Assembly: GCA_000934665.2 (NCBI GenBank)
Contig: KZ538665.1
Span: forward strand, 1-55,089
Length of the DNA: 55,089 nucleotides
Direction: 5' to 3'
DNA from: Catajapyx aquilonaris
Taxonomy: Eukaryota
Shown here one piece after another: positions 1 to 55,089 of this stretch. A model generated the notes under the pieces. The model saw only the letters and a list, made by a program, of their open reading frames with translations. It made no database searches and had not been told where the DNA came from. Each line of letters starts with the position of its first letter. The stretch's first letter is position 1. The position numbers were made by a program, and so were the translations under genes.

Positions 1-689
1 TCGACAGTTGGGGACCTGTGCCTGGCTTGGTCACCCCTGGCCCTTGTAGCCCTCTGGACCACCCTTGGAACCTTTCACTTTCTTGGTCACCCCTGGTACT
101 TTGTGCCCTCTTGGTCACCCCAGGCTCTTGCCGCCCTCTTGACCACCCCTGGCACCGTGTACCCTCTTCGTGGTCCCCAGAAGCATTCCTGGCCGCCTCC
201 TCGCCGCCATCTTCGTTCACAGTTCGCCCCTTCATCCACCTCAATGCCATCGTACGTAATCCTCCCCCACAACTTATTTAACTCACCCTGTCCCTGCTCC
301 TGCAGTCCCGACAATCCCACTTCTGACACCATGAAGTGGTCCTCTTGGTCGGCCGGGACCCGGAGACAGGGAAAGTTATGAAAACAATCTAGCACTTTGT
401 ACCACACTCTATTTTCTTTGTTTCTACAACCACACTCCCCCCTGGTTCCCCAAGCTCCCGCCAGGTCACCCCACCGTCCTCTATTTCCCCTCTCCTCCGC
501 TGGATGGTGCTTCGGTCCGCCCTCCGTCCACTTCAAGTTACAAAAATTCAAAGTTATAGAGTTTCCCCCATAACTTGTAGGCAGGACAAAGATACATCCC
601 TTTATCTCTCATCTTATATTGCACATGTCCACTTGATGACCATTTTATTCTCATTCAGGGATGTGTAGACTTTCTCTTTTGATACCAGG

Positions 690-2002
690 ATGAACAGAAT
701 GATTTTGGGAGTCTCGGTGGTGGCGTGCACTTGCTTCATCGTGGGAAGTGTTTACTCGGAGGAATGCAAGACGTACGACTCTCGCTACGACACAAACTTC
801 AGTCTGTCCTTGGTAAGTCGTCATCATTGGTTTCAAATTTATTTCGCATTTTAAATGAAAGAGTAAAGAAGGAAATCGCTTTTGGTGATAATGCCAACAG
901 TTGTGGGGCCCATGGTACGCTGTATATCAAAGCGAGGAGGCTGTGACCAACTGCTATTACTTGGACATCAAAGAATCACCTGGGAGCAACGGAGACAAAT
1001 TCGACATAGATGGCTGGTATAATGTCACGTAAGTCAACAATCCATTAAAAACTTGATCAGGCAGTCATTATTTGCTAGGCTAACATTAACGTATTATTTT
1101 TTTCAGATCTTTTGGAAACGTGACGATCGTTGTTCGCAATGGGACGCTTCTGCAGAAGGATGTTGTTATACCAAAAAATGTTATACCCTGCCTCCCCAAT
1201 ATAATACCGCCCCTTGCAGAAAGGGCCATCTTATATGGTGAAGGAAAAGTGATACCCTCGACGATACTATTTATCCCTACCAATAGTACCTCTGCCAATT
1301 TAAACGTGACGTTTCAAGTTTATCAGGTGGACACATGCTCTTATATGAACGCTCGGATATGCTTCGCCATTCCGAATCCGTTCGTGAGTGAGTACAAAAT
1401 TTCGTTGGTTACCTTTTGGAAGTATTGTTTACAGTGAGATTTCAAGTCCAGTGTCTTGCAAGGATGCTTGATGGAACAGTGTGCATGACACTTGTACAGT
1501 TTGCATGTTACATGCCTCTATTCGACCAAAGTGACAGAATACAAGTACTGGCAACCACAGGGCCTCGTGAGTCTAGATTCTAACCATTTCTTAGATTGGT
1601 GCATTTTTAGAATACATTATCTGATTGGCACAAACTCACAGTAACAGTCCATGGAATACAATGCAGTTTTATTAGATGAAAACTGAAACTGAAACTGGAG
1701 CAAAAATTACTGTAAAAAGTGTCATGGCTGTCACATTTCGGTCGAATACTCGAATTCCGGCATGAAATTTTTGCTCGACGGACTGGCCACTTGCACATCT
1801 ACAGTGTAAACCCAATTTTACATCAGTAGCAAATATGCTCTTTCTTATACTGTTTTAATTTTCAGCGAATAATAACGTAGTCTTCTTGCGCAACCCTCAA
1901 GATGCTGATGCAGCGACAAAAGCTCTCGATATGATTAAAGAAACAGATCCGATATCAACTCAATTGATGCGGAAAATGAACGCAACCGATTGCAAGTATT
2001 AA
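690..2002 (+). CDS. Secreted ApoD/lipocalin-like protein, copy A (222 aa)
   Basis: Exons 690-812, 901-1028, 1107-1387, 1866-2002 splice GT-AG into one open frame, intron phases 0,2,1. Signal peptide MNRMILGVSVVACTCFIVGSVYS; TNFSLSLLWGPWY (lipocalin SCR1-like GxW), FQVYQVDTCSY (SCR2-like), VVFLRNP (SCR3-like), C-terminal NATDCKY. Gene model solid; family call is by motif only. Confidence 0.75.
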
Positions 2003-2358
2003 TTTATTGATCGAGGCTGCAGGGCAACATATGATTACTATCACAATATATTATTGTCTTCCCTATATTAGAATGTTATACTGTGGCAAAATAAATATTT
2101 CTCGACAACTAACATCCTTGACGAATTTATTCACTTCAGAACTATTTCAAGATATATGTGATTTCATTCTATGCTACCTATGCCATTTCTGTGTTGGAGT
2201 ATTGCAATTTGAGGGTCATTGCGAGCTCTCTCAAGTGACATCATGCGAGTTCCAGTAATTATTAATTAATCCCCTCCCGGTTAAATGTAGCCTATATATG
2301 GCTGTTCCTAGCGGTTTTTTAAAGTGGGCAAATGATTGTTTGAAGTAATCAGTAAATT

Positions 2359-2600
2359 CGGGAGGCATGGTGGTCTGGTGGCTATGCTATTGGCCAGCCA
2401 AGCGGGAGGCCGGGGTTCAAATCCCCGGGTAATTTTTCCGCTTTTCACGCTGACATGCCGGGGCAGAATTTCACTCCTTACTCTGCCCAGGGCCAGGAGA
2501 AAATGCCTCTTGTTTAAAAAATGTCAGATATGACTACCTCACAGCGCCCTCCCTTGGGGAACCTCCCCTTCCCCACTAAGAGGGCCTCGGGCCATATACT
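2359..2600 (+). mobile_element. tRNA-derived SINE-like element
   Basis: A-box-like TGGTCTGGTGG and B-box-like GGTTCAAATCC, then a body that recurs inverted at about 7400-7675. Ends approximate. Confidence 0.55.
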
Positions 2601-3414
2601 CGTATATGAGTGATTCTCCAAAAACTTACCAATACCATGTCCCGGCATAATAACTCAAAAATGGCTCGACTGAGAGAGTTGATATTTTAAACATTTGTAG
2701 AAGCAGTTGACACCCAGCCATCCCCATGAACACAAAGAAAATATTAAATTAAGTTTAACTGCAAAAAATGTCAAAGGGCCTAAAATCACTATTCTTGGCA
2801 TGTCCCGATCTTATTTTAAAGCACGCTATATTTTCTTACAATTTTATCATCAACATTAGACAAGTTTCAATACAAGAATTAAATTGTACATACATACATA
2901 ATTGTAGTTGAAGGTATAAAACAACATTTTTAAAACGATATATTCATTTGACACGACCTTGCTGCATCACTCCAAAGTGTGTCCCGAGTTTTCATGTTAC
3001 TCTCCTGGATCAGGATATTATTGAAAAATTTGCAGTGAAACAAATGGATTTTTACTCAGTTATTTGGCAACACTGCTTCTTCATGACACCTTGATTTAAC
3101 TACAGATTGATGTACAAGGGGTAGCCTACGTCTTCTAGTGGGTTAAAAAAAATTAAGGCGTTTTAAATTCAGTTATATGGCACATTTTGCATTCACACTC
3201 CTGGCTCATTTTTCTATGTCACATAATAGCTTAAATGTTTTGAAATAGCCGTGATTCCATGGCATGAAGGGATGTCATGAACCCACAGCGTCAACGTTTG
3301 TTCTGGACCGTGATATCAATCCTATTGCATGCATAGGTCATTCTTCTGGCTCCCGAACTCCTGGAAATAATATTCGCTCTCCTGGCATATTCTGTGCCAG
3401 GAGTTAGAGAGACT

Positions 3415-3905
3415 CATTGTATTGGACTGTTACGGTGAGTTGGTGCCAATCAGATAATGCATTCTAAACATGCACCAATCTCAGAAATGGTTAGAATCTA
3501 GACTCACGAGGCCCTGTGTTTGCCAGTACTTGTATTCTGTCACTTTGGTCGAATAGAGGCATGTAACATGCAAACTGTACAAGTGTCATGCAGACTGTTC
3601 CATCAAGCATCCTTGCAAGACACTGGACTTGAATCTCACTGTAAACAATACTTCCAAAAGGTAACCAACGAAATTTTGTATTCACTCACGAAAGGATTCG
3701 GAATGGCGAAGCATATCCGAGCGTTCATATACGAGCATGTGTCCACCTGATAAACTTGAAACGTCACGTTTAAATTGGAACCGGTACTATTGGTAGGGAT
3801 AAATAGTATCGTCGAGGGTATCACTTTTCCTTCACCGTATAAGATGGCCCTTTCTGCAAGGGGCGGTATTATATTGGGGAGGCAGGGTATAACATTTTTT
3901 TATAC
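3415..3905 (-). pseudogene. Partial copy of lipocalin A/C exon 3 plus intron 3
   Basis: Near-identical to the reverse complement of about 1175-1655 and to about 8380-8860 (carries the C-type TGSN variant); exons 1, 2 and 4 absent. Confidence 0.85.
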
Positions 3906-3989
3906 CACCATTATTTGTATTTTCTCTGAATTCTCTGTTTGTTACAATGGGTAAGGATAGGGATTGTTGGGGAGGGAGCGTAGGTGCAA

Positions 3990-4175
3990 GTACGATACCG
4001 ACCGATGAATGGGTCATGTGCAGTCCCCCGGGAGGTTAGGTTGCCAGACACCTCCAAAGGTGCCGATCAGAGACCCTCCGGACGCAGGCGAAAGGGAAAT
4101 CCCAGGCGGGGATCGAACCTGGGACCTATCACTTGGCAAGCCGAGACGTTACCATCTCGGCCACCATACTTCCCC
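3990..4175 (-). mobile_element. tRNA(Gly)-related SINE-like element
   Basis: Minus strand reads GGTGGCCGAGATGGTAACGTCTCGGCTTGCCAAGTGATAGGTCCCAGGTTCGATCCCC: A box, GCC anticodon-like loop, B box, but stems degenerate and non-tRNA sequence follows. Confidence 0.55.
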
Positions 4176-5895
4176 TTAAAATTATTGGCATTACAAATCC
4201 AGAAGGTTTCAATTTTATGTATGGTTATTACTACATAACCCTTTAATATCTGTGGTACTTATCACACTGGTCAAACTGCTGGCTACACTAGGATTGGCTG
4301 GCAGTATCCGAAGTGATGGTTTCGATCGAATGGACTCGTTTCTGGAGTTGAGAAAAATTGCACTTTAAAAAACTGGTGTGTATTAACTATTATACTCACC
4401 TGGTGCGGATCTCTCGGTACAAAAACAATCATAGTTCTTGGAATGGCTTACGTTTTGTGACTCTGCAGCATGCCTCCACTATTGTCTGAGGTCAGACAAC
4501 GCGGTGAGACACCTGCCACACGGTCCTCCACATCAGCCAATCAGGAGGAGCCACCTCTGCATGGCAACACAAATTGAAAGCCTACGTCACTGGCTACTGT
4601 ACAGTACATTATAATTATGACAAAGTGTTGATACATTACAGCCTGGTATGTTGTAAGAGCTAGATTGTAATGATATTATTGATAATTCAAATATTGCGAA
4701 ATCATTCATTCCGGCAGACATTGGTATACATTGAATGCGTATGTGTTTGATCAGCTGATATATTTTTATAGGTTAAATAAGAAAGTATATGTAGCTTGCC
4801 TATGTACGACCTGGGGCCAAGGTAGGTTAGAAGGGGATATAACAAGACAAACAAACACGTCTGTCACTTAATAAAGAAACGAATAAGAAAAAAAATCAGT
4901 ATTTCACTCGAGCATTTTACAAAAACAAATAAAGAAAACTCCATGCGACAAATGGGTACTGTGGCTATTGCTCGTCATAGAGCAACCAGTGCCCTACTTT
5001 TAAAGAACATTTAAAATGTGATTTTTGTACACTGTACGAGTACATGTTGAGAGCATCTCCATTAGCATGCAATGAGACAATCCATTTCCAACGTTTTTCA
5101 AATGCAGGTTCTCGCTATAATAAAGTAATACACAATGTCGCACGATGTTATCAACCAATGATCCAGTAAGCCACATTTATACACATCGTGGTGCACTGGT
5201 GGATTAAAATACCAGTTGTTTCAATAATTATTATATAGACGCTCTAAAAATTTGAACATTGTAATGCAAAGGCATCGGATGTAGCTCACATTATTTTGTT
5301 CAATTGCACAAAATATGATGACAGATCTTTCCCATTGGGCTGTCTGCAGTAGACTTCAGAGCGAAAAAAAAGTGAGATAAATTTCGCGCAACTGTTCTCA
5401 TCCATCTGCAGGTTTCTAATAAATTGTGTTCACCATGGCAGGGACAGAGAGCTTCAACTGGTAGTAATTTGCTGTCGCCTGTGTGCTTCGGGACAGCTGT
5501 CTCGCATAGCCTATGTAATATATTTGTTTCAAATGGCTACCTCCAAACCGAATAACTCAAACAGCAACATAAGTAGGTACGTATATATACGGTAAGCCCT
5601 CCCAGTTAGCTCCACTGGAAGTGTAGTAGAGCCAAGATCTCACTGGCTGCTCGTATCCAGACATCAATCGCACCAGCACACACAGGTAAATTAACCCTGG
5701 TATAGTTGTGTTCGGAGTCCCCTTTTGGTAGTTTGTTTGTACAGTATTTCTCTCTCGTTATATGGGCTGGAGTTGTCGGTCATTCTTGCATCCCTAGTGC
5801 GCACTTCACTGTGTTATTTGTTGCAGTTGGTCTCATTGTTCCACAGGCTGTTTCAAGCAGAAGAAGAAGGAACTTGTTCTTCCCATCGCATCAAG

Positions 5896-6912
5896 ATGAA
5901 CATGTTTTTGTTGGCAGCTGTGGTGGCGGCTTCCTCTAGCTTCATTGTTGAAGGTGTCAATCAGACCTGCGGTGAAACCTACAACCCTCGCGCTAACCTC
6001 ACCAACTTTAACCCATCCATGGTAAGCAACAATATCGCCACAGATGGTCAATATCCCCTTTCAATATATATAAAAACAATACTGTATAATATTTATTAAC
6101 GGTACAAACCATCACTCGGCGGGCAGGGACATGATTTTGAACTTTGGCCCCGCACTGAATGATTAGAGGATAATTCCGTTCCACAGATCTGGGGCCAATG
6201 GTACGGAACAAACCAGACCGAGCAGTATAACGTGACAGACTGCTATAATGTACAGTTCACTCGTGGAAGCGACGACACCAAGGTGGATATTGTTGGATGG
6301 TATTTTGTCAAGTAAGCCAAACAGCATTTTTTTAAAAACGAATATTGATGATCCCACTCTTTAGTGCTAATAACAGAAGAGCGTCACGTTTCTAAACGGT
6401 CTGAAAGAAACACGTGTTTCTTTCAGACCGTTTAGAAACGTGACGTTCTCAATTCCTGGTGTGATGATATGGAGACACAGAATTTAACTGGGTGTAAGGA
6501 CGATCACCCTAGTAGTGATGTGGTCACTTTGGAAGGTACAGGGACAGTGACACCACTTGAGATCCTTGGTAAAACTCTTCCTGTGAAAATTATCTCCTCG
6601 CCGTTCCTCCTGAAGTTTCAAGTCTTTCAGCTGGAGGCCTGCGGTTTCGTTAACATTCGGTTCTGCTACGCAATCCCTAACTTTTTCGTCAGTGAGTACA
6701 CATATTTGCATCTGAATTTGAATGACCCATAGCAGAAGCTATTTTTTTTGTATCAGTGACATACTTATGCATTTCATTTTTCAGCTGATGATTACGTGAT
6801 CGCTGTGCATGACCTACAGAATGGTACTGCATGGTCGAAGGCCTTTGATCTGATGGCGAATAACACCAATAAGGAAATGCGCAGCATTAACAACACCGAC
6901 TGCAAGTTTTAA
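5896..6912 (+). pseudogene. Lipocalin-like copy B, frameshifted in exon 3
   Basis: Exons 5896-6021, 6187-6311, 6427-6691, 6785-6912, homologous to copy D. Exon 3 is 265 nt (263 or 266 would keep frame); the spliced frame hits TAA near 6485 while homology continues in another frame (ORF 6469-6732). Pseudogene or 1-nt assembly error. Confidence 0.7.
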
Positions 6913-7399
6913 GCCAGCGTTTTACTGACATCTTGCTTGTTTCTTCTTGTTCGTCATGTAATGAGAATTAGAGCAAAAGCGACGCAGTCATGACCGAAAG
7001 CTCGAATTTATTGTGCTATTATGTACTGTAGTAACTAATAACTTCCGTATTTAAATAAATGCAATGCAGATCCATCAGTTGCACTTTATTAACCTTTCAT
7101 GTGACTACGTACGTTATTATCTGCCAGTATTTCCACAAACCTTTACCGATCAGTTTTGGTGATACAAAGCTAACACTGGCCTCGACCGCAAGGACGCAAT
7201 AAGGCCTACTTCCTATATCCCGTGCCCATCTCACTGTGAGAGTAATGGTTTTCTTTTTTTGTACAGGGTGCCAAAAGAAAAATTCCAGGCTATACAAGTG
7301 CCAGCTGAATCCAGGACGTCCGTTACAGTACGGTACTTGCTCAATGAAAATCATAAGATACGGTCATAAAGGTTTATTTTCAGATTACTTAATAGGGGT

Positions 7400-7675
7400 C
7401 CGAGGCCCTCTTAGGGGGGAAGGGGAGGTTCACAATAAGGGAGGGAGCTGTAATTATATAGTCATTCCTGACTTTGTGAAATACACCAGACCTTTTCTCC
7501 TGGCCCTGGGCAGAGTAGGGAGTGCAATTCTGCCCCGGGATGTCGGGTGAAAAGACGAAAAAGACCAGGCAGAGGTGACGGACCCCGGCCTCCCGCTTAG
7601 GCTGGCCAGTGCATAGGGGTCTGGTGGTTACACCACTGCAGTGGTGTAACCACCAGACCCCTATGCCTCCCCTGA
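7400..7675 (-). mobile_element. SINE-like element (same family as 2359-2600) with internal 56-bp palindrome
   Basis: Reverse-complement similarity to 2359-2600 as part of the A/C inverted duplication; perfect palindrome at 7611-7666. Confidence 0.55.
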
Positions 7676-8044
7676 TTATTTACTGATTACTTCAAACAAT
7701 CATTTGCCCACTTAAAAAACAGGAACAGGCATATTATAGGCTACATTTGACCAGGAGGGGTTTAATAAATAATTACAGGAACTAGCATGATGTCACATGA
7801 GAGGGCTTGTAATGAGTAATGACCCTCAAATTGCGAAACTCCAACAGAGAAATGACATAGGTAGCATAAGCTAAGATGAAATCAGATATCTTGCAACAGT
7901 TCTAAAGTGAATAAATTTGTCAAGGATGTTAGTTGCTGAGAAATATTTATTTTACGGCCACAGTATATCATTCTAATATGGAAAACAACAATTGTGATAG
8001 TAATCATAATTATGTTGCCCTGCAGCTTCGATCAATATCATAAA

Positions 8045-9340
8045 TTAATACTTGCAAACGGTGGCGTTCATTTTCCGCATGGATAGAGTTGATAGCGGAT
8101 CTGTTTCTTTAATCAGATTGAGAGCTTTTGTCGCTGCAGCATCATCTTGAGGGTTGCGCACGAAGACTATGTTATTATTCGCTGAAAATTAAAACAGTAT
8201 AAGAAAGAGCATATTTGCTACTGATGTAAAATTGGGTTTACACTGTAGATGTGCAAGTGGCCAGTCCGTCGAGCAAAAATTTCATGGAATTCGAGTATTC
8301 GACCGAAATGTGACAGCCATGACACTTATAGTAATTTTTGCTCCCGTTTCAGTTTTCATCTAAATACTGAATTGTATTCAATGGACTGTTACGGTCAGTT
8401 GGTGCCAATCAGATAATGTATTCTAAACATGCACCAATCTCAGAAGTGGTTAGAATCTAGACTCACGAGGCCCTGTGTTTGCCAGTACTTGTATTCTGTC
8501 ACTTTGGTCGAATAGAGGCATGTAACATGCAAACTGTACAAGTGTCATGCAGACTGTTCCATCAAGCATCCTTGCGAGACACTGGACTTGAATCTCACTG
8601 TAAACAATACTTCCAAAAGGTAACCGACGAAATTTTGTACTCACTGACGAACGGATTCGGAATGGCGAAGCATATCCGAGCGTTCATATAAGAGCATGTG
8701 TCCACCTGATAAACTTGAAACGTCACGTTTAAATTGGAACCGGTACTATTGGTAGGGATAAATAGTATCGTCGAGGGTATCACTTTTCCTTCACCGTATA
8801 AGATGGCCCTTTCTGCAAGGGGCGGTATTATATTGGGGAGGCAGGGTATAACATTTTTTGGTATAACAACATCCTTCTGCTGAATCGTCCCATTGCGAAC
8901 AACGATCGTCACGTTTCCAAACGATCTGAAAAATATAATATGTTAATGTTAGCAAATGACTGTCTGATCCAGTTTTTAATGGATTGTTGACTTACGTGAC
9001 ATTATACCAGCCATCTATGTCGAATTTGTCCCCGTTGCTCCCAGGCGATTCTTTGATGTTCAAGTAATAGCAATCAGTCGCAAGCTGCTCGCTTTGATAT
9101 GCTCCGTACCAAGGACCCAACAACTGATTGGCATTATCACCAAAAGCAATTTCCATCTTTACTCTTTCATTTAAAATGCAAAATAAATTTGAAACCAATG
9201 CCCAGATGACGACTTACCAAGGACAGATTGAAGGTTGTGTTGTAGCGAGAGTCGTACGTCTTGCATTCCTCCGAGTAAACACTTCCCACGATGAAGCAAG
9301 TGCACGCCACCACCAAGACTGCCAAACTCATTCTGTTCAT
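8045..9340 (-). CDS. Secreted ApoD/lipocalin-like protein, copy C (222 aa), recent inverted duplicate of A
   Basis: Exons 9340-9218, 9123-8996, 8925-8645, 8181-8045; exon lengths identical to A (123/128/281/137); open frame; introns also nearly identical. Confidence 0.75.
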
Positions 9341-10507
9341 CCTGGTATCAAACGAGAAAGTCTACGCAACCCTGAATGATAATAAAATGGGCATCAAGAT
9401 GAGGGATAAAGGGATTTTTTTTTTCTCCTGCCTAAGTTATGGGGGAAGCTCTAATTTTGCATTTTTGTAACTAGTTACATTAGTATGCAGTAATGCATGA
9501 AGCAGAAAACTTGTATTCGTTACAAAAGTGGCGATTTGGCAAGAAAAGACCTCGGTTATAACAGACTTTGTCCGCGGTCCCTTGAAGTCTGTTATATCCT
9601 GATTCAACTGGACTATGTAAAAAAAAAACCCGTCCTGTATAGACAGCCTAGCTTACTGTCTGGGGTTCCTCTTCAGGTCGATTCTTCTGGCAGGTGATCA
9701 GCCAGAGAGGACTCGTCTGACTGAACTAGGGACTGAAGGAACCTGTGCCTTTTTATGGGGAGTCGCGTCTGTTTCAGGTTTGGAGACAGACACGCGACAG
9801 ATGGTCTGAAACAAAAAAAAGCTTCGAAACTGGTGGTGCTTCTTTTGTCTGCCCGCAATCTGATGGTGCTCAGTCACCACACATTTTACGTAAAAAGTTT
9901 ATGTAAGCTTATGAAGCCATGACTATTTTGCGACCATTTTATGCAATAAATATGTCACGTTTATACTTTATAGCCTACGACATAATATGTTTTTGATCTA
10001 ATACAGTATACCTTCGGCTATTAATCACCTGTTGTATACAACTTTCACCTGCTTCAAGGTAGATAATAATCATATGGCCTACACTGATTTTATGCTGCCG
10101 AACACATAATTCGCATGTGACAAAAGGACAAAACGTGGCCTTGTTATTCAAACATTGTAATGCAGACATACAGCAGCAGCTGGTTACGTAACGTCTACTC
10201 TCTGGTGGATTCATAATGTCAGGAAGCTGGTTACGTTCTTCACACGGAAATGAGCCTGAAGAGCTACAGTGAGTCACAAAATGAATTTGCTTTCGTTTTC
10301 TCTTCTCTCATAATAATGCCCTGCCCTGTTGACAACACGGCAGGTCTAAAATGTCAGTTTGCAAAGGTTATACTGGAGAGGCTATCACAACTGCAATCTC
10401 TGCCTTTACGACTATCAACTGATCACGACAATCGCATAGTTATTTTATTATCCGCAGATTACCAACAGGACATGGTTCGGACACTTCAGTACAGATACTT
10501 TTTACAG

Positions 10508-10563
10508 ACAAGAAATGCTGCTGCCCTGTCTACAGCTCAAGATGCCATGAAAACAAACACAAT
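10508..10563 (+). pseudogene. Remnant of a lipocalin exon 4 (copy E type)
   Basis: Encodes RNAAALSTAQDAMKTNT versus RNAAALSTAQDLMKTNT in copy E exon 4, opposite orientation, no other exons nearby. Confidence 0.7.
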
Positions 10564-10744
10564 AAGAGCAAAAACATTCCCTTCAGTGAAAAAAAGTGTA
10601 GTAAGACCTCCGCGGCGGAATGAAAGTACTGAAACAAGGCAGGCGCACGTAAGACCTTCACCAATTGATTTATGCTGTACCATAGGTCTTACTCAAGCAA
10701 TTACCAATTTACTGCTCATGAAGTCTCCTTTCTGAAAACAATTT

Positions 10745-10862
10745 GTGGAATTTTCGTTACACTACTATAGTTGCTTCTAACTTAGCAGTACCAGTGTAGT
10801 GCAATGGTACTGCTAAATTACTAGTAACTATAGTTACTAGTAGTACAACGAAAATTCCACCC
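10745..10862. mobile_element. MITE with TIR (G)GTGGAATTTTCGT
   Basis: GTGGAATTTTCGTT...AACGAAAATTCCAC with internal inverted TAGCAGTACCA/TGGTACTGCTA; related copies at 14757-14857 and about 21424-21780. Confidence 0.6.
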
Positions 10863-11012
10863 ATTAATTTTCGATGAGCCACTCCATATAAGTTTTTTAT
10901 GAAATTAGGAACTTCAATATTAAGCACATTGAATTTCTATACGATTGGTGCGAATTATTGCAATGAAACATTCATGCAGAATCGTCACCCCAATTATAAT
11001 AAATATAATAAA

Positions 11013-11312
11013 TTCATAATAAATTCATAAATTCATACCCCGTTATCAGCCTGTCGGCTCTTTAGGGGGAAAGTTTTTGTTTTGCCTGGAACTCTTTGCT
11101 TTCATTTTACTGCGCTCTTTGGGATAGGATAGGGACGGACGGAAGGAAGCGGCTGTGGCCTGTTAATTACGGAAGCAACTCCGGAATTATTTTCCTGGGA
11201 GGACCGTGGGAAACCACAGAAAACCACGGTCAGAGTTGCCGGCCCCGGGATTCGAACCCAGGACCTCCCGATTAGCAGTCGGACGCCTTATCCACTATGC
11301 CAACCTGCTTCG
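11013..11312 (-). mobile_element. tRNA-derived SINE
   Basis: Minus strand: A box TGGCATAGTGG, anticodon-like arm CCGA-CTGCTAA-TCGG, B box GGTTCGAATCC, about 200-nt body, short-repeat (ATGAATTT) tail; second copy at 20925-21213. Confidence 0.75.
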
Positions 11313-11796
11313 ATTTTCTATAATAAATATAATTATAATTATAAATATAATTATAAATACGTACAATGTCCCACAATGTTATTCCACTGATCCAGTAAGC
11401 CACATAAAAATGCCAGAGAAAAAACGTTTTCATTGTTTCAATATATACTCGTAGACTCGATAAATTTTTAAACATTGTAATACTGTATACTACACGTATA
11501 CAAAGGCATCGGATGTAGCTCACGTTTGTTCAATTGCTCGTAATATGCTGACAGACCTTTCCCATTGGACCGTCTGCAGTAAACTCCAGAGGAAAAAAAA
11601 AAAATAGAAAAATAAATCATTTCGAGGGACTGATCATCCATAACCCGATTTCTAATAAATTGTGTGCGCACAATGGGAGCAGGGGGCTTCATCTGGTCGT
11701 AATTTTGTGTGGCCGGTGTGCTTGAGGACAGCTGTCTGGCAATACTTTGTTTCAAATGGCCGTCTCCAAACCGAATGACGCAAATAGCAACACAAG

Positions 11797-11804
11797 TATA
11801 AAAG
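11797..11804 (+). promoter_or_regulatory. TATA box of lipocalin copy D
   Basis: TATAAAAG upstream of a candidate non-coding first exon ending at donor CAG/GTAAAT (about 11902); the homologous region upstream of copy B has TATATATA at about 5582. Confidence 0.5.
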
Positions 11805-12242
11805 CAACCCCAGTCTTGCTCCAGCATCCAAGTGCTTAGAGCCAAGATCTCACTGGCTGCAAGACCTGCTCAACTCCAACAACAATCGCACACGCAGCAC
11901 AGGTAAATCAACCCTTGAAATATTGTATACCGAGCCACTATTTTGTCCAAGCAAACTGCCATTTTGCATGTAAAGCGTTATCAGGCTGCCTTTTTTTTAA
12001 AAAAAAAAAATTGTACGAGTATTTCTCTCTCTTTAGACTGCTGAATAGGGGTCGGTATAATGTATATGTAGCCTATACATTTCATTCAGACAAGTATTTC
12101 GATACATATAAGTCCGGTCAGTCTTGGCATCACTGCGTGCACAGTTACGTCATTGTGCTTCATTGTGTTGCAGTGCAGCCCATCTCATTCCACAGGGTGT
12201 CTCCAGCAGAAGAAGTGACGTTGCTCCTCTCATCGCATCAAG

Positions 12243-13329
12243 ATGAACTTGCTTTTGTTGGCAGCTGTGGTGACGGCATCCGCCTGCTTCATTGTTGAAG
12301 GCGTCCACTCACAGACCTGCGGCGAGACCTACAACCCTCCTAACGACACCAACTTTGACCCATCCATGGTAAGCATCAGTCTGGCTATAAAAGTTGAATT
12401 TTATTGGGTGTGTAGAGTGCTTATGTCTATTTACTTACTGTACGATAGGAGCGGAAGTTTCGTAGTTATCAATGAGTCTTTTTTTTGTCAGTGAGCAGTG
12501 TCCTCTATATTAGTCTTGGTGGAGAAGTACTGTACCTTACTTACCCAGACCAAAATTAATAATAAGCGGCTTAGTGGCAAAATAATTGCAAACCATCACT
12601 TGGGGAGACATGTGAGTTTGAACACACTAAATGAGTAGATCAATTCTGTTTCACAGCTCAATGGCACATGGTTCGGAATGAACCAGACCGAGACGACACA
12701 TATCACCGACTGTTATTATATAACGTTGACTCCATCTGCTGGGAGCAATAACACCAGAGTGGATTTTGGTGGATGGTATTTTGTGCGGTAAGGCATATTT
12801 TGAGTGGATTTAGTGCTAAAACTGAAGTGTGTATTTTTTCAGATTTTTCCAGAACGTGACGTTCTCAGTCCCCAATGTGACGAGGACAGAGGATGACACC
12901 ATATGTGCGATGGATAACACTGGCAGGGACAGAATCACCTTGAAAGGCACCGGGGAAGTCACCGTATATAAATTCTTAAATATCTCTTATCCTTGGGCTG
13001 AGGGGTTCACAGTGCCGTTCGAGTTGAAGTTTCAAGTGTTTCAGCTTGATCCCTGCGGTTTCATGAACGTGCGGTTCTGCTTTGCACTTCCTAACCTGTT
13101 TGTCAGTGAGTACACATCAGTTACATCTGAATTGAAATGACAATCTTTTTTTTGTACCAGTAACTACTGCACGAATGTGTGTCATATTTCAGCGAATAAT
13201 TACGTGGTCTTGGTGCGCGACCCACGGAATGTCACTGCATGGTCAACGGCCTTTGAACTTATGAAGACAAACAGGCCTACCGATTTTCCAAAAATGTACA
13301 GCATTAACAACACCTACTGCAAGTTTTAA
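12243..13329 (+). CDS. Secreted ApoD/lipocalin-like protein, copy D
   Basis: Exons 12243-12368, 12657-12787, 12843-13105, 13193-13329; open frame; TNFDPSMLNGTWF, FQVFQLDPCGF, VVLVRDP, NNTYCKF. Confidence 0.75.
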
Positions 13330-13865
13330 AGCTGGTGACTTACTTGCTTCTTTCTTATATCGTTCATCTTGCAATAAGAATTCGAGCAAAAGCGACGCAG
13401 TCATGACCGAAAGCTGGAATACATTGTGGATACCCAATGTTATTTTAGTGGTACCTAACTGCAATATTTAAATAAAAAATGCAATGTAGATCCATCAGAT
13501 GCAATGGTTTTATTTAGAAACTTTCATGTGATTTCATACTGTTCAGTAAACGGTTATATACTGTATGCTATAGCTAGTATATCACCGAAATCCGGGATGA
13601 TCCTTTGCCAACTCTACTGAGAGATAATGTCGGAGTGAATATTTCGAAATAATATATTACTGAGGCCATGATCGTGCTGCACTTCTTGAATTCAACTACT
13701 GTATTTCCATTACCACACAGAGAGTATATACTTTGGAAGACATAAAAGACGGGTTCAATTATTTTAATGCAACTTTATTTATATTCGAATTCTCTGGACG
13801 AAAGCAATATGAATGCAACTGTAACCACACGAAAAAAGCTAGCTATCAATAAATCGTTAGGTTAA

Positions 13866-15146
13866 TTAAAATTTGCACTTGGCCTCATTAATGTTGTGCA
13901 AAGGTAACATTGTGTTTGTTTTCATGAGATCTTGAGCTGTCGACAGGGCAGCAGCATTTCTTGGGTCTCGCACATAAACCAAGTAATTGTTTGCTGAAAA
14001 AATGAAGAGGGCAATTATTACTGGCGTAAAAATGCAATCAGAGGAAAGTTCATGGAAGAACCCCTCAAACTGACATATCTGAAACTATCCTTTTTGACCA
14101 ATAACAAGTCTTGTTGAGGGGTGTTCACTTACTAATTAGAACATTCGGGAAGGCAACGCATATCCGGACGTTTAAGTGTGAGCAGGTGTCTATCTGATAA
14201 ACTTGAAACGTCAGGTCCAACCGAGTTGAAGCACCAGAAGGTAAAGTTAGAGTTGCAAATGTCTCTGTCGACACTGTTCCGACACCATGGAAGATGACTT
14301 TCTCTCCTTCGTTTACTTCGGGGAGACACAATTTACTGTAATTGTAACCATCCGGCACAGTAACGATGTCTCCAGCATAGAGCGTCACGTTTCCAAACAG
14401 TCTGAAAAATATTAAATTGACGAATGGACTTGCTCTTACGTTTCATGCTGTTTTACGTCTTACTTGACAAAATACCATCCGTTCAGTGTGAATCCGTCGT
14501 TCCCATCGACTGGTGGTGAGAAGGTTATGTAATAGCAAGTAGTAAAATATGCCATCTCGGATTCCAGCATCCCATACCACGTGCCATAGAGCTGTGGAAC
14601 ATAATATTCTCTCATGTATACAGACTACAGAGAGGAAAGCATTGAAGTTGGCCTTTTAAAAGCGGTTACTGTGGAGCACCTACTTATCGTGGTTACCCTA
14701 AATAAAGCTAATGGAGCCTACAGATGCCAGTAGGTCAATAAGGGTCTAAGCTCTAAGGGTTGAATTTTCGTTCTGCACTGCTAACTTAGCAGTACCACTC
14801 ACTGTCACAGTAGTCACACTGGTACTGCTACCTTAGCAGTGGGATGGAAATTCCACCAAATATCTTAAAAATGTGCTCAACCAAACAATTCCATAAGTTA
14901 ATATTTAGATAGCTGTTCAAAAGCAAGTGTTTCATAATAATTAAGCAGGTTGGTGCCATAAATAACTAACTAACAAGGTTCCAATCATTCGGGAAAGGCT
15001 TCTTTTTAAATGATGAGAATGTGACTTACCCATGATGGATCAAAGTTTGTGTCGTTGCGATAGTCGTAAGTGTTGCAGTCCTGCTGTGGGTGAACACCTC
15101 CCACGATGAAGCAAGCCACCACGACTGCCAAAAGCATCATCTTCAT
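13866..15146 (-). CDS. Secreted ApoD/lipocalin-like protein, copy E
   Basis: Exons 15146-15030, 14591-14464, 14401-14133, 13993-13866; open frame; TNFDPSWLYGTWY, FQVYQIDTCSH, LVYVRDP, NEAKCKF. Confidence 0.75.
14757..14857. mobile_element. MITE (family of 10745-10862) in first coding intron of copy E
   Basis: GGTTGAATTTTCGTT...GGAAATTCCACC ends and internal ACTGCTAACTTAGCAGT units. Confidence 0.55.
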
Positions 15147-15896
15147 CCTGGTATGTGAGGAGAGCAAGCCCTGCGTTTCCGTACACAACATGAATCAGAA
15201 TAAAATTAGCATAAAGTAGAATAATGAAGCATTTGACGGAAGGAGGACAGAAGAAGGGTTAGGCTGACTTAAATGTGACTTACAGAAGCAAAGCTTGTTA
15301 ATATTGTCTGGGAGTCAGTTGATTAGGTCTGATGAGCTGGATTCCAGTCCTTCTGGTGAAGCCGTTGGAACGTTTTGTGGTTGCTCCTGCCCCAGTGGCC
15401 TGCCTTTTTATAAGGATTAATTTCCCTCATCCGTTGACTTGAGAACACATGTTTTTCGAATATGTACTGACAACAAAAGCTACGAGCAAGTGTGTGTTTC
15501 AGGGGCCCCCATAACGACTGAGTTATGGACGTTGCTCATTATGAATGTTTTCCCCAGAAATCATTTTCTGTCAGCCCGTATGGATTTATTCAGCCAATGT
15601 TCGTCATTATTTCTGTCTCATTACATAAATCCATGTCGTGTGTTATATGGTGCATTGAGTTTTCTGGAGGCTGAGCTGATTGGTCTCTGTCGAACAAATA
15701 ATTCGCATGTGACAAAACGTCCAATCTCCAGACATAATGTAATGCAGACATACGGCAGCATGTCACGTAATACGTATTAAGCGTGAGTCTGGTTCCATTC
15801 TTTACACGAGAATTTATAAATGAAGGAGTTCTTCTGACAAGATCCAATGAGTCACAAGATGAATTATTTTTCGCATTCTCTTCTCTTGTATTCACG

Positions 15897-16400
15897 TCAG
15901 GCGGAGGTCGCCAAGAGGTCAGGAGGGACGGTGGTGAAGTCCAGGAGGTCAGCTTCCTTCTTCAGCCATGGGTAGTCCCTGATGGAGTGTGGGAAGGAGG
16001 TCATCCGCAGGGAGAAGGACGGGAGGTACTTGTCCGACTGGTGCGAGAGGAGCACAGTCCAGACATCCTTCTGCAGACGGGACACGGAGTCAGTGGACAG
16101 GACCAGACCGCAGTCCTTCAGGTCCTCCCTGTCCAGTGCATCCATGACCAATCGCGACACCATCCCGGCCTGGTTATGTCTGGTGGAAATGTTTCCAACG
16201 CCCTTGTCCAAGACAGATCCCAATCCAAGTCCAACCCGGACCAAGACCAGCCCAGCCATGGTCTCCAACGTTTCTGGCCACCCAATTCCCCCCATGACCT
16301 TGGCGGCCTCCAAATGTGTTTATCTCTCCATCTCCCCAAGCTGGTCAATGTTGGAAATGGTGTGGCGCAGTTGGAATGTCATACAATCGGAAGGACTGAT
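15897..16400 (-). mobile_element. Probable non-LTR retrotransposon (L1/Tx1-like) ORF2 fragment
   Basis: GC-rich island in AT-rich DNA; minus frame has AAKVMGGIGWP, resembling the post-RT 'pkxxGGLG' motif. No RT core seen. Confidence 0.35.
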
Positions 16401-17030
16401 GTGATCAGAGTGTATGGCTGTAGGCCATTATTATTTAGTACACCCTGGCGTATATTACACTGCCTCGTCTAGTATAGGTAGCGGGACCTTGGAATAAATT
16501 AGATCCGCAATGCTACAGTTGCTATCGATGCTCATATAAGCACACTCTTTAACTAATGCGGCTAATTATAATTTCATAATGTGTTTGACACAGTCAGATT
16601 TGCCCGCGTATACTCGTGAGGAGTCTACTTGTTTATAGGGTGGAGTCACACACATCTCAATTCTGTATATCATATGTTGATGAAAAATATGTAATGCTGC
16701 AAACATAATAATAAAGTCCACAGACGTCCAGTGTCACTGACGCGACCAACGTCGAAGGTTGTCAAAAGGTCACATTGGCATTGCGTCTAACCCTTTTGCC
16801 TTATGTTCCCCAACAGATGTTTCTTACACCAACTCATCATTTATTTTCACTCTATGGATTTGCTTATGCAAAGCACTAAACTCTGCATTATTGAAGCATA
16901 TTCAGCTCATTTTCACTGCAGACAAAGAATGGAATAGGCAGCCGTTCTTCAGTCTCTTCTGAACAACACAGCCACAACGCACGTATATCCTGAAGATTCG
17001 CTAAAGCTCCGTTATCCTTTAAAGAGGAAC

Positions 17031-18143
17031 ATGGACAAGATGATGCTGGCAGTTGTAGTGGTGGCATCCGCTTTCTGCATTCCTCATGTTCAATCAAGGA
17101 ACTGCAGTCTCTGCGCCGATCCATCTTGCTTCACTCAAGACATGGTAAGACACTCTCTGTTCCAAAGATTTTTGTAATTTGTGCAATGGGTGGGACCGAA
17201 CTGACGAATTTCTCATACAAAGCCCATATTCCGAACCCCGTTTAAAAAATACGTCCTCGATCTCCGGATGGGTTCAAATGCCTAAATAAGATCTCTCATA
17301 TTGAAATGCGGCTAATTATTTATCCCGTGCCAGTGGACTATAAAGACAATCCATATTATTATTTACAGATCGGTGGGCGTTGGCTAGGAACAGACGGCTC
17401 AGAGATTACCAGGCTGACATCATGTTACGACGTCACACTCACTCCTTGCGGTGACGACTCTTACAACTTGGTCGGCTGGTATTATGTAATGAAGCCGTGA
17501 GTAGAACAGCACTATAGTATCTAACAAAACTCGTTGGCCGAGTTGTTTTAACTCAAATTAAGAAGGAAAAAAATCACAGCTTGCGAGTTGTCAACCACTG
17601 GATCAAAACTGAAGATTTTCTCTCTCTCTGACATTATCTTCGACTATTCATTTGAGTTCATGCAGCCGGCCATGTTATAATTCCAATGTCTACACACGCA
17701 TGTTTCAGGGCATTCGACAATGTGACCTTCGAGTTGCCGAATATGCACCCTATGCGACCTGCCAGCAACTTGTACTGGACGATCGGGACAGTACATCCTA
17801 ATTCGTTTTTTGGAATCCCCTTTCCCGAGCTCCTCAATAATATTCCGTTCATCTTCGTAGTTCAATTTCTTCAAGGAGATGCATGCAGCTTTCTTAATAT
17901 CCGTCTTCTTGCAGCCTTACCGAATATTTTCGTGAGTGAGTATTATTCCGCCACTAAACGGTCGAGCTTTTTATCATGGAGGTAAACTATGTATCGCATT
18001 TTCCCCCCTCAGCTAACACCTTGTTGGTCTTAGTGCGTGACATAGAAGATCAAGCTGCACGACAGAAAGGCCTTGAGTTTATGAAGACCCATAATGGAGA
18101 TCCATCAATGCACCAAATTTACGACGAATGTTGCGGTTTCTAG
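17031..18143 (+). CDS. Secreted lipocalin-like protein, copy F (Cys-richer subtype)
   Basis: Exons 17031-17144, 17369-17496, 17709-17935, 18013-18143; open frame; DMIGGRWLG, VQFLQGDACSF, LVLVRDI, YDECCGF. Confidence 0.7.
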
Positions 18144-18576
18144 TGATCAGCTGAAAAGAAGAACGGTTAGAAAAATATGCATCATAATTGGGTTCAAACA
18201 AATGTGGTTTCGCGTCAAGTAACTTGCTATAATTAAATTGTTTCAAAAAGTATTATAATTTTGGTCCTTACAAGTGGCGTTTGATCAACCAAAGATGTCG
18301 CCAAGAAGATCACCTTGACCTTGCCTTGCTGTATGTTTCCCAACAGCTGTTTCTTACCCCAACTCATCATTTCTATTCACTATTTGAATCTGCATATGCA
18401 AATCAACCTTCCTGAATGTCGAACTCCGCGCATTGGCGCATTTAGCTCATTTTTCCACTCCAGACAAAGGATTGAATTGCCAGCCAAACATCACTTCAGT
18501 CTCTTCTTACAATAGCAAGTAGACACTTGTGCCAGGCAGATTCTCTTTCGGAAAGCTTCATTATCCTGAGAAGAAC

Positions 18577-19186
18577 ATGGGCAAAATGATGTTGGCAGTG
18601 GTCGTGGTTCTGGTGTCATCCGCTTTCTACATTCCTCATGTTCAATCAGGGGCTTGCACTAGTATCTGCACCAATGCATCTTGTGTCACTCTAGACATGG
18701 TAAGACACCTTCTGTTCAAAAGATTTATTTTTGTATAATAATGTGCATTTCATGGGGGGGATCTGGATTCACCATGAGCTCCTCCTATATTATTTTACAA
18801 GTAATTTAACAGATTTTCAGAACCCTCTGTTGAAAATACTTGCCATGCAATTCCGGAGCTCCGGACAACTGGTGACATTGGTTCAAGTGCAGATTAAATT
18901 AACTGTTGGTTTTACCCCGTGGCCGTGGACTACCACGATGCAATTATAATTCACAGATCCTGGGGCATTGGTACGGCGCATATAGCTCAGAGATTACCGA
19001 GCTCTCATCGTGTTACGACCTCACGCACACTCCATGCGGTACCGGCTGCTTCAACTTCGGCGGCTGGTACTTCGTAAAGTATGTAGAACAGCCATTAACA
19101 TCTTAGGAAACTCACAGGCCTAGGTGTTTTAAACTCAATTTAAGAAGTTAAAAAATATCAGATTGGGGGTCATCAATGCTAGATGA

Positions 19187-19218
<32 letters not shown>

Positions 19219-19740
19219 TTTTTTCCCCTTCATTTGAGTTCATGCAACCGACCGTAAGTGCTCATTAAAAAATGTTTCAGACCGGGATTCGGCAATGTGA
19301 CCTTCAACGTCCCGGATATGTGTCCATCCAAGTGTCCCTCGCTGCTTTCCCCTGACGTCTACTGTAGTATCGGGACAGTGCATCCTGGGACTCTTGTGTA
19401 TCTAATCGCCGTTCCCGCTGGTGTAGATGGACCGTTCATACTTGCTCTCGAATTTCTTCAGGGAGACGGATGCGGATTTTTAAATGTCCTCGCTTATGTA
19501 GTATTGCCGAATTTAGCCTTGAGTGAGTATGAATGAGCCATAGTTATTTTTCAAAAAGTCTAACTTTTCCTCGAAGAGAAACTATATGTTGATTTTTTTT
19601 CTTCTCCAGCTTACACGCACTTCGTCCTTGTGCGCGACATACAGAATAAGACTGCTCAGGCCATAGGCCTGGAGATGATGAAGACCTATAATGGAAACCC
19701 ACAAATGCGCTTAGTTTACGACGAAAGTTGCGGTTTCTAG
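18577..19740 (+). CDS. Secreted lipocalin-like protein, copy G (tandem paralog of F)
   Basis: Exons 18577-18699, 18957-19078, 19281-19522, 19610-19740; open frame; DMILGHWYG, LEFLQGDGCGF, FVLVRDI, YDESCGF. Confidence 0.7.
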
Positions 19741-20924
19741 TGATCCGCGTCCAGGTGGAGACCTGAAATGAAGAACGACAAGGAAAACATAAGCATCAGA
19801 GTAATTTAACATCTGTGGTTTCGCATCATGTATACTGTACTAGAATTAGTCTCTTCAAAAGTATTAACATTTTGGTGCTTCGAAATATATGTGATGTTTG
19901 ATTGGATTTGATCAATTTGGATCATACAAATCATTCGGCTGGAAAAAAAACTCTCCAGTGGGTTTTTTTTTACACTCCCAAAATTCGCCTTCATTAATAT
20001 TGTCTCACTCTTGACAATCAAAAAGACAGAAGAATCACGTTGGTTGCAATCAAGTCCCGAAACATGTAGATTATTAAACGAATAATTCCAGTGTAAAACA
20101 GTCATGACATGTCAGTACATCAACACAATAATAATAGCTTACACTTTGATGTCTGCAGGGATCGGCAGGGATACGGTCAGTGATAAAATCGCCGTCAAGA
20201 AATTTTTACAAGAATGAAATAAAAATTCGATCCACTTCAGAGCATCGAACATATATTTTTATGAGTATCACCCACAGTCCAATAAAATGTTACACCCAGG
20301 TTAAAGCAAAATTGTTTAAACTGTTTACAAAGTTCATTTTCGTATCCATCACTTTTAAAGTGTCACAGGTGGGGGGAAACACATTTTGAATTTTCCATTG
20401 CCGCAAAAAAAAATCCGGGGGAAAAAAATCTGGGCCATTGCAACACTCTTTCCTTGCGTTCCTCAGTATGGGTTCCTTAGAGCACCACATTTTCACTCGC
20501 TCCCATTTTGAATAATTATGCAGATCAATTCTTACAACAGGCCAAGCCTTTAGTGATGCAAATTCAACATTACTGTATCTCCAATGCAGACCAAGGTTGA
20601 ACTCTGGTTGAACTATACGAGCCAGACGTCACCTCAGAGTCTTCTCCTCTCAGAAAAGTAGCAATAATGGGTCAAACCCTTCCAAAAAAAATTTCCTCAG
20701 AGAGATGCATCATTCAAGCAAGATTTTTGTCTCAAAATATTTAAAAAAAATTAACGACAAATAATTCAGGCATTTTCTGCGTCTGTCCGGGTTGGTCATC
20801 CTAGCTAGCAAGCTACCCTCTTAGCATCCCTGCCGCATGGGTAGCTCTGCACAGTCAGGATACGACATAATCACATTGAATCTCTTGTACTGTAGAGTAC
20901 ACCGTACCGTACTGTATACCTTAT

Positions 20925-21213
20925 AATAAAAATAATAATTCATACCCCGTTATCAGCCAGCGGCTCTTTAGGGGGGAATTTTTGTTTTGTCTGGAACTCT
21001 TTGCTTTCATTTTTTACTTATTGCTCTTTGGGAGAGGATAGGAAAGGAAGGGGGCGGCTGTGGCCTGTTTATTAGGAAACAACTCCGGAATTCTCCTGGA
21101 GAAACCGTGGGAAACCACAGAAAACCACGGTTAGAGTTGCCGGCACCGGGATTCGAACCCAGGACCTTCCGATTAGCAGTCGGACGCCTTATCCACTATG
21201 CCAACCTGCTTCG
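20925..21213 (-). mobile_element. tRNA-derived SINE (same family as 11013-11312)
   Basis: Close match along head, body and tail to the copy at 11013-11312. Confidence 0.75.
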
Positions 21214-21439
21214 GGGATGTATACCTTTTGTACGGTACTGGAAATTAATGGTGTCGTACCGGTGGCGCCACGAGAAAATAGAGGCAAGAGAGCGAATCAA
21301 AGTGATACCTTGCTTTTATCCGCTCTTTTACTGCCATCGCATCGCCAACTGACTCCACTAGTACGAGTGTATGACCTGTACGACACCATATAACCAAGCT
21401 CTTGATATATATATAACTAACTTGGATTGAATTTTCGTC

Positions 21440-21610
21440 TACTGCTAGTCACTGCTAACTTAGCGGAACCATTGCTAGTCACTGCTAACTTAGCAGAACC
21501 ACTGCTAGTCACTGCTAACTTAGCGGAACCACTGCTAGTCACTGCTAACTTAGCGGAACCACTGCTAGGCACTGCTAACTTAGCAGAACCACTGCTAGTC
21601 ACTGCTAACG
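21440..21610. repeat. 30-bp minisatellite (ACTGCTAACTTAGCRGAACCACTGCTAGTC), about 5.5 units
   Basis: Direct tandem units with no spacers, immediately after a MITE-type end GGATTGAATTTTCGT. Confidence 0.9.
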
Positions 21611-22524
21611 TTAGTTAGTTAGATAATGGTGTTGTACCTGGTGGCGTAGTCACTTTCCGATGTGTCGTTGGCTGTAAAAGAGCGAATAATTGCGATGTTT
21701 TCATTCGCTCTTTTGCCTCGATTTGATGTTAATGGCACTTCTAAATTAGCAGCAACAAGCAGTGGGACGGAAAACGTCGCCTTAACTAATTAATTAATCC
21801 TTAATCAAACAAATGTACTACAGCACCATACAGTACTCATATCAAATCGCATTGAAGCTACGAGCCAGACCACGTGATCCAAAACTGGAGCCAACGATTG
21901 GCTGATTAATGCGCACTGCACGCGGCCATGTTGTAGCTCGTCACGTGACATCCTTTCAACTCTATAGAACCACATTTTTAATTACAATTTTACATTATTT
22001 AAAAAAACCATCTAATTTTATTCGGCCGTTCAACCGCAATTGGGATCAAACTAATTTTAATTAATTCGAGCGATCCTGCTGCCACCAGGCGATCAGACCC
22101 CGCATTCCTTTCATTGTGATTGGAAAGTAGCAGCTTTCTAGTGAGCAAGCAGCTGTATTCGGCCCGCCTCATGCAAACTTCATTGGGGGGACTAAACGCA
22201 GCTGCTGTCCGTTGCGTGGGAATGAAGCTGCTATGCTTTGTGCAGGAGCAGCTGAGGAAAAAGTGAGTGGAACAGGAGAGGAGAAGGGCAAAACCCACTC
22301 AGGTCTGACCGAAAAGGAAGGGGGGCAGCCTACCTACACAGACAGACGCCCCAAGGAAAAAAGAAGAACAGGACGTAACGGTTGCAGAAGGAGGAAAGAA
22401 CAGGAGGAGGCAAGGAAGGGTGTCGATGAGTGGACACAGCTGATGGGTACGGAACACTTTCTTTTGCAGCCGCAGACATTCGAACACCTTCCTTTTTGGT
22501 TCCTTCCAGGCTAGAGAGGCAGCC

Positions 22525-25396
22525 ATGCCCACTGCGGCTGCTGCGTCCAGTGCTGCTGTCCTGGCGGCAGGCTCCTCTTCCCAAGCCCCTGCCGGAGGGG
22601 TGCTGCGGAAGAGCCACGGGAGCCACCACCACCACAGCAGCAGCGGTCACCACGGGAGCCACCACAGCAGCCACCACCACCACCACGGGTCTAGCGGAGG
22701 AGGCGGAGGGCACAGGAGGGCAGGGGACCAGAGCGAGGTCAGCTGCTGCCTCAAGTACGTCATCTTCGGATTCAACGTCATCTTCTGGGTGAGTATGGGT
22801 ACCACAACTTGCAGGGAAAACAGATGCGGGTACTATCAACCGCAAAAGTAATGCCGCACTGTTAACATGTGAGCGATTTGATCGCCGGCGTTGGGTAACC
22901 CGAGTGCGAGGCGAAAATCGATTGTTACTTTCAACGCAACTCAGTTCGCTTGTCAAATCGCTCACATGTAAACAGGGTGATGGCGACCGCGACTTGTTGT
23001 TCAGCATGGGTTGTGGACAAATAGTTCTGCTATAATACACCTAGAGAGAGCACTCGGGGTGAAATGTGAGGCAGGCAACAATGCAGGCGACAATATGACC
23101 ATAGTAAAGATGGCGGACGCCTGACATTATTGGACTAATTGTCGTCCCAGTTGTCATCGTTGATTGTTGCCCCAGTTGCTAGACAAACTGTTAGAACAAT
23201 AGCAAAGATGGCGGGTTGCCTTCTGAACCAGCCCAAACTGTCCTTTCCTCGGGGGGGCGTAGGATTCGGGTGGTTGGCAGCTGATGGCGGAGACTTTTAT
23301 ATTAAATTCCCGCATATACCACTCGATTTCCCTGGTTCGCAATGGCCTTCATTGGACCCCAATTTGTGATGCATAAGCAATGGTTGAGTGGCCTGCATGT
23401 CTCTGAATAATTTTATAGCGATACAATGTGTAGCCACTCGTGTAATTAGGTGTGCCAATGCATACTATTAGGTTGTCAGGGAAAATGATTGCCCGTAGCC
23501 ACTTCAGACATGCATCGTTATGATTTTCCAACAGGGTTATTTCGAGGGTTTGATACTTAATTACTGTTTCGACAGCTGCTGGGACTGAGCATCCTGGCTG
23601 TTGGAGTCTGGGCATGGACGGAGAAGGACACGTTCAACAACCTGTCCCGGCTGACCAACGTTGCCCTGGACCCCGCCTTTGTCCTGATCGTATGCGGGAG
23701 CGTCACGTTTGTCATTGGGTTCACCGGCTGCGTCGGTGCGCTCAGGGAAAACACATGCTTGCTGGCCGCCTACGCCATCTTCCTGGCGATCCTGCTGCTC
23801 CTGGAGATGACCGCTGGAATCCTAGGGTTCATCTTCAAGGACTGGATTAAGTCGCAGGCCACGTCTGGGTTCCAAGCATTCATAGTGCACTACAGGGACG
23901 ACCCTGACCAGCAGAACCTGATTGACTGGATCCAGGAGGACTGGCTCCAGTGCTGCGGAATAGAGGGGCCCAAGGACTGGGACAACAACGTCTACTTCAA
24001 CTGCTCCTCTGCAGAGGTCGGGTCCAGAGAGGCCTGCGGAGTGCCCTTCTCCTGCTGCAAGCCTAAACCAAATGTTAGTTCGTTCGTTTCATATCCAGCA
24101 TTTGGTTCTACCAGGGCCGTTAGGTTTCAAATGTGTGCGATTGACTCCCAAGACCCCTTTTGTTTTGAAATGTGTCGAGATTAATGAATTTTGATGTGAT
24201 TTTGATCCACTTCATTGCAGGAGGTGTTCAAGAATAAGCAGTGTGGATACGACGTGCGAAAGCCAGACTACGTAAGTTACATCTTCAGCATGCCGGTTAG
24301 GTTCCAGGACAGGTGTACCCATGACAAACGTTTTATGCCACGTTTACAGGTTAGCTATTCAACACAATGAAACAAATTGTTTGGGCCGAAAGTAACGACT
24401 GATTTTAGCCCAAACAATTGGTTTCATTGCGGCGAATCGCTTACATGTAAACGCTCCGTTATTAATTTTTGCTAAACGTCAGCATTGATGGGTTGGACGC
24501 ACTAAATTTCCACACACAAATTAGCCAGTTGGTTGTAATTTAGCTGTGGTGATTGGGCTAACATTTTTTCCTCCCCGACCTTTTCTCTCTTGACTGTTAC
24601 ACTGGTGATGGTAGCCTGGTGACAGAAGCACTGTGATCTACGAGCGTGGCTGCCTGAAAGCTGGCGAGGAGTGGGTGGAAGCCAACCTGGTACCAGTCGC
24701 AGGGGCAGCCGTTGCTGTTGCTGTCCTTCAGGTCGGGAGGATACGCATCTTCTTTATTTGTATTTCTCCGTCATGTGGTGCTTACCCTTCCTCTGTTGCT
24801 TGGTGCTTGGTGGCGTTTAGGGCTTTTCGGGTGCCGGTGGTTTAAAATGTCTATTCTCAAAGTCTAAAACTGAAATGTAAACTTGATAGCACTACGACGT
24901 ATCGAAGATCGTGAACGAGAAAGGTTGCCTACAAGCAGGGGAGGAATGGCTGGAGAGGAACCTGGTCTTGGTTGCCGGAATCGCAGTCGCCATCGCTTTC
25001 CTGCAGGTCAGGGTAACGATTGAGAAAAAAATGGGGGGGAATGATCGCCAGGGTCTTAATCGTACATTACGATAAACGAGCAGAGAGGAAGGTGACGAAT
25101 TCGTTTATGTTCATACCTTGATCAGTTTCAGGCCGCCTTTACATATGTGCGATTTATCCCAATCGATGCTCATTGCTGATAAAATAGCTCATGTGTAAAC
25201 GCGGCCTCGAAGTGTAATTTTCTATCTGAAATTCTCAGTTCGTAAACTAATAGCGAACAATGTACATCTTCAGCTCGTTCAAAACAAAGTGCAGATGTCG
25301 CTAACTTTGCGAAACTTCCTCTTGCAGATATTGGGCATATGCTTTGCGCAGAATCTCCGAGCGGACATCTTTGCGCAAATGGCGAAATGGCACTGA
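22525..25396 (+). CDS. TspanC8 tetraspanin (TSPAN5/17, Drosophila Tsp26A-like)
   Basis: Exons 22525-22788, 23576-24073, 24221-24271, [24615-24731 or 24890-25006], 25328-25396. Motifs SEVSCCLKYVIFGFNVIFW, CVGALRENTCLL, LQCCG, YFNCS, GVPFSCC, QCGYD, GC, QNLRADIFAQMAKWH. Confidence 0.92.
22859..22975. mobile_element. Intronic MITE (TTACATGTGAGCGATTT family)
   Basis: TIRs CTGTTAACATGTGAGCGATTTGA / TCAAATCGCTCACATGTAAACAG; relatives at about 24340-24455, 25130-25207 and 49781-49942. Confidence 0.65.
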
Positions 25397-26912
25397 CAGA
25401 TGCGGGCCCCCGCTGCCGTCTAGCCCTCAACAATCGCATCGGATGACAACTGTTCGAAACAAGTCATTCGTGCGGTATTTTTCCCCATCCTTACGAGGAA
25501 CGGGGAAAAAAGGCTGCGGGGACCCTCCCTAAAAAAATACAACACACACAACATGGAACACAAAACGAGACGAACTTTTGCTGGAAAAAAAAACAACATA
25601 CACACATCTATTTCTCTATCCCTCAATCTCTTTGGATCTTATTTCCAAGCCCTGTGACGACGGAGTCTATTTTTTCATGGACTTGAGTGATTTTTAAATT
25701 ATTTTGGAAAGCGACACGTTTTAATTCCGGAAGGAAAACTCGTATTGTTGACGATGTTGACGAGTTTGAAGCGTTTTTTAATTGGTTGATTCGGTTCGGC
25801 TTTTTTTTAAATATTAATTACTTGGGGAGTGCCTAACTCATTAGTGACGAAAAGATAACTTGGGTCTGAGTACAAAAACCGCAGCTCATTTTGGCCCCTT
25901 TTAGCCCCCTCGTCAAATGCTGCTCAGTACTCATTGCTTGTCTTTTTTTAATTGTTTAGCGAATTATAACTGCCACTTTGTAGGGAATTTGCGCTTTCAC
26001 ATCAGCATAATGAGTCTGTGATAACTAGACGATTGTATTTCTCTTTATAATTTGCATAATAATAATTAGTGTTATCTTTTTAAAAAACAAATGTGAAGCG
26101 ACGTACGTAGTTTTTAAGGGCGTGTCTTCGTACCTGCGCCACCTGCCGTTTAATCCAGGTTTTTTTCGACGGTGTTTCTCGCAAGAAGACAGAAACAGGT
26201 TGAATGGCGACTTTTTTCCGTTTCCCAGTTTTTCCGTGCTGTTTGTAGTCTGTAACTGTCTTGATAGGGAATTGTTAGCGATTCTTTTTTGAAGAAAAAG
26301 TAATTACTCGGGAGGTATGGTCTCTTTTTTAAATTGTTGGGCAGGTAGAGACCAAAAAAAAAAAAGGGTTGTGTTTCCTCGGATTGTTGATTGCATTTAG
26401 AGCGTGAGAAAAAATATACAATGGGTTTTTGGTGCCTTTTTCTATCGATAGGGGAAAAGATATTTCTCGTTACATCCGTTGCTTTGCAGTCGTGCTTTGC
26501 AAGCGAAATGATATTATAATTTCGGAAAGAAAGTACCGGTGCTCATGCATTTTTTTTCATTGAAAATACTCCTCTTTTTTTAAAAAAACAATGTAGAACC
26601 AGGTTTGTTTACGTCACTCGATTGTACTACTTATTTATGCATGCTGACAATTTTTTTTAAAAAATATATGACCCATAATATTATTGTAGAGAAGTATTAA
26701 ACAATATCATTTACTGGTCGAGTGCTGTTATTCGAAGTTTGTCTTTCAGCAACTTCACTGAGAAAACTGCGAGTTTCACGATGGTAAAAATGAAAAGCAA
26801 AGTTTGCAGTGAATGTTGCGGAGGTGAGCGAACCTTATTATTTTATTTTGGCGAGAAAAGAGTATGTACATTATTTTTTTTTTTGTAGTTATTTCCCTAC
26901 AACGTATCCTTT

Positions 26913-29263
26913 TCAGGATTGGCCTGGCATGTCTGCTTCGGCGCCCATTGCCGAGTCGACATCTCTGTCTGAATCTATGGACGTGTCTGAAGAAAACGGA
27001 GACGACGGAGACGAAGAAGAAGTAGACGACGCAGTGGACTCCCCGCTTGGAAAGTCCTCGTCTGGATTGAAATACAGTTCAGCTCCCGGAAACACATACC
27101 GGTTCGGCCTGAGGAACAGGTATGATTTATCTGGAAGGAAAGCGGCGTAAATTATGGTTCTTACTAATTTAAACACCGTTTTGGGGAGACATTCACCTGG
27201 CAACCTGGACGCAATTAGTTCAGTGCGACGTGGCTGCCAGCAGGCCCTCAACCCTTCCAAATCGTCTTCTGAAGTTGGGGGATTTTGAGGCGGTGGAGTC
27301 GGTGGGTATGGCGGCGGAGGAGTCGGCGCCTGTTCAGCCGACGGGCCTGCAGATTCCTGATCGGTCGATGTGTTAGGAATGGTTACGTTGTCATCAGCTG
27401 GTGGCAGATGCGGCAGGCGAGTAATTTGCTTCATCGTTTCCGTCCCCAAGTCTTCCCATCCGGCGCCCAGCCTCGCAGCAAGCTCCCCTATAATCTGATC
27501 GCAATCGCCCAGCAGCTCCACGTCGAACGTTAGATGCCGAAGCGGCTCCCGGTTGATCAGGACCTGCGGGACGTCCGACGGAATCGAGTTTGGAATCAGC
27601 GCAACTGGCCGCACCTTCAGCGAGGAACCAATCACAATGAGCAAATCGCAGTCGTCCCGATCCCGCGCCAGGAGGTTGTGGAACTCTTCGGGCAGACCCT
27701 CCCCGAAGAACACAATGTCTGGCTTCAGGACGCCGAGGATTGGCGGCTGAGTCTGGTTGGAGCAACTCGGGTTCGCCGATTGCCCCGAGAGAGATCCGAT
27801 CCTCTGAGATCCAGCCAACATGTGGAACCTGGGGTCAATTCCCGGGATGGCCAGCGAGTATGCGGGAACAAAATCGTCCGGATCCATCCCTTGCATACCG
27901 CATTCCGGATGGCACTTGGGACACAGCGGGATGCGTCCGGCCAGGACCGCACCTCTTATCTCATCAGCGTCGACCTTAAAGCGGCATCGCTGACATGAAG
28001 CGGTTGCGAGCGATCCATGGCACTCGATGACTCGGCTAACCCCGGCCATCTTCTCCAGTGTGTCCACATTTTGCGTGTAGTTCCGCAGAAGCCGTCCGTC
28101 CTGCTCCAGCAACCGCACAAACCGATGGCAAGCCGAGGGCGTGAACTTCCCCGGGAACAGCTCCTTGGCGACAACAAAAAAGGGGCGAGGATCCGCTCGG
28201 AAGAAGGACACATCAAATACTGCTTGCGGGTCAGGTAGGCCTGAAAACAGATTGTTACAGCACCCAGTACGTAGCGTTGTACGAGGCAGTACCTGGAAAT
28301 AGAGCCGCCGCTCTGGAGTACAGCCCGCCTTTCCCTCTAAAGTCCGGTATGCCAGACGACACCGAGACTCCAGCTCCCGTGAGAATCAGCACCCGCCTGC
28401 TGAGCCGCAACAGTCGGACCACATCCCCGATTGTGTTGACATGCCGCAGCTTCCGTCGTCTGGGTGGCTCGCCCAACACCTGCACCACAAGCCGCCAGAG
28501 CGACGACCCCTCGTAACAATCGGAGTCTGAATCTGAATCGTGCCGCCGCCGCTTGCTGCGCTGATCGTCCTCGGCATCCGAAGTGTCATCCTGCGATCCT
28601 TGCGAGGGCAGATCGTTGAATCCCGAGTCGCCAGTGTTGAGAGCGTCCATCCCAGGTCCGTCCTTGCAATCTGTCGGGGGTTAACACAGTTATTGTTGAC
28701 ACGTACAGATATGCGTAATTGACTGAATCCATAGAAATGTGCTTCACGCTTCGGCTAATAACGTACTGTCTGGTGTACTGTACAGCGGACTTGACGTTAC
28801 TTCAACCAATATTAACCTCTCAGTATGTACACACACTTATTTAAGTTTAATTCCAGTTCATGTACTCGCCACAACATAATTATTAACAAATTTATCTGAA
28901 GTTCAAATGTGGCGCCCATTTTGCGTCCTCAGGAATAACAAGTGAGCATCGCGATGGATCCGCCATCTTGGCACAGGCAAACCATCAATAATGACTTGAA
29001 GGGCGTGGCAACTGGGAGGAAATTCCCCAACAAAATAAAATCCTGTTTGCATTGTTGCTGGGGGTGGTTTTCTTCTTACCAGGGTCCTTGGATGGTGAAG
29101 GGTTGGCCCCGGGGCCGCCCAGGCGCGCCCTCTTGTGCGGTCCAGGCGGTGGCGAGGAGGAGGAGGGAGGGGGGGTGGTGGTGGAGGAGGAGGAGGCGGT
29201 GGAGTGTAGGAAGGGGATGAAAGAGGAGGAGGGAGACTTTCTCCCTGGCGGAGTGGACGCCAT
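26913..29263 (-). CDS. SIRT1: NAD-dependent deacetylase sirtuin-1 (class Ia)
   Basis: Exons 29263-29080, 28670-28293, 28240-27197, 27130-26913. EPPRRRKL, TGAGVSVSSGIPDFR, NYTQNVDTLE, ECHGS, CxxC...CxxC, KPDIVFFGE, GSSLKVRPV, INREPL, and SIRT1 C-terminal regulatory segment YLFLRPNRYVFPGAE. Exon 1 is the least certain. Confidence 0.92.
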
Positions 29264-29559
29264 TTTCGATACTACTGAGGGCTGGGAAAAGTCCCCGCCT
29301 CTTCCCCCCACCTTTTTTTTTTTTGTTTCCAAATCCTGAGGGAAGAGTGGACTCACCCGTGACGTCACTGCAATGCGGGTGACGTCAGGCGATCAATACT
29401 CATGCGTTTACACATGCCAGCACACCATTCAATTGAACCAATACGAACGCAGCGTTTGGTCATATCCACCAATCGGATGCAACCAAGTATTACTTACACG
29501 TTCCAATCGCACGACTCCAATGCGCGTGCGTGAAATTGCCATGCCTCTCTGCCATTGGC

Positions 29560-30200
29560 TGGCAAACAGACATGTTCCAGCCAATAGTAGGTAACAAAAG
29601 ATTGTTTACACGTCCCAGCTGAATGGCTTCAGTGCGCGTGCGTAAGATTTTTAGTTTCGTTGCAATTGGCTGTACAACAGCCAATCGGATGCTACAGACT
29701 ACCGTTTACACGTTCCAGCTGGGTGGCTCCAGTACGCGTGCGTGCAATTTATTGCTTTGTTGCAATTGGCTGGACGACAGCCAATCGGATGCTACATACT
29801 ACCGTTTACATGTCCCAGTTTGTGAGCTTGATGGCTCCAGGGCTTGCTCCAGTGCGCGTGCGTCTAATCACTTGCTTTGTTGCAATTGGCTGTAAAACAA
29901 CCAATCGGCAGCTACAAATTATTGTTTACACGTTCCAGCTGGGCGGCTCCAGTGCGCGTGCGTCAGGGTGCGTGCAATTTTTTTTTTTTTGCTTTGTTGC
30001 AATTGGCTGGACGACAGCCAATCGGATGCTACAGACTACCGTTTAGACGTCCCAGCTTGATGGCTCCAGTGCGCGTGCGTGTAATCACTTGCTTTGTTGC
30101 AATTGGCTGTAAAACAACAAATCGGCAGCTACAAATTATTGTCTACACGTTCCAGGCAGATGGCTTCTATGCGCGTGCGTCCAACGACACCATTGGCCAT
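29560..30200. repeat. About 100-120-bp tandem repeat (about 6 units) between divergent SIRT1 and RpS24
   Basis: Recurring TGCAATTGGCTG...CCAATCGG...GTTTACAC...TGCGCGTGCGT; anchors at 29661, 29761, 29881, 29998, 30098. Confidence 0.85.
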
Positions 30201-30823
30201 AAAACTGAGATGCGCTTATCCGATTGGTCCAAAACTGTATACTTCCAATGTAAACGCCAGTAATGACATCATGCCCAATTGCGACTTAAATATGGCGCAA
30301 TTTATTGCAACAATAGACAAATACATTTTGTACTATTGTAGCCATTAAAACAATTACAACAGGAAAAATGCCCGCACATTCATCGCAATAATTGGGCGAA
30401 ATATCGCCATTGTGGTAATGGACAGGGGTTGTAAAACCGGGTTTAATTACGTCAAAATGATGAAGCCGTTGTTGTACGGCGGTTGTTCGGCACCACAATC
30501 AATTGTGCACACGGTCCGGTCTGGTCAATTTTCCACGAATATTTCCAAATGTTTCCGTGGAAAGAGGAAACATCTGCGATATGGGAAAATATCGCAAATG
30601 TAACGACTATAAATCGCATGTGCGTGGTATTGTATTTAATTAATTTACCATTTTAATGTCTATTCACCATTAAATTTGATGTATTACATGCTCACATAAT
30701 TATAGTTTCATTAATTGAAGAGCTTAACCTGGCAACCTTGCCTTGGAAGCGGCGTTGCCACCTCCCGGTGTCGCCCAATCCATTCGTGTGTTGATCAGGA
30801 GAAAAAAGGAAGAAGCCATCATC

Positions 30824-32875
30824 ATGGTGAGTTGGCATCGAATCTGGCCCAATCTCCCTTCCCAGCGGACCATCCCGAACCCCCACACGGCCCGGCACAC
30901 GCCCCGGGTTCCGCCCTAGGGTTTTCGCCAAGAGTTTGGCCCAGGAAATGGCCCGGATAGTCCATGTGTGATTCATGTGCCACGTTTCGAATGCCGGGTT
31001 CACACACGACAGTCGTTCGGTCGTTGTCGCTCGTCTTTCGGTCGTTGGTGTGGCCATAATATTACGGGGGTTCGGTGGCCGCAAATGTATGTTCCCGAAC
31101 TCACGTAAGCATTGTGGTCTATGCAGGTGTAATGAGTGTTACTCTGTGAAAGCGCAGTGGTTCATGGCGATTACAATAATTTCATGTGTATTTTTTTTTT
31201 GGCTGGTGTAACTAGCCGTGAGACGAAAATGCCACCCTTTGTTATTTTTGCCAAGCCGAATGTGTAACGACTGCGTACTACAAGCCAGTGTGAATCGTTT
31301 GTCGTTCGTCCGTTGTCAGGTTTACTAATGACCCATCTTCTTTTACCCCTCCAGACGGAAGGCGCCACTGCAACAATCCGCACCCGGAAGTTCATGACCA
31401 ACAGGCTGCTATGCAGGCGCCAGATGGTATTACAGTTAATTGTAGTGCCACTGTGGGTGTAACTAGTACTGCCGTCCCACGGGAAAAAAAGCCGTATCTG
31501 CAAAACCGTTAGTCGACTTGCCATTGCTCGANGCAGTATCTGCAAAACCGGTCGAGTCGACTTTCCCACTCTCGAGCACTGGCAAGTCGACTAAGGGTTT
31601 TGCAGATACAGCTTTTTTCCGTGGGACGGCAGAGTAGCCATGTGCTGAGAATGTATATTGCAAAAAAAAAGTTGTGCATTAGATGCTTAACCAACAGAGA
31701 CATTAGTTTGCAAGTTACGCTATGTATGACCCGATTGCACTGACGAAATTACCGATTCGATACCGCCTAACAGATCGTTAGTACATGTTAAAGTGGCTCC
31801 TAACGATCAGTTAGAAGCTGTCGGATCGGTAATTTCGGTTGGTGCAATTGGGCAATAGTTGCTTAACCAGGGGAATTAGCCTCAACATTTCATCAGGGAG
31901 CATGTACTACATAAGAGGCGCAAACTTCTGTCGTCGTCTTTGATGTCCGCGTCTCTCTGTTTGGGACGTTGCCAAGGCTGGCGGCCATCTTGAAGTGTGG
32001 GCAACGCCAACGAGGTATAAATAGGGTACAGGCAAAAAATAGGGTCCGCCATCTTTGATGGTTTTGGCGGCCATGGCAACTACACGGCAAGAACATTGGC
32101 GAATCAAAGATGGCAGACCCTATTTTAGCCTGTACCCTATTTATACCTCGTTGGCGTTCCCCACACTTCAAGATGGCCGCCAGCCTTGGCAACGCCCCAA
32201 ACAGAGAGACGCGGAAATCGAATGTTTGCGCCTCTTATGTAGTATATGCTCCCTGATTTCATTCTATAGCAGACCACTCTGTCATGTAACTTTTGTCTTT
32301 GTGAGTCGCCTCGTCATCCAAGTGTTGTTGATCATATTTACATCTGCTTTTTTGTAAACAGGTTGTAGACGTACTCCACCCTGGCCGTGCGTCGGTGCCC
32401 AAGACGGAGATACGTGAGAAGCTGGCCAAGATGTACAAGACCACCCCGGACGTGGTCTTCTGCTTCGGATTCCACACCAAGTTTGGCGGAGGGAGGTCCT
32501 CGGGTTTCGCACTCGTGTACGACACCCTGGACTTTGCCAAGAAGTTTGAGCCTAAGCATCGGCTTGCCAGGGTATACTTATGTTCATCGTATCCGTTGAA
32601 ACTGCAGCTGTAGTCAACTATGTTTATTCAATGCTGCTTGTACATTTTAAGAAACGCACGTGTATGCTATCGGCATGGACTTGGAGATCGGCTGACCAAG
32701 CGTCCTTGCCGATAGTGGCGTTACATTCGCAATGCACTAATTACTCTTGTTTCGACAGCATGGGATGACCAAGGTGGAGAGGCAGGGCCGTAAGCAGCGT
32801 AAGGAACGCAAGAACAGGATGAAGAAGGTCCGGGGCACCAAGAAGGCAAAGGTCGGAGCATCTGCCGGCAAGAAG
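30824..32875 (+). CDS. RPS24: 40S ribosomal protein S24 (eS24); final exon ambiguous
   Basis: ATG/GTGAGT at 30824-30826; exons 31355-31426 ([13 protein letters not shown]), 32362-32571 (VDVLHPG...FEPKHRLAR), 32759-32875 ([16 protein letters not shown]...GKK) then a GT donor; the stop lies in a downstream exon (candidates begin 32997, 33757, 34196). Confidence 0.95.
31467..31636. mobile_element. MITE in RpS24 intron 2
   Basis: Long TIRs CTGCCGTCCCACGG...GTATCTGCAAAACC / GGTTTTGCAGATAC...CCGTGGGACGGCAG, near TA on both sides. Confidence 0.65.
31731..31853. mobile_element. MITE (same family as 44998-45123)
   Basis: CCGATTGCAC..ACGAAATTACCGAT / ATCGGTAATTTCG..GTGCAATTGGG; second copy downstream of GDH. 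Confidence 0.6.
31891..32256. mobile_element. Foldback/MITE with about 160-bp inverted arms
   Basis: About 31891-32059 is the reverse complement of about 32103-32256 with few mismatches and an approximately 40-bp spacer. Confidence 0.7.
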
Positions 32876-35334
32876 GTCAGTATTGTGACGGAACGTCGCA
32901 TTCATTTCAACAAATTACGGCTTAGCTGGGAATTGGCTTTTTTAATTATTTTTTCTGGGATCCACTTGCATGATAGTTACACCTATTTTTCTGCAGGTTG
33001 GACGCTGGGATTCACCCGGTTTTTGGGAATGTGTTCAAGCTTTGCATGCGGATTATTTAGACACTGTGGCACATACCATATTTATTTGCATAATTACATT
33101 CACGCAGCTTTTATCGCTGAGCAGAAAAATTGCTTATTTCATCTGGTACAAAAAAATCTGGAGGAAACGTTCATGCAGCGATGATAATGTGCTGCAAGTA
33201 CTTTCGGCAAATGCATGTGTTTCACCAATTTTCAAAGACTGGGGAGAAATACGAGTACTTGTTTCGCTTGCTATGCCTTAATTTTCCATGAAAATGTACC
33301 GTTGCTATTAAAATGCATGATCTTGAATCTTGCAAAATGTGCTATTGAGGGATAATTTCCACCAAAATTTAACTTTCCAATTTAAAAAAAAAAAAGTGCA
33401 ATAAATATGGTACTTGAATTTAACATTACTCTTTTTCCAAAAAAGTTGGTGAACTCATATTGGGAGCTGATGTAAATGTCATTTAAAAATTTGCCGAGTC
33501 CAGTCAAACCCCCAGTATTCAACATGACCGTTTTCTCGAACTGTGGTGCAAATGTAAACCAGGTTCAAAGCCAGTTTAATCCCTGATTTGATTGTTGTTA
33601 GGCTGTTGTCAAGGGTTTGAATCGGCTTTGAACCGGGTTTACAGAGACAACGGCCCTTAGAGAATTTTAATCTGGAGATAGTTTCGATTTTTGACATGTT
33701 AAATTAAACTAGTGTGTGCAGCCATTGCGCTCTATATTTATTCTATGTCCATACAGCATGGCGACTACACACACGGGTTTAATTTAACAAGGCAAGGAAA
33801 TACTATTCGCAGCGGAATGAAAATCTGTACGCTGTGCGAGACTCCCCATTACGTGGACAGGCACTTCATTACACGATGGCATTATTACTGTTGTGCTGTA
33901 ATGTTCCCAATGTTGGTTCACCCTGTAAGCGACGATTCACGTACCTCTGAATTTGCGACGTGCTGGATGTGAACCCGAACAGATCAAGTCGTTTCGTTGG
34001 AACTGTCACGACCGGCAAAAGCTGTTCAGGATTTAAATTAATCCGACTCGTTGCAGTTTCAGCAGATTGCGTGAATTGGTCTTTATAGTGCATGCGTTGC
34101 TGGTCTGTACTTGTTTTTTCCTATTAGATGTTGTAATTGGTGGTTGAACTTTTTTCTTGGGAGTAGCGGTTTTCTTTGCCTGTTCGCCTTTCCAGGGACG
34201 AAAGTAGGATTTGGAAAAAGAATATAGATATTATGGAATGGGACAGCGCGCAAATTCCTGCAGCGGCAAATGCTTGCTTCTATTCATCCCTGCCCACCTG
34301 GGAAGATGGCTTTTGGGCTTCTAGTTATCCACCTACCTTTATTATTTTGTTATCACTCGATTCTTCCATCACCCTTCTTCACTGGCCTCTTCTGGTTGCA
34401 ATTTTCTTCTGGGTATTTTCCACTTTCTGGGAACTCACTTTTTTTCACGCTCACCTTATTTTTAATTTTTTTTTATTTTCTCTCTCATTTACATCACTTT
34501 TTATGATTTGGTTTGTCACATTACCTGATGTTGTGTTTCCTGCGGTTGCAGTGAGAATGGAGCCGGACTGCAAATTGCTGAAAAATGTCTCATTGCCTTT
34601 GACATCCATGGCATTGTAATAATAATAAAAAAAGCTTAAAAAGAAAGCGACAAAAATGTGTGGATGTAATCATTTCGAGAGGAATTTTTCAGCCGCATCA
34701 CAACTCGGAATGGAAATGATGCAAGAGGTAATGCGTTTAAAAATTAAGACGCCTAGAACTGCGCTTTAATAATGTTAATTACACACAAATAAATTGCCAT
34801 CAATTACGCATATCCGTGACCAAAATGACCTTCAGTCACATGCTCCAGTTTATTTTTAACTGCCTTTTTGTGCCATCGAAGTCGTTTAGTTATAAAAAAT
34901 TGCTGGCGTATGTCGTGTACATTTTTTGATTACGTTACAATTTTTTTCCGTTACACTTGTATCATTTATAGTCATTCAAAACATGATAACATTTCGTTGA
35001 AAATATATTGAATGTACGATTACTTACCATATAATGTTATTTATAAATAAATTAGCCGAGCGTTGATGGTGAAAGTCCATGTTGTTTACGCACATTTTTA
35101 TCGCATTTTTCAGCAAAAAAAACGTGTGTAAAACATTTTTGTAATGACCCAGACAAGTCTTGTTGACACTACTGATTACATATTAGGTCTATTTTATAGA
35201 TTGTTTTACGAAACCAGTTTATTTTAGAGATTTGAAGTATGAATATAGATAAATGCATCGGGTTTTTTTTAATAAATGGGAGATAAGTAGTAGTTAAAGA
35301 CAGGTTGTGCTGGTGGGTCACACTCGAGAGGAAG

Positions 35335-36534
35335 ATGTGCTCTGGTTCAAACAACAAGCCGAAGGTGCTCGTCACCTGGGCAAACCTGCCTGATGTAGCT
35401 CTCGACATTCTCAGGAAATGGTATGATATTTTCTCTGACTAATTAGACGTTAGCGCTAATCGCATGTTCCTAGCTGCGACGTCGAATGTTGGTCTAAAGA
35501 CAGTGTGATGCCTCGTGAATGCCTGCTGTCCCTGTCGAGGGGTAAGCATGCCCTGCTGGTTCGTGTGAGCGAGCGAGTGGACGCGGAGGTTCTGGACGAG
35601 GCTGGCCCGCAGCTGAAGGTCGTGGCGACTCTGTCTGTCGGCCATGATCATATTGATGTGGATGAAGCCAGCAGGCGGGGGATCAAAGTTGGACACACTC
35701 CGGGAGTCCTGACGCCAGCCACAGCCGAGCTGACTGTCGCTCTTTTACTAGCGACGACCCGACGATTGTTCGAGAGCCACCAGCAGCTGCTAAGGTGAGA
35801 GCCGCCTCAAATTCATATCGAGCTTTACAATTGACCTCAACAGGGCCGACTGGAAGTCGTGGGATCCAATGTGGATGGTCGGCTTGGGTCTGGAGGATTC
35901 CACTGTCGGCATTGTTGGCTTGGGACGCATCGGACAGACGGTGATCAAGATGCTGAAGCCGTTTAGCGTCGCCAAGTTCCTGTACCATGGACGGAGGGCT
36001 AAGCCAGAAGGCATGTTAACGCTTAATTCCAATGTGCAGGCCTAATTATGTTCCTTCAGGTTACGAGTTGGGAGCGGAGTTCGTATCGCTTCAGCGCCTG
36101 CTGAGCGAATCTGATTTCGTGATAGTAACCTGCCCGTTGACGCCCGATACTGAAGGAATGTTCAACAAGTCCGCATTTGTTCGGATGAAACGTAGCGCCG
36201 TTCTGGTGAACACAAGCAGGGGCGGTGTCGTGGATCAGGATGCACTAATCTGGGCGTTAACCACCGGGCAGATATGGGCCGCGGGACTAGACGTGATGAC
36301 CCCGGAGCCGCTACCGAAAGACCATCCGCTGACGAAAGCGCCAAACTGCAGTAAGCGTCACAAGCGGCCAGAGTAAACTCCAAAAGAGGTTAACTTGTTT
36401 TTAACTCCGCAGTACTAATCCCGCATCGGGGAAGCGGGACCATCCAATCCCGGCTGAAGATGTCCGTCCTGTCCGCCGAGAACGTAGTGTGCGGTCTGTT
36501 GAACAAGCCCATGCCGGCCCAGCTGCAACTGTAA
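35335..36534 (+). CDS. GRHPR: Glyoxylate reductase/hydroxypyruvate reductase
   Basis: Exons 35335-35420, 35474-35794, 35844-36010, 36060-36350, 36413-36534. AGPQLKVVATLSVGHDHID, TPGVLTPATAEL, GLGRIG, VNTSRGGVVDQ, AAGLDVMTPEPL, PHxGS. Confidence 0.92.
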
Positions 36535-37189
36535 CATAACACGCACTTACATATGTAATTGTAAGCAGTAGATGTAAATAGAATAAAAAAATAGTCCATT
36601 TTTGAAAGTGGCGCGTTTGATTCGAGTGTTGCCAACCCCCTGCACAGCCAGTGGTGCCAATTGCCGTTTCCCACCCTGCCATCTGGCGGCCACTTGGAGA
36701 ACTTGGCAGGCCGGAATATCGATCGGTCGGGTTCGTCTCGTTCTCTTTTTTTTATTATATCTCTGATCCTTGCTGGACCCTGGTCAGTTTCTGCCGGACC
36801 GCCGCTGACCGAGCAACGAAGGGTCCTCCTCAGTCCGTCTCTGGAGGGTTCGGGGGACACACGGGGGGGCTGGCTTGGCCCGTAGGCAGGCGGCTATAGT
36901 CGAAGTTTGGAACGTGGAGGAAAAAAGGAATTCCGAAAGGCATCTCTCTTTTTCTATTAATAGATTCACGCCCCCGACCGCCTACGCACAGGTCCCGCCG
37001 GACTAGAACATCATCTAAACAGGTACGTACAGTACACAGCCACTCAAAAGCTGTACTTAAATTTACATTACCGGTACTGGATGCTGGTACGTGAAGCACA
37101 GAACAGTTTGGAATGCCCACCAGTTGTACATTAGATAATTACATTTCATATCATCGAACTTGTTCTACAGTATTTATGTGTAATCTAAT

Positions 37190-37620
37190 TTTTGTTTAAT
37201 TAATTACTCATTAATTCCATTTAATTAATTTTGTTTGAGGTATGTAGCTAGTTAAATTTAATTCTTAATTCATTTTGTTCCAATTCATTAATTTTGGGTT
37301 AGTTATGTAGCCAATTAAATTAAATTATTAATATTTAATTAATTTTGGGTTAGTTATGTAGCTAATTAAATTTAATTATTAATATTTAATTAATTTTGGG
37401 TTATGTAGCTAATTAAATTTTATTCCCAATTAATTTTAATCCAATTAATTTTTACTTTAATTTGGTATGAGTTGTGTAACTTCTATTATTTCTTATGTCT
37501 GATTAATTTAATTTAATTTAATTATTAATGTATTTTGTTTCATTTGTTGTAATTAATTAAAAACTATTAATATAGTTTTGTTTATTAATTTCATTTAACT
37601 ATATTTAATTTTGCTTTATC
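37190..37620. repeat. AT-rich low-complexity degenerate repeat
   Basis: Repeated TTATGTAGCTAATTAAATTTAATT...TTTTGGGTTA units. Confidence 0.7.
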
Positions 37621-37753
37621 TATTTCATGTTTTGTTGGTAATGGGTAATTCAAAACAGCATTACAGTGTAAAAATCAGCTTGAATTAAATAAAATTAAGG
37701 CAGAAATTCATAATTCTAATCAATTGTATGTTTTTATCAAAGGGTAATTATTA

Positions 37754-37870
37754 AAGGCCGGTATCAACGTACGAGATTCTCGCATACGAGGATCCGCGAG
37801 GAGTCAACTGCGCATGTTGGCTCCTCGCGGATCCTCGTATGCAAGAATCTCGTACGTTGATACCGGCCTT
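37754..37870. mobile_element. Hairpin MITE upstream of GDH
   Basis: About 50-bp arms AAGGCCGGTATCAACGTACGAGATTCT.GCATACGAGGATCCGCGAGGAG and its reverse complement with one mismatch. Confidence 0.7.
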
Positions 37871-38517
37871 CCATCACATGTCAAGTCCGTTGTACGGTAT
37901 AAGGCGCCAAGTCCGGTTTGTTACAAGTCCGTTGTACGCTCAACTGCCGAGTGATGTACCCCTTGGTTTTTATTCGTTCATTTAATTTATTTACCCTGTA
38001 TAATGTCCAGCTTTCAATTACCCAACAGCGTGATAATTGTATAATTATTTTGCGGCATGCAACAGGGGGGAAAAACCGGACAATGTGCAGTTAGTGCGTG
38101 ACTAGTACTGTGCAATTATCACCTGTAATTATGGCTTTTGTCGGCGGTAGTGTTAGTACACACGTGCTTATGGCCTCGTAAGGGAGCCGCATTATTTGCT
38201 TGAAAGCAACGCAAAATTTCATTTTCCATTGTACTATTGAACTGTTCGTACTCTAAATGTGCATCTGATTTATAACTTGTAAAGTGCATCTAAAAGTAAC
38301 TAACCACATCCTGGGACATGGTGATAGCATTGTAACCCCCATTTTAACCACAATAAAGAGAGAGCTGCATGTTTGCTTCAGCCGCTTTCATCTAGAAATG
38401 GTAAACAAAAACAAGCGTACGGGTGATGTCAGGTGCAAACTAGATAGGTAAAACGTGATCATATTTTCCATTTCCATGCGTAATATGTTTCATATCATTG
38501 TAGTTTCCCAACAAAAG

Positions 38518-41500
38518 ATGCTGCGCTTAACGGCAAGCAGATTTGGCAAACGCCTGGTGGCAGGCCTGGGCAGTGAGCCGGCAGTGGTGTCCGTGCTTCC
38601 GTCCCAATCACATAACCGTGGCTATGCGGAGCACCAGATCCCGGAGCGACTCAGGTCAATCCCAGAGGAAGACGACCCGCCCTTCTTCAGCATGGTGGAG
38701 TACTTCTTCCACAAAGGCTGCCAGCTGGTGGAGGACTACCTGGTCGAGGAGCTGAAGGAGCCAAAGAAGACGGTAGAGGAGAAGCGGCACAAGGTGGCAG
38801 GAATCCTCCGCATCATGCAGCCATGCCATCATGTCCTCGAGCTCTGCTTTCCTGTCAAGAGGGACTCGGGAATATTCGAGATGATCACTGCCTACAGGGC
38901 GCAACACTCCCCGCATCGTACGCCTCTCAAGGGAGGTGAGTAGCATGGAGAATGAACTTGAAGAGTATTTAAATCGACTGATTATGATAATGACTGCAAT
39001 TATCAATTTGACCTTGAAATTTTCACATCGTTATGTAGCGATCGGCTTGGTCTGCAATTCTGTTAACGACTGGATTTACATACGATATTTATGCTCATGA
39101 AATTTGACTTATGCTGCAAGTAGGACAAAACCAATTCATCTGTTCCGTAGCACATAATTTGAGCTTAGCCGTGGTGACCTTCAGGGTTAGGTTTCTTAAG
39201 CCTGTTATTTTATTACACCCCCACCTCCCTCAGCTGTGTTTCCTCCGCAGCCTTGGCAGATGGCCCCAATTGCTGCATCTTTCCGGTTCATTCTGCTGCT
39301 AACATGTGTTTATGATCCGTGACCATCTTTTATTCCTCCACCTTCTTCCCAAGGCCATTTTACGCTCTTCATCCGTAATTATCGGATCCACCTGCGTGGT
39401 CGGGAATCCCTGATCAATTAAGGCAGAGAGTTACAATAATCGAAAGTACTGGCGGGTCCAATTGTCAATGAAGCGTTTTGCATGGTTCACTAGAACCTGA
39501 CTATGAATACAGCTGATTAGATGCATGGGCACTGGCCAAGGAGTCTCGATTGCACAATGTGTAGGAGCAAGCGGTAGTAATTTCATGGCAAAGATTACAT
39601 GACTCTCAGACTTGCTAATGTTACAGACGAACCTGTTATGACATCTGCATAATTTCAGCACGACTTTTCGCTACAGCGAGCTGTACTTTATAATTATGAA
39701 ACCATGTCTAGCTGGCTACACCATAGCGGACAGTTAGTGGTTGTAAAATTATCTCTTTAAGTGTTGACAGGAGTGCGTACGATAAATGTGACATGATATG
39801 CCCGCAATTGGTGGCTGAAATGAGCGAAAGCATTGTTAGGTTAGTTGTCGTATCTTGGGGCCTACTTTATTTGCATTGATACAAGAGTGCATAAAATATA
39901 TTCCTGTCATTTCTCATCCTGCCAGGTATTCGTTACTCTGAAGAGGTGAATATTGATGAAGTGAAGGCCCTCTCGGCGCTGATGACCTTCAAGTGCGCCT
40001 GTGTGGACGTTCCATTCGGAGGAGCCAAAGCCGGGGTCAAACTGAATCCAAAGCTGTATTCGGACAATGAGCTGGAAAAGATCACCAGGAGGTTCACCCT
40101 GGAGCTGGCCAAGAAGGGATTTATCGGTGAGTGTGGTGGAGACCAGCTGATGCGAAACTTGAAAGTAATGTTGGGAGTATCCAACACGTGTGTCACCTTC
40201 ACTCAACTTTGTTTCAGCCCCACTTTTTTTAAAGCAATAACGGCAAGTTGAGTACCCTGTTGTATTGAAATGGCCCTGAACGTGACCTTTGCAATTACAG
40301 CACTTGGCGATAGTCAAGAGAACCTCTTTATCAGCAGGTGTCGAGCTGTTCCTGATTCCTTTTTTTGTTTGCCGTGCTGCTTTAAAAGAACTTTATTTCC
40401 CCAGATTAGCGCAATGAAGCCTTTTTATTACAACTGGCCCTGGATGAAGATGAAACTTGTAAAATACGTAATGTTTACGTAATGCTCATATATGATGGAT
40501 ACGTTTTGATATAGAAAATATTTGTCAAATATAGGCTCCCAGTTTTCCACTCGCGAATATAATTAATCAGGAGTCCATGTTCAACAAGTACTTTCCATGT
40601 TGCAAAATAATTCCGTGAATGGATAATCGGGAGTCTAGTGCACCTTAGTCGTAATGTAGTGAATAATAAATATATAAACTTCATTTGCTGCATTTTTTCA
40701 CACTTCCAGGAGCAGTTTAGCAAGAATTGGCTGACGTTAATTATTTAATTTATTCTTTCAGGGCCAAGCGGATCGTTAACAATTTTTTCTTTCGCCAATA
40801 GAAATTAGCGGTCTTGTATTTACGTCCCAAATGATGGAGTAATTAACTGGTAGCTGCTTTTCCAAAGCCTTGCCATTTGGCAGGAATTTGACGTTTAATT
40901 AATTTACTTGGAACCTCAATTTCAGACAGCCCCCGAAGACCTGAATAAATAAATGCACTTCAGGATTGCCTGCGTGCGGTAATATTTGGTGCCGCCCAAT
41001 CAGCCTGACACAAATTGATAATCTGCTCGTGCCTGATAAGGATCCCTCCATATTTACACCCCGCATTTTACCTTATCTGCACAGGTTGTGACATAATCCG
41101 TCGCTGTGGCAACTATCTAACGATGAAGTGTGGTTTGCGCTCATTTTTATTCACCGCAGGAGCAGGTGATAATTAGGCCGTCAATCATGTTGATTCCCAC
41201 TCTTGACACGTTCCCACCTGAGATTTGTGTACTCAGTAAAAGCGCTAGTTGACTCATGAATATTCAAAAGCCAGATGACTTCAGGGAAGGCCGATTGTAG
41301 ACTGAAAGTTTAGCGGATCTACCAATCGCTGGATAATAATTGTTGACAAGCATTTTTAACACTTGCTAAATCCTTAGCTAACATGTGCTATGCACCACTT
41401 TTGATATGTCTGTTTCAGCCTTGTCCGAGTACGCTTGGTAATAATGGTTGGTCCTCTCACCTGATCGAGTACGACTTAATAATTAGGTTACGACACATTC

Positions 41501-44346
41501 CCCTTACCACAAACTAACTCTGTAATCGCAACAATAAGGTCCTGGTGTTGACGTACCTGCTCCAGACATGGGAACGAGCGAGCGCGAGATGTCCTGGATT
41601 GCAGATACATATGCTAAGACCATTGGTAAGGACAGGGTTTCAAAACAGAGCCTAAAATGTCGCACATCTTCCCTGTTCCCTTCACACCCTGTCCGTCCCC
41701 CCCACCCGTCGACCCTCCTTTAAAAACTAGGTCCTGGCGTGGACGTCCCTGCCCCTGACATGGGCAGTGGAGAAAGGGAGATGTCCTGGATCGCAGACAC
41801 GTACGCAAAGACCATTGGTAAAATCAGCACTTCTTTGCAACCTTGCCTGGAAATGCTGTGATACTGAACTTACAGTTTTCTTTCATGCACTCATATAACG
41901 GCAGCAGTGAAACTTGGGACAAACATCTATGCTGCAATCGCTACAATTGATGAATCGCTCATTTGAGAGCGTAATGAGTCGAATTACCAATAAGCATATT
42001 GTTACAGACCAAGTTTCACTGTATCGTGTACTCCTTTTCGTGGTGTTCGTGCTTGCTTTTTAATAGTTTTTCTGGTTTCTTTGATCTTGTATACGTTGAG
42101 TAAATTCTGCTAATGTGTGTGACATGATTCACTGATAATAATCGTATTTAAACCCAAGTGCTTGTGGTGTAAAATTAGATCTGAAAGGTTTCCTTGCCAA
42201 GTTAGGTTTCCAATGAAATGATCTTTGCAAGGCAACTTTTGCATGTGAATGTTTTTTTTTTTATTTGTGTTGTTTTGAGACTTGGGTGCACCACATGTAC
42301 AGGTTGTGTGAGTGTTGCTTCCCTCCTCCTCCTTCACCTATAAAAGGCCCTGGTGTAGACGTTGCTGCTCCGGATATGGGAACAGGCCCGAGAGAAATGG
42401 CTTGGATCGCCAACACTTATGCTAACACCATGGGTAAGACCTGCTCCTTTCGTGAAACCAAATCCTGCTCATTTGTCGTCTGTAAACTGGAAGTTGTACT
42501 TGTTGAGCACATGAATTTATTCCTTACACTTTCTACACTCTTCTTCATTTCTTCTCACTTTTCATTCTGCTAAATGGTAGTCGTTTTTAAATATTTCGGT
42601 CTAAACGCAACTTGTGCCGTACATGGCCGGAGGCAAGGTAAGCATCATCCCGGCCCACCTCTTGAACAAGAATCCTCCTTTCAACCCAAACCATAACTAC
42701 CCGTTTTGCAGTGGAGAGTTTTGATGCGATTAATATTAATATTAAGTGCATGGCAGCATTCAACTCACTTTGCATCGTGTCTAAATCACGTTTGAGTCAT
42801 GAACAAAAGCTGCTGAAATGGCTCGTAATAAGTAATTTTTCGCACTTCCATAAATATTTTCCATGCGACACTAAGTACGATAATAATATAAATATTCAGT
42901 GTTCAAGTTAAAGTACATGCCGACTTGCCTTTTGAAGCCTTCACAAAGAGCAGTTCCAGCAACATGCCATCATAATATTATCCATGTTACGAGGCCTATT
43001 GATAAGTTTTTATAAAGAACTGGGGTGGTTGCATGAAGACCAATTAACTTGTTAAAAGTCAGCAATTTAAGTTTAGGAAAGTGCTCATGCAACTGCTCCT
43101 GAGATTATCTCGAACCCTTTGTTTAAACATTGCATCTCCTACGCAGGCCATCTCGACATCAATGCTCATGCCTGTGTGACGGGGAAGCCCATAAACCAGG
43201 GTGGAATCCATGGGAGGATCAGCGCCACAGGCCGTGGCGTCTTCCATGGGATCGAAAACTTCATCATGGAAGCTGGGTACATGGGCATGATCGGGACGAC
43301 ACCTGGCTGGGGAGGAAAGACATTCATCGTGCAGGGATTCGGCAATGTTGGTCTTCACACGATGCGATACTTAACTAGGTAAAGTCCGCATTAGCAGATC
43401 AGTGTCGTATATATTTCTGCGACTAACACCTTTACCTCATGAACAGGGCTGGAGCAACATGCATTGGCGTGAAGGAGGTGGACGGGGCTATCTTCAACCT
43501 AGAGGGAATTGACCCGAAAGAGTTGGAGGAGTACAAGATTGAAAACGGGACAATTGTTGGGTACCCGGGAGCCAAGGCGTACGAGGGAGAGGACCTGCTG
43601 TACGAGAAGTGTGACATTCTGGTGCCTGCTGCCATCGAGAAGGTCATCACAAAGCAGAATGCACACAAAATACAGGCCAAGGTCAGGAGAAGTGACACTA
43701 ACAATACTGTGGGTTAGATGTATTAATCTCTAATGTCGACAGATTGTGGCGGAGGCTGCAAACGGCCCAACGACCCCTGCGGCAGATAAGATTCTCCTGG
43801 ACCGCAACGTTCTTGTCATACCTGACCTGTTCGTGAATGCCGGAGGAGTGACTGTTTCGTACTTTGAGTGGCTCAAGAACCTCAACCACGTATCGTACGG
43901 CAGGCTCACATTCAAGTACGAGAGGGAATCCAACTACCACCTTCTCGGTTAGTGAGTCGATTACAGCTCAGCAGGTTCGCTTTGACTTAACTTTTGTTTC
44001 ACACGCAGAGTCCGTGCAGGAGTCGCTTGAAAGGCGCTTTGGTCGTGTCGGCGGCAGAATTCCCATAACCCCGTCCGAGTCTTTCCAGAAGAAGATTTCT
44101 GGCGCGTCCGAGAAGGACATTGTCCATTCAGGGTTGGACTACACCATGGAGAGATCTGCCAGGGTTGGTCATGCTTTGATGTGTTCATACCGAGTGATTC
44201 ATACTTAACGAGAACGTTATTTCCAGGCCATAATGAGAACTGCCATGAAGTACAACCTTGGTCTGGATCTTCGGATGGCCGCATACGTCAATTCAATCGA
44301 GAAGATATTCAACACTTACAAGGAGGCCGGACTGACCTTCTCGTAG
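38518..44346 (+). CDS. Gdh: Mitochondrial glutamate dehydrogenase
   Basis: Exons 38518-38935, 39926-40126, [41539-41625 | 41731-41817 | 42347-42433], 43147-43378, 43447-43681, 43743-43947, 44009-44163, 44227-44346. Transit-like N-terminus, YRAQHS..KGGIRY, GGAKAG, VTGKP, GFGNVG, EAANGP, NAGGV, antenna [10 protein letters not shown], ends AGLTFS. Confidence 0.97.
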
Positions 44347-44997
44347 AAGAAATTATTAACGAGTCAGGGAGTTGGGTGGGATTATGGAGAGAGAGAGAAA
44401 TATACACTTCAGAGAGAGATAGTTTGCAGTTTTTGCAAATCGGGTGTGGGATGGGTCTTTTTGCGCAAAAAATGGCCCTTCCCATCATCCGGAAAGGAGC
44501 AGAAGAAGCACAGTAATAAGATAGCAGTAGAGCCGAAAACAATCTTTTTTATTTATTGCTGTTGACGATGATTTTTCCATACTTTTACGCTACACACTTT
44601 TGTCTCCTTAACGGGGCGTAATTTACAATGCTGGTTAATACTAATAATAATTGGGTTGGGGGTCAGGGTCATTTTTCTTGGCTGCCATATGTTATTAATG
44701 AAGGAAAAAAAAAGAAGTGTTCGAGCTCTGATTCCTGTTCCCAACAAAGAGTCACTTTGTTTTCTCTGTTGATTACTTGGTTGCATTTTTCGAGTTCAAT
44801 TACCTAACCTCATCGCTCCCAGAGTTGTTTTTACAGGGTTTTTATTTCAGAATTCAGCATGTAATTACGAGCTGGTTGCCATGCAAATTAGGAGAAAATA
44901 TCTCCATAGGCATTGCATTCACGTCATGTGCGCTAAGGAATTTTGTAAATTACTTTGTTGAGCTTGAGTTTCGCTTCAATTCTAAATTTGTCTTATG

Positions 44998-45123
44998 CCC
45001 GATTGCACCAACGAAATTACTGATCCGATAGCTCCTAACGAATCGTTAGAACACCCTTTTAACATGTGCTAATGATCTGTTAGGAGCTATCGAGTTGGTA
45101 ATTTCGTTGGTGCAAATCAGGCA
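44998..45123. mobile_element. MITE (family of 31731-31853)
   Basis: GCCCGATTGCACCAACGAAATTAC / GTAATTTCGTTGGTGCAAATC inverted ends. Confidence 0.6.
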
Positions 45124-45690
45124 TCAATCTTTTTGTCTGCAATAGTACCGAATTGTCTCCCATCTTTTTTGCCTGAAATAAGACTGAATCATATCAAATC
45201 TTTTTGTCTGTGATAGTACTGCATCTTCTGAATCTGTTTGTCCACAAAAGCACTGACTCGTCTCCATCTTTTTGTCTGCAATAGTACTGAATCGTATCGC
45301 TCGTTTTGCTTGCAATAGTACTGAATCGTCTCAATCTTTTTGTCTGCAATAGTACTGAATCGTCTCAATCTTTTTGTCTGTGATAGTACTGAATCGTCTC
45401 GATCTTTTTGTCTGTGATAGTACTGAATCGTCTCAATCTTTTTGTCTGTGATAGTACTGAATCGTCTTAATCTTTTTGTATGTGATAGTACTGAATCGTC
45501 TCAATCTTTTTGTATGTGATAGTACTGAATCGTCTCAATCTTTTTGTCTGCAATAGTACTGAATCGTATCGCTCGTTTTGCTTGGAATAGTACTGAATCG
45601 TATCAATCTTTTTGCCTGTGATAGTACTGAATCGTCTCAATCTTTTTGTCTGTGATAGTACTGAACCGTCTCAATCTTTTTGTCTGCAAT
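45124..45690. repeat. 34-bp minisatellite (TCAATCTTTTTGTCTGTGATAGTACTGAATCGTC), about 16 units
   Basis: Exact 34-bp periodicity (TAGTACT at 45316, 45350, 45384, 45418...), no unique spacers. Confidence 0.9.
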
Positions 45691-47519
45691 TTAGTACATT
45701 TATTAATTAACATTTTTATAAATGTACGTAAACATATACTTCTACAACACCCAGTGCATTGAGATTGCCTAGCCAGGCCAGGGATGTGATTCTCCTTCAT
45801 GGGACCTGTTAGTAGTTGTGTTCAGAGGGGCAAAGTAGAGGGCTAATTACATCAATCTGCATATTAGGTGGAGGGGAAATTTAGACACAGGATCATAAAT
45901 AAAGGAGGAGGGATTCACACTGCTGGCAACTGGCAAGGCAAGTGGTCCCCCCACTCCCCAAAGTTGGAACTAATACTTGGAGAGGGGGGAGCTTTTGAAG
46001 AAAATGGCAACATTGTGTTGATAGAGGGACCAGGCTTATTTGGGGTCCAGGTGCACCAGTCTGTATAGTGCTGTATAGGTTGCTGGTGGTGGGAGGCAAC
46101 TCACAGGCTCAGGCAATAGTACACAATGTCCATCCACTCTCCTCTCCGGTGACAGCTGCTAAATTAAGTCTCATCCTTACTTTCTGTGGAAGTGCCAACT
46201 ATAAGGTAGGTACTCTCTCTGTCCATACACTCCGAGATCGCACTCGAATTTTGTGCTTTTGCAATAACCACAATTAGAGGGGGTTGCAGCAATAAGAAGC
46301 TGTTTGGTCAGGCACAAAGAAAGGCATGCCAATTGGGGGATCAATCCACCTGATCAAATCTTATTGATGGTCATTATATAGGTTCATGTAGATGTTAATT
46401 AATTGTGCTGGAGGTACGGTTCTTTTGAGGTGGTTCCTGCTCATTCCTTCCCTCAGCTTCGCCCCGTTATATCTGAGCTCAAATTTTAGGGGGGCCAAAA
46501 CCTGCCAGACGGAGACGATCTTGACCCACTTATTGGGGTCAAAGGATATCCGATAACAGGAGCTAAGGAGGGGAGCCACCCTCATCACAGCCTTATTCCT
46601 TTTCCTTGTTTACTATGAGGATAACTCATGTATAGTCATGTGCCACAGTGTGTGCCATGCTAAATTCAGCCTAAAATTAACTTTTTAAAATCATGATGGT
46701 AATGCATTTTTCCAACACACTTGAATGCATCTCCTTTTTATTTAATAAGTAACTCATTATCCTCACCAGCAGACTCCTTCGTAAGAGAATTTGTCTGTTT
46801 CTGAGCCTATATGTGGATACAGCACGGTCTGTCAAGTTTTAAAAAAAAGACGAGGGTCTGCTGTTTATCAACCTTTGGGCAACCTTTGCCTTGAAAACCT
46901 TATTTCCCCCTCTGGCTCTCTGAGGGTCATCAGCAGTCCCTTTTCCTGCCCTCAAGGGAGATCACATATCCCCCAAAAAGCTGCACCACCTGGCCTCGCA
47001 GTGTTTCCAGCTTGTTCACACAGCTAGGTTCCTATATTCTGACAACTGTGTCTTGCCGGAAACTTGTAGCTTCACAATCTGGTCCGAAGGTAGTTATTAA
47101 GGGGGCCTATCGAATTTTCCGGGGGGTGATAGCACTTTTTGGGGGGTGATAGTTAGTTGCGACATCGTTTTAAATGACTTGCAGGATTGATTTTGCGATA
47201 ATAATCTTATTGGAAGTTGTTCCTCATACTGTACAGTACTAATGTCATATTATATGAAAAAGTCTTTGTCAACTTTTATAAGTAGCCTACTGGTACTATT
47301 GGGTCCAAATGCTTTTGGCCACTTTATCCTGGTCTTGAAGGAACCCTTCGCGCACATACCCCACGTTAAGGAGGTGTGTGTGTGAGTGAAGGGTTGCTTC
47401 AAGGATAGGATAAAGTGGGCAAAAGTATTTGAACCCGATAGTACATCGGCTGACTGACAAGTGAGTATAGGGAAAAATATGGGCGTGAAAGTCTAGTAAT
47501 GCAGGAGCCTCATTCGCAC

Positions 47520-47533
47520 NNNNNNNNNNNNNN
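47520..47533. other. Assembly gap (N run)
   Basis: Run of Ns. Confidence 0.98.
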
Positions 47534-48335
47534 NCCCCCCCAAAAAAAAAAGAAAGAAAGAAAGAAAGAAAATTGGAAAGGTTTTGTGGGTGGCCCAGTA
47601 GTGGCACAAAGGGCCTGAAGGTACCTTGATTGGCTAGCCAGAGGGAAAGTGGGCAAGACCCATGCACACCTTTGCTGTTTTTTCTGGGGATGAGTGAAGT
47701 CCACAACAGACTATTCAGTTCGTAGTACCCGCAGTGAGGGTCTTTGAAAGCTGGTGACCTTTAAAGATGCCCAGTGGTTGATGACCATCATGCAGGCTGT
47801 TCAGATCTTCTGAAATCATGGCCACTCGAAATCCTGCCAGTACTATGTCGCCACTCTACGCTGCACACCATTCAGCAGCACCAGAATTATAGATAGGTCT
47901 ACTAACTTTAAAATAAAAAACAATTCTGGAATGGTCATGCCATTGGCAGCAAGCAATTTCGGCCAGCCACATGTGATGAGAAGGGTTTTTTTTTTAAAAA
48001 AACATAAAACATAAAACATAATTCACTTTTTAAATCATTGACATTGCTAGTTATTATCACCCAGTTGGATTATTGAACATATGATGCATGTGATATGATG
48101 TGCTGCAGAATTTGTGTTTACTTTCCAATTATTCAATTGACTGAACTCTTATAACAAAAGGGTAGTTGCTGAACTTTCTACCAGACTTTTACCAGGAACA
48201 ATCCGGTACCTCATGTTTCAGGAGACAGTTTCTGTTACATCCAACCCCACATTAATATTGTGGTTTAATTCATTTTCAGGAATTCTCACACTTTGCCTGC
48301 CATTGAGATTGCAGCCTATAATTGGCAATAAGAAG

Positions 48336-51300
48336 ATGGAGAGTGAAAGTGAAGAGATGAGCATCGAAGACCAGGTGAGGTGTAGATTGGAAGGTGATTG
48401 TCGTGTGAAAACATGACTGGAAATGATTAACGATGCTGTTTCCATTCATTTTTTTGGGGTGACATACGAGGACACATTAGAAGTTTTCTTACGTGGGTGT
48501 AAATGGTGTAAGTTAATGAATTGGGAATGGCTGTTGTACAGTGTGAGCAGCCAGGGTGGCAAAGGTCTCTCGCAATGTTACTTCAAATATGCCATATTGC
48601 AATAAACTAACTTCGTAAACTTTATAAAATTGAGCAAAGTATGTTGTGATTGACACCAGCTGCATGAATTAATAATAATGAACAAAACTTCTGATTATGT
48701 CCGATTTTTAGTTGAATCCCGATGTTAAATTGAGCTTTTTTTTCTAATTTGTTTGCATACAACCGGCCCTAAGTGGCACTAGAAGCACATCCAGTCTAAT
48801 GTATGTGTGTGAAATTATTGGAACATTAAATGAGAATTAAGTGTTAATGAGACCTCAAATCAGTTTTTAATGCATTTTTTTTTTTTTTTACAGATGAAGG
48901 AATGCTTCATCGAGCTCTACAGGCTCACAGAAGAGGAGCTGAAAAGGCACAAGGTGACTGTCTGAACTTAATGATATTTTAGTGTTGTTCATTGGGTCGC
49001 TGTGTTTGGAACCTGCCACTTCTTACATAGAAGACCGCAAGTCTTCATAGCATTAGTGTTATGTGTCTTTTGATGCTCATGCTTCTTCCCTCAACAACAA
49101 CATCCAGGCAACACCGGAGGATAAGGACAGGATTACGCGGCTCAGGGAAAACCTCAAACCTGAAGTGCCTAAGTGCAGCTGCTTCCCTGGCAGAAAGTGT
49201 AAGGCTTTCAATATCTTACTTGTAGTTGGAACTGGTAGTAATAATTGTGTCGCAAGTAATATTTTGGGTGATAGAGTAATATTTCATAACCGTATAGTGT
49301 AAAACCATTGTGTCCGTGCATATGTTTTTCCACATTGACATTTTTCTTGTTTACCTAGGTCCGCCTGAGAAGGGACCGTACTACACGCAGCTGGGAGCAG
49401 CCCCTTCCCTCGCTGCACTGGAGAAGATGATGCAGGAAAGATCAGGACTCTCCCGGAGAGCCCTCAGATTTATACCACTCACCTACACAGAGAGGAAGAC
49501 CAACAATGAATGCCCCAAGGCACGATGGGTGAGTACTCATCGTGGAGAGCAGATAATGTTTCAACTTAATGTGCATTGCTGCATCAGTATTTGTGCAGTG
49601 TTTTACTATCCAGGAATTTTAGGTTCACAAGGTCCTCATTTTAAGGTTAACTAACTTTTAGCAGAATATACTATTTTTTTAAAGCCCATAAAATAATTTT
49701 AGCTGAATAAGCAAAGCGTAAAGAAGCGTAAAGGTTAAAGTGTTTCAGCAGGTCATCATTGTATAACTGATTGGGTTTAAAGGTGCAGTTACATGTGAGC
49801 TATTTGACAAGCCAAATCTTCGCCGAGGCTGAAATTAACAATCGATTTTTGCCTCAAATAATATTGGTTACTTGGAGTACTCAGCCTCGGCGAAGATTTC
49901 ACTCCGGTTTGCTCGTCAAATCGCTCTCATGTAAATGCACCTTAATCAAGGTTATGGTTTAACTGTCATGTTTTTACAATACGCACAATTAGCCATTATT
50001 TTTCGCATATATTTGCCAAGAGTATTTTTTCCAACAAATCCTACTCCAAGTAAAATAATGTTTTCTTTCAGGAATTGTCTTGTATTCTCTAGAGGCAGCC
50101 TTTGAATGACATGTCATTACATTTCTTCTACTTTGGCCAGGTCATTAGGCGGAGCAGTCCCAAGGAGAAGATCCTCTGCCTCGTGAAGCATCGTCCAGGC
50201 CACAGTTGCTCCACAGCATGGATGATTGTCTCAATCGTGTATTGGGATGGACTCCCTGGACCGGTTGCAGACGATCTGTACCAAATGTTGCGGCACAAGC
50301 TGGGAACATATGGTCTTCCCATCGAGAGACGATGCGAGCGGAATGACCAGAGAAACTGTACCTGTCAGGGAACAGACTCTACGACAGGTTAGAATCACGA
50401 AAAAGATGGAGTGTATTTTGTGTGTACATTATAGGGGACATTGTTGAAGCTAAGAATGAATACGAGAGTTATTTACATGGCAGCTACAGTAAGAACCAAG
50501 TACATTATAAAATATATCATGCCAAGTAATACTGAAAACTGCTTGCTTCCCTAACAACTTTGAATTTTTATTGCCAGCTGGTGCATCATTCGTATTTGGC
50601 TGCTCTTGGAATACGTACATGATTGGTTGCAAGTTCGCACGCAGCCCTTCCCCTCGAAAGTTCTGCTTGTCAGACACTGCACAGGAGAAAGAGTTGGAGA
50701 AAAAGCTGCAGGCCATCACGACAAGAATCTCCCCGCTCTTCAAGCGCCTGGCTCCAGAGGCCTACAACAATCACGTGGCCCTGGAGATGGAAGGCCAAGA
50801 ATGCCGCCTCGGAACCAAAGCTGGCAGACCATTCTCTGGGATCACTGTGTGCATGGACTTCTCCGCCCATGCACACAAGGACCAGAGAGACCTCAACAAC
50901 GGCTCCACTTTGGTGATTACAATTTTTGTTAACCCACGCTTATTATGCAGTGACAATAATTTAACTATTCATATGTAAAGGTACTGACCTTGACGAGACA
51001 CAGAGGAAAGTCGGCACCTAAGGACGAGCAGCTGCATGTCCTCCCACTTTACTCGATAGAGGACAATGAAAGCGGGTAAGTGCAAAAGCAGATTGAAATA
51101 TTTGCAGCAGCAAAACATCTTCATATTCCTTGCATTAAATTGCAGTGTTATTAGCCGAGTTACTAGCTGCAGTTGTTTACTCACAGGAGCTCGTCCCAGA
51201 TGCAGAGTCAACAGACTCCAGGTCTGGCGTGCCCCTCAAATAGGAGAGGAAAGAAGCGGCAGCGTACAGGTGAGCGTACAGCTGCGTTGAAAGGAACCTC

Positions 51301-52548
51301 AGACCCTGAGACTGGTGGTGTGGGCATCGCTCTCGGGCATGGCAGTGTTATGCTCGAGTGCGCCAAGCACGAGATGCATGCCACCACCAGTCTCAGAGTC
51401 CCTGACCGCACAAATCCGCATCGAATCAGCCTCGTGTTCTACCAGCACAAGTTCCTCAACTCCAGGCATCATGGGTGGACAGAATGGAAGCACAAGCTGA
51501 AGCTCCTACGCCAGAGAAAGGTTAAACTCCACTTGGAAGGCAAGGAGGTGCTGGAAGACGATAAGTGGATGCGGCTACTCCACAGGATACTCAAGGTATA
51601 TGCTTATTTGTTGACACCACCTGCTCTACATTGCATGCCAAATGTACGGAATTAGACAAACCTGTCTGATCTGTGTTACTAAATTGGTGCTCCCCCGTCT
51701 TATATATTCTGTTGCGCCAAGGAAATCTCCAGTTAAGTTACGTTGTGTATTCCGAAAACAAATTCATAATAAAGAGAATGATTTCTCATTTGCATTCAAT
51801 CAACCAGCTCCAAGCAGCACTGTTCACTAATATCCATAGCCTGCCGTAGCTAATGATAGGAGCATGAATTGTTTAGAATAAATTGTTGAGTGAACTTCTG
51901 GTGTTGTAATTTCAGGAAGAGATTCCACTCGTCAAGATGCATAAGCTTTGCATATGCAAAATATGCAGTGCTCCATTCCTGACCAAGAAGGAATTGATGG
52001 AGCATGAGGTGAAACACCATCGTTCCAAGAAGAACAAGGTAATACGCCGTGCCTGCCGCACTCTTTTTAAATCAGGTTCCTGTATCTCATGAGCTTTTTA
52101 TGCCTTTTAGGTGGAAGCTGGTAAAAAGAATGGGCAAAATGAAAGCTCAAAGTTGATGAAGCACTTGGGAAGGAGGAAACCTAGTCAACGTCGGGTCACC
52201 AGAGTGAAACAACCTTGTCGCCTTGGTTGTTGCAATGACTTCAGTGATAAGGTTGAAGCTAGACGAGATCCAGAAGTGAAGCCTGCTAGTGGCAATGCTC
52301 ATAATAAGTTTGGTCACTTGCGTAAGTTGAAGGGGCAGAGGTATGAGCACATAAGCAAGAAGCCTCGTAGCTCCAAAGTTTCCAATAGAAAGTTTGCTCA
52401 GTTAGATCTGTTGAAAAGCCACATGAGAAGTCACAATAAAGGTCGCAAAGGTGTGGAGACTTTTGCCTGTCCAGTTTGCGAAAAGAGGTTTGTTCAATCT
52501 CGTGGTTTGAAGTGTCACATGACGAGAAAACACCCAGGATGGAAGTAA
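48336..52548 (+). CDS. Compact TET-family Fe(II)/2-oxoglutarate dioxygenase with C-terminal C2H2 zinc fingers (about 668 aa)
   Basis: Exons 48336-48374, 48894-48953, 49108-49198, 49359-49528, 50141-50387, 50578-50912, 50981-51075, 51187-51595, 51916-52038, 52111-52548 give 2007 nt in one frame. TET motifs PKCSC, GPYYTQLGAA, CPKARWVIRR, GHSC, RRC..N..CTCQG, GCKFARS, CRLG..GRPFSGIT, HAHKD, DEQLHVLPLY, GGVGIALGHGS, ECAKHEMHATT, RISLVFYQHK. Fingers CKIC..F..L..HEVKH and CPVCEKRF..L..HMTRKH. Confidence 0.9.
49781..49942. mobile_element. PIF/Harbinger-type MITE in TET intron 4
   Basis: TIRs AGGTGCAGTTACATGTGAGC / GCTCTCATGTAAATGCACCT with TAA on both flanks (49778-80, 49943-45). Confidence 0.7.
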
Positions 52549-53241
52549 TTTTGTTGTCCTGTGGTAAAGGACTGGCCACCGTTTCAGTCCAGAATTCAAA
52601 GACCTAGGACAAAAGTGCAATGCTAAACATAATCGGAGTACAAAATTTTTGTAATGCGCATGTGCTCAAAATTGCTCAAGAATATTCCTAGATAATTGGA
52701 GCACAACTACAACTGCCATTTACTCTCAAGCCTCAAGCCTCATGCATCTTACATACATATAGAGACAATTGAAAGGACATATACCCATTTTCAATCATAA
52801 TTGGGGTCAGAAACAGTTCATAGGTAATTAAATAACTGATTGTACATAATTATCACATCAAATAAGGACTAACAGGGACACATAAACAAGTATTCATTAT
52901 TCTTTAATTATATTTTGTAATACCGGTATGAAATAGATTTAAAATAAATGTATTCTGAAGTTGAAAGGGAAGCTGTTATCAAGGGAACAAGGAAATGCAT
53001 GTCTTCAATGAAGTCTTTCAATGAAGAGCCTAAAGAGTAGCATGTTGCAAGATTGTTGCAAGATTGTTGCAAGATGTTGCAATGTCTTTCAATGAAGAGC
53101 CTAAAGAGTAGCATGTTTGAACTCTGAAGTGTTGGAGAGCCTATGTGTTTTTGCTGACTCTGTTATTTTCAAATATTTCAAAATTATCAGATTAATACAG
53201 TTTCTGCGAGTACCTAACCAGGCTGCAGAATTTATTAAATA

Positions 53242-53782
53242 GAGGGTGATTCTCTCGAATGGAAACCCAAACATTCCTCAATAACTTTTTAACTATGGTA
53301 TGGTTCCCGATGAAAATTGACATGTACCTACCTTGGATCATGCCAAACAAGGTCTGACTGAAGAATATACCAAAAGTGGTCCGTTCCAGCATGCAAGAAT
53401 TTTTAAATGCAAGTCTGCATATTCCGTTGCCTTGAGATGCCTGCCAGACAAGTTGGCGGGCGGGCGGGGATGAGTGCAATCCCCCGCAGGGAATAGGCAG
53501 GAGTCTTCGGCAATATGCAGACTCGCATTAAAAAATTCTTGGATGCTGGAGGGGACCATTTCCAGCATATTTTCAAGGCAGACCTTGTTTGGCATCATAC
53601 AAGGTAAGTACCCAGGTAGCACAAAAAGTTGGGCCAATATTGGACGAATCTTGGCCCAATATCTTAAATATTGGCCCAACTTTTTGTGCTACCTGGGTAC
53701 ATGTCAATTTTCATCCAGAACCATACAACAATTAAAAAGTTGTTGAGGAATGTTTGGGTTCCCATTCGGGAGAATCACCCTG
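53242..53782. mobile_element. Tc1/mariner-type MITE with nested MITE at 53611-53697
   Basis: Long arms beginning GAGGGTGATTCTC / GAGAATCACCCTG with TA flanks; inner CCCAGGTAGCACAAAAAG...CTTTTTGTGCTACCTGGG with duplicated TA. Confidence 0.75.
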
Positions 53783-55089
53783 TACCATTGTGTGACATGC
53801 ATGAGGATTGTGTGGCAAGGTATAGTTTGATAGTGTTTCTGATATGCCATGATGTAGTGTGTTTTTATTTCTTTATTTTTGAGGATATTGTGATATTTAT
53901 ACGGGTACTGTCAATAGATTTCCATGATTGTTAGTTTGTGATATCCCCAGCACTCTTGCAGATTGTGTACACTTAGCCATAGAGAGTGCGGTCAATGTGA
54001 AATAGAGCTGTTGGTGTATGTATAACCTGCTGTTGTCTTATTTTGGGGGGGAGTATAGCAGCTTGACACTGTCAAAGGCCAGCCCGGATGATGCAAGTAA
54101 GCCCACAAGGAGCGGAAAACTACAACCATTGCAATAAGTGGGGCATCAGGTAGTCTGACGCATCATTTGTGGTCCTCTTTTGAGAGGAATCGCGTGTCGC
54201 AGATGAGAGAGCCGCTACTTGGAAGTAGCAGTGTCAAGTCGCAAGAGCGACTGGTGGAGAGTAGCGCTTAGTCCCGTCCCTTTCAGCAAGTGGTTGCGTC
54301 TTTTCCCCGTCAGATGTCCGCACCTGTCACGCGTGCACGGGTGACGGTGGCGCCACATCTCCCCCCTTCGAATGGCGGACGGCATGATTACTACTTGATC
54401 GTCCTTTGTCTTTGTGGAACAAACTGGAAGCGTTTGAAACAAGTCTGATTGTTGCCTGGCCATTGTTGGAGGAGGGTGAGTTTGTGTTGGGGTTAGGAGG
54501 GCTCCTGAGGGAAGTACCATACTTTCCGTGGGTGCCCCGTGGGTTGGTACGATCACTTTGATTCCGCGATCTGGCGAGCAAGGTGCACCTATAAACTATG
54601 AACTAATCACCTCCCCCATTTACCGCCCACGAGTCCACGATTGTCCACGAGTTTTCCCTTCACCCTGTATACAGTAATACAGGGTGAAGGGAAAACTCGT
54701 GGACAATCGCCAGGTAAACTTATAGTACTCTCAAAACTAATATAAGGATGTGCAATTAGTTTTTGGTTCCATTGCGTAGTTACAGCATTCCGCGCCTTTA
54801 ACATGTAGACGGTAAAATACGAGGTAAAAGTGGGTGTCGTACCCGGACTCTTACTCTGAAGGGATCTGATCACCCATTGCACATGGACGATGTGGTAAGG
54901 ACCCAAGGCCGGATTGTTCGGAGGCCCTCGAGCTGGCTTTTGCTTCGTTGAAGCTGGCGGAACGGATGTGACGTCACGAAACTTGGATGGCACTGTACAC
55001 ATTAACCCTGGAACCGTGCCGTGCCTACGAGTATTACCGCAACCGTGCCGTGGGGTCTTTTCGGACCCCACGATATTTGATTTTTTTAT

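Follow-up and report, generated by a model that had tools for sequence, protein, structure and literature searches.

The glutamate dehydrogenase (GDH) gene of Catajapyx aquilonaris carries three neighbouring copies of its third exon, which probably constitute a mutually exclusive exon cluster with an origin in tandem duplication. These copies, hereafter referred to as A, B and C (exons 3A, 3B and 3C), encode alternative versions of the segment around the aspartate that we take to be catalytic. A is used, and transcripts skip two intact copies. We infer that B and C are also included, and that the choice among the three is strictly exclusive.

Results

A complete GDH gene and its spliced contig

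The window (the whole stretch of 55,089 nucleotides that was analysed) contains a complete glutamate dehydrogenase gene on the + strand, between 38.5 and 44.5 kb. The gene has eight exon positions and encodes a 550-amino acid product of the mitochondrial type. Its exon borders were defined by the joints of a spliced contig of 2105 nt (depth 54.5), which came from one public run, the only run found. The contig maps to the gene in eight pieces, without a differing letter in the pieces shown, and all seven of its joints have the GT..AG form. The kind of run is not on record; we took it to be RNA-derived because of these seven joints and because the introns are almost uncovered. The exons are as follows.

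Exon 1: 38518..38935, + strand; begins with the ATG at 38518 and encodes a transit peptide and the start of the PF02812 domain; covered by the contig over 38502-38933/5; donor GAG/gtgagt
Exon 2: 39926..40126, + strand; constitutive, ending in phase 1; contig joints 38933 to 39924 and 40125 to 41538 (cut +2/+1), GT..AG; PF02812 at 83 bits
Exon 3A: 41539..41625, + strand; the spliced-in copy; contig joints 40125 to 41538 and 41624 to 43146, depth 54.5; PF02812 at 34.9 bits
Exon 3B: 41731..41817, + strand; predicted exon, in frame, with ag before and gtaaaa after; PF02812 at 32.6 bits
Exon 3C: 42347..42433, + strand; predicted exon, in frame, with a pyrimidine-rich tract upstream, ag before and gtaaga after; PF02812 at 31.2 bits
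Exon 4: 43147..43378, + strand; constitutive, starting in phase 1; contig joint 41624 to 43146; PF00208 match
Exon 5: 43447..43681, + strand; contig joints, splice-site letters and PF00208
Exon 6: 43743..43947, + strand; contig joints, splice-site letters and PF00208
Exon 7: 44009..44163, + strand; contig joints and splice-site letters
Exon 8, coding part: 44227..44346, + strand; stop codon at 44344-44346; the contig extends to 44472

The Pfam gathering score was exceeded by all eight exon translations tested, those of exons 1, 2, 3A, 3B and 3C matching PF02812 and those of exons 4, 5 and 6 matching PF00208. For PF02812 the gathering cut-off is 25.3 bits, which each of 3A, 3B and 3C passes alone. 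Compared with the 30 top-scoring arthropod GDHs among the matches collected, the 550-amino acid product has 77-83% identity in alignments of 511-558 residues, and the best match of exon 1 in the protein collection, which does not include the species itself, is 81% identical. A quickly built tree with 45 rows paired the GDH of the window with P0030 (SH-aLRT 99); this pair joined collembolan-like rows weakly (86), and then insects (85). The gene thus comes from an arthropod, probably a pancrustacean close to the hexapods.

Three copies of exon 3

Each copy of exon 3 is 87 nt long, is preceded by AG, is followed by GTAAG or GTAAA, and lies in phase 1-1. Joining exon 2, any single copy and exon 4 gave an open frame of 550 amino acids in all three cases. 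The earlier note had described three 87-nt exons of phase 1-1 with AG/GT borders, and our coordinates, splice-site letters and joined frames agree with this description; our translations are identical to those that it gave. Its remark that the supplied track of open reading frames translated only the third copy also fits, in that C alone lies in a long stop-to-stop frame (118 amino acids), the frames around A and B having 61 and 45 amino acids, respectively. The introns between the copies measure 105 nt (A to B) and 529 nt (B to C). The pyrimidine tract is weakest before A, the copy in use, and long C/U-rich tracts precede B and C.

At the nucleotide level the copies are identical to the extent of 0.79 (A/B), 0.75 (A/C) and 0.70 (B/C), and of 30 encoded residues they differ at 2 (A/B), 7 (A/C) and 7 (B/C). 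In bovine numbering, B differs from A by T171S and S172G, and C differs from A by P165A, S172G, E173P, S177A, D181N, K185N and I187M. The tblastn comparisons between the copies gave E values of 7e-14 to 2e-17, with the next best match in the 55-kb window at E 0.04; their likeness is therefore far beyond chance. No fourth copy was found by tblastn within the window, and no duplicates of the other GDH exons were found there. The similarity of the copies, which were also picked up as a repeat family (D1), breaks off close to the exon ends, to within a few bases.

Such a tandem arrangement could in principle have been created by the assembly, if alleles or collapsed paralogues had wrongly been placed one after another, and the sequence is indeed a draft with an N gap near 47.5 kb. 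However, with differences at 21-30% of their bases and with flanks that are unrelated, the copies are much further apart than alleles would be. Furthermore, exon A and the exons next to it, as well as a stretch of 264 nt immediately downstream of C, are matched by contigs of the independent run without a differing letter. We find an assembly artefact hardly credible.

Selection on the three copies

We counted the synonymous (pS) and non-synonymous (pN) differences between the copies by the Nei-Gojobori method. The results for the three pairs were as follows.

A/B: pS 0.67, pN 0.058; 2, 1 and 15 differences at codon positions 1, 2 and 3
A/C: pS 0.61, pN 0.131; 6, 1 and 15 differences at codon positions 1, 2 and 3
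B/C: pS 0.83, pN 0.123; 4, 2 and 20 differences at codon positions 1, 2 and 3

Fisher tests on changed versus unchanged sites gave P values of 3e-8 (A/B), 2e-5 (A/C) and 5e-10 (B/C), and dN/dS was 0.035 (A/B) and about 0.11 (A/C). The earlier note had claimed that synonymous sites diverged widely while the protein was conserved, implying selection on all three copies, and the counts bear this out: pS, at 0.61-0.83, is near saturation and pN is 0.058-0.131. B differs from A at 4 of 69 non-synonymous sites, whereas neutral drift of B during half of the A-B divergence should have changed about half of these sites (binomial 5e-16). Purifying selection has therefore preserved all three copies as coding sequence, and they were translated during most of their history. 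Use of a copy may still have been lost very recently. Gene conversion does not account for the likeness between the copies; the likeness ends at the exon borders, which speaks against conversion of a larger block, and conversion would have erased the synonymous differences too.

A more modest reading of the locus is that only A works today and that B, C or both are recently silenced remnants, that is, young pseudo-exons that have not yet acquired stop codons or splice damage. The spliced contig, in which A is the sole copy and B and C are passed over, would fit this reading, as would a brief period of late neutrality in B: pN would then be expected at 0.18, and the probability of four or fewer changes is still 0.003. 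On the other hand, the three copies have open frames, equal lengths and intact AG/GT borders, the pyrimidine tracts of B and C are stronger than that of A, and the low dN/dS values given above speak for constraint. The residues encoded by the copies also bear on this question, as described below.

One copy in the spliced contig

In the 2105-nt contig, exon 2 is followed directly by A, and A by exon 4, so that one copy is included and the other two, B and C, are skipped. B and C occur in no contig of the single public run. Their absence is no evidence of silence, because contigs drop rare variants and because one run only was available.

The accessible part of a study of mutually exclusive exons (PMC3228551) characterizes clusters of such exons by similar length, compatibility of frame and splice sites, homology, neighbourhood, and the presence of one and only one copy per transcript, with every copy in use. 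In the GDH gene the lengths are 87, 87 and 87 nt. The splice sites are AG/GT, the phase is 1-1, and the joined frames with exons 2 and 4 are open over 550 amino acids. As for homology, the copies share 28 (A/B) or 23 (A/C and B/C) of their 30 residues, and all three pass PF02812. The copies lie between exon 2, which ends at 40126, and exon 4, which starts at 43147, both of them present in the spliced contig. Thus, four of the five features listed in that part of PMC3228551 were found here, and for the fifth, one copy per transcript, there is a single contig, with A only, from one run. The earlier note had proposed mutually exclusive splicing of the three exons. Its proposal is backed in part, by the anatomy, by the selection on the copies and by the single-copy contig with A; the inclusion of B and C is the part of it that goes beyond direct observation, and the contig would equally fit the case that the note named as contradicting it, in which one exon alone is ever used.

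If the copies were not exclusive, so that two or three were included together or all were skipped, the products would have in-frame insertions or deletions of 29 amino acids, 87 being 3 x 29. Such transcripts would keep the frame and escape nonsense-mediated decay, and introns of 105 and 529 nt could in principle be removed by splicing. Against this stand the contig, which has exactly one copy, and the consideration that an enzyme could scarcely be functional if its catalytic-Asp loop were present twice or absent. In addition, homologous neighbouring exons of equal length that keep the frame are almost always exclusive; according to the accessible part of PMC3228551, 0.56% of the exons that are not mutually exclusive in Drosophila X-chromosome genes share such features. 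We regard non-exclusive use of the copies as very improbable.

Search for elements that could enforce exclusivity

No visible sequence feature enforces exclusivity: the exon length is a multiple of three, and the 105-nt intron between A and B is long enough to be spliced. For the latter reason, steric hindrance between A and B was dropped as a candidate. We scanned the locus for a docking site able to pair with a selector beside each copy. The best three-way duplex had -18.0 kcal/mol with the docking site upstream and -17.1 kcal/mol with the docking site downstream, and in either case 6 of 12 dinucleotide shuffles were as good. The fold of the A-B intron was no better than that of shuffled sequences (z -1.1; 29 of 200 shuffles as good), and a search against Rfam gave no matches in the introns. 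The inverted repeats around the copies are short, of the size that chance gives in 3 kb. As a speculation, the strengths of the tracts would fit a pyrimidine-tract-binding factor that represses B and C in the tissue from which the RNA came.

Residues that distinguish the copies

Alignment to solved structures placed copy C over residues 158-189 of the 501-amino acid bovine chains and over residues 155-185 of the Clostridium symbiosum enzyme (1bgv/1k89). The aspartate of the PAPD motif, which reads AAPD in C, corresponds to residue 168 of the bovine enzyme and residue 165 of the C. symbiosum enzyme, and A and B have an aspartate in the same column. This alignment agrees with the placement of the catalytic aspartate at PAPD in the earlier note. 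We take Asp168 (bovine) to be the catalytic acid/base of GDH and assume that Ala166-Pro167-Asp168-Met169-Ser170 line the glutamate/nicotinamide pocket. Given these pocket residues, 166-170, the P165A change of C and the changes at 171-173 in all three copies would be immediately adjacent to the active-site stretch. The next helix after the catalytic loop would carry the remaining changes, at 177, 181, 185 and 187. Judged from these positions, the kinetic distinctness of the three isoforms that the earlier note inferred is a plausible prediction. As a side observation, a D165N mutant of GDH is mentioned in passing in the accessible part of one paper.

For comparison with relatives we used 115 segments, which came from 114 matches out of the 120 listed. 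Thr171, Pro165, Glu173 and Asp181 are each conserved in all 115 segments of these matches. The only unusual residue of A is Ser172, which occurs in 4 of the 115; Ser171 of B, and Ala165, Pro173 and Asn181 of C, each occur in none of the 115. Position 185 has lysine in 60 and asparagine in 49 of the 115 segments among the matches listed, and both the Lys and the Asn types are therefore widespread. The closest relatives in the tree (P0030 and the collembolan-like rows) have the Lys/Arg type only, which counts against the reading as an exclusive cluster.

The sequence features of C recur piecemeal in other GDHs. GTGPREMAW, as in C, is found in many microbial enzymes of about 467 amino acids and in the animal-type fragment P0149; IANTYANT is found in P0002 and P0003, and DVAAPD in P0022. 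A search of the protein collection for a C-type exon gave 27 matches among 44 candidates and no close relative, the best being P0002 and P0003, whose segments are 87-90% identical; a second search, for near matches, found four, again with no relative. Exact matching of a stretch of exon C and of the end of exon 2 to metagenome contigs gave 0 and 0 loci, respectively.

These comparisons cut both ways for the reading of B and C as silenced remnants. A is the most canonical of the copies, and the rare residues of B and C, absent from the segments of the matches listed, could reflect specialization, and they could equally reflect loosened constraint or early decay. Against decay, the odd residues of C occur in working GDHs elsewhere. 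It is mainly because the rare residues can be read in either way that we keep this reading as an unlikely one that nevertheless deserves serious weight.

Isoform pairs in Malacostraca and published descriptions of GDH

Among the 120 matches listed, three species have pairs of GDH isoforms, named as such by NCBI, that are equal in length and differ only in the segment homologous to exon 3.

Scylla paramamosain: isoforms X4 and X3 (P0033 and P0034); 4 residues differ; segment ends TFSKTV and TYANTI
Eriocheir sinensis: isoforms X3 and X7 (P0040 and P0041); 2 residues differ; segment ends AKTV and ANTI
Oratosquilla oratoria: isoforms X1 and X2 (P0076 and P0077); 2 residues differ; segment ends AKTI and ANTV

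The pairs, from two crabs and a mantis shrimp, are known to us from protein sequences and isoform names alone, and from these it appears that alternative versions of the exon 3 segment are already present in the public annotation of crabs and a mantis shrimp. As in the gene described here, the Malacostraca pairs concern the same exon, have equal lengths and show a Lys/Asn contrast at bovine position 185, at which A and B have lysine and C has asparagine. Unlike the present case with its three copies, they are two-way and differ by 2-4 residues at the end of the segment. Whereas C changes residues beside the catalytic Asp (P165A and E173P), the annotated pairs have no such changes.

The literature that we searched yielded no account of arthropod GDH genes with duplicated or exclusive exons, nor of the Malacostraca pairs, and Gdh is not mentioned in the accessible parts of PMC3228551 and its two supplements. 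As far as the accessible part of PMC3355100 goes, crab GDH was reported as a single cDNA; this paper is an example of crustacean physiology work that regards GDH as one gene with one product. Of two GDH cDNAs of L. vannamei, GDH A is called 'a truncated gene' there. As independent support, the pairs make alternative use of such copies credible in crustaceans. That alternative exons of the Asn type are annotated in other crustaceans also weighs against the view that C is a remnant.

Comparison with known systems

Mutually exclusive exon clusters are known from Drosophila Mhc, 14-3-3zeta and Dscam, and in several clusters of this kind exclusivity depends on the pairing of one docking site with selectors located next to the individual variants. 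The GDH copies resemble the known clusters in being adjacent, homologous exons of equal length and phase, placed between constitutive exons, with one copy in the transcript seen (here a single contig). They differ from the docking/selector clusters in that no pairing above the level of shuffled sequences was found in the locus. Among metabolic enzymes, the vertebrate PKM gene has exons 9 and 10, two copies that give PKM1 and PKM2 by swapping an allosteric/interface segment. PKM is thus comparable in being a central metabolic enzyme with one homologous exon swapped, and it differs in being vertebrate, in having two copies and in the segment affected, the swapped part of the present GDH being the loop of the catalytic Asp.

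For GDH itself, the accessible part of PMC5192433 attributes human diversity to a second, intronless gene (GLUD1/GLUD2) and to GLUD1 variants of the first and second exon. This review of animal GDH forms covers vertebrate variants only, the words 'arthropod' and 'Drosophila' not occurring in its text. The human enzymes are similar to the present case in that one organism has several GDH forms of potentially different regulation, but they do not derive from duplicated internal exons. On these comparisons, the probable GDH cluster would be a further case of a known type of exon cluster, with a third copy and active-site-adjacent changes that are absent from the annotated crustacean pairs.

Discussion

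The explanation that we favour, with some reservation, is a cluster of three mutually exclusive exons derived from GDH exon 3. Exon 3 would have been duplicated in tandem to give A, B and C. The spliceosome would join exon 2 to one of the three copies and then join that copy to exon 4, and each choice would yield a full-length enzyme because the length and phase are the same in every copy. The resulting isoforms would differ only within residues 159-188 (bovine), which comprise the loop of the catalytic Asp168 and the next helix. A would be the default in the RNA sampled, and B, with its two changes, and C, with its seven, would be preferred in different tissues, at different stages or under different conditions. 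In this way the active-site region could be tuned without a second gene.

A bolder version of the exclusive-exon explanation, which we put forward tentatively and which may well claim too much, is that the cluster is an old, regulated three-way switch. The Lys/Asn split would then perhaps be shared with Malacostraca and date from early pancrustaceans, and C would combine the microbial-like GTGPREMAW with an alanine beside the glutamate-binding Ala-Pro-Asp. The isoforms might differ in kinetics or in nucleotide regulation and might be picked according to tissue or to the state of salinity or ammonia. The cluster would in that case be an invertebrate counterpart of PKM1/PKM2 or GLUD1/GLUD2, achieved by duplicating an exon instead of the gene.

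GDH connects amino-acid catabolism, ammonia handling and osmolyte synthesis. If the exon encoding its catalytic Asp is swapped, measurements of expression and activity that rely on a single primer pair or cDNA would pool the isoforms, and regulation of the enzyme could be tuned with no need to duplicate the gene. In addition, the three natural variants would provide a ready-made mutational series around the active site. If mutually exclusive use of the three copies proves true, a core metabolic enzyme would join the mostly structural and signalling genes that have exclusive exon clusters in arthropods.

Contig cover directly downstream of exon C

The contigs of run X1, the sole public run found and read as RNA-derived, gave a depth of zero in every intron of the glutamate dehydrogenase (GDH) gene except the one after exon C, the third of the tandem 87-nt copies of exon 3. 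There, a 264-nt contig (window 42437-42700; depth 3.8, with 0 differing letters) starts 3 nt into the intron directly 3′ of the exon, and cover beyond it reaches about 42840. The region 42437-42700 had no match in Rfam, and no repeat of it was found within the window. This contig could be a leftover of the excised intron between exon C and exon 4, retained pre-mRNA or a separate transcript. Because the ends of the RNA cannot be read from contigs, it provides no evidence for the use of exon C.

The 3′ flank of the GDH gene

The region 44942-45742 is the apparent site of most of the contigs placed at only 90-95% likeness, with loose ends and one 163-nt skip, and a unit of about 56 aa is repeated in the minus-strand frames of 45080-45821. 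This part of the flank probably consists of repeat sequence, either dispersed or in tandem. It contains the following feature, which scored 44.6 bits, under the gathering score of 74.

45011-45107, minus strand: hairpin-like element, sub-threshold match to MIR6288 (a plant miRNA family)

Other features of the window

As read by eye from their translations, several frames look like parts of other protein-coding genes, and the 2-hydroxyacid dehydrogenase-like frame lies just upstream of GDH.

Candidate genes and other features in the window
1090-1437, plus strand: 115-aa frame
8595-8942, minus strand: 115-aa frame
23561-24184, plus strand: candidate tetraspanin
26913-28680, minus strand: candidate SIRT1-type deacetylase (490-aa open frame and an adjoining 141-aa frame)
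35460-36376, plus strand: candidate glyoxylate/hydroxypyruvate-reductase-type 2-hydroxyacid dehydrogenase
about 47520-47580: assembly gap, a run of N (X in translated frames)
50511-51655, plus strand: candidate TET-type dioxygenase
52111-52548, plus strand: candidate C2H2 zinc-finger protein

The two 115-aa frames, near-identical in translation, lie in opposite orientation with about 7 kb between them, and may have arisen by inverted duplication or be the opposite ends of one mobile element.

GDH duplications and isoforms in other arthropods

Among the 120 listed GDH matches, the Tigriopus californicus protein P0029 (943 aa) is one gene model with two complete GDH units, each having its own copy of the segment homologous to the exon 3 product (ANTMG and ANTIG). 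In the tree, one half is the sister of the other (SH-aLRT 99); most likely, two tandem gene copies were fused into P0029 by annotation. The GDH isoforms X1 and X2 of the beetle Euwallacea fornicatus (P0098 and P0099) are of equal length and differ at 8 residues; since these differences are all confined to positions 514-539, a C-terminal segment, they suggest that beetle GDH has another, different duplicated alternative exon.

Follow-up and report, generated by a model that had tools for sequence, protein, structure and literature searches.

A compact TET dioxygenase gene of Catajapyx aquilonaris with a probable C-terminal extension derived from a decayed C2H2 zinc-finger array

We identified, in a 55,089-nt stretch of Catajapyx aquilonaris DNA (hereafter the window), a gene for a compact TET dioxygenase with a very short insert and no detectable CXXC domain, whose exon 8 is probably cis-spliced to two exons left from a decayed C2H2 zinc-finger array and whose C-terminal tail may therewith tether the enzyme. 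We put the probability of this reading as a whole at roughly 0.55. With its 668 aa (501 aa if the tail is left out), the protein would rank with the smallest metazoan-type TETs whose Cys-rich and double-stranded beta-helix (DSBH) core is complete, a size that recommends it for structural studies and as a small epigenome-editing effector.

Gene structure and reading frame

Ten exons with AG acceptors and GT donors lie between 48336 and 52548 on the + strand and join into a single frame of 2007 nt (668 codons and a TAA). A first-pass annotation of this DNA had described ten GT-AG exons forming one frame of about 668 aa, and each exon was found where it had been placed. Exon 1 (48336–48374, aa 1–13) is defined by a putative start ATG at 48336, an open frame and the donor CAG/GTGAGG; exon 2 (48894–48953, aa 14–33), which itself opens with an ATG, is defined by its splice sites and frame. 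Neither exon has homology support, exon 2 giving no Pfam or TET match. The frame stays open upstream of exon 1 as far as 48141, an AG occurs at 48278–79, and the true 5′ end of the TET gene is therefore uncertain; the ATG at 48894 could equally be the start instead of that at 48336.

Exon 3 (49108–49198, aa 34–64), in which the Cys-rich region begins (Cys57 and Cys59), was aligned with scallop TET, and the 49000–49199 bins that contain it drew tblastn matches from TET proteins. The Cys-rich domain continues through exon 4 (49359–49528, aa 64–120) and exon 5 (50141–50387, aa 121–203), which matched human TET2 structures in phmmer at 7.5e-9 (chain positions 17–72) and 1.9e-21 (chain positions 73–153), respectively; exon 5 retains the conserved Cys and His residues and contains Arg183, the counterpart of R1261 of human TET2. 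Exon 6 (50578–50912, aa 203–314) encodes the DNA-contact loop and the first half of the DSBH (Tet_JBP, 6.9e-28; TET2, 2.4e-39), with His302 at 50874–76, Asp304 at 50880–82 and, at the position of human Asn1387, Asp307 at 50889–91. Exon 7 (50981–51075, aa 315–346), recognized by its splice sites, tblastn and alignment, places His333 at the position of human H1416.

The insert, the second half of the DSBH and a helical tail are encoded by exon 8 (51187–51595, aa 346–482), which ends at the donor AAG/GTATAT and matched both Tet_JBP (1.1e-9) and the TET2 structures (7.1e-22, chain positions 381–449). The insert is basic, extends to aa 383 and contains the motif RRGKKRQR (51242–51265); it is followed by His410 (51377–79), Arg425 (51422–24), Ser427, Tyr431 and His433. 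The acceptor of exon 8 is a tandem NAGNAG, placing the start of the exon at 51187 or 51190. Read-through of the exon 8 donor (51596–51655) would add 19 codons and end at a TAG (51653–55), giving a TET of 501 aa with an AATAAA 113 nt past its stop. The AATAAA signals in this region lie at 51768 and 51877, after the read-through stop, and at 52943, after exon 10.

Catalytic core

Exons 6 and 8 scored 97.4 and 38.2 bits with Tet_JBP (PF12851), both above its cut-off of 34.9 bits, and exons 4, 5, 6 and 8, each searched on its own, were collinear with the human TET2 structures over chain positions 17–449 of 462 (phmmer). On these matches, membership of the TET family is far beyond chance. Exons 3–8 together hold the complete TET core and would encode a full catalytic unit, that is, a Cys-rich zinc-binding domain wrapped round the DSBH. 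The alignments to TET2 thus confirmed what the first-pass annotation had claimed, a full Cys-rich and DSBH core with intact iron ligands and 2-oxoglutarate arginine, and its estimate of about 50 aa ahead of the core agrees with the 56 aa that we counted before the first Cys of the Cys-rich region.

The HxD...H triad (His302, Asp304 and His410) aligned without gaps to the HRD and HATT motifs of TET2. The arginines of both invariant 2-oxoglutarate columns are also kept, Arg425 within RISLVFYQH and Arg183 within RRC; the role of these two residues follows the literature, with PMC11804724 as the source for the pocket. Equivalents of R1261, R1896, S1898, Y1902, H1904 and H1416 are all retained. Compared with human TET2 (PDB codes: 4NM6, 5D9Y, 5DEU and 7NE3), the core is about 54–57% identical and follows one order, Cys-rich region first, then DNA-contact loops, then an insert-split DSBH, with the HxD...H triad, the two 2-oxoglutarate arginines and the Ser, Tyr and His of the base pocket all kept. 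The product is accordingly best pictured as a compact Fe(II)/2-oxoglutarate dioxygenase that would flip a 5-methylpyrimidine, most likely 5-methylcytosine, out of DNA and hydroxylate its methyl group; its substrate and its expression are both inferred.

Conservation of the core is not complete. Of the 18 Cys and His columns shared by 95% or more of the comparators, 17 are kept, the exception being C298S, and of the 118 columns that are invariant in 53 distinct comparators, 97 are kept and 21 are altered. Among the altered ones are the Asn that contacts the base, the Cys of C298S and four residues of the loop GCSW-x5-GC. Set against human TET2, the differences are Asn1387 to Asp, Cys1378 to Ser and four changes in the S1286–N1296 loop, whose human numbering is counted from the alignment together with residue numbers of the human protein. 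Because 21 of the 118 invariant core positions are changed, the activity or the substrate may differ from those of canonical TETs. A pseudogene as an account of the whole locus was rejected, given ten intact exons and the retention of 82% of the invariant columns; the gene is intact and under selection.

An aspartate at the base-contact position

The Asn that contacts 5mC in human TET2 (N1387) is invariant in 53 of 53 comparator TETs and is replaced here by Asp307. The Asn/Tyr/His triad of base recognition is consequently incomplete, with Tyr431 and His433 kept. Neither the Cys-rich domain nor the insert of metazoan TETs is known from NgTET1 of Naegleria and the trypanosome enzymes JBP1/2; unlike these minimal enzymes, the protein described here is a metazoan-type TET in all respects but Asp307. 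According to PMC11804724, an Asp also occupies the N1387 position in NgTET1 (D234) and JBP1, NgTET1 can oxidise T as well as 5mC, the former more weakly, and mutation work on human TET2 ties the residue at N1387 to 5mC-versus-thymine specificity. Asp307 offers a natural test of an Asn-to-Asp change at a base-contact position.

Short insert, lack of a CXXC domain and of the conserved C-terminal segment

The insert in the DSBH lies at the expected place and measures 38 aa, compared with 158–618 aa in 57 comparators, in line with the low-complexity insert of only about 40 aa that had been estimated earlier. Human TET2 differs from this protein in having an insert of hundreds of amino acids, more than 1100 aa ahead of the core (about 56 here) and a conserved C-terminal segment, which is absent here. 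A profile built from 74 distinct comparator tails matched over only the first 31–32 of its 100 positions, with the spliced and the read-through protein alike. A suspicion by eye that the canonical TET C-terminal motif is kept at the end of the read-through form or of exon 8 was abandoned, the profile search giving no support.

An N-terminal CXXC domain is found in TET1/3 and in some invertebrate TETs and is not universal. Apart from a 15-N gap at 47520–47534, no CXXC pattern, Pfam match or tblastn match was found anywhere in the window, and, with the same exception, no coding exon was detectable between the end of the glutamate dehydrogenase (GLUD) gene at 44346 and the TET gene. No other TET-like pieces were found elsewhere in the window. 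The absence of a CXXC, as claimed in the first pass, therefore holds for the window, upstream CXXC exons having been sought there; it is, however, not distinctive, as PMC11292947 and PMC12460157 describe CXXC-less TETs in annelids, other spiralians and chaetognaths. The spiralian and the chaetognath cases alike have a TET core without N-terminal CXXC and form part of simplified methylation toolkits in fast-evolving lineages (PMC11292947 and PMC12460157); the chaetognath Paraspadella has three simplified TET copies, all without CXXC (PMC12460157). They differ in being described as Tet_JBP with or without CXXC only, the accessible text of both papers making no mention of a C2H2 tail.

Zinc-finger exons downstream of the core

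Exon 9 (51916–52038, aa 483–523) was recognized by an intact C2H2 finger and its splice sites, and has an internal ATG at 51937. Exon 10 (52111–52548, aa 524–668), which ends with the TAA at 52546–48, encodes a basic tail with two degenerate fingers and one intact finger (zf-C2H2 and zf-H2C2_2). Searching with a regular expression, we found intact C2H2 patterns on the + strand of the window only at 51949–52020 and 52468–52533; a single chance-like match lies in intron 1, on the opposite strand. The + strand of the window thus has no further C2H2 motif, and no zinc-finger cluster is near the gene. The exon 9 finger runs from Cys496 to His516 (51955–52017) and the terminal finger spans aa 643–664 (52468–52533). 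Both fit the complete C2H2 consensus down to the residues of the hydrophobic core, with Pfam E-values of 4.4e-5 (zf-C2H2_4, exon 9) and 1.2e-4, and their single-finger scores fall just short of the gathering cut-offs (24.3 versus 27, and 22.8 versus 25.2).

The first-pass annotation had counted two intact C2H2 fingers and one degenerate finger. The intact pair and a degenerate finger stand; the count does not, since a second degenerate finger occupies aa 583–603 (52288–52350), with its Cys pair changed to Ser/Ala and its first His to Gln. In the other (aa 611–631, 52372–52434), both Cys are changed to Ser. Exon 10 aligned in register with tandem C2H2 arrays over 3–4 units, which marks it as what is left of an array that had three or more fingers in tandem, two of which are now dead. 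Only the last of the three array units in exon 10 keeps its zinc ligands, the exon 9 finger is about 125 aa away, and there is no series of working fingers joined by TGEKP-like linkers such as extended sequence reading requires.

Exons 9 and 10 each start directly after an in-frame stop near the acceptor, and a further such stop interrupts the intron of 72 nt that divides them. Because stops adjoin both acceptors and interrupt this intron, the two are, by frame analysis, real exons. Moreover, the exon 10 frame is open for 145 codons although five of twelve zinc-ligand positions are replaced, which argues that it is translated. Together, exons 9 and 10 would give a tail of 186 aa with a pI of 10.4; their GC3 is 0.48, compared with 0.64 in exons 1–8. 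AlphaFold2 prediction of exon 10 alone from a single sequence was uninformative (mean pLDDT 45).

Is exon 8 spliced to exon 9?

The exon 8 donor scores 5 of 7, within the range of 4–6 of the other donors of the gene, three of eight of which are lower, and the other GT sites towards the 3′ end of this exon score lower. Its phase-0 compatibility with exon 9 is weak evidence, because four of the six GT sites in this region are in phase 0. On balance the exon 8 to exon 9 splice appears to be the better-favoured outcome. If so, exon 8 would be cis-spliced in phase 0 to two exons derived from a C2H2 array that lost two fingers, and the conserved TET C-terminus would have been swapped for a strongly basic tail of 186 aa in which two intact fingers stand far apart. 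Such a tail may confer nuclear localisation and tethering to nucleic acid or chromatin, perhaps with limited sequence preference, and would not serve as a programmable multi-finger reader.

Another possible, though distinctly less likely, arrangement is that of two genes. The TET would end by read-through at 51653–55, and exons 9 and 10 would belong to a separate zinc-finger gene of 179 aa starting at the ATG at 51937, driven by its own promoter or matured from a polycistron through trans-splicing of a spliced leader to the acceptor at 51915. The layout is compatible with a trans-spliced or operonic downstream gene: this ATG lies 21 nt past the acceptor, a TATA-like site (51701) and the first two AATAAA signals fall between the read-through stop and exon 9, GC3 is unequal between the two parts, and the TET2 crystal construct indicates that the catalytic fold needs nothing past the part that exon 8 encodes. 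Both trans-splicing and operons are known from some fast-evolving invertebrates with simplified TETs such as chaetognaths (PMC12460157). However, the read-through stop and exon 9 are a mere 260 nt apart, while the remaining intergenic distances in the window are 2–4 kb, and this stretch would make a poor independent promoter and leader because it is short and contains three upstream ATGs. A 179-aa protein with its first finger at residue 7 and two dead fingers would also be an odd stand-alone gene, and exon 8 does possess a usable phase-0 donor. A further alternative, which we consider improbable, holds that exons 9 and 10 are functionless, untranslated leftovers of a zinc-finger gene downstream of a TET that ends in exon 8. 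The loss of zinc ligands in two of three array fingers, the lack of a tail orthologue among the searches, the lower GC3 and the sub-threshold single-finger Pfam scores would suit such a relic, but with five of twelve ligands replaced, stops and frameshifts would be expected in it, and yet both exons are open and phase-compatible across a stop-bearing intron, and the exon 9 and terminal fingers fit the full consensus with its hydrophobic core.

Under the favoured splice, the gene would be a natural counterpart of artificial zinc-finger-TET fusions and would show an evolutionary swap of TET targeting modules, C2H2 fingers being gained and the CXXC lost. Should the splice prove unreal, the gene would come down to a short and divergent invertebrate TET lacking CXXC, a type with precedents. 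The case for the tail as a DNA-targeting module of its own, making the protein a sequence-directed demethylase, is weak, because the two intact fingers are about 125 aa apart and the two others lack zinc ligands. We also think it unlikely that the gene encodes a natural, minimal, self-tethered TET of 668 aa with a DNA-binding zinc-finger tail in place of CXXC and the canonical C-terminus, whose Asp pocket has reverted to the NgTET1/JBP state and whose DNA-intercalating loop is altered, acting as a locus- or motif-directed oxidase with a substrate range (5mC versus thymine or other) unlike that of canonical animal TETs. In engineered zinc-finger-TET fusions, and where C2H2 transcription factors recruit TETs, the fingers bring the TET catalytic domain to DNA, and these systems use intact multi-finger arrays or separate partner proteins. 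The present protein differs from them, with two isolated intact and two dead fingers attached C-terminally if the splice is real.

Database and literature searches

That C2H2-fused animal TETs were unfamiliar, as remarked in the first pass, is borne out by the comparators: none of the 120 TET relatives listed as best matches of the most conserved exon has a C-terminal C2H2 architecture. One of them, P0036, has C2H2-like motifs near its N-terminus. Word-indexed searching of exon 10 against longer proteins returned no orthologue at E<=1e-3, which is weak evidence, and an exhaustive search of representatives returned only generic multi-finger proteins matching the last 80–110 residues, with a TET core in none of the 150 listed. 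For exon 6, metagenome contigs gave 592 pattern matches, none of which was confirmed, and the ESM Atlas gave only generic fungal or viral Tet_JBP clusters, which carry no architecture information. A C2H2-fused animal TET is not described in the literature covered, which is mainly the running text of openly available papers.

Orthology and genomic setting

There is a nearly even chance, whichever splice reading is correct, that this TET is the ordinary and perhaps only orthologue of its lineage, shortened and fast-evolving like the rest of the proteome, and not the extra lineage-specific paralogue proposed in the first pass. The branch of the neighbouring sirtuin is 1.19 against a median of 0.31, similar to the TET branch of 1.24. 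The window has the gene neighbourhood sirtuin, tetraspanin, GLUD and TET; in human, SIRT1 and TET1 are near neighbours on chromosome 10, with GLUD1 and tetraspanin genes on the same chromosome, and the neighbourhood may therefore be the ancestral TET locus. One tet gene is usual in animals and duplications are infrequent (PMC8330077), and TETs without CXXC are common among invertebrates (PMC11292947). Multi-copy simplified TETs do exist, however, as in the chaetognath with three (PMC12460157), and the 120 best matches of the most conserved exon include no arthropod TET, even though crustaceans are the group with which the sirtuin clusters. Missing arthropod TETs among the best matches can also stem from long branches. 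The sirtuin tree itself suggests that the host is crustacean-related. Finally, the CpG observed/expected ratio is 0.45–0.55 over the TET locus and about 1.0 at 25–37 kb, a pattern that fits a genome with mosaic cytosine methylation.

A compact TET gene with a complete catalytic core

By translation, the open segments of the three forward frames in the region 47800-53200 could be joined via ten canonical AG...GT exons (48336-52548, + strand) into one reading frame of 2007 nt and 668 codons, ending in a TAA stop at 52546-48, with introns of 68-612 nt. Exons 1-8 (48336-51595) encode the TET part; exons 9 (51916-52038) and 10 (52111-52548) encode a tail, aa 483-668. The junctions 51595/51916 and 52038/52111, which the first-pass annotation of a finger-tailed TET had named, match these exon coordinates. 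At exon 8 the acceptor is a tandem one (51187 or 51190), and the choice would add or drop one Ser.

In a Pfam search, exon 6 (6.9e-28) as well as exon 8 (1.1e-9) scored above the curated cut-off for Tet_JBP. Exons 4, 5, 6, and 8 each matched crystal structures of the human TET2 catalytic domain (4NM6, 5D9Y, and others related to them), collinearly at positions 17-72, 73-153, 156-268, and 381-449 of the 462-residue chain, and the 120 listed TET proteins matched the window solely within about 49000-51650. After 63 of the 120 listed matches to the most conserved exon were dropped because they did not cover both core blocks, the remaining 57 comprised 53 distinct full-core sequences, including vertebrate TET1/2/3 and those of scallops, oyster, and sea urchin. 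Compared with these, the model has retained 97 of the 118 columns that are invariant and 17 of the 18 in which Cys or His is conserved, with the iron ligands (His302, Asp304, His410), the 2-oxoglutarate arginines (Arg183, Arg425), and Ser427, Tyr431, His433, and His333 all present. This is a genuine TET core, with no part missing.

Three lengths describe how compact the model is. The insert between the DSBH halves is a basic stretch of 38 aa with an RRGKKRQR motif (158-618 aa in the 57 comparators), 54 aa precede the aligned core block, which begins at aa 55 (23-1385 aa, the shortest being partial models), and 228 aa follow the core (54-142 aa). A profile built from 74 distinct C-termini of comparators matched just ~31 residues beyond FYQH, in the spliced and read-through versions alike, so the model has lost the canonical C-terminal segment of TETs. 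A six-frame pattern scan of the window found no CXXC motif, and none of the 20 forward ORFs of ≥40 aa that lie after the glutamate dehydrogenase gene (ending at 44346) and before exon 1 has a Pfam domain. CXXC absence is common among invertebrate TETs (PMC11292947). The interval from 44346 to exon 1 is rich in repeats, among them a 34-bp minisatellite (45124-45686; 16.5 copies), and includes a 15-N assembly gap (47520-47534), ~800 bp 5' of exon 1, which might conceal sequence that matters for the gene's 5' end; a single N lies at 31532. A good acceptor-like site (ttcattttcag/G, 48279/48280), 56 nt 5' of the first ATG with the frame open (region 48270-48336), might reflect splicing within the 5' UTR, trans-splicing, or a further upstream coding exon.

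Inverted repeats were also observed within the gene. The exon 8 coding sequence contains a strong RNA hairpin (51292-51410, +; codons DPETGG to HATTSLRV) with 19-nt arms (51302-51320 and 51382-51400) that are 95% complementary, the lone A:C mismatch being the third base of an Arg codon. Its minimum free energy was -60.9 kcal/mol vs -41.7 +/- 3.8 for shuffles (z -5.1; 0/200 as good). The structure may be regulatory or of the editing type, or may have arisen by chance from Gly-Gly and Thr-Thr codons. An imperfect inverted repeat surrounds the HxD codons in exon 6 (50833-50890, +; 24 nt, 79% complementary, 10 nt apart), and a perfect inverted repeat in intron 4 (49814-49899; 19-nt arms, 48 nt apart) looks like a small MITE-type insertion.

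Divergence and the base pocket

The closest database relatives of the most conserved exon were 55-62% identical (best 120 of 326 matches). In a quick maximum-likelihood tree the model fell among the sequences from invertebrates, and its terminal branch measured 1.24 (median 0.03; sea urchin 0.65); control invertebrates retained 118 of 118-122 invariant columns, in contrast to 97 of 118 in the model. Since the neighbouring sirtuin is likewise long-branched (1.19 vs median 0.31), part of this divergence is probably a lineage effect. The sirtuin fell within a pancrustacean group (SH-aLRT 97), adjoining an ostracod and cladocerans (81-93), which makes the organism probably a relative of crustaceans that is evolving fast, although this placement comes from one gene with a long branch.

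In an ungapped alignment, Asp307 occupies the position of human TET2 Asn1387, which is Asn in 53/53 comparators. In a study of this residue, N1387 hydrogen-bonds N4 of 5mC; its substitution lowers 5mC oxidation and in several cases raises thymine oxidation, and N1387D lowers the former without raising the latter (PMC11804724). The same study places Asp at the equivalent position in NgTET1 (D234) and JBP1, and reports that NgTET1 oxidises 5mC and, more weakly, thymine (PMC11804724). Asp307 is thus compatible with activity, yet it sets the pocket of the model apart from those of other animal TETs. Elsewhere in the core, the invariant Cys two residues ahead of the first His in the AHAH stretch is replaced (C298S). 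The GCSW-x5-GC loop, which in the TET2-DNA structure reportedly inserts into DNA at the flipped base, is altered at four positions (S208V, S214N, M215T, N218I).

For this model, substrate, tethering role, and expression are all inferred. DNA would be held by zinc-stabilised Cys-rich elements and two loops, as in other TETs, and the target base would be flipped into a pocket of Tyr431, His433, and Asp307, where Fe(II) on His302/Asp304/His410, with 2-oxoglutarate on Arg425/Arg183, would hydroxylate the 5-methyl group. CpG is depleted at the locus (o/e 0.45-0.55) but not around the sirtuin (~1.0); over larger stretches, o/e is 0.45-0.62 in the TET region (45001-55000) vs ~0.9-1.1 in the sirtuin/GRHPR region (25001-37500), a contrast that suggests mosaic cytosine (germline) methylation, so that substrate may be available for TET.

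The finger exons and a putative basic tail

Across the forward strand of the window there are just two intact C2H2 patterns, one within exon 9 (aa 496-516) and the other where exon 10 ends (aa 643-664); Pfam detects them at E 4.4e-5 and 1.2e-4, with scores a few bits under single-domain cut-offs. An exhaustive search matched exon 10 to 5623 proteins, of which those listed (150) were generic multi-finger proteins. Residue-level alignment to three of these 150 placed aa 583-664 in register with a tandem finger array: HISKKP lies opposite the HTGEKP linker, Ser611 and Ser614 opposite a Cys pair, Ser583 and Ala586 opposite the preceding Cys pair, and Gln599 opposite a His. Hence exon 10 is what remains of a tandem array with three or more fingers, the last alone intact. 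The degenerate finger proposed earlier is thereby borne out (Ser611/Ser614), and a second, at Ser583/Ala586 and Gln599, is added to it. The tail is strongly basic (pI 10.4, 26% Lys+Arg).

The Pfam domain zf-C2H2 was present in 0/120 listed TETs. P0036 alone among these proteins carries C2H2-like motifs, near its N-terminus, and a TET core was absent from all 150 listed finger proteins. Neither the listed database relatives nor the literature searched, mostly outside subscription journals, contained a C2H2-tailed TET. Exon 10 protein searches (best 150 of 5623 listed in the exhaustive search) revealed no tail orthologue, nor did metagenomic contigs yield a related locus.

Relationship of the tail to the TET protein

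On the gene structure, we favour splicing of exon 8 to exons 9-10, which would make the tail part of the TET protein, with a probability of about 0.55. Exons 9 and 10 each begin right after an in-frame stop within the acceptor region, both in phase 0, and the intron between them holds a stop. The exon 8 donor (AAG/GTATAT) is the top-scoring GT site near the 3' end of the exon and scores equal to or above most other donors of the gene. However, four of the six GT sites near the exon 8 end are in phase 0, so phase agreement is weak as evidence. Reading through the donor would add 19 codons and a TAG (51653-55), giving a 501-aa TET, and is followed by AATAAA at 51768 and 51877. Speaking for the fusion, only 260 nt, containing three ATGs, separate this stop from exon 9.

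That exons 9-10 form a small finger gene of their own we consider possible but distinctly less probable. An ATG lies inside exon 9 (51937), and GC3 is lower in exons 9-10 (0.48) than in exons 1-8 (0.64). Where an organism has operons resolved by spliced-leader trans-splicing, an acceptor immediately 5' of an ATG, shortly after a poly(A) signal, marks a separate downstream gene; chaetognaths have both features together with three simplified TET copies (PMC12460157). That exons 9-10 are a dead relic seems improbable: the exon 10 frame is still open despite divergence that cost five zinc ligands, which also speaks for the fusion. If attached to the TET, the tail would most plausibly serve in nuclear import and in binding nucleic acids, either generally or at short motifs; two isolated fingers are not enough to read a long sequence.

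Genomic neighbourhood

The TET gene lies downstream of a tetraspanin exon (23561-24184, +), a sirtuin-1-like gene (26916-28680, -) that includes an open segment of 490 aa, a GRHPR-like 2-hydroxyacid dehydrogenase gene (35460-36376, +), and the glutamate dehydrogenase gene (38452-44346, +). Human SIRT1 and TET1 are close neighbours on chromosome 10, with GLUD1 and tetraspanin genes on the same chromosome. The linkage may therefore be conserved and this could be the ancestral TET locus, which favours an orthologue over a paralogue. As a rule, animals have a single tet gene, which is seldom duplicated (PMC8330077), and multi-copy simplified TETs are known in a chaetognath (PMC12460157).

Elsewhere in the window, the minus strand carries two tRNA-Ser(GCT) genes (11237-11308 and 21138-21209), separated by ~10 kb. 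Near-identical 115-aa open frames occur in inverted orientation ~7 kb apart (1090-1437, +, and 8595-8942, -); the 1090-1437 copy, the one scanned, had no Pfam match, and the pair are probably copies of a repeat element.
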